A stretch of DNA of 64,000 nucleotides, taken from Eledone cirrhosa (Eukaryota). Positions 1 to 64,000 of this stretch are shown one piece after another. Below the pieces are notes generated by a model. That model was not told the DNA's origin. It saw nothing but the letters and a program-made list of their open reading frames with translations, and did no database searches. Made by a program: the position numbers and the translations under genes. The DNA lies in NCBI GenBank assembly GCA_964016885.1, contig OZ024745.1, positions 15,996,001 through 16,060,000 of the forward strand, read 5' to 3'. Position 1 is the first letter of the stretch. The number at the start of each line of letters is the position of its first letter.

Positions 1-662
1 CCCTCCAACCATCGTCTTCACTAACCTCTAGCCTCCACAGTAATGTAGTCGACATTATTATTATTATTGCTGTTATTGACAAGTCATTGAATTGGTGGAA
101 TCAGTAGAGCGAGCTATAAAATGGATTGGAAGAGTTGTTAGAATGACCAATCGATCGATAAGATCCCAGACCTCATTACCGAGTGGAATAGAACTCGTCA
201 AATTGGTCCAAGGAAACAATGTTTCCATTGGTTATTCCGTTACTGATATTATCTTCCGGTCGCAACTGCTGGCAGAAACAGCAACGTGAAATAAAATGTC
301 TTGCTCAAATACATAACGCACCACTCTGTTCGGGAATCGAACTTGTAACCCCTCTATTGCGAATCCCATTCTCTAAGCACTAAGCCACGCATCTTCACGA
401 AATAACCAATAAAATGATGGTGGATTGGCAAAATCCGTAGAGCAGCATATAACATGTCTTCTGATATTTAGTTACTTCTCGTCACAGTCATGTGTAGATG
501 TGTGTCCTTATGGTTAGGGAATTGACCAAGACCAAGTGATGTGCTGTGTTCTTGAACAAGCTACTTCATTCCAGGTTGATCCAGTTCATTCGCATGAAAA
601 TTAGAATCAACACCAACTTCAAAGCATAGAAAAACAACAACAAACAAATGTAAAATGATTAC

Positions 663-1037
663 TACCATGTTTTTCCCTATTACAAAACAGGTCATGTTAT
701 CCCCCCCCCCCCCGAACAAAAATAAAACACACACACTAGGACTTATTTTCGGGAAGGGCTTATGTTTTTACACAAAAAATAACAGCATAAGAGTTTTGAT
801 AAAATTCTTATTAAATTGCTATTAAAATTACAATTAAAATAGAGAATATATATTATAGAATTAACAACAATATCATTAAAAGAATTTATTATATTAGTAA
901 TCAGCAAGACTCTGGAAATTTGTGTTTTATATTAGTTTTTATACTATTTTTTATATTATTTTTTAAATTAATTTTTCTCGCAAAACTGCGGTAGGGCTTA
1001 TTTTTGGAGCAGGTCTTAAAATAAGGGAAACACGGTA
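663..1037. mobile_element. Tc1/mariner-pogo type MITE
   Basis: Imperfect terminal inverted repeats TACCATGTTTTTCCCTATT / AATAAGGGAAACACGGTA with TA at both ends; no ORF. Confidence 0.65.
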
Positions 1038-1420
1038 ACTCTTAACTAACTCGTTACAGTTTGACTTCAAATTTCACCGATGTCAACTTTGTCTTTCATC
1101 TTCTTAGCATCCAATAAATTAGTACCAGAGAAATATTGCTGTTCAATATAATCGATATACCCCCCCCCCCACCACCATAGGATTTATGCCTATATGAGAA
1201 ATAATAACTTTTAATTCAAACAAAAGACATTTTATGTTAAAAATAACGGGCCCTTAATTTACAAAGAAGGCCAATAATATTTGGGGTGGAGTAAGTCGAT
1301 TAAACCTAGCCTCGTATTTGACTGGTACTTTATTTCATCACATCAGGAAGGTTAAAAGACCTTGATGGGATTTGAACTCAGAACTCAGAATACAAAGGCT
1401 TCTAGGCTATTGGTCTAGTT

Positions 1421-1883
<463 letters not shown>

Positions 1884-1909
1884 GTCTAGTTGAAGAGTGA
1901 AAGAACCAT

Positions 1910-2090
1910 TTATACTAAAAGTTCTAAGTTTCTGGAGAAACATTCAGCACAAATGTGGGATACTGCCAATTGTAAAGAATGATATAAACATCTTAAAGTA
2001 ATGATGGAATTTCCTCTTTCAATTTCTGGAAAACACCATCGTTGACTCCTATCATTACTCGGGCATTGTCGGTTCCTATAACCATCAGAT
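1910..2090 (-). pseudogene. hAT transposase remnant
   Basis: Two adjacent minus frames give IGTDNARVMIGVNDGVFQKLKEEIPSLL and LRCLYHSLQLAVSH, matching the hAT TD(N/G)A..M.G...GV motif followed by the CxxH motif. Confidence 0.7.
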
Positions 2091-3373
2091 GGTGTTTTGT
2101 AACCATCAGATGATGTCCTATAACCATCAGATGTTGTCCTGTAACCATCAGATGGTGTCCTATAACCATCAGATGTTGTCCTGTAACCATCGGATGGTGT
2201 CCTATAACCATCAGATGTTGTCCTGTAACCATCAGATGTTGTCCTGTAACCATCAGATGGTGTCCTATAACCATCAGATGTTGTCCTGTAACCATCAGAT
2301 GGTGTCCTATAACCATCAGATGTTGTCCTGTAACCATCGGATGGTGTCCTATAACCATCAGATGTTGTCCTGTAACCATCAGATGATGTCCTATAACCAT
2401 CAGATGTTGTCCTGTAACCATCAGATGGTGTCCTATAACCATCAAATGGTGTCCTATAACCATCAGATGGCGTCCTGTAACAATCAGATGATGTCCTATA
2501 ACCATCAGATGGTCTCCTATAACCATCAGATGGTGTTCTATAACCATCAGATGGCGTCCTGTAACCATTAGATGGTGTCCTATAACCATCAGACGTTGTC
2601 CTATAACCATCAGATGTTGTCCTATAACCATCAGATGTTGTCCTATAACCATCAGATGGTGTCCTATAACCATCAGATGTTGTCCTGTAACCATCAGATG
2701 TTGTCCTATAACCATCAGATGTTGTCCTGTAACCATCAGATGGTGTCCTATAACCATCAAATGGTGTCCTATAACCATCAGATGGCGTCCTGTAACCATC
2801 AGATGATGTCATATAACCATCAGATGGTCTCCTATAACCATCAGATGGTCTCATATAACCATCAGATGGCGTCCTGTAACCATCAGATGATGTCCTATAA
2901 CCATCAGATGGTCTCCTATAACCATCAGATGGTGTTCTATAACCATCAGATGGCGTCCTGCAACCATCAGATGGTGTCCTATAACCATCAGATGTTGTTC
3001 TGTAACCATCAGATGGTCTCCTATAACCATCAGATGGTCTCATATAACCATCAGATGGTGTCCTATAACCATCAGATGTTGTCCTGTAACCATCAGATGG
3101 TCTCCTATAACCATCAGATGGTGTCCTATAACCATCAGATGTTGTCCTGTAACCATCAGATGGTCTCCTATAACCATCAGATGGTGTCCTATAACCATCA
3201 GATGTTGTCCTGTAACCATCAGATGGTCTCCTATACCCATCAGATGGTCTCATATAACCATCAGATGGCGTCCTGTAACCATCAGATGATGTCCTACAAC
3301 CATCAGATGGTCTCCTATAACCATCAGATGGTGTTCTATAACCATCAGATGGCGTCCTGTAACCAACAGATGT
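2075..3373. repeat. 21-bp minisatellite, about 60 copies
   Basis: Unit (T/G)TCCT(A/G)TAACCATCAGATG(G/T)T repeated; explains the overlapping 7-aa periodic ORFs. Confidence 0.95.
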
Positions 3374-3552
3374 TTCATGTCTGATTTCTTTTTCACTAAT
3401 TCAATCACTTTCATATTTCTCATTCTATCTTCTGATGAAGGACTAATGACGGAATTTTAAGACTTTTTTCCTACTATATAAGCTTTAAACTAGTATATTT
3501 CTTCACTATACTCTATTGGTTGCTTTGTTGTTTCCGTTTATTTTCCGCACAC

Positions 3553-3599
<47 letters not shown>

Positions 3600-3623
3600 A
3601 GAGAGAGATATATATATATAGAA

Positions 3624-3692
<69 letters not shown>

Positions 3693-3699
3693 ATAGTTA

Positions 3700-3953
<254 letters not shown>

Positions 3954-4167
3954 ATGTGTTCGTGTGAGTTAGTGTGCTTGCGTGGGTTAGTTTCGCGACA
4001 CTAATCTCTGCGTACAAACGGAAATTCTAACCCACCAAACGACAACCATATGTCGTCTCTCTCTTTCTTCCTTCTCTCTTCTCAACCACAATTTTCTGCT
4101 AATGATGAAATTTTAGCTCACCAGCCTAACTCGTTCACCATTCCACTTTTCTTTCTCTCTCTCATTA

Positions 4168-5385
<1,218 letters not shown>

Positions 5386-5704
5386 TTTTAAGTACAGCCA
5401 GCACAACATTTTACTTTTGCAATCGATCAGAACCTTAGTACCAGCTGTTAACATTTCAACACGATTCCCTTTTCCCTTTCTCTCATCATACACACATGTA
5501 CACACACGTACACACAAGTACACACACGTACACACACGTAACACACAAACACACAGAGACACAAAAACACACACACATTAACACAGACCTCACATATGAA
5601 AACACACACATGAAAATGTACACACACAGACGCAAACAAGCATCCATCCACATATAGGTACATTCGCACATTTATTCATACTTGCCAACACAGACTAAAT
5701 ACAC

Positions 5705-6022
5705 ACACACATGCCCGCACTCAGACTCACACATGCCTACACCCAAACTCACGCATGCCCGCACTCAGACACACACATGCCCGCACTCATGGTCGCACAT
5801 GCCCGCTTTAAGACTCACACATGTCCGCACGCAGATTCACACAAGCCCGCACTGAGACTCACACATGCCCGCACTGAGACTCACACATGCCCACACTCAG
5901 ACTCACACATGTCCGCACTGAGACTCACACATGCCCGCACTGAGACTCACACATGCCCACACTCAGACTCACACATGCTCGCTCTCAGACTCACACATGC
6001 CCGCACTCAGACTCACACATGC
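5705..6022. repeat. 22-bp minisatellite
   Basis: Unit CACATGCCCGCACTCAGACTCA. Confidence 0.9.
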
Positions 6023-6199
6023 AAAAAAAAAATGCACATAAAACCACAGCCACTCACAAACACATATACACACATGGTAACATACAGACACACAGACAGA
6101 CATATTTCAGCCCTTCAAGCTGCTAAAATAGCTAATATACCGTGGTGCAGTGTACCTTGCCAACTTTACGTAGGACACCTCACCGAACTTGACTCCAGC

Positions 6200-6714
6200 A
6201 TCCGTCGCTGCGCCTATCCGTCGCTGCGCCTATCCGTCGCTGCGCCTATCCGTCGCTGCGCCTATCCGTCGCTGCGCCTATCCGTCGCTGCGCCCAACCG
6301 TCGCTGCGCCCAACCGTCACTGCGCCCATCCATCGCTGCGCCTATCCATCGCTGCGCCCAACCGTCGCTGCGCCCAACCGTCGCTGCGCCCAACCATCAC
6401 TGCGCCCATCCATCGCTGCGCCCATCCATCGCTGCGCCCAACCGTCACTGCGCCTATCCGTCGCTGCGCCCAACCGTCGCTGCGCCCAACCGTCACTGCG
6501 CCCATCCGTCGCTGCGCCCAACCGTCGCTGCGCCCAACCGTCGCTGCGCCCAACCGTCACTGCGCCCATCCATCGCTGCGCCCAACCGTCACTGCGCCTA
6601 TCCGTCGCTGCGCCCAACCGTCGCTGCGCCCAACCGTCACTGCGCACATCCGTCGCTGCGCCTATCCATCGCTGCGCCCAACCCTCGCTGCGCCCAACCG
6701 TCGCTGCACCCAAC
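6200..6714. repeat. 16-bp GC-rich minisatellite, about 32 copies
   Basis: Unit CCGTCGCTGCGCC(TAT/CAA). Confidence 0.95.
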
Positions 6715-7500
6715 AGGCGAAACCACGCTCAAACATTGGACTTTTCATCCGTCTTCAGCTTCGACATTATCTGCGGTGTTTGCCGCAAAACATCCGAGCC
6801 AAATATGGATTGGTAACTCAAGTCATCTCTGACTATCTGGGCTTATGCTCACTATCTCTCAGTATGCCGGAAGCCAACAGTTCAACCTTCACGAGGATCG
6901 TGTCTTCTTGAGACGAACACTGTCTCGCTCACCCCATGTCTGCCTTGTAGCCAAATAGTGGTGTATGGCTCAAATCGTAGCCATATTCATCAACCGATAC
7001 ATTTCTTCATAATGACGCACCCACATCGGAATGCTCTACAGGTGTGTAAGCCACACAACTGATGAGCCATTATCGACGAGTTATGACTACATTCGATATC
7101 TTGTCACCACAGTGCAGGTCAGTTTCCTTGGCTTACAGCCTTCATCGACAACATCACAAGGAGTCTTGACTTAACCAGTTTCCTTTAACACCTGGAGCCT
7201 CGACGAGATAACTGCACACCTAGACGAGATAACCCTTTACCATATCAAGGCGAGTAAATCAGTAATCTGGTAGTGCAACTTTCACGACCTGTTTCCGGTT
7301 CCAACCTCATCATTTCGACCAGAAACAGCACCGTCCGTAATACAGAGGAGCGGAAGATAACCAAACATCGGAATTTTACCGACTACTTCCTGTTCCCGTG
7401 TCATCGAGTTGGCCGCCATTTAAAAGTGGTGCATATTTGTGAATGTATAATTCAGTATACAACAGAATTAGTTTTATAAACATATTTATACACAAGAGTA
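6715..7500 (+). mobile_element. Possible decayed Gypsy integrase C-terminus and LTR
   Basis: Only weak remnants (a VYG-like segment at about 6960 and an RSGR..DY-like segment at about 7345-7385); many stops. Confidence 0.3.
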
Positions 7501-9034
7501 CAAAAACTGATATGTATATGCTTGTCATGATCGAGCAATTGAAATATATATACGTTGAATTATACGTCTACTCCCAGGGCATTGCTTTTTATTGTTAAAA
7601 AAGACTTGGATCTACCAAGGTTACAAGAGTTATCTCTCTTGCTTGCTTTCCATAAAGTGAACACCCCCTAAGGGAATTTCAGTCTTGATATTGCGAGTAC
7701 AGTCTCGGGCGAATAGAAATGTTTACCTGCTCACTAGATTCAGACAGCGAGATTCTATTTACCAACATACATTTACATAGACACATGTATGAGTACATAT
7801 ATGCGGAGCTTATATCTCTTGATTTTTGGCTATATATTTCATATTTGTATCTATTACCATAAGTGCATTAGACAATGTAACTACAGATTTATATAAAGAC
7901 ATGGAAATGCTAGTTTTTCCCAAGAGACATCAGAGGAAATTCACTCACCTCCACAACATTCAATCGATTACAGGTAAAATAAAGATTTAAGACATTTCAA
8001 ATATTTTCTGTTTGAATTTCCTGGAATGAATATATCCAGACAACTACGTGGGTGCACCTGACACATACACACACATACAGATCATGCACATACTGACGCA
8101 AACAACTGAGCACTATAAAGACCTGTTCACATATGACATGAGTGCAACTAAACAGACTTACATAACTCACATTTTCACAAATTATTAGAACTCTCTTAAC
8201 TCAAACAGAAAAAAATATCCACACCATTTTGTTAGCGACCGGAAGGATTTCTGTGAAGAATTGAAATAAATCTTAATGAAAGCTTACACATCCATAAATA
8301 GACCCCCCCCCCACACGCGCACACACACATACATACACACATCGACAGGCAGAGTTAGATAAACATTTCCTCTTTCTCACTGTCTTACACTAACCCATAC
8401 CTCTTCTCATAACTCTCATTAGACACACATACAGACATGTATGTATGTATCTATGTATGTATATATGTATGTGTCTATGTATATATGTACGTATATATGT
8501 ATGTGTCTATGTATGTATCTATGTATGTACGTATATATGTCTATGTCTATGTATGTATGTACGTATATATGTATGTGTCTATGTATGTATGTATGTACGT
8601 ATATATGTATGTGTCTATGTATGTATGTACGTATATACGTATGTGTCTATGTATGTATGTACGTTTATATGTATGTGTCTATGTATATATCTATGTATGT
8701 ACGTATATATGTATATGTCTATGTATGTATGTATGTACGTATATATGTATGTGTCTATGTATGCACGTATTTATGTACGTATGTATGTATGTATGTATGT
8801 ATGTATGTACACGAAGCGTATACATTTATGTCTAAGTGTGGATTATGCTCATTAGTTGATTAGAAAAGCATGTTAAAAGTTATCCGTGTTACAACCAAAC
8901 TGTTTTTCTCCCTCAAATGTCACATTTTGCTAAGAATGGTAGAAAACACTCTCTATAGAGCGGTTATTATTTTATTTATTTTCCTATTATTCTCCCCTTC
9001 CCCGAAAAACATCCCAATTAGCGTATGTATGTAT

Positions 9035-12000
9035 GTTCTTCTGGTTTTATAATTTCACAAAGTTTTACCAATAGAGAGAGAGTCGGTTTGTAACATAGAC
9101 ACAAGACTCTCTCATTGGAATGTACACAACATCAACTAGGTAGATATGTATGTATGTCTGCATGCATGCATGTGTAGATATGGATGTTATTGTGTGTGTG
9201 GATGTGTATGTTTTGAGTTGTATGTGTGCATGTGTATATGCTTTGTATCTGTACATGTGTATATGCAGTTATTAGATGCAACATTTTTGGAATGTTTTAC
9301 ATATTTTTACTGTTCCATTAATGGATTGTACTTGTAATTTCCTAACTAGTTGTGTTCTTTCTGTTCCTGTGAGGCTAGCTTCTCAAGATTTGTATTGAGG
9401 CAGTTACTAACATATCCCAGTGCCCCAATAATCACAGGCATAAATCTGAAGGTGTAATCAGGGTGGAGTATCTGCAGATTTCTCATCAGTTCTGCATAAA
9501 TATTCTCCTTTTCACTAATCTTTGATATTATATTGGCATCTGCTGGGCAGCTAACTTCCACTACTGTGCATGTTTTCTTCTCCCTGTCCCATATCATAAT
9601 ATCTGGTCTGTTATGCCTGCATTTTATTGGGGTTTTTACTGGAACATTCCACCAGTACTCTTTCATATTATGTACATGGATGTCTTCCACATTGTTGTAG
9701 CTTTTAATGTGTTTATTATCGGGGCTATCTTTTTTACGAACTGCATTGTACAGTGTTTTGGCCACTACATCATGCCTCATAGGTAGATAGGACCGCGATG
9801 ACATCTTTGGGCAGCTGCTGATGACATGGGTGATATCCTCGATGTTAGTTCTGCAGAGTCTGCACTTGTTATCACATCTAGGTGTTTTGCCTGCATCCCT
9901 ATCTCTTTTGTGAATCAGGTATTTCGTGCTAATCTCCTGTTCTTGGATTGCAAAAGCGTATCCTTCAAAGTGGGAGCCAATATAGCGGTTGTTGGTCCAA
10001 GATAGACTACTTTCCTTATCTATATTACTCTCACTCTGGAGCTTCCTGGCAACATATCCATGCATGATTTTTTCCTGATAGTTATGCAGTTTTTCATCCA
10101 TGGATTCACTGCGATACTGCTGAGCGACATCCCTGGGTGTGAGTTTTTGATTATCACACAGGGAATATCTCTCAAGGAGTTCCTTCCCAACTCTCATGAT
10201 CTTATCTGTTTCATGCAGATATACTTGTTCGAGAAGCGGGCTCCTACGCTTCGAGGTTCGTAGATGTCGGAGAGATATGATGCGACATTCGAATGTTGTC
10301 TGGACTGATGTTAGACCTCTGCCTCCCTGCTTACGTTTCAAGTAAAGGCGGTCTATGTCACTGTTGATGTGGAAGTTTCCGGTGTTGTTCAGTATTTTTC
10401 GAGTTCCAACATCAACTGCTCGGATTTCGTCTATCGTCCAATTGAGTATTCCAAACGTTGGTGTTAGGATAGGCACAGCAAACACATTGTGAGCCACTGT
10501 TTTGTTTTGCGCAGAGAGTTCCGATGACCAGATCTTTCTTAATCGGGTGTAGTATTCCCTGGTTACGCGTTCTTTATTACAGATACCATTATAGGATATG
10601 TTCTCATCTATCCCCAGGTATCTGTAGCAGTCCTCATCAGATATCGGTGAAACAGTTAGACCATTGATGACAATGTTTCTAGATTGGGTTGTTGTTTTTC
10701 CCCGCTTTACAGTCATGTATGATCATTTATCTTGGCCAAACTCCATTCCTATATCCTTTGAGAACGTTGTAACCAGGTCAAGATTTTTCTTCATCCCATC
10801 CATGTTCTTGGCATAGAGTTTCAGATCGTCCACAAAGAAGTTATGGGTTAGGTTCGTATTTCTGTCCTCCTGTGAGCCAATGATGTATCCCTCATATTTC
10901 TTGTGCAGTTGGAGGGTCTCTATCATCCAAGAGTGGGGAACGGAATCGAAAGCTTTCTTGTAGTCCAGCCAGACTGTAGTCATATTCCTCCTAAGTTGTC
11001 GCACCTCCGACATCGCAGTTTTGTTGATTAGGAGTTGTTCAGCACATCCCCAAACCATTTTCTTTCCAGCTGCTTGTTCATCTGTGATGATGTTATTATT
11101 TTCACAGTGATCTTGGAGGAATAGGTTGAGGCAGGCTGTATACATCTTATACATCAGGTTCTGGCATGCAATGGGTCGGTAGTTTTTTGCCAAGTGGGTG
11201 TCTTTGTTCTTGGGGACCAGTAACTTTTGTGCTAATGTCAACCATTCTGGTATAAGTGTATCTCCCTTAAGAACTTGTTGGTAGAGGTCAGTAAGATACC
11301 TCCGATAGAATATCAGTTTTTTGTACCAGTAGCCGACAATCATGTCTCTTCCTGGTGGTTTCTTATCTTGGAGTTTTCCTATCACAGTCTGAAGGGTACC
11401 CTTACTTATTTAGTATGTTTTTGTTGTAGTGTAGGAGCAATAGTTCTTTCGGATTTCTCTTAGCCACACTGCATCTTGGTTGAAATTCTTCTTTTCACCC
11501 CATATTTTTCTCCAAAAGGAATCTGTCTTTCTGGGTTGGGGCCTCAGTGGCACTTATTATTTTGTTCTTCATATTTCTGTAGACTGATGTTTGGTTTCGT
11601 CTGAATCTTTTATTAAGCACTTTTCTCTCATCTACCTTCTTCAGGTATCGGCGTTTTTCGCTAACAGCTCTCAATTCTTGTTTGAGGGTGATCAGCTTAT
11701 ATTGGAGAGTTCTGGTTCTACTGTTACCAAACATCGTCTCTATTTTATTTTTCACTCTTTGTTGGTTAGGAGTGAGGTATTTTTGTGTTTGTTTGTATGT
11801 AAGGAGCATTATCACATGTCCTATGTTTTTTTGTAGGTCAGCACTCTTTTTTTCTATTTTAGTTATATATGATGGTATTTTTGGTGGTATTTCGTTCTTG
11901 TTAATATCTCTGCTATCACCAAGATAATGCTTCACTGTCATTGCTAAGGCATATAAACAGGCGTTGATTTGCCAAAATGTTGGGGTTTTTATCCGTCTAA

Positions 12001-12947
12001 ATATTCATCCCCTATTTCGTCAATAACACGTAGTATTTCATTATTTGGTTTTTTATTCACCATTGTCATGTTAACACGTTCAACCAGAGAGATATTTATA
12101 CATGAGTTAATTTCTCTCTGGAAGATTTCGTTGGGGGAAATTTTCAATTGTTTATACTTTTGATTATCATTATCGATAGTATTTTCCACGACAGTCGAGG
12201 TAGACTCGGGTGGTATACGTGGTGTCACATTTATTCGATTATTATTATTATTTCTTCGATTATTATTATTATCGATAGTGTTTTCCCCAGCATTCGAGGT
12301 AGACTTAGATGGTACAGGCATAGTTGTTTCAAGGCACTGTTCGACCTGGCTGCTAGGAAGTCTAGTAGCATGGCGATCTGTAGCACGTGTTGTTGATTCC
12401 ATGTTTGTTGTGGGGGACTTACAATTAATAATATTTATCTTATTTTTACGTTCAACAAACGTCGCTTGTTGGCGTAATTGTTTCGCTGTGAAATAATTTA
12501 GCTCTGGGTGCATTTCGTCCTAGTGTAGCTTCATTCTATTCATATAGCCAATGGAGGGATTGTTTTTTGCCATTTTATAACAATTAAATAAATGATTATT
12601 AAGTTCGCAACTCCAAGAGAAATGCGATTTATAATTTCGGTTTCTTCTGTAGCTACAACTGAATAAAGTTTGATTACCTTCTTTGTTATTTGTCTTCGAT
12701 ACTTCCTTAATTTTCTTGTTAATGTTGTGTTCAGCCATGCTGTTTGTAGCAAATCCTTGTAAAATGAATTATGTATTTAGTCGGATATCTCTACGAATTC
12801 GAATAAAAGGTGTCTTCAGAAGGGATAGTTAGAAGAATAACCAGTTATTCAACATGACTGTAGTTGTGGCATTACTGTCGGAGATAGTATTCATCTTAAA
12901 TTTAATAAATAGTCTCCCACGCCAAAATATGCGACTGATCGCGTTGA
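9035..12947 (-). mobile_element. R4/Dong-like RLE non-LTR retrotransposon, copy 1 (5'-truncated, disrupted)
   Basis: RT motifs KNYRPIACQN, WLDYKKAFDSVPH, FFVDDLKLY, YRYLG and GGRGL; CCHC (CRLC..HVISSC), RHD, and RLE motif HNRPDIMIWD..VVEVSCP; (TATG)n on both sides. Confidence 0.92.
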
Positions 12948-12978
<31 letters not shown>

Positions 12979-13055
12979 TGTATGTATGTATGTATGTATG
13001 TATGTATGTATGTATGTATGTATGTATGTATGTATGTATGTATGTATGTATGTAC

Positions 13056-13094
<39 letters not shown>

Positions 13095-13095
<1 letters not shown>

Positions 13096-13708
13096 TTACG
13101 GTATACATATCTCGTGTTCATGAGTGATGGCAGGCAGGAGGCTGAATTAAGTGCAAGAAATGTAGGAGCTGGTGCAGTAATGCGCAAGCTTCAGCATTCG
13201 GTAATCAGAAGACAGGGGGTAGGTGTAAAAGTGTAAAAGACAAACTCGCTATTTTCAATTCAGTATTCGTTCCAGCCCTTGCCTATGGTCATGAATCTTG
13301 GGTGATGACCGAATAAATACGATCGCGAATAAAAGCGGGCGAAATGGGGTTCCTCTGAAGGGTTTTTGAAGTAATGTTACTCGATAGAGTGCGTAGCCCG
13401 AGATCAGAGAGTCAATCCCGTTACTTTTCCGAAATTGAGAGGTCACAGCTCCAATACTATGGACATGGGGTTAAAATGTCTGAAGAAAGAATCGCTGGAC
13501 AGATTTTACGTGTAAAACCAACTTGCAGGAGACCCAGGGATAGACCCCGAGCAAGATGGTTGGATCACATCCGCGGGCTCTGCTGGTTTCGCTTGAGGAT
13601 TCACCAGCTCAATTGGAAACAGTTGCTTGTGACTGGACCCGCTGGAGGGCGTGCTTGAAAACTCTGCCCACACAATCTTTCTAGGAATAAATGGGTGAAT
13701 AATAATAA
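13095..13708 (+). mobile_element. RTE-clade LINE 3' fragment
   Basis: YGHESW-like segment, LLDRVRS, IERSQLQYYGH, RRPRDRPRARWLD; ends in (AAT)n. Confidence 0.8.
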
Positions 13709-14063
13709 TCGTTTCTACTTTTCGTACATGGCCAGCAATCTGAAAGGAGAGATGTTGACCAAATCGACCCCAGTGTGTTACTGGTACTTTATTTTATCGT
13801 CTCTGCAAGGATGAAATGCAAAGATAAGCTCGGCGGGATTTGAAGTTAGAACGTAGAGGGCCGTAAGCCACAAAGTATGTTGTCCGACACTCTACCTATA
13901 CTGCTAATCCACCGCCAATCATAATAATAATGGTTTCTGATTTAGGCACAAGGCCAACAATGTTATCGACCCCGTAAAGATGAAAGGCGAAGCTAACTCA
14001 GAACGTAAAGCGCCGTAACTCTACGCTGCAAAACATGTCCGACGCTCTTCCTATTTTGCCAAT

Positions 14064-14111
<48 letters not shown>

Positions 14112-14315
14112 ATAATAATAATAATTATTATTTCTACATTTGGCACAAGGCCAGCAATTACCCAGTACATTACTTGTATTTTATTTTATCGACCCCGTAA
14201 GGATGAAAGGCAAAGTTAACCTCGGCGGGATTTGAACTCAGAATGGCAAGGGCTCTAACTCTATGCGTCAAAGCCTGGCGCCCGACCCTCAACCGATATT
14301 GCCAATCACCGCCCC
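13709..14315 (-). mobile_element. Cluster of three tRNA-derived SINE copies
   Basis: Reverse complement of the family consensus: A-box TGGCAGTATCGG, B-box GAGTTCAAATCCC, core CTTTCATCCTTACGGGGTCGATAAAAT, tail GGCCTTGTGCC..AGTAGAAAC. Confidence 0.85.
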
Positions 14316-14577
14316 TACTACTCTTAATAATAATGAATTCAAGTTTACTATCCATTGTATTGAATTTCCAAAAGAGAGTATACAAAAGTTTATAGAGTTA
14401 GTTTTATGATAGAAATGTGGTATTAATGTGGTGAGGACTTCTACAGGTCGATGTCGGTGTGGTAGTAGATTACAACTGTATACTGACTCAGTTAAGGACG
14501 AAGATGAGAGCAAGTAAACAGATGCATATATATACATGTATGTATATGTATACATACATACTTACTTACATACATAC

Positions 14578-14611
<34 letters not shown>

Positions 14612-14699
14612 GTATGTATAAATATATATATATATATGTGTATGTGTGTGTGTATGTGTGTGTGTATGTGTGTATATATGCATGTATACACACGTATGT

Positions 14700-14738
<39 letters not shown>

Positions 14739-14745
14739 TAAATAT

Positions 14746-14895
<150 letters not shown>

Positions 14896-15297
14896 ATATT
14901 TATATATATATATGTACATACGTGTGCATACATGCATACATACACACATACAGACACACATACACATACACATATATATATATATATATGATTGATATGA
15001 AGCAAAAAAAGAACAAGGAATAAAATGCAACGTCATCTTTGCTGTTTTGTGCCATTACAACAACCCCTCCCCCATCCCCACCAACAGATACTTGTATATC
15101 AATCTCCTTCAATATGTGTCAATATGGAACTCATATCTTGTTGTCAATGTTTATTAATAATTCTATTTGATTTATTCGATGAAACTGGAAATTGACATAA
15201 ATTACATGGTTTTTTTCTGTGAGTGAGGACGAGATTTCTTAAATATTTATATATGGATTTTCACACATACATCTTCTTTAAATCATACACACACACA

Positions 15298-15375
<78 letters not shown>

Positions 15376-15464
15376 CATAGTTTTCCATTCCTACGTATGC
15401 ATAGAAATACGTATATATGAGTTTATGTATATATATATATATATATATAGTTTTAATATAGAAG

Positions 15465-15515
15465 AGCTTCTACAGGACTAGAACTGTTTCATTCGTGAGA
15501 AATCATCAGGAAGCT
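15465..15515 (-). ncRNA. Type I hammerhead ribozyme
   Basis: AGCUUC-CUGAUGA-UUUC(UCAC)GAAU-GAAA-CAG(UUCUAGUC)CUG-UA^-GAAGCU: intact core, 6-bp stem I, GUA triplet. Confidence 0.85.
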
Positions 15516-15650
15516 GTCCAAATAAGTGGTAGTATTTATATCTTTCCTTTTCTTTAAATTCTTTAACCAATGTCCTCCATCCATCCCAACCCCCACCCTC
15601 TCCTACCACCAGAAAAAGAAAGATAAATACTACCACTTATTTGGACAGCC

Positions 15651-15701
15651 AGCTTCCTGATGATTTCTCACGAATGAAACAATTCTAGTCCTGTAGAAGC
15701 T
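15651..15701 (+). ncRNA. Type I hammerhead ribozyme (mirror copy)
   Basis: Same as 15465-15515 with one substitution in stem III. Confidence 0.8.
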
Positions 15702-15834
15702 CTTCTATATTAAAACTTTTATACTCTGCTATGTATTGAGTACCCTACTTACTGTGGTTACCTCCGATTCAACCCGGAATAACTTATATATATATATATA
15801 TAATGGAACATGTGTGAGATCCTTGGTACAGTTA

Positions 15835-16010
15835 GGTATATTTGAAAAAAAGGAAAAGAATGACTTAACTTGTATCGTTAAAAAATTTATGATTTAATGT
15901 TATAATATAATAATATTATGAGTTGGTAGATAATATTATAATATTATATTATAACATTAAATCATAACATTTTTTAACACTACAAGTGAACTCATTCTTT
16001 TCCTTTTTTT

Positions 16011-16018
<8 letters not shown>
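15835..16018. repeat. AT-rich inverted repeat (about 80-bp arms)
   Basis: TATATTTGAAAAAAAGGAAAAGAATGA... mirrored by ...TCATTCTTTTCCTTTTTTTCAAATATA. Confidence 0.8.
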
Positions 16019-16062
<44 letters not shown>

Positions 16063-16103
16063 TTCAAAATATTAGCAAAAATAGACATTCGTGTGATCAA
16101 GTA

Positions 16104-16170
16104 TATTTTATTATACATATTTCAGAGGTACTGAGCTATCTTCAACAGTACGCCCTCATCAGATAAAATA
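16104..16170 (-). ncRNA. Type I hammerhead ribozyme
   Basis: UAUUUUAU-CUGAUGA-GGGCGUACUG..CAGUACCUCU-GAAA-UAUGUAUA^-AUAAAAUA: 8-bp stem I, long stem II, minimal stem III, AUA triplet. Confidence 0.7.
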
Positions 16171-16637
16171 AGATGATGCATGACATACCCTGACATAGTA
16201 GATGGTTAAGATTCAGTCATGGTAGTGAATAAGTTATGACAAGACTCAATATTTATATACCTTACGATTGAGACATGAACAAATTTACATATAATACAGA
16301 GGGTGCGTGTGAGAAAGCTTAAAAATACATAATAGCAATTTATATAACTGTTAGAGATTCAAATAATTTAAATTATTGAAGAAAGAAGGAAAGAAGAAAG
16401 ACAGAGAGAAACAGATGAGGAAAAACTATAGTTACTAGAAGTATAGAAAGCAAAAGACAGTTATGTAAATTGCTATTATGTACTTTTAAGCTTTCTCACA
16501 CGCACCCTCTGTATTATATGTAAGTTTGTTCATGTCTCAATCTTAAGGTATATAAATATTGAGTCTTGTCATATCTTATTCACTACCATGACTGAATCTT
16601 AACCATCTACTATGTCAGGGTATGTCATGCATCATCT

Positions 16638-16704
16638 TATTTTATCTGATGAGAACATACTGTTGAAGATAGCTCAGTACCTCTGAAATATGTATAATAA
16701 AATA
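16638..16704 (+). ncRNA. Type I hammerhead ribozyme (mirror copy)
   Basis: TATTTTAT-CTGATGA...CAGTACCTCT-GAAATATGTATA-ATAAAATA. Confidence 0.65.
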
Positions 16705-16842
16705 TACTTGATCACAAGAATATCTATTTTGTTAATATTTTGAATTAATATTAATAACTCCGGAAAAACATTCCTGTTCAGTGCTTCCAATCTATTGTAA
16801 AACTCCTTCCCTGATTTATTCATTGAACCTTGTTTAACCTTT

Positions 16843-16919
<77 letters not shown>

Positions 16920-16921
<2 letters not shown>

Positions 16922-17055
16922 AATATAAAAGGTAGATCGAAGTTACTTTTGCAGCATATATATAAATCTTATTGACATATTGCAATCCTTTGTAATATGC
17001 CAATAAAGTTTATATATATGCTGCAAATGTAACTTCGATCTTACTTTATTTATAC
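16920..17055. repeat. Short inverted repeat (about 60-bp arms)
   Basis: AGATCGAAGTTAC..TGCAGCATATATATAAA mirrored by TTTATATATATGCTGCA..GTAACTTCGATCT. Confidence 0.8.
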
Positions 17056-17574
17056 TCTCCACACTACAGCCGCCTTAACTCTGGAATACAACCCAACACA
17101 AGACGGACCTCATAAAAGCATCGAGTGTTTGGAACGGTACACCGCCTGTAACTGTAGTTACACACTTTATATATATGTCTGAGAGTGTGTGACTGTGTGT
17201 GTCTGTGTGTGTGTGTCTGTGTGTCTGTGTGTGTGTATGTGTGTGTCTGTGTGCGCATAAAGCAGTTAGAAATGAGGAGAGTGCTTTCATCTTTCTACAT
17301 TATTTAAATAATTTCCTGTAATTTAGTGTGGTAAATAGTTCCATTAATAAAATACATCGAAAAAAATGGAGTCTTTGGTATGTATGTATGTATGTATGTA
17401 TGTATGTATGTATGTATGTATGTATGTATGTATGTATGTATGTATGTATGTATGCATGCATTGCATGCATGTATGTATATAAACCTGTCTGAATGTATGT
17501 GTGTGTGTGTGTATGTTTGTTTGTCTATATGTTTGTATGTATGTATGCATGTATACTTTCTCTCATTCACTTAA

Positions 17575-18460
17575 TTTAGGCTCTATATTTGAGCAGCCAC
17601 CTTCCCGGCGGCAAGGCTGTAAAGAAAAGGAAATCCTTTCTCCAATCGTTTAACCTTTGAATTTGAAAAATGTTTTACAGATTTTGAAGGTTCCAGATAT
17701 GGTGACCATTTGTAGCTTATAACTTAAGGAGCTGCATTCTTTCTTCAATAATCCAAGTTTGGTTATAACTTGGTTCTGGCGGGTTGGAATATATCCAGTA
17801 GCTTCAACAATAATAGATATGAAAGTGAATACGTATTTTGGATTCTGGAACTGAAAACTCCTCCCGAAATGGACCGTAAATATCCTCCTTGTATCCTCTT
17901 CAGTCTCATTACATTGACACCGGGTGTATAGCTGTCTTCTACAACAAGACATGTTTCCAGTCTTATTATATTGACACCGGGTGTATAGCCGACTTCTACA
18001 AGACATATTTTCAGTCTCATTATATTGACACCGGGTGTATAGCCGTCTTCCACAACAAGACATGTTTTCAGTCTTATTACATTGACACCGGGTGTGTAGC
18101 CGACTTCTACAAGAAAGCATATTTTCAATCTGTTGCACTAAACAACAATACCCGATTGTGTTTAAATCTGATGGTGGTATTTACTTTTAGTTCCCCCCCC
18201 AACATTCCTTTGAACTATCAGTCTCAATTTATTCATCTTTACGTTATTTCCGTCTTTCCTTATGCATTCCAGATTGTTCTGTTTACCAAATCATGCCTGA
18301 CTAGAAGGTTGTAACGAGGACATTCTTGCACACTAGGCAATTATGTGATTAACATATTCAATCTTTGTTTGCACAGCTTTCATTTATTCTAAGTTGATGG
18401 CTTTCTTGTCTTGTGCAGTAGGTAGTTCTTGGTGGGGAGTTCTTCTTCCTGGGCTACATG
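17575..18460 (-). mobile_element. R4/Dong-like LINE 3' fragment with an internal minisatellite of about 60 bp
   Basis: C-terminus GTFKICKTFFKFKG is homologous to the ORF at 18786; four repeats at about 17900-18130 cover the VVE motif. Confidence 0.75.
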
Positions 18461-18704
18461 GATGTTATTGTCTATGTACGTATTTCTGTATGTATGTATA
18501 TACGTCTGTATGTATATACGTCTGTATGTATATACGTCTGTATGTACGTATGTACATATGTATATATGTATATATATATGTATGTGTGTGTGTATGTATG
18601 TATGTATGTATGTATGTATGTATGTATGTATGTATGTATGTATGTATGTATGTATGTATGTATATGTATGTATGTATATATGTACATATGTGTATATGTA
18701 TGTA

Positions 18705-19660
18705 TGTTATCTCTTTCTCTTAATTTCGAGTATATTTTTGACTGGCCACCTTCCTGGTGGCAAGGTTGTAAAAGAAAAAAAATGGTCATCCCTTGAATCG
18801 CAAGAATGTTTTGCAAATTTTGAAGGTGCCAGCTATCGCAGCCATTTGTAGACTATGAATTAGGGAGCTGCGCTCTTTGTCCGCAAATCCAAGTTCAGTT
18901 ATACATTGGTCCAAGCGGGTTGGTATATAACCCGAGGCTCCAATAATGATGGGTATGAAGCTAAAGGTGTATCTTGGATACTGGATTTGTAAACTCCTCA
19001 TCAATGGTCCGTAGATGTCCTCCTTCTCCTGTATTTTTCTGACAACGTTTACATCAAGTGGACAGCTGATATCCACAACAGAATACGTTTTCAATGTGTG
19101 GTCCCAAACAACAATATCAGGCCGGTTGAGCTTTATTTTGGAGGCAGTTTTTATTTTCAGGTTCCACCAGTATTCCTTAGTGCCATCTGTCTCAATATAT
19201 TCTTCCTCTTTTGTTTTTAATTTTGTTTTCCGAAGTGCGTTCCAGATGGTTCTAGCTATCCCATCGTGTCTCATGGGGAGGTAGTAGCGAGATGACATTC
19301 TTTCGCAGCTGGCAACAATGTGGCTTACATCTTCGATCTTTGATTTACATAGCCTGCATTTATTGTCAGCTGATGGCTCTCCTCTTTTGTGCAGCAGATA
19401 TTTGGTAGGGAGTTCTTGTTCCTGTATTGCATAGAAATATCCCTCAAGGTGTGATGTCATAAACTTGTCGGAACTCCATGCCAGGCTTTTTGAGTGGTTT
19501 ATCCCCTCTCTGGTCTGTGTTTTACGTCTCAAGTATCCATGTACAACATTTTCTGTAAATTGGTCAATTTTTTCATCTTGTTTGAACATTGAATAGGATC
19601 TTCCGATTTCTCTGGGTGAGAGATTTATATCAGGCTTTATTCCATATCTCTCCTCATCAA
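18705..19660 (-). mobile_element. R4/Dong-like LINE 3' fragment, second subfamily
   Basis: 267-aa ORF with AIQEQ, CRLC..HIVASC, RHD and NRPDIVVWD..VVDISCP; (TATG)n on both sides. Confidence 0.9.
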
Positions 19661-19792
19661 TTTATGTATGTATGTATGTATGTATGTATGTATGTATGTA
19701 TGTATGTATGTATGTATGTATGTATGTATGTATGTATGTATGTATGTATGTACGTACGTACGTATGTATGTACGTACGTATGTACATATGTA

Positions 19793-20294
19793 TTGCTCCG
19801 TTTATCTCAATTTTATAGTTCTGGTATGTCAAATTAATACCATAGAACAACCACTGTATCATAGACACCCTATATATTTCCAGGGGTACTTAGTACCTGT
19901 GGGGATATTTCTTTTAATATTCTCCGTTATGTAGAGAATAAATCTGTTGTTCTATTTAGCTGCTATTTTTAGTAGCGAGGTAGACAATACGTCTATGTTT
20001 ACTTCCGCTTCTACTACGGGTGGTTCATGCATAGGTCAAATTTTCGGGCCCATTCGATCCTGTGCTAGCTGGCAGATGGCAATATATTTTGCCGTTCCTG
20101 GGACTTTTTGTCCTAGGAAAGGAAAATACTTTCTGATGATCTAAACTTTTCCATTGGAAGTCCCTAGGGATCTCCAATCTTTTGTGAAGTGAAACCGTTC
20201 GGTAAAAGCAATTGGAATAGGTAAATATTTAAATTATATTTTTTAATTTATTAAAAAAAATTGTTTGAATCTTGCTTGCTCCGCTTATCTCAAT
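19793..20294 (+). mobile_element. Non-coding HHR element with 19-bp terminal direct repeats (483-bp period)
   Basis: TTGCTCCG(T/C)TTATCTCAAT at 19793-19811 and 20276-20294; internal HHR; microsatellite flanks. Confidence 0.6.
20127..20210 (+). ncRNA. Type I hammerhead ribozyme with extended domain II
   Basis: UACUUU-CUGAUGA-(51 nt with internal hairpin)-GAAA-CCG(UU)CGG-UA^-AAAGCA; stem I has one mismatch. Confidence 0.65.
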
Positions 20295-20755
20295 ATGTAT
20301 ATATGTATGTATACGTATATATGTATGTATATATATATATGTATGTATATATATATATGTATGCATGTATGTACAGAAGAACTCATAAAAGTCAACAGCC
20401 ATCCGAAAGTGTGTAAATATGTATATACACATGTACTGCGCGGTTAAACCACTGGGAGTGAAGGACCCCTAGTCTTTGTCAGGGAATTCTTCTAGGAGAA
20501 GGCAACTCAGGAAACTGGGATAACTCCGATATAAAACCTGCGGCTCAGTAGTTACCGATGATGTTGATCTTTTCTTCTTTTGGGGTTATAGATACTCTCG
20601 CTCAGAGAGTGGGATTGGCTCAGTGCACAGTCTTTCCTCACTTTAAAAAATATCTTCACACACAGGTATTGCACGATAGAATTAATTAATAATTATTAAT
20701 AATGGCATATCATGCAATGGCCATACTCGATAACAAGGGGGCAGCTATCATGTAC

Positions 20756-20786
<31 letters not shown>

Positions 20787-20820
20787 TGTATGTATGTATG
20801 TATGTATGTATGTATGTATG

Positions 20821-23800
20821 TTCTTCTGGTTTTATAATTTCACAAATTTTTTCCCAATAGAGAGAGAGTCGGTTTCTACCATAGACACAAGACTCTCTCG
20901 CTCCATGCTCTGCCCTCCTTCTCCACTGGCACGCAGCTAGACAACCATAGCCTGCGAATCGGCGTTTCCCTGAGGCTCTGCCTCCGGATCTGCCAGCCAC
21001 ACCAATGTCGCTGCGGTTCCACTGTGGACTCTTTCGGCCTCCACCCGCTTTCCTGTCGCCACAGTGCCGGCCGCATTCCACGCCATAGCGCCCTCAACGA
21101 GGTCATTAAGCATGGCTTGGACACTGCAGGCTTCCCTTCCCAGCTCGAGCCGGTGGGGCTGGATCGAGGGGACGGCAAAAGGCCAGATGGCATGACCATC
21201 TTCCCGTTCCGCGGTGTCAAACCCCTCGTCTGGGATGCCACTTGCACCGACACTTTCTGCAGCCGCAACCTGGTGCAGTCTGCGACTGACCCAGGTTCTG
21301 CTGCACGTCGGGCTGAGGCGCCAAACTCCTCAAATACCGGTCGCTCACCGACAGGTTTGGGGTCTGTCCCCTGGCAGTGGAAACTTCTGGTGTCCTCGGC
21401 CCCAGGGCTACCTCCTTACTCACCACCATAGGCGCTGAGCTGGCCAGCCATAGGTTTGAGCCCCACGAGTTGGAGTGGCTTTTCCAGCACGTCTCCCTTG
21501 CCGTCCTCCAGGGAAACGCCTTCTCCATTCTGTCCGCCGGGGCTGTGGGTGGGCCCCATCGCGTGCCATTACATTAGTTAAATACCATTCTTTCATCTCA
21601 TACATATATACTAGGTAGATATGTATGCATGCATGTGTAGATATGGATGTTATTGTATGTGTGGATGTGTAAGTTTTGATTTGTATGTGTGCATGTGTAC
21701 ATGTGTATATGCAGTTATTAGATGCAACATTTTTGGAATGTTTTACATATTTTTACTGTTCCATTAATGGATTGTACTTGTAATTTCCTAACTAGTTGTG
21801 TTCTTTCTGTTCCTGTGAAGCCTAGCTTCTCAAGATTTGTATTGAGGCAGTTACTAACATACCCCAGTGTCCCAATAATCACAGGCATAAATCTAAAGGT
21901 TTAATCAGGGTGGAGTATCTGCAGATTTCTCATCAGTTCTGCATAAATATTCTCCTTTTCACTAATCTTTGATATTATATTGGCATCTGCTGGGCAGCTA
22001 ACTTCCACTACTGTGCATGCTTTCTTATCCCTGTCCCATATCATAATATCTGGTCTGTTATGCCTGCATTTTATTGGGGTTTTTACTGGAACATTCCACC
22101 AGTACTCTTTCATATTATGTACATGTCTTTCACATTGCTGTAGCTTTTAATGTGTTTATTATCGGGGCTATCTTTTTTACGAACTGCATTGTACAGTGTT
22201 TTGGCCACTACATCATGCCTCATAGGTAGATAGGACCGCGATGACATCTTTGGGCAGCTGCTGATGACATGGGTGATATCCTCGATGTTAGTTCTGCAGA
22301 GTCTGCACTTGTTATCACATCTAGGTGTTTTGCCTGCATCCCTATCTCTTTTGTGAATCAGTTATTTCGTGTTAATCTGTTCTTGGATTGCAAAAGCGTA
22401 TCGTTCAAAGTGGGAGCCAATATAGCGGTTGTTAGTCCAAGATAGACTACTTTCCTTATCCATATTACTCTCATTCTAGAGCTTCCTGGCAACATATCCA
22501 TGCATGATTTTTTGCTGATAAGCATGCAGTTTTCCATGCATGGATTCACTGAGATACTGCTGAGCAACTTTCATGGGTGTAACCTTTTGATTATCACACA
22601 GGGAATATCTCTCGAGTAGTTCCTTCCCAACTCTCATGATCTTATCTGCAGATAAACTTGCTCGAGAGACGGGCTCCTACGCTTCGAGGTTCGTAGATGT
22701 TGACGGAGGGATATGATGCGACATTCAAATGCTGTCTGGACTGATGTTAGGCCTCTGCCCCCCTGCTTACGTTTCAAGAAAAGGCGGTCTATGTCACTGT
22801 TGATGTGGAAGTTTCCGGTGTTGTTCAGTATTTTTCGAGTTCCAACATCAACTGCTCGGATTTCGTCTATCGTCCAATTGAGTATTCCAAACGTTGGTGT
22901 TAGGACAGGCACAGCAAACACATTGTGACCAAATCTTTCTTAAGCGGGTGTATTATTCCCTGGTTACGCGTTCCTTATTACAGATACCATTATAGGATAT
23001 GTTCTCATCTATCCCCAGGTATCTGTAGCAGTCCTCATCAGATATCGGTGAAACAGTTAGGTCATTGATGACAATGTTGCTAGATTGGGTTGTTGTTTTC
23101 CCCCGCTTTACAGTCATGTATGAGCATTTATCTTGTCCAAACTCCATTCCTATATCCTTTAAGAACGTTGTAACCAGGTCAAGATTTTTCTTCATCCCAT
23201 CCATGTTCTTGGCATAGAGTTTCAGATCGTCCACAAAGAAGTTATGGGTTAGGTTCGTATTTCTGTCCTCCTGTGAGCCAATGATGTATCCCTCACATTT
23301 CTCGAGCAGTAAGGACAAGGGGTTTAATGACAAGATGAACAATATCACAGAGAGACTGTCCTCCTGAATTATACCCCTGCAATATTTTATTTTATCAGTG
23401 AAAATAGAGTCCTCCCTCTCTGTCTTTAAATTTAGGATAGTAGCCCAAGAAGAAGACAGCCTCTCTATGGCTCTGACAATAATGTCTGGGACATTAGAAA
23501 GTTGGAGGGCCTCTATCATCCAAGAGTGGGGAACAGAATCGAAAGCTTTCTTGTAGTCCAGCCAGACTGTAGTCATATTCCTCCTAAGTTATCGCACCTC
23601 CGACATCGCAGTTTTGTTGATTAGGAGTTGTTCAGCACATCCTCAAACCCTTTTCTTTCCAGCTGCTTGTTCATCTGTGATGATGTTATTATTTTCACAG
23701 TGATCTTGGAGGAATAGGTTGAGGCAGGCTGCATACATCTTATACATCAGGTTCTGGCATGCAATGGGTCGGTAGTTTTTTGCCAAGTGGGTGTCTTTGT

Positions 23801-26460
23801 TCTTGAGGACCAGTAATATTTGTGTTAATGTCAACCATTCTGGTATAAGTGTATCTCCCTTAAGAACTTGTTGGTAAAGGTCAGTAAGATACCTCCGATA
23901 CAATATCAGTTTTTTGTACCAGTAGCCGACAATCATATCTCTTCCTGGTGGTTTCTTATCTTGGAGTTTTCCTATCACAGTCTCAAGGGTACCCTCACTT
24001 ATTTAGTATATTTTGTTGTAGTGTAGGAGCAATAGTTCTTTCGGATTTCTCTTAGCCACACTGCATCTTGGTTGAAATTCTTCTTTTCACCCCATATTTT
24101 GCTCAAAAAGGAATCTGTCTTTCTAGGTTGGGGCCTCAGTGGCACTTATTATTTTGTTCTTCATATTTCTGTAGACTGATGTTTGGTTTCGTCTGAATCT
24201 TTTATTAAGCACTTTTCTCTCATCTACCTTCTTCAGGTATCGGCGTTTTTCGCTAATAGCTCTCAATTCTTGTTTGAGGGTGATCAACTTATATTGGAAA
24301 GTCCTGGTTCTACTGTTACCAAACATCGTCTCTATTTTATTTTTCACTCTTTGTTGGTGAGGAGTGAGGTTTTTTTGTGTTTGTTTGCCTGTAAGGAGCA
24401 TTGTCACATATCCTATGGTTTTTCGTAGGTCAACAATCTTTTTTTCTAATTTAGTTATATATGATGGTATTTTTGGTGGTGTTCTGTTCTTGTTAATATC
24501 TCTGCTATCACCAAGATAATGCTTCCTGTCGTTGCTAAGGCATATAAACAGGCGTTGATTTGCCAAAATGTTGGGGTTTTTATCCGTCTAAATATTCATC
24601 CCCTATTTCGTCAATAACACGTAATATTTCATTATTTAGTTTTTTTGTTAAACATTGTCGTTTTAATACGTTCAACAAGAGAGATATTTATACATGAATT
24701 AATTTCTCTCTGGAAGATTTCGTTGAGGGAAATTTTCAATTGTTTATACTTTTGATCATTATCATTATCGATAATATTTTCTACAAGAATCGAGGTAGAC
24801 TCGGGTGGTACACATGGTGTCAAATTTCTTCGATTATTATTATTATTATTTCTTCGATTATTATTATTATCGATAGTGTTTTCCCCAGTATTCGAGGTAG
24901 ACTTAGATGGTACAGGTGGTGTCAAGTTTCTTACAGGCATAGTTGTTTCAAGATGCTGTTCGACCTGGCTGCTAGGAAGTCTAGTAGCATGGCGACCTGT
25001 AGCACGTGTTGTTGATTCCATGTTTGTTGTGGGAGACTTACAATTAATACTATTTATCTTATTTTTACGTTCAACAAACGTCGCTTGTTGGCGTAATTGT
25101 TTCGCTGTGAAATAATTTAGCTCTGGGTGCATTTTGTCCCAGTGTAGCTTCATTCTATTCATATAGTCAATGGAGGGATTGTCTTTTGTCATTTTAAAAC
25201 AATTAAATAAATCATTAAGTTCGCAACTCTAAGAGAAATGCGATTTATAATTTCGGTTTCTTCTGTAGCTACAACTGAATAACGTTTGTTTACCTTTCTA
25301 GTTGTTTTTCTTCGATACTTCCTTAATGTTGTTGTTAAGGTTGTGTTCAGCCATCATGTTTGTAACAAATCCTTGTAAAATGAATTATGTATTTAGTCGG
25401 ATATCTATGCGAATTCGAATTAAAGGTGTCTTCAGAAGATATAGTTAGAAGAATAACCAGTTATTCAACATGACTGTAGTTGTGACATTACTGTCGGAGA
25501 TAGTATTCATCTTAAATTTAATAAATAGTCTCCCACGCCAAAATTTGCGACTGATCACTGTATGTATGCTTCCAATGTGTGAAGAGGTGTTTTAGGTGAA
25601 TTGATTTTGAACAACTTCTTTTCCTCCATCTGCGAAGATCTCAATGGCAAAATCCAAGTTTTCGTTTCATGTATCGATAAATGTATAAAGACACATCTTG
25701 TATAATGTGTGGGTATTTGCTGTAAGTCTCCCATAAGGTATGTAGAGGGTTATCTCATACTGCACAGACATAAAAGATGGTAGTTTGTCTGCATATTATA
25801 TTGTACTGATTGTGCAGCAAGCTGTCTGTTGTGATGTCAGCTATTTGTGGGTACGGGTTATGACGATGTAAGATAAATGGTGTTGTAGTTCTCCAATGTT
25901 GGCTGCTGCTGATGTAACTTCACCTTTTGTCACAATATTTCCAATAAATTTTATTGCTTATGTGTTTCATTTTATGAATAAAATAATCAAGATTTTTGAA
26001 GGCATTTGGGAAAATAATTTTATTTTAATTTTATGATGTTTGGAAAATAACTTAATGATATTGATATTCTCTAAGGAGGTTTTTGAGCGGTTTTAATTTA
26101 AATATGAACATTTCAAAACCAAGACAATCCCTGGCAGGCTGGTATAAAGTGGGTTAAGTGAAAGTTTTGTAGTTTATCTCTGTTTTCTGCTGAGTCAGAC
26201 GGGGCTGTCATGCTGTTAAGTTAGTGCAAGTCATGTATATTGTTAACTTGTCATCTGTTATAACATCTGGGGCTGCCGTGATGTAAAATCGGTGAAGGTG
26301 TTGTATGTAGTTCTATCTATCTGCTGAGACAGTTGAGGGTATGATGGTGTGAAGTAAGTGAAGGTGTAGTTCATGTGTTGTCTACTGAGATGGTTGGGAA
26401 GGTTGGTGGGGCTATGTAACGTTTATCTTGTAACTTTTCTTATGTTAAGCTAAGATGTTT
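20821..26460 (-). mobile_element. R4/Dong-like LINE copy 2 (longer 5' region, disrupted, CRE nested in 3' UTR)
   Basis: Near-identical to copy 1 over 21611-25557; retains RGIIQEDSLS; 3' end TTATAAAACCAGAAGAA(CATA)n. The 5' boundary is uncertain. Confidence 0.9.
20899..21605 (+). mobile_element. CRE-like RLE non-LTR retrotransposon, 3' fragment
   Basis: CRCG..HPLSC zinc knuckle, RH..LN, DGKRPDG..PF.G.KPLVWDATC, VETSGVLGP, QGNA. Confidence 0.85.
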
Positions 26461-27129
26461 CATGCTGTTTTAAAACACCAATGCTTGTATTTCTAGTGTT
26501 GATTCAGCGTCGTTTACCATATCTATACACCGAATGAATGGTTTTATGTACTTTAGCAGGCATCCACCAGTGTCTAGCACGTTTGACTTTATCGAGATAC
26601 TATTTAAGGTATTTATAGATTGAATATATGACTTTAGATATGTCAGCAGATTGCCACTGGGGCTTAGCTCGTTCATCTGGTTTTATCGAGATATAACCTG
26701 AGATTTAAGGGCTCCTATTTAGGGATTAAACTTTTACTATTTGAACGCTGCGTGAGATGAAGTATTCAGTACAATATAACTTTCTCAGACCGTATTGTGT
26801 CAGATTGTACTTCATTCACTTATACTCCTGTTGTAAAAAGTACTTTGGTTATTTTGGTTTTCTTTTTATTTCTTTATATTCTGAGTTGAAATCCCACCGA
26901 GGTTTCATCTTTACGGGATGGATAAAATAAAGGATAAGCATCGGCCTGATAAGCCGCCGGGCTCGTGACAGATTTGAAACTTTAGAAATTTCAACAGAAG
27001 CTGCAGGATGGTACAATACGTTACTGCAACATCACACTCATATTTATGAACAAAACGAATAATTTTACAAGGTGGGTAAAAGCACGAATAGAATCTTCTT
27101 AAACCAAAACATAACAAAAACCGAGTACA

Positions 27130-27850
27130 ACATGAATATAGAAATAAAACAAATTGGAATGGAGCTACATATCACAACAAACTCAAAAACATAACCAATA
27201 AAAGTAGATTTAATTCGCGAAAATCTTCCTCTGCAAATTTAAATATGTGAACTAACAAAACCGATGTGATAATTTAGTTCATATGTATAACCAAAAGTCT
27301 CTTCCACAAACGTATAAAGGTCATATATAAGAACGAGACCATAACACCAGACGAGTACATAACCACATCAAACACTTTTATAGCAGACTCACTCTTATTT
27401 AACAAGAACGAATGCTGTTTGAAAAAACAACAACAACAAAAACAAGGGAAACTGTTCGATATTTAGAAGGGAAGTTACAACGGTGCTGAGGTGTGTGAAA
27501 TCGAAGGCCGGTTTCTTCAGAGCACAGTGAAACAGATAAATAAGAGTACTTACGTGGGATTGTATGGGGATAATGACCAAATGATTTCCAAGAACTGGGA
27601 GGACTCATATCGGCTCACTGGGGAAAACAAATCATAGAAATCAATCTGGCATCTGTCACCTTCCTAGATATAAAGATGAAACCAAGCTCATGTTCCGAGG
27701 AAACGTCTATAAAAGATAACAATAAACCTCTACATTCACATAATATTATCTAATACATATATAAAGGGATATATAAAAGTATCAACATTCTGTACTCTTA
27801 CTTAAAGACATATTTACCAGGGCCGAGAAAGTACAAGTTAGCTGTGGTAC
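27130..27850 (+). pseudogene. Decayed Penelope-like reverse transcriptase
   Basis: GSYNGAEVCE (PLE MGSYDGAEVCE motif) at about 27467-27500, GLYGDN (GLYRDD-like), and NLASVTFLDI. Confidence 0.7.
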
Positions 27851-27894
27851 ATAGAATCACTATGATGAATAGTATTTTAAATATACAACCACAT

Positions 27895-28082
27895 AATTGT
27901 TTCTACTTTTGGCACAAGGCCAGCAATTATTCCAGTGCATTACTGGTACTTTATTTTACGACCCCCGTAAGGATGCAAGGCAAAGTTAAACTCGGCGGGA
28001 TTTGAACTCACAATGGCAGGGGCCGTAACTCTATGCGTCAAAGCATGGCGTCCGACCCTCTACTGATATTGCCAATCCACCA
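27895..28082 (-). mobile_element. tRNA-derived SINE
   Basis: Full-length match to the window SINE consensus. Confidence 0.85.
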
Positions 28083-28474
28083 ATATACAACCACATAATG
28101 ACATACAAATACCCTCACATACACACAGACATATACATTGCAACATACACAACCATACAGACATATATACACATACCTTCACATACAACTACATACACAA
28201 CCACATAGTGACATACAAACATCTTCACATTCAACTACATACACACAGACATATAAACGCACCTTCACTTACAACTACATACACAACCACACACCTACTT
28301 ATAAACACCTACATATGCAACTACATACACAAGTACACTTCAGACAGCACACACAGATAGAAACAACATACATACACCCAACATATAACAACACTCACAC
28401 ACACAGACACACACATGTAGGCACAACTAACATACATACACCCAACATACCCACACAAACATTCCTTAACAAAT

Positions 28475-28665
28475 AACTGTTTCTACTTAGGCACAAGGCC
28501 AGCAATTATCCAGTGCATTACTGGTACTTTATTTTATCGACCCCCGTAAGGATGAAAGGCAAAGTTAACCTCGGCGAGATTTGAACTCAGAATGGCAAGG
28601 GCCGTAACTCTATACGTCAAAGCATGGCGTCCGACCCTATCCCAATACTGCCAATCCACCGCCCA
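28475..28665 (-). mobile_element. tRNA-derived SINE
   Basis: Full-length match to the window SINE consensus. Confidence 0.85.
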
Positions 28666-28779
28666 TATTCCTTAACAAATAACAACACTCACACACACAG
28701 ACACACACATATAGGCAGAACTTACATACGCTCAACATACTGACACAAACACACTTTAACGCAACACTCACACTCATAC

Positions 28780-28911
<132 letters not shown>

Positions 28912-29070
28912 ACACCAAGACACATATTTCTTCTGTCCACCACATGTTTGAGACAGCCTCAATGTTCTCATGAAACTGTCGACATAGATACTTATGAAAC
29001 AACACTGATTTATTCCAATTTCTCTGACAGTTGAACCTGTCCAAAGATGTTCACACATTTCTATCAGATT

Positions 29071-29153
<83 letters not shown>

Positions 29154-29255
29154 TGTTTGTGTGTAAATATATCAGCTATGTATTAGCTAAGAATAAAGGT
29201 TACCGTTTCATGCTTCTCACTCTTACAAATTTGAAGTCTCATCTATTATATTTTG

Positions 29256-29304
<49 letters not shown>

Positions 29305-29308
<4 letters not shown>

Positions 29309-32300
29309 AAATAACGAAACGAAATTAAATTTCGTTTCGTTTGTAACTCACTTTTGTATGACTGACGCTTAAACAATTAAGTTAAAGATGTACATCCATA
29401 TATGTATACTGAAATACTAGTATGTATATGAATACACACACGTATACATATGTAGATGTACCAAGTTTTTTCACTGGTCACTTTACTGTGAGTGGCCAGC
29501 TATTCTGTATGTAAACACACAGACAAACCGGTTTTTAGAGTCATACTGGTTTTTGAGGAAACACCTTTCCTCTATTCTCCAGAAAGCCAGACAAGGAATA
29601 TTGAACTAGTTTCGTTGTTGTTACAACTCATCAGCAATATTTACCTATCTTCCGGCCTCTCTAGAGAATCGTAAATGCACATATCGTTATATGCTTTTTC
29701 TATGAAAATTAGTAGTGGGCAGACTAATTTGCATAGAGTGTGAGTAAGTACCGGTTCAACGGAGACGATAAAAACAAATAACGAAACGAAATTAAATTTC
29801 GTTTCGTTTGTAACTCACTTTTGTATGACTGACGCTTAAACAATTAAGTTAAAGATGTACATCCATATATGTATACTGAAATACTAGTATGTATATGAAT
29901 ACACACACGTATACATATGTAGATGTACCAAGTTTTTTCACTGGTCACTTTACTGTGAGTGGCCAGCTATTCTGTATGTAAACACACAGACAAACCGGTT
30001 TTTAGAGTCATACTGGTTTTTGAGGAAACACCTTTCCTCTATTCTCCAGAAAGCCAGACAAGGAATATTGAACTAGTTTCGTTGTTGTTACAACTCATCA
30101 GCAATATTTACCTATCTTCCGGCCTCTCTAGAGAATCGTAAATGCACATATCGTTATATGCTTTTTCTATGAAAATTAGTAGTGGGCAGACTAATTTGCA
30201 TAGAGTGTGAGTAAGTACCGGTTCAACGGAGACGATAAAAACAAATAACGAAACGAAATTAAATTTCGTTTCGTTTGTAACTCACTTTTGTATGACTGAC
30301 GCTTAAACAATTAAGTTAAAGATGTACATCCATATATGTATACTGAAATACTAGTATGTATATGAATACACACACGTATACATATGTAGATGTACCAAGT
30401 TTTTTCACTGGTCACTTTACTGTGAGTGGCCAGCTATTCTGTATGTAAACACACAGACAAACCGGTTTTTAGAGTCATACTGGTTTTTGAGGAAACACCT
30501 TTCCTCTATTCTCCAGAAAGCCAGACAAGGAATATTGAACTAGTTTCGTTGTTGTTACAACTCATCAGCAATATTTACCTATCTTCCGGCCTCTCTAGAG
30601 AATCGTAAATGCACATATCGTTATATGCTTTTTCTATGAAAATTAGTAGTGGGCAGACTAATTTGCATAGAGTGTGAGTAAGTACCGGTTCAACGGAGAC
30701 GATAAAAACAAATAACGAAACGAAATTAAATTTCGTTTCGTTTGTAACTCACTTTTGTATGACTGACGCTTAAACAATTAAGTTAAAGATGTACATCCAT
30801 ATATGTATACTGAAATACTAGTATGTATATGAATACACACACGTATACATATGTAGATGTACCAAGTTTTTTCACTGGTCACTTTACTGTGAGTGGCCAG
30901 CTATTCTGTATGTAAACACACAGACAAACCGGTTTTTAGAGTCATACTGGTTTTTGAGGAAACACCTTTCCTCTATTCTCCAGAAAGCCAGACAAGGAAT
31001 ATTGAACTAGTTTCGTTGTTGTTACAACTCATCAGCAATATTTACCTATCTTCCGGCCTCTCTAGAGAATCGTAAATGCACATATCGTTATATGCTTTTT
31101 CTATGAAAATTAGTAGTGGGCAGACTAATTTGCATAGAGTGTGAGTAAGTACCGGTTCAACGGAGACGATAAAAACAAATAACGAAACGAAATTAAATTT
31201 CGTTTCGTTTGTAACTCACTTTTGTATGACTGACGCTTAAACAATTAAGTTAAAGATGTACATCCATATATGTATACTGAAATACTAGTATGTATATGAA
31301 TACACACACGTATACATATGTAGATGTACCAAGTTTTTTCACTGGTCACTTTACTGTGAGTGGCCAGCTATTCTGTATGTAAACACACAGACAAACCGGT
31401 TTTTAGAGTCATACTGGTTTTTGAGGAAACACCTTTCCTCTATTCTCCAGAAAGCCAGACAAGGAATATTGAACTAGTTTCGTTGTTGTTACAACTCATC
31501 AGCAATATTTACCTATCTTCCGGCCTCTCTAGAGAATCGTAAATGCACATATCGTTATATGCTTTTTCTATGAAAATTAGTAGTGGGCAGACTAATTTGC
31601 ATAGAGTGTGAGTAAGTACCGGTTCAACGGAGACGATAAAAACAAATAACGAAACGAAATTAAATTTCGTTTCGTTTGTAACTCACTTTTGTATGACTGA
31701 CGCTTAAACAATTAAGTTAAAGATGTACATCCATATATGTATACTGAAATACTAGTATGTATATGAATACACACACGTATACATATGTAGATGTACCAAG
31801 TTTTTTCACTGGTCACTTTACTGTGAGTGGCCAGCTATTCTGTATGTAAACACACAGACAAACCGGTTTTTAGAGTCATACTGGTTTTTGAGGAAACACC
31901 TTTCCTCTATTCTCCAGAAAGCCAGACAAGGAATATTGAACTAGTTTCGTTGTTGTTACAACTCATCAGCAATATTTACCTATCTTCCGGCCTCTCTAGA
32001 GAATCGTAAATGCACATATCGTTATATGCTTTTTCTATGAAAATTAGTAGTGGGCAGACTAATTTGCATAGAGTGTGAGTAAGTACCGGTTCAACGGAGA
32101 CGATAAAAACAAATAACGAAACGAAATTAAATTTCGTTTCGTTTGTAACTCACTTTTGTATGACTGACGCTTAAACAATTAAGTTAAAGATGTACATCCA
32201 TATATGTATACTGAAATACTAGTATGTATATGAATACACACACGTATACATATGTAGATGTACCAAGTTTTTTCACTGGTCACTTTACTGTGAGTGGCCA

Positions 32301-35300
32301 GCTATTCTGTATGTAAACACACAGACAAACCGGTTTTTAGAGTCATACTGGTTTTTGAGGAAACACCTTTCCTCTATTCTCCAGAAAGCCAGACAAGGAA
32401 TATTGAACTAGTTTCGTTGTTGTTACAACTCATCAGCAATATTTACCTATCTTCCGGCCTCTCTAGAGAATCGTAAATGCACATATCGTTATATGCTTTT
32501 TCTATGAAAATTAGTAGTGGGCAGACTAATTTGCATAGAGTGTGAGTAAGTACCGGTTCAACGGAGACGATAAAAACAAATAACGAAACGAAATTAAATT
32601 TCGTTTCGTTTGTAACTCACTTTTGTATGACTGACGCTTAAACAATTAAGTTAAAGATGTACATCCATATATGTATACTGAAATACTAGTATGTATATGA
32701 ATACACACACGTATACATATGTAGATGTACCAAGTTTTTTCACTGGTCACTTTACTGTGAGTGGCCAGCTATTCTGTATGTAAACACACAGACAAACCGG
32801 TTTTTAGAGTCATACTGGTTTTTGAGGAAACACCTTTCCTCTATTCTCCAGAAAGCCAGACAAGGAATATTGAACTAGTTTCGTTGTTGTTACAACTCAT
32901 CAGCAATATTTACCTATCTTCCGGCCTCTCTAGAGAATCGTAAATGCACATATCGTTATATGCTTTTTCTATGAAAATTAGTAGTGGGCAGACTAATTTG
33001 CATAGAGTGTGAGTAAGTACCGGTTCAACGGAGACGATAAAAACAAATAACGAAACGAAATTAAATTTCGTTTCGTTTGTAACTCACTTTTGTATGACTG
33101 ACGCTTAAACAATTAAGTTAAAGATGTACATCCATATATGTATACTGAAATACTAGTATGTATATGAATACACACACGTATACATATGTAGATGTACCAA
33201 GTTTTTTCACTGGTCACTTTACTGTGAGTGGCCAGCTATTCTGTATGTAAACACACAGACAAACCGGTTTTTAGAGTCATACTGGTTTTTGAGGAAACAC
33301 CTTTCCTCTATTCTCCAGAAAGCCAGACAAGGAATATTGAACTAGTTTCGTTGTTGTTACAACTCATCAGCAATATTTACCTATCTTCCGGCCTCTCTAG
33401 AGAATCGTAAATGCACATATCGTTATATGCTTTTTCTATGAAAATTAGTAGTGGGCAGACTAATTTGCATAGAGTGTGAGTAAGTACCGGTTCAACGGAG
33501 ACGATAAAAACAAATAACGAAACGAAATTAAATTTCGTTTCGTTTGTAACTCACTTTTGTATGACTGACGCTTAAACAATTAAGTTAAAGATGTACATCC
33601 ATATATGTATACTGAAATACTAGTATGTATATGAATACACACACGTATACATATGTAGATGTACCAAGTTTTTTCACTGGTCACTTTACTGTGAGTGGCC
33701 AGCTATTCTGTATGTAAACACACAGACAAACCGGTTTTTAGAGTCATACTGGTTTTTGAGGAAACACCTTTCCTCTATTCTCCAGAAAGCCAGACAAGGA
33801 ATATTGAACTAGTTTCGTTGTTGTTACAACTCATCAGCAATATTTACCTATCTTCCGGCCTCTCTAGAGAATCGTAAATGCACATATCGTTATATGCTTT
33901 TTCTATGAAAATTAGTAGTGGGCAGACTAATTTGCATAGAGTGTGAGTAAGTACCGGTTCAACGGAGACGATAAAAACAAATAACGAAACGAAATTAAAT
34001 TTCGTTTCGTTTGTAACTCACTTTTGTATGACTGACGCTTAAACAATTAAGTTAAAGATGTACATCCATATATGTATACTGAAATACTAGTATGTATATG
34101 AATACACACACGTATACATATGTAGATGTACCAAGTTTTTTCACTGGTCACTTTACTGTGAGTGGCCAGCTATTCTGTATGTAAACACACAGACAAACCG
34201 GTTTTTAGAGTCATACTGGTTTTTGAGGAAACACCTTTCCTCTATTCTCCAGAAAGCCAGACAAGGAATATTGAACTAGTTTCGTTGTTGTTACAACTCA
34301 TCAGCAATATTTACCTATCTTCCGGCCTCTCTAGAGAATCGTAAATGCACATATCGTTATATGCTTTTTCTATGAAAATTAGTAGTGGGCAGACTAATTT
34401 GCATAGAGTGTGAGTAAGTACCGGTTCAACGGAGACGATAAAAACAAATAACGAAACGAAATTAAATTTCGTTTCGTTTGTAACTCACTTTTGTATGACT
34501 GACGCTTAAACAATTAAGTTAAAGATGTACATCCATATATGTATACTGAAATACTAGTATGTATATGAATACACACACGTATACATATGTAGATGTACCA
34601 AGTTTTTTCACTGGTCACTTTACTGTGAGTGGCCAGCTATTCTGTATGTAAACACACAGACAAACCGGTTTTTAGAGTCATACTGGTTTTTGAGGAAACA
34701 CCTTTCCTCTATTCTCCAGAAAGCCAGACAAGGAATATTGAACTAGTTTCGTTGTTGTTACAACTCATCAGCAATATTTACCTATCTTCCGGCCTCTCTA
34801 GAGAATCGTAAATGCACATATCGTTATATGCTTTTTCTATGAAAATTAGTAGTGGGCAGACTAATTTGCATAGAGTGTGAGTAAGTACCGGTTCAACGGA
34901 GACGATAAAAACAAATAACGAAACGAAATTAAATTTCGTTTCGTTTGTAACTCACTTTTGTATGACTGACGCTTAAACAATTAAGTTAAAGATGTACATC
35001 CATATATGTATACTGAAATACTAGTATGTATATGAATACACACACGTATACATATGTAGATGTACCAAGTTTTTTCACTGGTCACTTTACTGTGAGTGGC
35101 CAGCTATTCTGTATGTAAACACACAGACAAACCGGTTTTTAGAGTCATACTGGTTTTTGAGGAAACACCTTTCCTCTATTCTCCAGAAAGCCAGACAAGG
35201 AATATTGAACTAGTTTCGTTGTTGTTACAACTCATCAGCAATATTTACCTATCTTCCGGCCTCTCTAGAGAATCGTAAATGCACATATCGTTATATGCTT

Positions 35301-37798
35301 TTTCTATGAAAATTAGTAGTGGGCAGACTAATTTGCATAGAGTGTGAGTAAGTACCGGTTCAACGGAGACGATAAAAACAAATAACGAAACGAAATTAAA
35401 TTTCGTTTCGTTTGTAACTCACTTTTGTATGACTGACGCTTAAACAATTAAGTTAAAGATGTACATCCATATATGTATACTGAAATACTAGTATGTATAT
35501 GAATACACACACGTATACATATGTAGATGTACCAAGTTTTTTCACTGGTCACTTTACTGTGAGTGGCCAGCTATTCTGTATGTAAACACACAGACAAACC
35601 GGTTTTTAGAGTCATACTGGTTTTTGAGGAAACACCTTTCCTCTATTCTCCAGAAAGCCAGACAAGGAATATTGAACTAGTTTCGTTGTTGTTACAACTC
35701 ATCAGCAATATTTACCTATCTTCCGGCCTCTCTAGAGAATCGTAAATGCACATATCGTTATATGCTTTTTCTATGAAAATTAGTAGTGGGCAGACTAATT
35801 TGCATAGAGTGTGAGTAAGTACCGGTTCAACGGAGACGATAAAAACAAATAACGAAACGAAATTAAATTTCGTTTCGTTTGTAACTCACTTTTGTATGAC
35901 TGACGCTTAAACAATTAAGTTAAAGATGTACATCCATATATGTATACTGAAATACTAGTATGTATATGAATACACACACGTATACATATGTAGATGTACC
36001 AAGTTTTTTCACTGGTCACTTTACTGTGAGTGGCCAGCTATTCTGTATGTAAACACACAGACAAACCGGTTTTTAGAGTCATACTGGTTTTTGAGGAAAC
36101 ACCTTTCCTCTATTCTCCAGAAAGCCAGACAAGGAATATTGAACTAGTTTCGTTGTTGTTACAACTCATCAGCAATATTTACCTATCTTCCGGCCTCTCT
36201 AGAGAATCGTAAATGCACATATCGTTATATGCTTTTTCTATGAAAATTAGTAGTGGGCAGACTAATTTGCATAGAGTGTGAGTAAGTACCGGTTCAACGG
36301 AGACGATAAAAACAAATAACGAAACGAAATTAAATTTCGTTTCGTTTGTAACTCACTTTTGTATGACTGACGCTTAAACAATTAAGTTAAAGATGTACAT
36401 CCATATATGTATACTGAAATACTAGTATGTATATGAATACACACACGTATACATATGTAGATGTACCAAGTTTTTTCACTGGTCACTTTACTGTGAGTGG
36501 CCAGCTATTCTGTATGTAAACACACAGACAAACCGGTTTTTAGAGTCATACTGGTTTTTGAGGAAACACCTTTCCTCTATTCTCCAGAAAGCCAGACAAG
36601 GAATATTGAACTAGTTTCGTTGTTGTTACAACTCATCAGCAATATTTACCTATCTTCCGGCCTCTCTAGAGAATCGTAAATGCACATATCGTTATATGCT
36701 TTTTCTATGAAAATTAGTAGTGGGCAGACTAATTTGCATAGAGTGTGAGTAAGTACCGGTTCAACGGAGACGATAAAAACAAATAACGAAACGAAATTAA
36801 ATTTCGTTTCGTTTGTAACTCACTTTTGTATGACTGACGCTTAAACAATTAAGTTAAAGATGTACATCCATATATGTATACTGAAATACTAGTATGTATA
36901 TGAATACACACACGTATACATATGTAGATGTACCAAGTTTTTTCACTGGTCACTTTACTGTGAGTGGCCAGCTATTCTGTATGTAAACACACAGACAAAC
37001 CGGTTTTTAGAGTCATACTGGTTTTTGAGGAAACACCTTTCCTCTATTCTCCAGAAAGCCAGACAAGGAATATTGAACTAGTTTCGTTGTTGTTACAACT
37101 CATCAGCAATATTTACCTATCTTCCGGCCTCTCTAGAGAATCGTAAATGCACATATCGTTATATGCTTTTTCTATGAAAATTAGTAGTGGGCAGACTAAT
37201 TTGCATAGAGTGTGAGTAAGTACCGGTTCAACGGAGACGATAAAAACAAATAACGAAACGAAATTAAATTTCGTTTCGTTTGTAACTCACTTTTGTATGA
37301 CTGACGCTTAAACAATTAAGTTAAAGATGTACATCCATATATGTATACTGAAATACTAGTATGTATATGAATACACACACGTATACATATGTAGATGTAC
37401 CAAGTTTTTTCACTGGTCACTTTACTGTGAGTGGCCAGCTATTCTGTATGTAAACACACAGACAAACCGGTTTTTAGAGTCATACTGGTTTTTGAGGAAA
37501 CACCTTTCCTCTATTCTCCAGAAAGCCAGACAAGGAATATTGAACTAGTTTCGTTGTTGTTACAACTCATCAGCAATATTTACCTATCTTCCGGCCTCTC
37601 TAGAGAATCGTAAATGCACATATCGTTATATGCTTTTTCTATGAAAATTAGTAGTGGGCAGACTAATTTGCATAGAGTGTGAGTAAGTACCGGTTCAACG
37701 GAGACGATAAAAACAAATAACGAAACGAAATTAAATTTCGTTTCGTTTGTAACTCACTTTTGTATGACTGACGCTTAAACAATTAAGTTAAAGATGTA
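29305..37798 (-). repeat. 467-bp tandem array, 18 full units plus a partial unit; retrozyme-like, HHR sense on the minus strand
   Basis: Exact 467-bp period in the ORF track (29492, 29959 ... 37431); no differences seen between units; begins right after (TA)n. Confidence 0.97.
29597..29641 (-). ncRNA. Minimal type I hammerhead ribozyme; repeats every 467 bp up to 37536-37580 (18 copies)
   Basis: AAUAUUG-CUGAUGA-GUUG(UAACAA)CAAC-GAAA-C(UA)G-UU^-CAAUAUU: 7-bp stem I, 4-bp stem II, palindromic stem III (AACUAGUU), GUU triplet. Confidence 0.88.
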
Positions 37799-40167
37799 TT
37801 TCAGTATACATATATGGATGTACATCTTTAACTTAATTGTTTAAGCGTCAGTCATACAAAAGTGAGTTACAAACGAAACGAAATTTAATTTCGTTTCGTT
37901 ATTTGTTTTTATCGTCTCCGTTGAACCGGTACTTACTCACACTCTATGCAAATTAGTCTGCCCACTACTAATTTTCATAGAAAAAGCATATAACGATATG
38001 TGCATTTACGATTCTCTAGAGAGGCCGGAAGATAGGTAAATATTGCTGATGAGTTGTAACAACAACGAAACTAGTTCAATATTCCTTGTCTGGCTTTCTG
38101 GAGAATAGAGGAAAGGTGTTTCCTCAAAAACCAGTATGACTCTAAAAACCGGTTTGTCTGTGTGTTTACATACAGAATAGCTGGCCACTCACAGTAAAGT
38201 GACCAGTGAAAAAACTTGGTACATCTACATATGTATACGTGTGTGTATTCATATACATACTAGTATTTCAGTATACATATATGGATGTACATCTTTAACT
38301 TAATTGTTTAAGCGTCAGTCATACAAAAGTGAGTTACAAACGAAACGAAATTTAATTTCGTTTCGTTATTTGTTTTTATCGTCTCCGTTGAACCGGTACT
38401 TACTCACACTCTATGCAAATTAGTCTGCCCACTACTAATTTTCATAGAAAAAGCATATAACGATATGTGCATTTACGATTCTCTAGAGAGGCCGGAAGAT
38501 AGGTAAATATTGCTGATGAGTTGTAACAACAACGAAACTAGTTCAATATTCCTTGTCTGGCTTTCTGGAGAATAGAGGAAAGGTGTTTCCTCAAAAACCA
38601 GTATGACTCTAAAAACCGGTTTGTCTGTGTGTTTACATACAGAATAGCTGGCCACTCACAGTAAAGTGACCAGTGAAAAAACTTGGTACATCTACATATG
38701 TATACGTGTGTGTATTCATATACATACTAGTATTTCAGTATACATATATGGATGTACATCTTTAACTTAATTGTTTAAGCGTCAGTCATACAAAAGTGAG
38801 TTACAAACGAAACGAAATTTAATTTCGTTTCGTTATTTGTTTTTATCGTCTCCGTTGAACCGGTACTTACTCACACTCTATGCAAATTAGTCTGCCCACT
38901 ACTAATTTTCATAGAAAAAGCATATAACGATATGTGCATTTACGATTCTCTAGAGAGGCCGGAAGATAGGTAAATATTGCTGATGAGTTGTAACAACAAC
39001 GAAACTAGTTCAATATTCCTTGTCTGGCTTTCTGGAGAATAGAGGAAAGGTGTTTCCTCAAAAACCAGTATGACTCTAAAAACCGGTTTGTCTGTGTGTT
39101 TACATACAGAATAGCTGGCCACTCACAGTAAAGTGACCAGTGAAAAAACTTGGTACATCTACATATGTATACGTGTGTGTATTCATATACATACTAGTAT
39201 TTCAGTATACATATATGGATGTACATCTTTAACTTAATTGTTTAAGCGTCAGTCATACAAAAGTGAGTTACAAACGAAACGAAATTTAATTTCGTTTCGT
39301 TATTTGTTTTTATCGTCTCCGTTGAACCGGTACTTACTCACACTCTATGCAAATTAGTCTGCCCACTACTAATTTTCATAGAAAAAGCATATAACGATAT
39401 GTGCATTTACGATTCTCTAGAGAGGCCGGAAGATAGGTAAATATTGCTGATGAGTTGTAACAACAACGAAACTAGTTCAATATTCCTTGTCTGGCTTTCT
39501 GGAGAATAGAGGAAAGGTGTTTCCTCAAAAACCAGTATGACTCTAAAAACCGGTTTGTCTGTGTGTTTACATACAGAATAGCTGGCCACTCACAGTAAAG
39601 TGACCAGTGAAAAAACTTGGTACATCTACATATGTATACGTGTGTGTATTCATATACATACTAGTATTTCAGTATACATATATGGATGTACATCTTTAAC
39701 TTAATTGTTTAAGCGTCAGTCATACAAAAGTGAGTTACAAACGAAACGAAATTTAATTTCGTTTCGTTATTTGTTTTTATCGTCTCCGTTGAACCGGTAC
39801 TTACTCACACTCTATGCAAATTAGTCTGCCCACTACTAATTTTCATAGAAAAAGCATATAACGATATGTGCATTTACGATTCTCTAGAGAGGCCGGAAGA
39901 TAGGTAAATATTGCTGATGAGTTGTAACAACAACGAAACTAGTTCAATATTCCTTGTCTGGCTTTCTGGAGAATAGAGGAAAGGTGTTTCCTCAAAAACC
40001 AGTATGACTCTAAAAACCGGTTTGTCTGTGTGTTTACATACAGAATAGCTGGCCACTCACAGTAAAGTGACCAGTGAAAAAACTTGGTACATCTACATAT
40101 GTATACGTGTGTGTATTCATATACATACTAGTATTTCAGTATACATATATGGATGTACATCTTTAAC

Positions 40168-40173
<6 letters not shown>
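37796..40173 (+). repeat. Inverted arm of the 467-bp array (5 units plus 43 bp)
   Basis: Reverse complement of the same unit; ends at (TA)n. Confidence 0.97.
38039..38083 (+). ncRNA. Minimal type I hammerhead ribozyme; repeats every 467 bp up to 39907-39951 (5 copies)
   Basis: AATATTG CTGATGA GTTG TAACAA CAAC GAAAC TA GTT CAATATT read directly on the plus strand. Confidence 0.88.
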
Positions 40174-40215
<42 letters not shown>

Positions 40216-40399
40216 TAGGTGATTGAGTACCAAAACAAGCATCCTATGCAATGACAGAGTGTATATATTAAAAGGCAGGATGAAGTTTCTGTTACATGTT
40301 TTTAGATTTTTATTGCCAAACCTCTGCGAAACGCGCGAAACAGGTCGATATACAATAAACATCTAAATATTGTAAACTAAACTTCGTCCTTTTTAATAT

Positions 40400-40471
<72 letters not shown>

Positions 40472-40829
40472 GTATATGGAGAGATGGAGAGAGAGAGAGA
40501 GATGCAAGATCAGATAGTTAGTGTACTCATTTTATTGATAAGAAATTCGCCTTGCAATCAAGTAGTTCTGAGTTCGATACCGCTGTGCAGGTGTCTTCCA
40601 TTTCAGCTTCAAGTTATCGAATGCCTTGTCAGCATGGCTGCCGATGTTGGTACAATAGTCTTATCATCAACACGAACTATATGACTCCAAATCAATCTTA
40701 CATTATCTGCAAGCCAAACAAATTATCACCAAAACCACCAACACTAACACATCTCGCATAAATTAATGTTACAGAACAAAATTAATCATGTCAAAATAAA
40801 TTAAACCTCGAAACATATTTCCGTAAAAT

Positions 40830-41020
40830 AATTGTTTCTACTTTTGGCACAACGCCAGCAATTATCCCAGTATATTACTGGTACTTTATTTTATCGACCC
40901 CGTAAGGATGAAAGGCAACGTTAACCTCGTCGGGATTTGAACTCAGACCATAAAGGGCCGTAACTCTTTGCTGCAAAGCATGGCGTCCGACCCTCTACCG
41001 ATACTGCCAATCTACCGCCC
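40830..41020 (-). mobile_element. tRNA-derived SINE
   Basis: Match to the window SINE consensus. Confidence 0.85.
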
Positions 41021-41634
41021 TAATAATAATAATAGTAATGAAATTATTGTGTACAGTGCTCAGGTGCACTACAACTCATCAAAGGCGCAAGTATAGTACA
41101 TAGAATAATATACAAATGTCAGGGAAGTAAATAGTGTATGAGTCATGATATACATGTGTGCATGTGTAGGGAGGGGGGACATCAGGTGTAGTGTTAGCGA
41201 ATCTCAGGAATAATAACAAAACGAAGTCTAATTACTGGAGACGACAAACGTCATCAAGGGGGAAGTCGAACTGATTACCTGGTTTCTTTTTAAGATACAT
41301 ATTTCTACACAAACGTGCGTCTGTGCCTTTTATCGATGTATATCAATAAAGTATATAAACATCAGCGGGTAAGGAAAAAAATCCGGTGATCTTCAAACGA
41401 AGTCCCCCGTTGATATTTGTTCTGGGGACTGTTACTTTCTTATATTCACTATTTGTTTTACTCTCCCAATATCACCGTCGGAAATACATTGATCAGGTAA
41501 TTAGCTCGTTGCTATTCTTAACAAATCACGTTTATATATAAATAAGTAATAGCTAGAGTTTACAGCCATGTCTCTCTCTGTCTGTCTATCTTTCATACTC
41601 ACACTTATATATATAAGTGTTGAACTAATATTAT

Positions 41635-42140
41635 ATCCCGCCGAGGTTGACTTTGCCTTTCATCCTTACGGGGTCGATAAAATAAAGTACCAGTAATGCA
41701 CTGGGTAATTGCTGGCCTTGTGCCTAAAGTAGAAACAATTATATATATATCGGTGAATTGGCAGTATCGGTAGAGGGTTGGACGCCATGCTTTCTAGCAT
41801 AGTTACGTCCCTTTACGATCTGAGTTCAAATCCCGCCAAGGTTAACTTTGTCTTTCATCCTTATGGAGTCGATAAAATAAAGTACCAGTAATGTACTGGG
41901 TAAGTGCTGGCCTTGTGCCTAAAGTAGAAACAAGTATATATATATACATAGGGCGGTGACTTGGCAGTATCGGTAGAGGGTCGGACGCCTTGCTTTGCAG
42001 CATAGAGCTACGGCCCTTGCCATTCTGAGTTCAAATCCCGCCGAGGCTAACTTTGCCTTTCATCCTTACGGGGTCGATAAAATAAAGTACCAGTAATGTA
42101 CTGGGTAATTGCTGGCCTTGTGCCAATAGTAGAAACAATT
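41635..42140 (+). mobile_element. Three head-to-tail tRNA-derived SINEs separated by short (TA)n
   Basis: One 5'-truncated copy and two full copies, each ending AGTAGAAACAA. Confidence 0.88.
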
Positions 42141-42212
42141 ATATATATATAGAGAGAGAGAGGGAGAGAGACTGATCATGTGATTATACTGGGAAAACAC
42201 TTTATTTTCTAG

Positions 42213-42248
<36 letters not shown>

Positions 42249-42290
42249 TATGGAATACTGTTGCCTTTTTGCTACAATATTTTCTATACC

Positions 42291-42331
<41 letters not shown>

Positions 42332-42879
42332 CACATATACCCCCCTCTCTCTCTCTAGATATATATATGCATGAATATTTATGTGTGCGTGTAGAAGGTA
42401 AGTTGTGTAAACTTACTAGTAGAAAGGTGCCATGTGGTGGTGCGGTATGTATGTTGGCCTGTTTACCAATTGTTATCTTCAATAAGATATTAAGAAATAG
42501 AAATAAATAACAAAAAGAAATACATCAAAAGCTGTGTCCGTGTAGTTAGGCTTCTAATTATCTCCCCGATATCACCTCAGATTCTCATCACACAATTCTC
42601 TCATATTCTATTGTTATTCCTATTTACTGAAGCAATTTCAATATTATCTCTTTGTGATCAAAACTAACAGAACCAACGAAAGCTACTGTTAGAATATATC
42701 TTAGAGATTCTTTTATATATATCAATAACTCATATTTTCATTTACAATAGCATCGGGTCAATCACTGGTTGGTGTAAAACCAACGTTGCTATCTCCAGTT
42801 CGGTATTGGCGTCAACCTTTACCTATCTATGGTCATAAAACCTGGGTAGTGACCCAAAGAAAAAGATCGTGAATACACG

Positions 42880-43240
42880 TGGCCACAATGTGGTTCCTAC
42901 GAAAGGTTTCTGGAGTAACCTTATTCGACAGGGTGCGTAATTCGGAGATCAGCGAGTCGCTCTAGGTAGAGCTGTTACTTTTTTTACATTGAGAGATCTT
43001 AGCTTCGGTGACACGAGCATATGAAAAGAATCGCAGAACCTATTCTATGGGTAACGCCAACCAGCAGGGGACCCAATGGTAGACTATGGACAAAATAGTT
43101 GAGTAGAATCCATCTGCTTTGTTCTTCTCGCTTGGGAATCCAGCTGTATCCCTTGGTGATGGTTGCTTCCTATAGGACCAGCTGGTAGGCGTGTCCTAGG
43201 ACTCAGTCCACACGACCCTCCCAACAATATGTGGGCCTCA
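42880..43240 (+). mobile_element. Decayed RTE 3' fragment
   Basis: Homologous to 13340-13690 (CGACAGGGTGCGTAATTCGGAGATCAG; GGACCAGCTGGTAGGCGTGT). Confidence 0.6.
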
Positions 43241-44104
43241 GAAAAGATCTTAATAAAGCACGAATAATAGTCTTGTGTTTCCACCAACAACTATCAAAAA
43301 TATTTAGAGGGGAACTCCAATATTCCTATTGTAACGTGTGATTCAGTGAATGTCTTCTCTTATTTTATTTTCTGTTTAATTTCTATTCGGTTGTTTCTTT
43401 TGGAAATCATATTGTTCATATGAATTGTTCATATGAATTGTAAATAATATTATTAATTAGTAGTTCAACTCAGACCAGAAGGCATCCTATCCTTTTTTCT
43501 AATCTGATAATCTCGCATCAGCTGCAGTTAGGGTTCTTTCCTCTTCGATACACAGAAATAAAACCCACCCTGACCCAGTTTAATTTTTAACATCACTATT
43601 TGGATCTTGGCTGCCCTTAGTTGAATCATTAGAATATGTTGACCAAGGGATAACTACCATCCTCCTACTTATGTCGGAAATCCTGCAAACAGCCATGGAT
43701 ACAACTCTTGCTTCTTTCACGAAGATAAAAGAAAAGCTAAATTAAAAACTAAACTATTTTAGAGACATGGGTCAAGAGTCCAGTGATATAGGGTCAGTAT
43801 GAAATAACATAGATACCTGTTTCAAGTCAACATGGGAGGTTCTACGTAGTCGCTCGACCTGCTAAAGTTAGTGGGCCATCCCCCTCAAGACACACACTAC
43901 TGTCATTGGATAATGTAATCATAGACACATTATGGTTTTATAAGTTATGGTTACAGTGGAATATCACTGAGGCCTGCTCGATCAGAGGCGGCTTGTAGTA
44001 AATATATCTACAGGAGTTTCTGATATAAGACATCCTCGTCAGCTATCACAAAGAGTGCTACTGGAAACCATAGCTGGATTTATGAACCTACTATCAAAAA
44101 TGTG

Positions 44105-44550
44105 AAGGCGCGCGGCCAAGTGGTTAGGTGTTAGTCTCATGTTATTAAGGTTGTGAGTTTGTCTCCTGGACCGGGCAGCGCGTTGTGTCCTTGAGCATAC
44201 AACTTTCTTTTATGTTGCCCCAGTCCCTCAGCTGAAAAATGTGTACACACCATATGAAACCGGTGTGAAGTCCGGCCTGATGAGTCTAGACATTTAACTT
44301 TTTTTTAATAAAAAAACTGGTTCATATTTCCAAAATATATTATTTTTGATTTTTACAATATAGTTAGTAATATAAGTTAGTTAGTAATATAGATTTGAAT
44401 ACAGGGATGGTTTTGTGGCTAAGGAGTGAGCTTCGTAAACATGCAGTTTCGGGTTCAGTTCTACTGTGCGGCGCTTTGGGCAGGTGTCTTCTATAAACTC
44501 GAGTTTAATGTTTTGTAAGTGAAATTTTGGGAGATGGAAACTGCAACAAA
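44105..44550 (+). mobile_element. Two older tRNA-derived SINEs of other families
   Basis: A-box-like GGCCAAGTGGTTAGG with GTGTCCTTGAGCA; second copy has B-box-like GGGTTCAGTTCT with TTTGGGCAGGTGTCTT. Confidence 0.55.
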
Positions 44551-44554
44551 GTTC

Positions 44555-44601
<47 letters not shown>

Positions 44602-44764
44602 TGCATTATGGTCCATCTGGTTCCTTACCACACTTCCTTCGTTATATATATATATATATATATATAAGTAAATTTACGGTGCTGAGAACGGGAAGACCAC
44701 AAATCAGGGGAGTACACATGCATGGAAAGAAGCAGAGTAGGTATAGAGGGAGGAAATCCCGACT

Positions 44765-44850
44765 GCGACACCTACCAGTTTCGGCTTGTATTCGGCAAGC
44801 CTTTTCAATGGAGTACACACTTGAGAAAGGCTTGCCGAGTACAAACCTTG
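44765..44850. other. Short fold-back with a degenerate HHR-like motif
   Basis: Minus strand reads UUGAAAA-GGCUUG(CCGAAUA)CAAGCC-GAAAC-UG-GUA; the core is mutated and stem I is not evident; a partial mirror copy follows. Confidence 0.4.
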
Positions 44851-46524
44851 CGTATGGCTATGTTTATTTTTACTATTTGTTTATGTTCGACGAAAAGCGG
44901 TCGATAAAATAGATACTAGTGTCAATATAACCGACTAAATCGTTTTAATATGATGCCCCAGTATGGCCACATACTAATCTCTGAAACAAGTAAAGGAATC
45001 AAATAATACATTATGAAGAAGACGCCAGTCAAACAGCAAACATATGCTTAATGTGACTGGCATTAATTCCTTACTTTATAAACAAAGCATGTTGTTCACT
45101 GCTTAAAGCTACATTTATTTGAACCACACTTCTTAAACATTCACAAACTTTCACAGTTTTCGTTACAAGGCTGTCCCAACAGATTTCTGATGAAACAACT
45201 TCCGAAACATTTCTTTATATTATTATTATTATTACTATTATTTTATTTTATTTCTCAGTTCTCTAGGTTAGGAGTGAGAATAAATGATGAAACTTTATTG
45301 GAAAATTAAAAACAGTTTGTCATTCGCAGCTGTTTTCTACTTCAGCTATATTTTATATTTGTCAAGCTTGTCTTAAACGATACAAAAAAACAAAACAAGA
45401 ATCTCTCTAGAGAATTAAAAATTCATCTGTTGATAGCACTGAAAAAAATGGAAGATTTCAAAAATAGTAACTTTTAAATTAGTGAATAAAATAAAATATA
45501 AAGGTTTCAAGCATTAATAAGATGAGTTTTTCAGCGGTAAATATTTTCAACAGACACCAAAACCAACTCTAGTTCTATGAAATAAAACTCCACATTTTAA
45601 AGGGTTCCCATTTAAATTAAAATCTCCAAACATAATTTTATATGAATTAAGTTACTATAATTGACATGAAATAATTGATTTCAGAAAATCCTTCGAAATT
45701 ATTTAGAAATACACTTTTTCAATTAATTACTGAATGGTTAACAGTTTGGTTTTGATTGCTTTCCAAATATACTAGGTTAGTATTTTTAGTAGAAATGCAT
45801 GCACATGATGCATCCTTCATCGGTTTTGTCATTGGACATGCTAAATGCCTACACTTTGTGTCAACATAGAAGTGGCTGAGTATTCCACAGATAGGGGTAA
45901 CCTTGTCGTAGTTGTCAAGCTGAATCAATGTAACATAATATGCGACAAGGTACAATCTTTCCGACAAGCTTCTACACGACTTCCACCAATCCATTTTGAC
46001 TCACAAGGCTACCCATATATCATTTAACTAGCATTTAATCCCTTTAATGGATTATTTAAAGAAAGAGGGTAGCGTTTCCGGGGTCTGCGTGACTGTTAGA
46101 AGGAAGGGAAGAGGTTATACCCACCAGCTAAAAATATACTAAAGTACCTAAGTGTGATAGATTAAATCTACCAAAACTGGAAACAATCCCATTGAGAAGA
46201 TTTTGCACAGTTTATACCCCCTAAGAAATCTCACTCAAAAGGTTTAGGTTTATCTCCGTTTTAGGTAGAAGACATTTTTGTTCTGGGTACCACACAACGC
46301 GATCGAACACGAAACAATTCAGTTGCGAAGAGAACTTCCATGCGACGATGCCATATCTATGAATAATATTCAATATAATACATACCAATTAGAGATAAAA
46401 GAAGAAAAAAAAAACAGAAACTGTCCAACTGACGGAGAAAGAGAGATGCTGGTCTCGAGTTCAACCAGTGGTCTTATATATTTTTTTCTATCTAAAATTT
46501 GTATTTATTTAGTATTATATATTA

Positions 46525-46662
46525 ACAGCATAGTTACGTCCCTTTACGATCCGAGTTCAAATCCCGCCGAGGTTGACTTTGCCTTTCATCCTTACGGGGT
46601 CGATAAAGTACCAGTAATGCACTGGGTAATTGCTGGCCTTGTGCCTAAAGTAGAAACAATTA
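46525..46662 (+). mobile_element. tRNA-derived SINE (5'-truncated)
   Basis: B-box, core and tail present. Confidence 0.8.
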
Positions 46663-47526
46663 TATATTAACAACAGTTAAAGAGAGGAGTGGATTTCCGT
46701 TGATTTTGATTATAAGTGTTCCAGTTTTCTGATCAACGGAACAGCCTATTCTTGAAATTAAAGTCTGTCTAAGCACTGAACGTGACACAAGTTTGGTTCT
46801 TTGATTTAAAGGTGAAATCCATTTAACGGGCTTTTCAACGATGTTTGTCCATTCGATTTGGCTCACATGGCTTGGGTCGAGTCGAGTATACGGTAAATGA
46901 TACTTTTCTGAGATATCACACAGTCAGATCGAACCCAAAACATTGTGATTGGAAAACGAGTTTCTTAACCAAGATTTCTAATTAGGAGACGTGTAAGAAG
47001 ATCCGAAGTGTCTCCAACCATTAAGACACTTTCCTATTCTGTCTAATTACTTAAAAGTATGACCATTAAATCTAATTAGTATATGATGTTAACGACACTT
47101 CGTTTTAATAACATTACTGTAAATTAGAACAATCAGACCAGTAGTAACTTATTTGAACGGAAGTAGGTGGTGCTGAGGGTGGCTCAGCTAAAACAAAGTT
47201 GTATATTGACTATTAAGTGAAATGGTGTAGCTGTTAGAACGTCAGGTTAAATGGGACCCAAGTTGTTGACCTCTTCACAGTGGACCCTGAAACTGATCAC
47301 TGATCTCGATCAGGTGAACGACAACCTGAGACAGCAACACGGAAGAAGAAGAAGAAGACGATAACTCTTTTGCTTCTGTTGTTCCTTTGTGTCGTGTTGT
47401 TGCTTTTGGCAGTGGAAGAGCGAGTTTTTAGTCGTTGTTTGAAATGACAGCTTTAACATCATATTGTGTTGTGGGATTTTAAAATAAAATCTAAATTTCT
47501 GTCCCTACTAAAACTAAAATATTAAT

Positions 47527-47702
47527 AATTGTTTCTACTTTAGGCACAATGCCAGCGATTACCCCAGTGCACCACTGGTACTTTATTTTATCGACCTCGT
47601 AAGGATGAAAGGCAAAGTTATCTCAGCGTATTTGAACTCAGAACGCAAAGGGCAATAACTATGCTGCAAAACATGGTGTCTGACGCTCTACCGATACTGC
47701 CA
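47527..47702 (-). mobile_element. tRNA-derived SINE
   Basis: Match to the window SINE consensus. Confidence 0.8.
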
Positions 47703-48397
47703 TACCACTATGCTTTCTCATTTTGACAAAAAAACAACAATAATTAATGGCATGGGAAGTCAGTTATATCGACTCCAATGTATTACTGGTATTTTATTTT
47801 ATTGACATTGGGAGAATAAAATGTAAAATATTTAAAAATGGTAAATTTTAACAATAAGTTTAAAAGTTTCGAGCTCGCGGGAAAAACAGATAAACAGATA
47901 TACCAGAAAAAACAAAATCAAAAGAACAACCTGTTTTACATATCCCAGAACTAATGATGGTGATGATATCAATAATTAGGCTATTAGTCATAATAAGCTA
48001 TGGAATTTAAATAACGGCGGCTCTCCATACCATCCTTTCTTGCTGTTAAAACTAAGGAGTGAAGCCATATAAATTAGATGAATACCTTAAGTCTGAGTTT
48101 GTTGTTGTACAACAAATAAGAATCGAATTCCTATGTAATTCATAAGTATAAATCGACTTATGAATAATGTTTAAAGTTGGTTCTAGAGTTAATCCGTAGT
48201 CTCTATTAAAACTGATGAGCTTTCTCGTTGTATTGCTACCCTCCCCCCCAGATTTGGCTTATCTCTGGATTAACGTAATCTGGTGTGATTAGAAAAACGG
48301 AAATATGAAATATAACCCTAAAACACATATATACACATGTATCTAAACACAGGCACATATATATATATATATTTAAATATGTCTATCCATCTTTCTT

Positions 48398-48475
<78 letters not shown>

Positions 48476-48514
48476 CTTACTGCGGTTACCTCCGATTCAA
48501 CCCGGAATAACGTA

Positions 48515-48577
<63 letters not shown>

Positions 48578-48790
48578 GCATATATACACACATATACACA
48601 CTGTGTTTGTCGGTACGTTCATACGTGTACACGCACACTCAAGCAATACAGAAGAACACATGACTTTCTCTACCTTTCCCTCGCCCCTTTTTTTCTATTT
48701 ATATATCTACATACTTGAACTTTACCTAAACAGCCCAAAACGGCGTAAATAGTAAGGACAGTTATGTATGTGTGTGTGTGCGTATATATA

Positions 48791-48953
48791 CAGGGCCGTC
48801 TTAACAGCATTATAGCCCCACCCCCCGGGCAAAGCAGAGCACTGGGGCCCCTACCTACACAACCACTCACAGGAATAAAAATACAAATGGGCCCCCTATC
48901 CTCGTGGGCCCCCGGGCAACTGCCCAGCGTGCCCATGCGTTAAGACGGCCCTG
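48791..48953. mobile_element. hAT-like MITE
   Basis: Perfect 15-bp TIR CAGGGCCGTCTTAAC / GTTAAGACGGCCCTG. Confidence 0.8.
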
Positions 48954-48954
48954 A

Positions 48955-49053
48955 CAGGGTGTCCCCAAAAAATGTATACACACTTCAACAACATTTTAAT
49001 AGATATTGTCTCTACAGGTAATCAAAGTGTGTATATATTTTTGGGATACCCTG
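48955..49053. mobile_element. Tc1/mariner-like MITE
   Basis: TIR CAGGGTGTCCCCAAAAAATGTATACACACTT mirrored by AAGTGTGTATATATTTTTGGGATACCCTG. Confidence 0.75.
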
Positions 49054-49144
49054 TGTATATATAGTTGTTGTATGGTTGCCATAAATGCGTCTGTAGGCGG
49101 TATGCCGTTTGAGCACTCCATGCTCGCGCAGAGCAGAGTATATT

Positions 49145-49670
49145 ATTATAGATAACGAGGAATTGGTGATGTATCAAAAGACAATTTATTAACATATTAC
49201 ATATGTTTCTCCGGCGATCAGCTCAAGGCAGGATCTATTATAGATCGAACCTGACTCTGCATTCGCAAGTTCCTCAGATATGTTTTGCGTTTACAAAGCA
49301 TTCAATCCGATTTGAAAACGCAAAACATATCTGAGGAACTTGATAATGTAGGTTCGATCTGTAACAGATCCTGCCTCGAGCTGATCATCGGAGAAACATA
49401 TGTAATATGTTAATAAATTGTCTTTTGATGCATCACTGATTCCTCGTTATCTATAATGACGTATTATCTTCGTTTTTTCCCGTTCTTTGCCAGGGAACGT
49501 TTCCACGAACCAAAGTATCGTCTTCCTGTATTCCTCTGGTTGCAGCAAAGTTTTTCGAAATATTTACTTCTGCGTTCACAGATTGACTTTGTTAGTTTCA
49601 GAAGATCCCGTTAAGGGTGAAAGCAGCGATTCTTTGCTTAAACTTTAATCTGTTATTTTAATAAATATTT
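49145..49670. mobile_element. Fold-back element with HHR-like motif in each arm (49191-49284 minus; 49324-49411 plus)
   Basis: AACAUAU-CUGAGGA-(55-nt branched domain II)-GAAAC(AUAU)GUA^-AUAUGUU; stem II closure is ambiguous. The 3' segment TTCTTTGCTTAAACTTTAATCTGTTATT recurs at about 58875. Confidence 0.65.
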
Positions 49671-49776
49671 GCTCTACGGTTCTTATATATTTGATATATA
49701 TTTATCCTTATCGAGCCCGCCTTGGATTTTAGTCTTCAAATTTATTATTATTATTACTATATATATACATATATAT

Positions 49777-50005
49777 AATAGAAGCTTTCGCTGCATCCCT
49801 GACTAAAAAAAACTTTAGTCTGACAGCGGGGTTTAGAACCGTCCACAAGATGAGTATTGGCGTACATGTACGTCAATACTCACCTTTTTTCATTTCTTGG
49901 CGGGTTCTAAACCCCATTGTCAGGCTAACATTTCTTTAGTCAGGATGCGGCGAAAGCTTCTATTTCTAGTTTCAAACTTGCTCGCTGTTTCAAGACGAAC
50001 TTGCT
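49777..50005. mobile_element. Fold-back element related to 62669-63005
   Basis: Arms fold at GTACATGTAC; shares GACTAAA, GGGGTTTAGAACC, GATGAGTATTG and the TTTCAAACT..CTC.CTGTTTCAA tail. Confidence 0.75.
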
Positions 50006-50104
50006 TATATATATATATATATACGGATACTGCCAATTCACCGCCCTAATCAGTATTAATAATATATATACCGATACTGCCAATTCACCGCCCTAATCAG
50101 TATT

Positions 50105-50229
<125 letters not shown>

Positions 50230-50468
50230 TATGATAAATGGAATAGAATGAAACGAAATTTCATTTCTCACTCTTAGTACGGCACTTACTTAAATGTAAG
50301 TATGTATGTATACGTACATACATATATGTATACAGACGTACAGTAGCATGTATATATATACATACAGGCACACATATATATATGCACGTATCAGTTTACC
50401 GAACATTTATTATAATGCTCGGTTTGTTCGTTTGTAAACCATCTGTCAACCATCTGGCAGAAAGGTAT

Positions 50469-50511
50469 ACGGTGCTGACGATAGCTAATAAGCTTGAAAC
50501 TAGTACATCGT
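50469..50511 (+). ncRNA. Minimal type I hammerhead ribozyme
   Basis: ACGGUG-CUGACGA-UAGCU(AAUA)AGCUU-GAAAC(UA)GUA^-CAUCGU; enclosed by an inverted repeat TATAATGCTCGGTTTGTTCGTTTGTAAAC / GTTTACAAACGAACAAACCGAGCATTATA. Confidence 0.8.
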
Positions 50512-50569
50512 TCCTGTGTCAGTGTTGAACAAAAAGGTGACGTGGTTGCCTAAACACTGTACGGCGTAA

Positions 50570-51292
50570 TTCAGGCTGTTTGTTTGTTTACAAACGAACA
50601 AACCGAGCATTATACTAAATACTAAATCTCTTCCTTCCAACATTGAATTTCATAATAACAGTAATAGTACTCCCGACGTCATTGTAAACCCTAGGCTAAC
50701 TTCTGTAAACCCAAATACAACGTCAAACACAACTTCGCTAAATGTTCATAATCCAACTCTAAATCAAGAAACTATTATTCCTATTATTCCTATCGCAAAC
50801 AACTTCTCCAATCCAATTCCTTCTATAGATAACACTAGGTCACTCATTAATAATCTCTCTAATTGCAACTGCCGCATTAAAAATAAATGTCCTCTCAACA
50901 ACCATTGTCTTGATAAAAACTTAATTTATGAATGTAAAGTTATAACTAGCACCAATTCCTTCACCTATTTTGGCTCCACTTCCACCTCTTTTAAAGCTCG
51001 TCTCTATAATCATCATTCATCTTTTAAATACAAACTTAAAAGAACCAACACGGCTCTCTCAGAACTCATATGGTCCTTGAAAGACAAAAACATTAAATAT
51101 ACCATCTTTTGGAAGAAGGTTTCTTCTGCATCCTCATACTTGAACAGCTCTCTATCTAAAATCTGTAATCTCTGCCTAAATGAAAAATTTACCATTATCT
51201 CTAATCTAGATTCTATAATAAATAGACGTACAGATTTGTTTTCTATCTGCTTGCATAAATTCCATAGGACTTTTCACAAAGTATACAGCTAA
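50570..51292 (+). CDS. Penelope-like element C-terminus: GIY-YIG endonuclease (5'-truncated, no start codon)
   Basis: Stop-free frame of about 240 codons: N/T/P-rich linker, then CNCRIKNKCPLNNHCLDKNLIYECKV..TYFGSTSTSFKARLYNHHSSF..TALSELIWSLK..ICNLCLNEK..INRR..CLH. Confidence 0.85.
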   Translation, partial: FRLFVCLQTNKPSIILNTKSLPSNIEFHNNSNSTPDVIVNPRLTSVNPNTTSNTTSLNVHNPTLNQETIIPIIPIANNFSNPIPSIDNTRSLINNLSNCNCRIKNKCPLNNHCLDKNLIYECKVITSTNSFTYFGSTSTSFKARLYNHHSSFKYKLKRTNTALSELIWSLKDKNIKYTIFWKKVSSASSYLNSSLSKICNLCLNEKFTIISNLDSIINRRTDLFSICLHKFHRTFHKVYS

Positions 51293-51459
51293 TATTCAAT
51301 TCTTTATCAATTTAGAATCTTTTTCTCAAAGGCACATATACATACACCTCTTTAAAATATACCCATCTTCCTACCTTACTTCAAAGGGCATTATACACTC
51401 TATAATACTTGTTTACTCATTACCCTCATTCTATCTTCACCTTGTAAAATCCTTCATAA

Positions 51460-52000
51460 CATATACATTTGTTTTTTTGACGTTAGAATATTCATCCGCA
51501 ATTATTATTATTTTTTCTCTCCATCATCAAACTTTTTAATCTCAATACATTAACTCCCTCTCCTTCTTTTGACGCTAGTATATTCATCCTTAATTTATTA
51601 TTTTTTCTTCCCATCAACTAACTCATTCTTAATACATATTAACTCTTTCTTCGCACATATTATCAATTCCTTCAATATACAAACCTTAACTTCACATTAT
51701 TTTTCTCAAATCATCTAATACACAAACCTTAATAATTTTTTAATACATATTAACTCTTTCTTCGCACATATTATCAATTCCTTCAATATACAAACCTTAA
51801 CTTCACATTATTTTTCTCAAATCCTTCAACACACAAACCTTAATAATTTTTTTCTCTTCGTTAATTTTGAAATTGCCATAATACTTATAAACATACACCT
51901 TTTTGACGTTAGAATATTCATCCGCAATTATTATTTTTTCTCTCTATCTTCAAACTTTTTAATCTCAATACATATCAACTCCCTCTCTTTCCTCGTACAT
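51460..52000. repeat. Pyrimidine-rich region with internal direct duplications (probable PLE 3' UTR)
   Basis: Tandem duplication of about 110 bp at 51630-51850; TTTTGACGTTAGAATATTCATCC recurs. Confidence 0.65.
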
Positions 52001-52405
52001 ATTTTTCCCTTCGTTAATTTTCAAATTCTTTTAATTTATACATTATCTTCCAACGGTTTTCAACCTCTCTATGTAAAACAATATATCTTCTCTCAGTTAT
52101 AAAAACTATCTCTTTCTCTCTATCACCCATTTCTCCCTCTCCACCTTCAATCTCATCTCCTCCCCTTTTTTCATCCTTTCCACCCCCCCCCTCTCTAAAT
52201 AAAATATTTTTCCCAATATCACACATCAATCTAAAACTACTTTTCATATGTTGATTTAAAACTGCACTATCCACAAGTGTTTTTTAGCCTTCATATCATG
52301 TCCTCCTGTTTTATCTGATGAAAACACAAATATTATTGCATGATGATGTTTGTTTTTGAAATGCGCATAATAAAATACATGGAACTCCTTTAACCATCTT
52401 TTGAT

Positions 52406-52466
<61 letters not shown>

Positions 52467-52469
52467 CTG

Positions 52470-52617
52470 GATGCCATGATTTCTAGCATAGTTACGTCCC
52501 TTTACGGTCTGAGTTCAAATCCCGTCGAGGTTAACTTCATCCTTACGGGGTCGATAAAATAAAGTACCAGTAATGTACTGGATAATTGCCGGCCTTGTGC
52601 CAAAAGTAGGAACAATT
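52470..52617 (+). mobile_element. tRNA-derived SINE
   Basis: Match to the window SINE consensus. Confidence 0.8.
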
Positions 52618-52718
52618 ATTATTACTGATTAAAGTGTAAGCAACTCTGGATGTCGGTGAGAATGTCCAGCTAATCTCAGTCTCCTCTGTGTCACTTTTGA
52701 GCTGACCTTTGGGAGTAT

Positions 52719-52757
<39 letters not shown>

Positions 52758-53742
52758 TACATATAGTGTCATAAAATTTCATGTAGACGGGATCACTTAG
52801 TCTTGCTCTGCTTCTAAACACCAACAGCAAGAGACATCTTTAGATGTCCGTGTTGTTAAATGTTTTAATATTTTTAAAACCAACGTTTCACCTTTAGAAA
52901 TCTCACATTTTCTGTAAAGTCGCGAGAACTGGTGGAGTAAAACAAATACCTCGGTATTTGCTTCACCTCTTGGTGCTCTGAGTTCAAATTTTGTTGAAGT
53001 CAACTTTACTATTCAAACTTTCAGGGTTGATAAATTGATAAATAAATTATCAACCCAGAAGCGAGAGAGGGCTGGTGTTGGTGGGGAGGAAAGAGGAGCT
53101 ATTGGAATTATTAAAGACTCTGATGGGATGCTTTTTTTTCTCGGTATCTGCTCCGACTTTATGTTACCTGAGTTTAAATCTCGTTAATTCAAATTTGCTA
53201 TTCAAACTTTCGGAGTTGATAAATAAATTATCAATCCAGAAGCAAGAGTGTGGTGTGGAGTAGTGAGGGAAGGGCTATTAGGATTGTTAAAACTCCGGTG
53301 GGATGCTTTTTTTTTTACGGTATCTTCTCCGTTTCTGTGCGTTCTGAGTTCAAATCCCACCTTCTGTCATCGAAAAAATGGGTGAAGTATTTGCCAGGAG
53401 TTACTACCGGAAAATAGTATCAGTATTGGAAAGATTAACGGAAACATAATTTACTTAGTTCGATCTGACGATCGACTCCTCTCTTTTTTTATTTCCATAT
53501 ATCATCTGACTGGTAGCAATATCACTGGTTACAATTCCATTTAGCAATCTCAGTGGTTACACATTTTACCAATCTCACCGTTTATAACTTTCAATCACAG
53601 AAGACAAACATTATTTATGAACAACAGTAACATTCAAACAGTAAATTGGAGTAGTGTTTTGGCATCTTATATTTAATAAATCACTTACATTATATACATG
53701 TGTGTCCCTAGCTTAGATAAAATACATCTATTTAATCATACT

Positions 53743-53818
<76 letters not shown>

Positions 53819-54015
53819 CACTCAGACATGTATAAATATATGAACACACACACATATATATATATACATTCATACTCACATACACACGCACACATATTGA
53901 AAGTGAGATTGTGTTTGGGTATGTTCACGTGTTTATCTATCTTTGTGATAATATATATTGTTTGTCTGTACATGTAAGGTTATCAGCATACACACACTTA
54001 CACACACGCACCCAT

Positions 54016-54067
<52 letters not shown>

Positions 54068-54269
54068 GTATATATATATATATATATATAAAGGAGATAA
54101 AAGATAGTGAGTTACTGTGGAGAAGACGAACTAATCCGCGGTAGCAGCACCACCAACAACAACAACATTCAACAATTTCAGCTGGAAGATAGGGAGAGAC
54201 CAATGTCAGAAGACAGCAACGTGATTGATGTGTGTATCGGTCTCTGTTTTCAAACGGTCGCTGATACGA

Positions 54270-54720
54270 TCAACACGAATCGTAGAGCTTGCCATAAAGA
54301 CAGGCTGGCCATTCCCGCTAGAATATCAACTGACCGTTGATGTCATCTGACCAATTCTTTCAGAGAAATCTCTGTATAGAATGGTTGAGAAACGGCTGTA
54401 GATAACTTGTGTAAATTCGATCGTCTTCTGTTGCCTTTATTCACCAAACTGATATTGATCTTATATAGATGCAGTTTTACATTAATGTTAGTTGTTCTAA
54501 ACTTCCTTTTATATAACTTTACTCTCTTGTCTGTCATATATCTATTTTATGTGAAATTATTCCAGTTGCTCTCTGTTAAGACAATCTATCACGTCCATCA
54601 CCAGTTTCCTCATATCAGGTTCAATTTTAGGTAGTGGCAGGTATTCCCAAAAAACAATGTAGCTATTATTATTTATGTAACTATCTAATAGTTTTACCTG
54701 TTTCATAGATGTTTACACTT
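54270..54720 (-). pseudogene. Possible decayed PLE reverse transcriptase fragment
   Basis: FYTEISLKEL resembles the PLE F(D)..FY.SI...L motif; the region is heavily disrupted. Confidence 0.35.
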
Positions 54721-54749
54721 CTGAACTCATTAATGTAGTATCTGAATAA

Positions 54750-55305
54750 TGGTTTCTGATTTCGGGACAAGACTTAGGGGTAGGGGTAGAGAGGAGAAAG
54801 TCGTCGTTGAAATCGACCCCAGTATGTTACTAGTACTTTATTTTATTGACCATGTAAGACTGAAAGTTAAAGTTAACCTCGACAGGATTTGAACGCAGAA
54901 CGTAAAGGAACGTAACTATATTCCGCAAAGCATGTTGTTCGATGCTCTACCGATACTGCTAATTCATTGTCTTAATGATATTGGAATAATAACATCGTTA
55001 ACACAAAGTTTATACCATTCTTTGCCTTTCATCCTTACGAGGTCGATAAAATAAAGTACCAGTAATGTACTGGGCAATTGCTGGCCTTGTGCCTAAAGTA
55101 GAAACAATTATTAACATTAATTGTTTCTACTTTTGGCACAAGGTCAGAAATTAATACACTGGTATTACTGGTACTTTATTTTATCGACCCCATAAAGATG
55201 AAAGGCAAAGTTAGCCTCAGCGGGATTTGAACTCAGACGATAAAGGGCCGTAACTCTTTGCTGCTAAGCATGACGTCAGTCCCTCTACCGATACTGCCAA
55301 TCCAC
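54750..55305. mobile_element. SINE cluster (minus, plus fragment, minus)
   Basis: Three matches to the consensus; two lie tail-to-tail at about 55110. Confidence 0.8.
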
Positions 55306-55569
55306 CTAACATTATGGTATAAACTGTATTTAGAATCTGTTTGATTCCATTTTGAAAGAGATGGTATCCTCAAATACGGGACATTCCATTTGTTTACTCT
55401 AACGGAACATTCCTTTTGTTTACTCAAGGAATGGACATACCATTGTTTACTCTAGGAATGGATCAATGTCGGTTATAACATTTCAGTTCTTAAGCCACAG
55501 AAACACCTTCCTCGTGACGCATCCCGAGACAAATTAACCCCAAATGTAATCAGATGTAACTGCTCCACC

Positions 55570-55765
55570 AGTGGAGTGGGATAGACTAGTTTTTACTGGA
55601 GATATTACAACAGTGGAATAGACTAGTTTATACTGGTCATATTAAAGGAGTGGGATAGACTAGTTTGTACTGGTCAAACTAAAGGAGTGGGATAGACTAG
55701 TTTGTACTGGTCATATTACAGCAGTGGGATAGATTAGTCTGTACTGGTATATTAAGGGAGCTTGG
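55570..55765. repeat. Minisatellite of about 36-37 bp, about 5 copies
   Basis: GTGGGATAGACTAGTTTGTACTGGTCA.. repeated. Confidence 0.85.
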
Positions 55766-56839
55766 ATAAAAATCTTTTGGGTTAGAAGTACTAAATATTC
55801 AGATATACTGACAAATAATATATTTTGAAATTAAGTTTCAGTGCAGATATTTTTGAAACATTTGTATATTTTCTCATGATATTTTAACATAGGTATGCTT
55901 TAATGATTTTTTTTTTTTACCCTAGAGCTCCACAGAATTATAAAATTTATCTTTCTATTTCATTTTTTTTTCTCTCTTTCATATCCTCTCGGCGGACAGC
56001 AAAGTGTGTCCGCTTCGGGCGAAGCCAAATTGGAGAATGGTAGACTGGTCAATTATTGGTGACATCTCAGTTTTAGCTGCCACGTTGAGTTGTTGGTGAC
56101 AGCAAAAATATTGTTTATGCTTAGACAGCTTTCCTTTTGTCAAATAAGCAGTTTAAAGAAACATTTTTTGGTTTGAAGCTCTAGATAGTTAAATAAACTG
56201 ACAAACATTTTGAAATTCAATTTCAGCGCAGATATTTCTTTTTTATTTTCTCATATTTCGACATGACTACTTTACGAATAATTTTTTTTCTAGAACACCA
56301 GAGAATTATAAATGTTACTCATCTAGTTATTTAATCTTTTTTCTTCTTCACATCACAGAATACGATTGCTTCAAGCGAAGTCAACCTGGGAAGAAGAAGT
56401 CTGGTCAATTACTAGTAACGCTATGGTATTAACTTTCGTATGGTGTTGTTGCATGAGAAAATATATATAAAAAAGCAGGCATATTTTGTAGCCTACTGAG
56501 AGCACGTGAAAAAGAAAAATAGTGAGATGTGTAGCATTTAAATATTGATAATTCCCTGACGAAGAAAAAAGAATAACTTGTGGAAATATTATGAAAACTT
56601 TTAAAATAAAACAAAAACTGTCTGAATTTCACAATATTTTATTTGTTATGAATGTTATCTGAATGTTGAGTGCTTCAAATCAGAAAATCTCTGTTAAAAT
56701 TACTTACTTGCGACAAAGAAATTTCTTGCTATGACTATGTAATAGTGTTTGTAGTTACCAACAATTGAATAGACCACCTCTTCCCAGAATGAGTTTGCTC
56801 GAAGCAGTCGCATTTTGCCCTGCCAATTACCCAGTACTT

Positions 56840-57010
56840 TTGACACAAGGCCAGCAATTACCCAGTACTGGTATTTTATTTTATCGACCCCGTAAGGATG
56901 AAAGGCAAAGTTAACCTCGGCGGGATTTGAACTCAGAATGGAAAGGGCCGTAACTCTATGCGTCAAAGCATGGCGTCCGACTCTCTACCGATACTACCAA
57001 TCCACCGCTC
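56840..57010 (-). mobile_element. tRNA-derived SINE
   Basis: Match to the window SINE consensus. Confidence 0.85.
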
Positions 57011-57979
57011 TTAGACAAATAATGTTAAGCTTTTGGTAAGATGATCGAACAAGGAAGTCACTTTCTCAACAGGCTTTTAGTTCAGTGCCAAGCCGTTATC
57101 AAAACCCACGTGGGGCTCGACAAGGGGTCAACCCTTAGTTTTGGCGGATGAATTCAGTATGTGTGTTATTGCAAAATTGCAATATATATATATATATATA
57201 TATATAGCGCACCAACGAATTAAAATAAATTGCCCTAAGAATATATGAAATAAACCAACAAATGTAAGACTAACCTGTTTCTGTTTTTATCGAATTTAAA
57301 TTATTTGGCAACCGAGAGTACTCACATCAAAGTGAAGGAAGTGGCCGCTGGCCCGCAAGCACGGAAGGGGCTACTTTACGATATTTTTATGTTTTTACAA
57401 TACTATATTGGATAATGTTTACAAATCACAAAGCTTTGAAGTTTAAAACACTCGCGTTATCTCAGGAGTTCGGCCGAAGTAAAAATAATTGAAACAGTTA
57501 ATGAATCTTTCTCATATTACTTGAAACAGTGGACACGCGGTTTTCTTTTCATCCAGAAGGGAACATCGTTCCCATAGCTTGACGTTATTTTGTGTTAAAA
57601 AAATCAATGAGATAGATTGTAAAGGTGCTATAAAGTAAAGGTGGTTGCATTTAAAGGGATTAGACAGGTAATAAAATGGACACCTGCCTATATAATAGTA
57701 GCACTAGAGAGGTTCTACATATATAATATGAATAGAAAGGTCATCTGTCAAAGGTCATATCTATGTGTATATATTATATACAGAACAGTCATCTGTATAT
57801 ATATTATAGAGAGGTCAGCAGTGAATATATTATTGTAAATAGAGGTCATTTATGATCAAAGAAATATTGCTATTACAGAGATCTGTGTATAATAGTGGTA
57901 TGAGAAATATTACCTGTGTATACAGGTATACAGAGGTCACCTGTTATGGCATTTATTAAACAACCTAATCAACATTAAA

Positions 57980-58497
57980 TCGACTGATAAAATAAAGAAC
58001 CAGTCACGCACTGGGGTCGATTTAATTGACTTTCCCCACCCCAACAAAAAATTGCTGACCTTGTGCCTGAAGTAGAAATAATAATTATTATTAGGGTGGT
58101 GAATTGGCAATATTGGTAGCACTGCTTTCCAGCATAGTTACGTCCCTTTACGGTCTGAGTTAAAATCTCGTCGAGGTTAATTTTGTCTTTCATCTCATGG
58201 GGTCCATAAAATAAAGTACCAGTAATACACTGGGATAATTGCTAGCCTTGTGCCAAAAGTAGAAACAATTATTAGGGTGGTGGATTGGCAGTATCCGGGG
58301 AGCGTCAGACACCATGCTTCGTGGCACGGCGTTACCACCCTTTACGCTCTGAGTTCAAATCCCGCCGAAGTTAACTTTGTCGTTCATCCTTACAGAGTCG
58401 ATAAAATAAAGTACAAGTAACACACTGGGATCGATTTAATCGACTTTTCCCCTTCCCTTCAAATTGCTGGCCTTGTGCCTAAATGTAGAAACAATTA
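57980..58497. mobile_element. SINE cluster (one minus fragment, two plus copies)
   Basis: Consensus matches at about 57980-58080, 58093-58270 and 58273-58497. Confidence 0.8.
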
Positions 58498-58837
58498 TTA
58501 TTATGAATGAAAATCCTTAAGCCTGTTATATTTTGTCCCAGTTATAATGACAGTTTCCATTAAGTCTTTAATGACTGAACCCTTGAAATGAATGGGTATC
58601 ACGTGATTTATCAACGGACTGATTCTGAAGAGTTCAATTAATTGAAGCCCCTATGAACTCCCTTAGCTCAATTAATCTCTTCCTGACTGGATGTTAATCG
58701 CATCCATTTGTGTAATTTTATGAGAATGAAAGGTGCCATTTTGTTTTTGCTAGTAGAAAAGCACCTTGTGATTAAACCTTGCAATGTATTGCAATGCGTG
58801 TGGGTTAGATAGAGATGCCTTTAATTGGTAGCACGTG

Positions 58838-58877
<40 letters not shown>

Positions 58878-58964
58878 TTTGCTTAAACTTTAATCTGTTA
58901 TTTTAATAAATATATATATATAATATATATATATATATAATATATATATATATATATAATATAT

Positions 58965-59037
<73 letters not shown>

Positions 59038-59060
59038 TAATATATATATGTTATATATAT

Positions 59061-60272
59061 TTCTCTTTCTGCTGAGGAACTGCTTCGCCATGCCGAAGCT
59101 CCTCTATACAGCACTCCATGCTACACCCAGTCATCTCTCCTCGCTGACCTCGATACTTGTATCCGAGCAGCAGCCGAGGGGATATGCAACGTCAAGTTTG
59201 ACGACATAGGGTGGAAACAGGCCACTTTACCGGTCAGATATGGCGGCCTTGGTTTCCGGTCCCCGATCTCACTAGCTTTGCCGGCGTATCTTTCGTCGGT
59301 AACCTCGTGCCGCGTCCTCGTCAGCAGGGTTATTCAAAACACAACAGAACTCTCTATGTTCAGAGAACGTGAGGACGCCTGTGAGACGTGAGACCGGCTG
59401 GGACTTAGCCCAGTAGACGTCCCTCCTCCTTCTCTCCCTGTTGACGTCAAGTCCCCCCAACGCACTTGGGATGCCATCCAGTGCAGCCTGGCCTCAGACA
59501 GTCTCACGCGCCAGCTCGACCAGCACAGCCTTGCTTGTTTTCGTGCGGCCTCCAAACCCCACAGTGGTGCTTGGCTCCATGCTCTGCCATCCTTCTCCAC
59601 TGGTACGCAGCTAGACAACCATAGCCTGCGAATCGGCGTTTCCCTGAGGCTCGGCCTCCGGATCTGCCAACCACACCAATGTCGCTGCGGTTCCACCGTG
59701 GACTCTTTCGGCCTCCACCCGCTTTCCTGTTGCCACAGTGCCGGCCGCATTCCACACCATGCTGGCCTCAATGAGGTCATTAAGCATGGCTTGGACGCTG
59801 CAGGCTTCCCTTCCCAGCTCGAGCCGGTGGGGCTGGATCGAGGGGACGGCAAAAGGCCAGATGGCATGACCATCTTCCCATTCCGCGGTGGCAAACCCCT
59901 CGTCTGGGATGCCACTTGCACCGACACTTTCTGCAACCGCAACCTGGTGCAGTCTGCGACTGACCCAGGTTCTGCTGCACGTCGGGATGAGGGGCCAAAC
60001 TCCTCAAATACCGGTCGCTCTCCGACAGGTTTGCGGTCGTACCCCTGGCAGTGGAGACTTCTGGTGTCCTCGGCCCCAGGGCTACCTCCTTACTCACCAC
60101 CATAGGCGCTGAGCTGGCCAGCCCCAGGTGTGAGCCCCGCGAGTTGGAGTGGCTTTTCCAGCGCGTCTACCTTGCCGTCCTCCAGGGAAACGCCTTCTCC
60201 ATTCTGTCCGCCGGGGCTGTGGGTGGGCCCCATCGCGTACCAATACATTAGTTAAATACCATTCTTTCATCT
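59061..60272 (+). mobile_element. CRE-like RLE non-LTR retrotransposon, longer 3' fragment
   Basis: FLLRNCFAMPKLLY, WKQATLPVRYGGLG, GAWL, zinc knuckle, KRPDG..WDATC, VETSG; near-identical to 20899-21600. Confidence 0.88.
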
Positions 60273-60439
60273 GATATCTCTCTCTCTATATATATATATG
60301 CGAAAATTAAACCGAGAACAACATACCATACCAAAACGATACAGTACAATGAAGATATATATTAGTTTAACGCATGATATAGTATGAAAAAATTAAGCAG
60401 CAATTGTGGCAGGACAAAGCCAAACATGCACATGAGGCA

Positions 60440-60640
60440 ACAAATGGATACAAAGGTAATTTTGTCTTTCATTAAAAATGCGTATCTTCCACAGTCCTCT
60501 TCAATATCAACTGTGATAACTGCTCATAGTCAATCACTCTTGACTGACATTGTTTCCATTCAGAATAGATGGTTAGAATACTTTACTGAGTTCCTTAAGA
60601 AGCCCTCTAGTGTCAACATGAACATTAGATTGATACTTGA
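60440..60640 (+). mobile_element. RTE linker-region fragment
   Basis: LTDIVSIQNRWLEYFTEFL resembles the RW.EYF motif between the EN and RT domains. Confidence 0.5.
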
Positions 60641-62399
60641 GAATGTAGTCAAGGGCATAGCCAGCATAAAACGTCCTCTAAGAATTTGTGACACGTCAAT
60701 ACATCGTAATCAATTGACTGAATGCTTATAGTGTTTCAAAAAATTAGATATTATTGGAGCTATAAATAGCCCAGAAATTGTTCATTGAATCAACATACCT
60801 CTGAATTTTTCATTCAAAATTTGAGGAATAAACCTTATGTTGCTGAACATTAAACCTGCCCCCTTATGTTGCTGAACATTAAACCTGCCCCCATCTCGTT
60901 GTCCTAGACTTTGTAGTTTCTGGGATATTTACATTTCAAATGTTAGCACATTTTTTGAAACACCCATCATCATTCTGAGCACTTGAGTGCAAAATTTAAA
61001 GCTATTGCCTAACGAGGCTGTTTTATATATACACAGTGTGGATTTTACATCGAAATTAACAGCTTTTAGTTTAGTATTTAATTAATCATCAACAATGCTT
61101 AGTTTTTCTTAATGAGTCAGCAATACTGAGTTTTTAATTAATCACAATACTTAGATTTTATTGATCATTAACAATACCGGGCTTATAATTAATCAAAAAT
61201 TCTTAGATCTTAATTAACCAACAGCGTTTAGTTTTTAATTAATCAACAATGCTTAGTTTTTATTAATCAGTCGGCAATGCTCATGACCATTTTCAGAGTC
61301 TCCGAAACTAGCTGGTGGGAGGAAGTAAGATATACTTAGTCGAGAGACTTGACACAGATGCCTGCAACAGTGTGGACTCCACTAGGTGGTGGTGTTAAAC
61401 TGATTTAGTGTATCACCAACTCTAACGCAGTGAGCTTTAAATAAAAGATGTTGGTATGAGACAATTGACGAGAGAAATTACAACATGCAAAGAGCATGTA
61501 ACGTTTTCTCTATTCTGTCTGCTGGGACCATGAGGGAACTTGCACCAGAGAACATTTTATTGTATTGTCTATGTTTGCCTCACTGCTATAGGTTGCTGAT
61601 ATCTACATTTGTCGACAGAGAGACAGACACAACTGCTGTATTTGTAGAAGTAGGAATTATTACCAGGAAAATATAGATAAATAAAAATAAAGTACTTAAT
61701 TGTGGTCTATTACAGGCAGTCACTTACCCCATCAACATCACCAACTTCAACACAAAGAGAACACAGCGCAGTGATTGGTTGAAAATTAGAATGAATACAT
61801 ATTTACTATCTGTAGATTCATTTTAACATGAAGTTTATAATTTTATGAGTTATGTTATCGTCATTACTACGTAATAAATAGATAAAACATGATTTTACAG
61901 TTGAAGTTTTAATTATAAGTGCTATAAAATAAATAATTCTGAACTAAATTTTGAAGTAAAATAATAGGCTTACTAAATTGCATCACCACCATTTCTCCAC
62001 ATGTCAGACTAAAATTTAGTTTCACTTCTCTCTTAAATCATACATGCCATAGACATTGGCCACGTATCTTGCTATTTCACTATCTACTTTTATACTTCAC
62101 CCTTTATACCATACTCCATACACGTCCTTAACTATATTCTATTTAAATACGAAAAACTGACCACCCAACAGATTACACAATGACCCAAACAAATTTACTA
62201 TGTAAACAGATAACACTCTATTTCTCGCCTTTCTTTCCTTTATTTCTTACACACATACAGCCCCCCCCCCTTATACACCAACATATGCACACACACATAC
62301 TCATATCTATATTACAATAATTCCATTATCAACGGTACGTTCTTCTTCCTCGTTAGGGTGTGCCTGTATGTATGTATGTATGAGGCAACTTCTGTCAAG

Positions 62400-62565
62400 A
62401 AAGGTACTCAATACATTGGTAGAGTATAGATATATTAATTTTATTATAGAAATGACTTATACAAGACTAGAACGGTTTCAGTCGTAAAAAATCATAAAAA
62501 AAAACTTGATGATTTATTACGAATAAAGCAGTTCCAGTCCTGTAAAAGTTATTTCTATAACAATA
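62400..62565. mobile_element. Old fold-back copy of the 15.5-kb HHR family
   Basis: TATAGAAATGACTT..GACTAGAAC mirrored by TTGATGATT..GAATAAAGCAGTTCCAGTCCTGTAAAAGTTATTTCTATA. Confidence 0.6.
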
Positions 62566-62577
62566 TATATATATATG

Positions 62578-62616
<39 letters not shown>

Positions 62617-62668
62617 TATTTTAATATATATATATATATGCACATACATATATATATATATATATATA

Positions 62669-63135
<467 letters not shown>

Positions 63136-64000
63136 CACACATATATGCACAGGGACACCACTCAGTTTAAGAGTATGCTGATAATAAAACGTTAATTATT
63201 TCCGTTTATTTAATCATTTGTGATTCAAACCATATTCGTAGAAAGAGAGAATTCCTTTTATGCTTTGACATGATGTACGTTTAAATACGAAATTTTCAAT
63301 TAGCATAATACAGCCAGGAGTCATAAAAATAAGCGTCAATTAATTTATGAGCAAGTACAATTATTTAATCTAATTTTATTATTTTATTATTCGATGTTAA
63401 AGATTATCTAAGACAAACTATTAATAACTATGTGATTATGTCATTCTATAATCTGTGGTGATAGTTAAACTAAAATTGTTGGCATAAGAGACGTCATTAA
63501 TAATTGTCCAACTGTATAATTTGAAATGGATATAAGATATAACTGCTGACATGGAATACTCAGTAACTTCTGTTTGTAGACGACACATTTCCAGAGTCAT
63601 TAAATCATCGGAGAGAATACTTTGTGGCTATTGGTCACAGTTATCTGCACCGAAAGTTCAAATCTCGCCGAAGTTAACTTCGTGTTTCATAATATTTTGC
63701 AAGAATGTTTAAAAGATGGTAAATGCTCTTCTAATTAGATTTTTTCCTTTCCGGGCCCACTTTAGGATCTTGGGATATGTAACCGTTGTGCTTCCATTGG
63801 TGACTGCAATATATTTTTCTAGCAGGCTCCTCTACCTACTTTTAGCAGGATGAGTGAATCATAATAAGCTTAATTCTATTAAAAACAGTATTTCTGTCTT
63901 TGATTTGTGCGAGATTTCTGTTAGTTGGAACCCAGATTTGTTAGCTCTCTGAGCTCAAATCCAAGCTTAACTTTGCTTTTATTAATTCAATGTCGATAGA

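What the first reader, a model, noticed from the sequence alone, without database searches (positions are those of the whole stretch)
15450..16820. Several unrelated HHR elements share one architecture: fold-back, ribozyme sense outward, microsatellite flanks
Seen: elements at 15450, 16059, 49145 and 62400 (weaker at 3700 and 44765) are inverted repeats with one arm longer than the other. The HHR is on the minus strand in the left arm and on the plus strand in the right arm, the same polarity as the 467-bp array. The 15.5-kb, 16-kb and 49-kb families share only the HHR core. Inference: they are a diverse set of non-autonomous RNA elements using one PLE-type integration mechanism that prefers TA-rich microsatellites. 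They could be misannotated as MITEs.
Basis: partly seen in the sequence, partly recalled or inferred. Interest (0 to 1): 0.75.

Follow-up and report, generated by a model that had tools for sequence, protein, structure and literature searches.

The report
Head-to-head Penelope retrotransposon insertions
These fold-back elements are the cut-short 3' ends of three families of Penelope-type jumping genes inserted back to back in TA repeats, a known layout, and a protein-free ribozyme repeat with the same footprint likely borrows their enzyme.

Summary
The architecture is real, but 'non-autonomous' is mostly wrong. In 600 kb sampled across the genome, same-family inverted hammerhead (HHR) pairs pointed outward 14 times, inward 0. 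The 15.5-kb (A), 16-kb (B) and 49-kb (C) families join Hydra-clade Penelope-like element (PLE) ORFs elsewhere in the genome. So the window copies are 5'-truncated PLE ends. One arm ends at a 'short' site and the other carries a 70-100-nt tail in 38 of 44 fold-backs. The arm reaching further 5' is tailed 13 times and untailed 15 times, so neither arm is a simple copy of the other. This fits two cDNAs primed on both target strands. Head-to-head layout, one-sided tail, HHR and (TA)n targeting are all published for PLEs. Less ordinary: the ORF-free 467-bp retrozyme array and a tRNA-headed family without a canonical HHR share the footprint, and the tails share an ACTC...GAGT stem. The scan noted all three before on other DNA of this genome. 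Verdict: new members of a known kind.

The parts
15428..15449 (.). (TA)n left flank of element A
15449..15553 (-). Family A left arm, short (untailed) 3' end, 5'-truncated
15465..15515 (-). Type I hammerhead of A left arm (U-U at 10.1/11.1, as in the commonest family haplotype)
15546..15784 (+). Family A right arm, long (tailed) 3' end; 8-nt overlap with the left arm at 15546-15553
15651..15701 (+). Type I hammerhead of A right arm
15717..15784 (+). Family A tail (about 70 nt) with the ACTC...GAGT stem near its start
15802..16018 (.). Separate fold-back without an HHR in it; extension of about 35 nt on the left arm only
16014..16059 (.). (TA)n left flank of element B
16056..16457 (-). Family B left arm: untailed but reaching further 5' (includes the apparent 105-nt spacer)
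16104..16170 (-). Type I hammerhead of B left arm
16457..16845 (+). Family B right arm, tailed; HHR at 16638-16704 with mutated stem II; tail 16752-16845
16845..16915 (.). (AC)n right flank of element B
3700..3842 (.). Older family A fold-back; broken core, left arm internally deleted (read from the sequence)
29301..40173 (.). Family D: ORF-free 467-bp retrozyme array, 18.2 minus + 5.1 plus units head to head; long end left, short end right, (TA)n on both sides
44668..44850 (-). Fold-back of a family with a U3-A8-type HHR core; right arm stops before GAAA
49055..49463 (.). Family C fold-back: tailed minus arm 49055-49301, untailed plus arm 49312-49463; HHR with long stem II in both
50620..52410 (+). 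3' half of a further Hydra-type PLE (family F): GIY-YIG domain 50858-51277, 3' UTR, HHR at 52315, ending in (TA)n
62382..62563 (.). Older family A fold-back, both cores broken; left arm tailed
62671..63006 (.). Family E fold-back: tRNA-headed unit without a canonical HHR, same polarity and one-tail layout

Best explanation
The elements at 15.5, 16 and 49 kb are 5'-truncated, head-to-head double copies of the HHR-bearing 3' ends of three Hydra-type Penelope-like retrotransposon families, likely made when the element's enzyme cuts both strands of a (TA)n tract and primes two cDNAs that are then joined at their truncated ends. Shown here: link to ORFs, outward polarity, two fixed 3' ends, one tail per fold-back, (TA)n targeting. 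Taken from published in vitro work on another PLE: cutting and extension of both strands, and two RT start sites that define the tail. Inferred: one start site is used per strand; both cDNAs come from the same source transcript; joining uses 0-10 nt of microhomology or filler; the ORF-free retrozyme D and the tRNA-headed family E are copied in trans by the same enzymes, D probably around a circular RNA.
For: ORF links: L097 has a 3.97-kb arm running RT, CxCX5C linker, GIY-YIG and 3' UTR into the B end. L202 has B sequence directly upstream of a 750-aa open frame. In L269 and L270 the A end runs without a TA break into an ORF about 220 nt on. In L273 and L274 an endonuclease domain and 3' UTR lie upstream of C on the same strand. 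Polarity: 14 outward, 0 inward in 60 evenly spaced 10-kb stretches, two-sided P = 1.2e-4. One short plus one long end: A 20 of 20, B 11 of 13, C 7 of 11. Arm reaching further 5': tailed 13, untailed 15, 10 ties, of 41 examined. Long arms share rare variants with each other: 7, 6, 6, 4 and 3 in L004, L100, L009, L054 and L141, against maxima of 1, 2, 5, 5 and 2 with other copies. (TA)3 right after the 3' end: A 27 of 29, B 23 of 25, C 19 of 27; background 8%. D is head to head at 10 of 11 loci with ends in view. Literature: PMC11167929, PMC8557442, PMC3846280.
Against: No biochemistry or RNA data for these elements. Four C fold-backs and two B fold-backs do not show one short plus one long end; the two B cases read through into the next unit. 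Junction overlaps are inconsistent: 18 of 40 show 1-10 nt, 1 is flush and 21 show gaps, some from poor alignment. Shared rare variants were absent or no higher than with other copies in about half of the 17 fold-backs that could be scored, mostly short arms, including the window's A, B and C elements; gene conversion between arms could also make them. The C link to an ORF crosses a long TG/TA tract and rests on two loci. The 467-bp unit and family E lack the ACTC...GAGT stem, so their partner enzyme is not identified.
Confidence: 0.8

Rival explanations
1. Same PLE origin, but the inversion comes from self-priming on an antisense RNA (or a snap-back cDNA), and the endonuclease later trims one end to give a one-sided tail.
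For: Proposed for Adineta PLEs from junction palindromes (PMC3846280, passages). Long arms share rare variants. Some junctions are short palindromes or overlaps.
Against: In 15 fold-backs the arm reaching further 5' lacks the tail, so a plain snap-back copy cannot supply the tailed arm. In vitro, the two ends match two RT start sites on sense RNA, and both strands are extended (PMC11167929). Random trimming of either arm would rescue the model and was not excluded.
Confidence: 0.12
2. One reading: A, B and C are independent non-autonomous RNA elements (retrozymes) that only borrow a PLE enzyme.
For: Most copies are short and ORF-free. Family C has a 5' end hotspot 31-38 nt before the core in 14 of 24 copies, as a short unit of its own might.
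Against: All three join Hydra-type ORFs in other copies. 5' ends of A and B are spread over hundreds to thousands of bases. No tandem arrays of A, B or C were seen. The C hotspot may be the pLTR transcription start (inference).
Confidence: 0.05
3. MITE or foldback DNA transposons with terminal inverted repeats.
For: Inverted repeats, high copy number, TA flanks.
Against: Most copies are single arms; inner ends vary; the two outer ends differ by a fixed tail; RT ORFs are attached.
Confidence: 0.01
4. Assembly artefact (fold-back chimeric reads).
For: The 467-bp array arms are 100% identical.
Against: Arms of A, B and C differ by 4-13%. Polarity and tail follow element biology in dozens of loci.
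Confidence: 0.02

Closest known systems
Hydra clade of Penelope-like elements (Craig et al. 2021, PMC8557442; passages and section 11 read)
   Same: C-terminal GIY-YIG, RW(K), DKT, CxCX5C, CxxC and CxH motifs; HHR in the terminal repeat; (TA)n targets; inverted 5'-truncated copy at the 5' end; tail at one end only.
   Different: Tails are about 65-98 nt, against 30-40 bp in that paper. Family B is over 4 kb with a 2-kb 3' UTR, against generally under 3 kb. A and C carry TG/TA tracts in their 3' UTRs. Abundance is very high (41,042 first-look candidates).
Adineta vaga and Schistosoma PLE insertions (Arkhipova et al. 2013, PMC3846280, passages; Cervera and de la Pena 2014, PMC4209133, part 1 of 4)
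   Same: Head-to-head inversions are called the most frequent arrangement, with the tail on one inverted pLTR. Paired HHRs 100-700 bp apart on opposite strands were ascribed to truncated PLEs. A U3-A8 core variant is described.
   Different: Those insertions have 8-10-bp target duplications, which cannot be read in (TA)n here. The 2013 paper favours antisense self-priming; the counts here favour two cDNAs.
Poseidon of Anolis in vitro (Frangieh et al. 2024, PMC11167929; parts 1-3 of 4)
   Same: AT-rich target, both strands cut and extended, two internal RT start sites bounding the tail, HHR not needed for insertion.
   Different: A different clade; that paper does not address inverted double insertions.
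Metazoan non-LTR retrozymes (Cervera and de la Pena 2020, PMC7229834, passages; Li et al. 2026, 10.64898/2026.07.22.740005, parts 1-3 of 5)
   Same: Family D: tandem ORF-free units, one type I HHR each, palindromic stem III; PLE origin or mobilisation was proposed.
   Different: Head-to-head arrays with a PLE tail are not described in what was read ('inverted' occurs 0 times in the 2020 text). D shows no sequence match to a pLTR here and carries a motif like the one upstream of host U6 genes.

Membership tests
Hydra-clade PLE (A, B, C, F) | Single ORF with RT and C-terminal GIY-YIG endonuclease | tested here: met
   B: L202 750-aa frame and L097; A: L269, L270. For C and F only the endonuclease end was seen. 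Pfam gave only a weak RVT_1 hit and none for L202.
Hydra-clade PLE (A, B, C, F) | RWK and DKT motifs | tested here: met
   RIRWR/SDKTK in A, RVRWH/SDKTN in B; RWK itself in a related ORF in L099. Not testable for C and F.
Hydra-clade PLE (A, B, C, F) | CxCX5C linker, CxxC and CxH around the conserved E and N | tested here: met
   CxCX5C in A (L269, L270), B (L097), C (L274) and F; CxxC in A L270, B L097 and F; CxH in all.
Hydra-clade PLE (A, B, C, F) | Absence of the CCHH motif in the endonuclease | tested here: inconclusive
   No cysteine pair seen inside the GIY-YIG core by eye; not tested on an alignment.
Hydra-clade PLE (A, B, C, F) | HHR in the pLTR and insertion into (TA)n | tested here: met
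Hydra-clade PLE (A, B, C, F) | RT phylogeny inside the Hydra clade | not tested
   No curated Hydra reference sequences in hand; homologues are mostly unnamed.
Non-LTR retrozyme (D) | Tandem ORF-free units, each with a type I HHR | tested here: met
   compensatory change in stem II between variants
Non-LTR retrozyme (D) | Expressed, self-cleaving, circular RNA | not testable with these tools
   No run on record as RNA was listed.
Non-LTR retrozyme (A, B, C) | Tandem, ORF-free family | tested here: not met
   Linked to ORFs, variable 5' truncation, no arrays.
MITE / foldback DNA transposon | Fixed, equal terminal inverted repeats in most copies | tested here: not met
MITE / foldback DNA transposon | Constant target-site duplication | tested here: inconclusive
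   Flanks are (TA)n, so a duplication cannot be read.

The most novel reading that the evidence does not exclude
Hydra PLE enzymes insert by two-strand priming with one start site per strand, set by a conserved ACTC...GAGT stem. This route also mobilises a whole class of non-coding passengers: rolling-circle retrozymes with a U6-type promoter motif, and a tRNA-headed, ribozyme-free tandem element, in effect a PLE-dependent SINE. Together they seed tens of thousands of long hairpins in one genome.
Probability: 0.45. Interest if true: 0.68.

Novelty: new member of a known kind. Interest (0 to 1): 0.42.

Why it matters
The layout itself is known. What the genome adds is numbers that bear on an open question, how PLEs make inverted insertions and one-sided tails: a near-strict one-tail rule and an even split in which arm reaches further 5'. 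It also gives direct genomic support for PLE mobilisation of retrozymes, which the cited work argues from co-occurrence and sequence trees. Extrapolating the 600-kb sample gives about 150,000 strict HHR motifs and about 70,000 fold-backs in this genome. That is a large, easily misannotated source of potential double-stranded RNA.

Tried and rejected
Rfam found only the 467-bp array HHR (HH9 model, below cut-off) among the 150 of 222 rows shown; the miRNA hits are microsatellite or hairpin artefacts. Monomer MFE folding gave the hammerhead fold only for D and partly for the A right arm; this is expected for HHRs with weak stem III and is not used as evidence. A family A HHR 1.6 kb downstream of a PLE ORF in L136 is a separate insertion and was rejected as a link; likewise L271 (A) and L272 (C), where a TA tract separates element and ORF. 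Whole-region local alignment of six families to U6 upstream DNA beat no shuffle control; only a specific 11-nt motif test was positive. Sequencing runs: no RNA holder listed; the contigs laid cannot show expression or ends. ARAGORN at default found no tRNA in the window; relaxed settings found tRNA-like heads in 7 of 8 family E loci. Pooled orientation counts over all loci (78 outward, 5 inward rows) include duplicated and query-selected loci and were not used for the test. My note 'C 9 of 11' was corrected to 7 of 11 on rereading. No structure prediction or tree was run.

Full report
1. Observation. The interval holds two fold-backs of different families. Element A has a minus arm at 15449-15553 and a plus arm at 15546-15784 (93% identical where they overlap). 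Element B has a minus arm at 16056-16457 and a plus arm at 16457-16845 (96%). Family C lies at 49055-49463 and the 467-bp array (D) at 29301-40173. A type I HHR descriptor finds both arms of A, both of C, the left arm of B and the array units, always minus on the left and plus on the right. The elements at 62400 and 3700 are older family A copies with broken cores. The one at 44765 belongs to a family with a UUGAAAA core, like the U3-A8 variant in PMC4209133.

2. Chance controls. The window lies in a 3.0-Gb genome. I took 60 evenly spaced 10-kb stretches from eight large contigs. The descriptor gave 31 hits against 1 in the reversed sequence. Over 1.14 Mb of all loci then held, some overlapping, it gave 213 against 1, in 20 clusters. 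In the 600-kb sample, 67 HHR-region segments formed 14 same-family inverted pairs, all outward (P = 1.2e-4). 3' ends are followed by (TA)3 in 27 of 29 A, 23 of 25 B and 19 of 27 C copies, against 8% of random places. Variants of D show a compensatory change in stem II.

3. What the families are. Thirty best-matching loci were fetched for each of A, B and C. Their 3' ends are fixed and their 5' ends vary. For B, a 3.97-kb arm in L097 runs from RT through a CxCX5C linker and GIY-YIG domain and a 2-kb 3' UTR to the HHR. L202 has the B end directly upstream of a 750-aa open frame. For A, 2 of 30 loci selected on its 5' part run without a TA break into an ORF about 220 nt on (L269, L270). For C, 2 of 30 such loci carry an endonuclease domain and a shared 3' UTR upstream on the same strand, across a TG/TA tract (L273, L274). 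The motifs match the Hydra clade as defined in PMC8557442; no tree was built. The window itself holds a fourth Hydra-type 3' half at 50620-52410. D had no ORF in any locus examined and was head to head at 10 of 11 loci with ends in view; one large array showed no junction in the stretches fetched.

4. The tail rule. Each family has two 3' ends, 65-98 nt apart. In fold-backs one arm has the short end and the other the long end: A 20 of 20, B 11 of 13, C 7 of 11, after removing two duplicated B loci and adding L097. The two B exceptions read through into the next unit. Of the four C exceptions, one has a deleted tail, one has two short ends beside a SINE, and two are rearranged. D shows both ends in the window and in L189, L192 and L283. 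Among 41 fold-backs, the arm reaching more than 10 nt further 5' was tailed in 13 and untailed in 15; 10 were ties and 3 were set aside. Several 5' extents are uncertain where the alignment broke. In the window's B element the untailed arm is the one reaching further 5', so neither arm contains the other. Long arms often share rare variants, which points to one source transcript or to later gene conversion; short arms, including the window's, were uninformative.

5. Mechanism. PMC11167929 showed in vitro that a Poseidon PLE protein cuts AT-rich DNA and extends both strands, starts reverse transcription at two internal sites that bound the tail, and does not need HHR cleavage. The simplest reading is that a Hydra enzyme primes one cDNA on each strand of a (TA)n tract, one from each start site, and the two truncated cDNAs are joined. 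That gives outward 3' ends, one tail and either arm longer. These steps are inferred. The antisense self-priming model of PMC3846280 survives only if end trimming hits either arm at random. Junctions show 1-10 nt of overlap in 18 of 40 cases, including 8 nt in A and 1 nt in B.

6. Shared signal and passengers. An ACTC...GAGT stem begins 4-9 nt after the short end in A, B, C, F and clusters 4 and 7, and cluster 9 has GCTC...GAGC (shuffle frequency 0.0005-0.016 per tail; the stricter pattern missed C). D and E lack it. A second GCTC...GAGC stem follows the long end in B read-through copies; A has a different hairpin there. Family E (62671-63006) is a unit of about 258 bp with a tRNA-like head and no canonical HHR. 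It is folded back at 13 of 15 distinct loci, about 11 with one short and one long end. So the HHR does not cause the layout. D, and a related tandem family in L137, carry an 11-nt motif also found upstream of host U6 genes, 90-100 nt before the core; 3 of 5000 simulated units had it. That test followed a lead from earlier scan notes.

7. Comparison with print. The head-to-head inverted truncated copy, the one-sided tail, the HHR and (TA)n targeting are all described for PLEs (PMC8557442, PMC3846280). Opposite-strand HHR pairs were already ascribed to truncated PLEs (PMC4209133). Retrozymes were proposed to derive from or depend on PLEs (PMC7229834; 10.64898/2026.07.22.740005). Seven searches did not list a paper on head-to-head retrozyme arrays, on counts of the tail rule, or on a tRNA-headed PLE passenger. 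The library omits most subscription papers and Repbase, and no supplements were read. Earlier scan notes on other DNA of this genome reach the same reading; they are not independent support.

8. Verdict. Interest 0.42.

Noticed in passing
window 62671-63006 and 49777-50010: Family E: tRNA-headed unit of about 258 bp, no canonical HHR, tandem and head to head with a 38-nt tail; many near-identical copies (1,494 first-look candidates). Candidate PLE-dependent SINE.
   Followed up: partly
window 37946-37956 and each array unit; L137: 11-nt motif matching the element about 70-80 nt upstream of host U6 genes, 90-100 nt 5' of the HHR core in D and in the related tandem family G.
   Followed up: partly
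window 50395-50620: Family G HHR element (core at 50475, plus strand), tandem in L137, directly upstream of the family F PLE fragment.
   Followed up: partly
window 44598-44648: Bare 50-nt end of a further abundant fold-back family between two (TA)n tracts; its longer copies carry the ACTC...GAGT stem.
   Followed up: partly
L269, L270, L273, L274: 3' UTRs of families A and C contain long degenerate TG/TA tracts, so these PLEs carry microsatellite-like DNA as well as targeting it.
   Followed up: no
family C, L061-L090: 5' ends cluster 31-38 nt before the HHR core in 14 of 24 copies; possibly the pLTR transcription start.
   Followed up: partly
window about 9300-13500 and 21800-26000: Two similar minus-strand LINE-like fragments; weak zf-RVT hit at 9349-10722, and one at the Pfam cut-off at 18789-19661.
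   Followed up: no
window 13698-14314, 41635-42151, 55020-55306 and others: Abundant SINE-like repeat of about 200 bp, with one inverted pair at 55020-55210.
   Followed up: no
window 16918-17054 and 48954-49054: Two more short inverted repeats without an HHR; 48954-49054 recurs with the same ends at other loci and looks more like a MITE.
   Followed up: no
G000:C19:31.78-31.84 Mb: Tandem array of about 30 U6 genes at 1.8-kb spacing.
   Followed up: no

What the first reader, a model, noticed from the sequence alone, without database searches (positions are those of the whole stretch)
37711..37900. Fold-back junction makes the array an asymmetric giant palindrome
Seen: the direct arm stops at ..AAAGATGTA and continues as TTTCAGTATACATATATGGATG-TACATCTTT, a hairpin with a 22-nt loop and a 3-nt microhomology (GTA, 37796-37798). 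About 2.4 kb on each side is self-complementary, and the HHR sense points away from the centre in both arms. Inference: this fits snap-back priming or template switching during integration, like the inverted 5' pseudo-LTRs known for PLEs. Transcription across the locus from either side would yield both HHR-sense RNA and long dsRNA, a possible siRNA or A-to-I editing substrate.
Basis: partly seen in the sequence, partly recalled or inferred. Interest (0 to 1): 0.7.

Follow-up and report, generated by a model that had tools for sequence, protein, structure and literature searches.

The report
Two-armed Penelope-type insertion of hammerhead repeat
The giant palindrome is the normal back-to-back layout of a high-copy 467-base repeat with a hammerhead-ribozyme motif, and it likely forms when a Penelope-type transposon enzyme copies one RNA from both cut ends of a TA repeat and joins the two copies, rather than by a hairpin fold-back peculiar to this site.

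Summary
The junction is as described: 18.2 identical 467-bp units face 5.1 units head to head, with a 2,353-bp perfect stem, a 22-nt loop and a shared GTA. It is not special to this site. The unit is a non-coding type I hammerhead repeat with at least 2,114 insertion ends in TA microsatellites. Of 100 copies picked by their long end (unit base 117), 69 have an inverted arm ending at bases 42-49, and 8 more have a very short one. The junction point varies and short microhomology is enriched. One tailed plus one tail-less end is the known Penelope-like-element (PLE) footprint; an apparently active PLE in this genome shows it too. In 6 of 67 copies, and in 3 PLE copies, neither arm contains the other, so fold-back cannot be the general route. 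True fold-backs are about 10%. Here, the 22-nt hairpin would need the 2.4-kb arm to template the 8.5-kb arm, and such offsets occur at chance rate. Best reading: twin-primed reverse transcription of one, probably circular, RNA, closed by microhomology. No read bridging this junction was seen, no RNA data were available, and the driver PLE is unidentified.

The parts
29256..29305 (.). (TA)n target microsatellite, left
29301..37798 (-). Long arm: 18.2 identical 467-bp units, hammerhead sense on the - strand; outer end at unit base 117 (tailed end)
   Evidence: the same end occurs with TA at 2,114 exact places in the genome
29301..29374 (-). Terminal tail (unit bases 44-117, 74 nt) present at this end only; contains a 29-nt hairpin
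37796..37798 (.). 3-nt microhomology GTA joining the two arms (left arm stops at unit base 26, right arm starts at base 1)
   Evidence: single copy in the assembly
37799..37820 (.). 22-nt unpaired centre of the palindrome
37796..38262 (+). Reference unit U (467 bp, no stop-free frame over 62 codons)
37872..37900 (+). 29-nt hairpin inside the tail segment, between the two fixed end points
38039..38083 (+). Type I hammerhead motif: 7-bp stem I, 5-bp stem II, palindromic CTAG helix III; predicted cut after 38076 (GUU here, GUC in older subfamilies); one per unit
   Evidence: compensatory change in stem II; Rfam gives no match at gathering score
37796..40173 (+). Short arm: 5.1 units, sense on +; outer end at unit base 43 (tail-less end)
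   Evidence: this end occurs with TA at 677 exact places
40173..40212 (.). (TA)n target microsatellite, right

Best explanation
The palindrome is one insertion of a non-coding 467-bp hammerhead repeat into a TA microsatellite, with two back-to-back arms that were likely each primed from one end of the cut target by a Penelope-type enzyme copying one, probably circular, RNA. Shown: the arms, their two fixed outer ends (unit bases 117 and 43), the TA flanks, the GTA overlap, and the same layout across the family and in this genome's autonomous PLEs. Inferred: a PLE endonuclease cuts both strands; one reverse transcriptase starts at base 117 and one at base 43-48, on either side of the tail hairpin; each runs a variable distance, over many units on a circular or multimeric template; and the two cDNA 3' ends anneal by a few bases and are filled in. 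On this reading the 22-nt loop is a by-product of two stop points 25 nt apart on a 467-nt cycle.
For: Family rule: among the first 100 listed of 2,114 tailed ends, 69 have an inverted arm ending at bases 42-49, 8 have a very short one, and none has two tailed ends. Junction phase is broadly spread: 57 of 73 offsets exceed 30 nt. Neither arm can be the general template: 19 of 67 inverted arms hold sequence missing from the tailed arm, 27 of 67 show the reverse, and 6 show both; in 4 copies the tailed arm (42-70 nt) spans little or nothing beyond the tail itself. Microhomology of 3 nt or more occurs at 14 of 41 clean junctions against 6.6% expected, p=2e-7. One template source per locus: no fixed difference between arms in 15 of 15 testable loci, and private variants in both arms in 16 of 55. 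Several young arrays are identical or star-like. An apparently active 821-codon PLE has the same tailed and tail-less pairing in TA; only 1 of 10 two-armed copies is a fold-back, and in L253, L255 and L269 neither arm contains the other. In vitro, a lizard PLE cuts and extends both strands, starts at two sites flanking the tail, and is predicted to be a dimer (PMC11167929).
Against: For this locus alone the short arm is wholly contained in the long arm, so self-priming of the long strand at a distant repeat cannot be excluded. Equal-length fold-backs are enriched (7 of 66 against 2.5), and three autonomous PLE copies are near-perfect palindromes (L207, L214, L260), so snap-back or run-off from a shared RNA end also happens. 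Two copies have tail-less ends on both sides (L273; L282 with extra internal inversions), and 15 of 100 show no inverted arm. Arrays can grow or be homogenised later (one single-orientation array of at least 46 kb; shared variants in L148, L272, L278 and L283-287), which weakens arguments from arm length and identity. No PLE with a pLTR similar to U was found among 50 GIY-YIG loci or in the active family. No contig bridging this junction was listed.
Confidence: 0.66

Rival explanations
1. Snap-back: the tail-less cDNA folds over the 22-nt loop, pairs TAC with GTA and copies itself; the copied arm later grows to 18 units.
For: The junction fits a 3-bp, 22-nt hairpin. Equal-length fold-backs are enriched in the family and occur in PLE copies L207, L214 and L260. 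Self-priming was proposed for PLE head-to-head junctions (PMC3846280). Very long arrays exist.
Against: It needs 13 extra units added afterwards, and a copy strand that ends exactly at the tailed site. Small offsets with unequal arms are at chance level, 8 of 49 against 6.4. In 4 of the 7 equal-length cases the tailed strand overshoots, the opposite of the sign here; 2 have the window's sign and 1 is zero.
Confidence: 0.12
2. Long-range self-priming: only the tailed end is target-primed; after 8.5 kb its 3' GTA pairs with a TAC 13 units back and copies 2.4 kb, which is then cut or stopped at base 43 and joined to the target.
For: The geometry of this locus allows it. In 48 of 67 copies the inverted arm is contained in the tailed arm. 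The two arms are identical.
Against: It fails for the 19 of 67 copies whose inverted arm holds sequence absent from the tailed arm, and for PLE copies L253, L255 and L269. It needs a separate reason for a fixed stop at bases 42-49, where published in vitro work finds a second start site instead.
Confidence: 0.12
3. A later inversion or recombination inside an older direct array.
For: Some junctions lie at natural palindromes of the unit (L051, L056, L111, L137, L140), and L282 has extra internal inversions.
Against: The units here are identical, so the copy is young. The two outer ends are the two family-typical ends, which one direct array would not carry in this polarity. The polarity is head to head in nearly all copies seen.
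Confidence: 0.05
4. An assembly artefact from a fold-back read.
For: The junction is single copy, the units are identical, and no bridging contig was listed in four public runs (223 pieces were not shown, and the runs may come from other individuals).
Against: A fold-back read mirrors whatever it has read, but here the two ends differ (bases 117 and 43) and have different flanks. Such junctions occur in at least 77 of 100 sampled copies, at different points. Other head-to-head joints of the family appear in public contigs (joint 37782 to 38095; loose ends behind 37784, matched to the sense unit by eye). The unit count in each arm could still be off.
Confidence: 0.05

Closest known systems
Inverted pseudo-LTR plus one-sided tail of EN+ Penelope-like elements (PMC8557442 passages, PMC3846280 passages, PMC11167929 parts 1-2 of 4)
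   Same: Inverted 5'-truncated copy head to head with the direct copy; a tail at one end only; AT-rich or (TA)n target; two end points that match the reported two RT start sites.
   Different: No ORF. The tail is 69-74 nt against the reported 30-40 nt. Both arms are multi-unit tandem arrays. No PLE with a matching pLTR was found.
Animal non-LTR retrozymes (Cervera and de la Pena 2020, PMC7229834 passages; Li et al. bioRxiv 10.64898/2026.07.22.740005 part 1 and passages)
   Same: Tandem non-coding units of low GC, each with one type I hammerhead with a short palindromic helix III; thousands of dispersed loci.
   Different: The unit is 467 bp against 150-450 bp. The word 'inverted' does not occur in the main text of the first paper and occurs only in a reference title in the second, so the two-armed layout is not described there. 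Cleavage and circular RNA were not tested here.
L1 twin priming and dual priming (PMC2837659 passages)
   Same: Both target ends prime cDNA, the cDNAs meet at an internal junction, and the result is head to head.
   Different: In L1 the second priming site is variable and the fragments do not overlap. Here both start sites are fixed, the arms overlap in sequence, and most copies are two-armed.

Membership tests
Animal non-LTR retrozyme | Tandem repeats with a type I hammerhead in every unit | tested here: met
   23 of 23 core motifs in the window; compensatory change in stem II across subfamilies; Rfam gathering score not reached
Animal non-LTR retrozyme | No protein coding, GC below 45-50% | tested here: met
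   longest stop-free frame 62 codons; GC 0.35
Animal non-LTR retrozyme | Unit of about 150-450 bp | tested here: inconclusive
   467 bp, just above the published range
Animal non-LTR retrozyme | Dispersed, mobile, many loci | tested here: met
   2,114 and 677 exact ends, 8,539 exact unit 18-mers
Animal non-LTR retrozyme | Self-cleavage and circular RNA in vivo | not testable with these tools
   no RNA holder listed
PLE-type insertion footprint | Inverted 5'-truncated copy, head to head | tested here: met
   83 of 100 copies have an inverted arm, counting 8 very short ones
PLE-type insertion footprint | Tail at one end only | tested here: met
   69+8 of 100 picked by the tailed end; 21 of 28 distinct loci picked by the tail-less end have a tailed partner, 1 has two tail-less ends, 5 have no inverted arm, 1 is unresolved; the two samples overlap. 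The tail is 69-74 nt, longer than published.
PLE-type insertion footprint | AT-rich or microsatellite target | tested here: met
   TA on both sides here and at the unselected far end of most copies; the near end was selected for TA
Autonomous PLE | RT plus GIY-YIG ORF | tested here: not met
   no ORF in the unit
Non-autonomous derivative of a named PLE | Sequence shared with the pLTR of an autonomous PLE | tested here: inconclusive
   none found in 50 loci taken from 150 listed of 10,596 GIY-YIG candidates, nor in 50 loci of the active family

The most novel reading that the evidence does not exclude
Penelope-type enzymes insert by obligatory twin priming: a dimer holds one RNA, and its two reverse transcriptases start on either side of the tail hairpin, one from each cut DNA end. 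On a small ribozyme-made RNA circle both run rolling-circle, so one event writes kilobases of perfect palindrome. Thousands of such loci would record each enzyme's run length and would settle how PLE inverted arms and one-sided tails arise.
Probability: 0.5. Interest if true: 0.68.

Novelty: new member of a known kind. Interest (0 to 1): 0.42.

Why it matters
How PLEs make their inverted arms and one-sided tail is described as unresolved (PMC8557442, PMC11167929), and the explanation I found in print is self-priming (PMC3846280). This short, young, high-copy passenger gives enough junctions to separate the models: most need two primings, and about one in ten looks like fold-back. It also ties tandem retrozymes to PLE enzymes through the insertion footprint, and it implies well over a thousand perfect inverted repeats that could form long dsRNA. 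The single junction flagged is ordinary within its family, and earlier notes of this scan reached a similar reading for sister families.

Tried and rejected
Rfam scan: no match, so the hammerhead was read from its core motif. Search for a junction shared between loci: the exact junction is unique, so it is not a fixed part of the element. Junctions at the ribozyme cut site (base 281): breakpoints are spread over the unit. Public runs: no RNA holder listed; one raw-read run laid nothing; no bridging contig among those shown for X1, X2, X3 and X5, which proves nothing. X1-X3 are one sample of unrecorded library type and may be the assembly's source. Joints 37791 and 37793 to 38219 were discarded as products of the unit's own hairpin. 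Driver search: matches of U near PLE ORFs (L196, L212, L213) belong to a sister repeat at least 1 kb from the ORF ends; a 14-nt match to the L205 UTR was reached by 17 of 300 shuffles and was rejected. Distance between arms against nearest other locus was uninformative (0.6% against 0.7%). Rows dropped: 14 of 73 junctions unresolved for exact microhomology; L106 (duplicate of L105) left out (arm-length part), 45 and 71 but counted; L136 and L171 left out of junction geometry. Literature searches listed no paper applying twin priming to PLEs: the four PLE papers have zero occurrences of the phrase. Subscription journals and supplements were not seen.

Full report
Observation. A 467-bp unit is repeated 18.2 times at 29301-37798 and 5.1 times in the opposite orientation at 37796-40173. 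All units are identical except one base at the far left end. The perfect stem is 2,353 bp, the loop 22 nt, and GTA at 37796-37798 fits both arms. Each unit has a type I hammerhead core pointing away from the centre. Rfam does not reach its cut-off, but older subfamilies show a compensatory change in stem II and GUC instead of GUU at the predicted cut. Both outer ends lie in (TA)n.

The family. I number the unit from 37796. The left end falls at base 117 and the right end at base 43. Exact searches give 2,114 places with the base-117 end plus TA, 677 with the base-43 end plus TA and 8,539 copies of a unit 18-mer. The exact junction occurs once. I examined the first 100 listed base-117 ends, all on contig C1: 69 have an inverted arm ending at bases 42-49 (mostly 48 or 43), 8 have a very short such arm (one doubtful), 4 have another outer end, 2 run beyond the stretch fetched, 15 show no inverted arm and 2 are open. 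None has two base-117 ends. Of 28 distinct loci picked by the base-43 end (overlapping the first set), 21 have the base-117 end opposite, 1 has two short ends, 5 are one-armed and 1 is unresolved. Of 10 loci picked by similarity alone, 8 are head to head. The palindrome is therefore the usual insertion product, with a 69-74-nt tail on one side only.

Which mechanism. Breakpoints are spread over the unit, and 57 of 73 have a phase offset above 30 nt. The tail-less arm is the longer one in 28 of 67 copies. It holds sequence missing from the tailed arm in 19, the reverse holds in 27, and both hold in 6. L038, for example, has arms of 58 and 65 nt that do not overlap at all. No single snap-back rule covers these cases. 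Microhomology of 3 nt or more is found at 14 of 41 clean junctions against 6.6% expected; 18 of 59 resolved junctions have inserted bases. The two arms show no fixed difference in 15 testable loci and share private variants in 16 of 55, which points to one template source per insertion, although later conversion between arms could add to this. Several multi-unit arrays are identical or carry only singleton changes, as expected from one copying event; others share variants, so tandem templates or later growth also occur.

Evidence for some fold-back. Seven of 66 copies have arms of equal length within 25 nt after removing the tail, against 2.5 by permutation (p about 0.01). The window is not one of them: its arms differ by 13 units. 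Among 49 unequal copies, 8 have an offset of 30 nt or less against 6.4 expected. The 22-nt hairpin would also make the short strand the template of the long one.

The genome's own PLEs. GIY-YIG search gives 10,596 candidates, and two frames tested carry RT and GIY-YIG matches. Copy L214 is a near-perfect fold-back with one tailed and one tail-less end. A fragment in this window (50570-51292, +; no Pfam match itself) belongs to a family with over 50 listed copies identical over the 144 residues searched and an 821-codon frame. Its copies end in TA at a short end or about 90 nt further on, one of each in two-armed copies where both ends were read. Junction offsets in 10 two-armed copies run from 3 to 1,426 nt, only one is a fold-back, and in L253, L255 and L269 neither arm contains the other. 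No PLE shares clear sequence with U, so the driver is inferred from the footprint only.

Is the junction real. No contig listed in four public runs bridges it. The list was cut and the samples may lack this young insertion. Those runs do show the two fixed ends and other head-to-head joints of the family. A fold-back read artefact would not give two different family-typical ends with different flanks. I put an artefact at about 5%.

Comparison with print. Inverted 5'-truncated copies and a one-sided 30-40-bp tail are standard for PLEs, and their origin is called undefined (PMC8557442, passages). Self-priming was proposed from palindromic junctions (PMC3846280, passages). A purified PLE cuts and extends both strands, starts at two sites that bound the tail, and is predicted to dimerise (PMC11167929, parts 1-2 of 4). 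Retrozymes are described as tandem hammerhead repeats expressed as circles (PMC7229834, passages) and as PLE derivatives (bioRxiv 10.64898/2026.07.22.740005, part 1 and passages); neither text describes inverted arms. Twin and dual priming are defined for L1 (PMC2837659, passages). Palindromic helix III and dimeric cleavage come from PMC4209133 (passages). Passages of bioRxiv 10.1101/2024.12.14.628481 concern L1 and did not change the reading. Supplements were not read. Earlier notes of this scan give the same reading for sister families; they are not independent evidence.

Verdict. Real sequence feature; a new member of a known kind (retrozyme with a PLE footprint). Twin priming with microhomology closure is the most likely origin (0.66). 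Interest 0.42: the single junction is ordinary, while the family statistics bear on an open question in PLE biology.

Noticed in passing
window 50233-52410: One TA-flanked block joins a tailed inverted arm and a hammerhead-bearing plus segment of a sister repeat (67-78% like U) directly to a 5'-truncated copy of the young PLE family with a tail-less end. It may be a retrozyme-PLE chimera made in one insertion, which would point to this PLE as the driver; a nested insertion with deletion is the alternative.
   Followed up: partly
window 16078-16730: Another head-to-head pair with hammerhead-like motifs (16162 on -, 16646 on +), TA on the left side.
   Followed up: no
window 15509 (-) and 15657 (+): A small inverted pair of hammerhead-like motifs of a further family.
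   Followed up: no
L283-L287 (G000:C1:95640000-95685900): An older subfamily (88% like U) forms an uninterrupted single-orientation array of at least 46 kb, about 100 units, with variants shared among units.
   Followed up: partly
L262 (G000:C5:28062500-28071000): Intact-looking PLE: 821-codon frame, pLTR with a hammerhead-like motif, tail of about 90 nt; many identical copies suggest current activity.
   Followed up: partly
L207, L214, L260: Autonomous PLE copies that are near-perfect 3-4-kb fold-back palindromes.
   Followed up: partly
L273 and L282: Exceptions to the one-of-each rule: tail-less ends on both sides; L282 has two extra internal inversions at the tail hairpin.
   Followed up: partly
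L155, junction: A zero-offset junction holds a 65-nt GC-rich insert of unknown origin.
   Followed up: no
window 9346-12519, 18786-19661, 22953-25228: Broken non-LTR retrotransposon frames (RT-like and endonuclease-like; labels from my recall of the motifs, not from a call) on the - strand.
   Followed up: no
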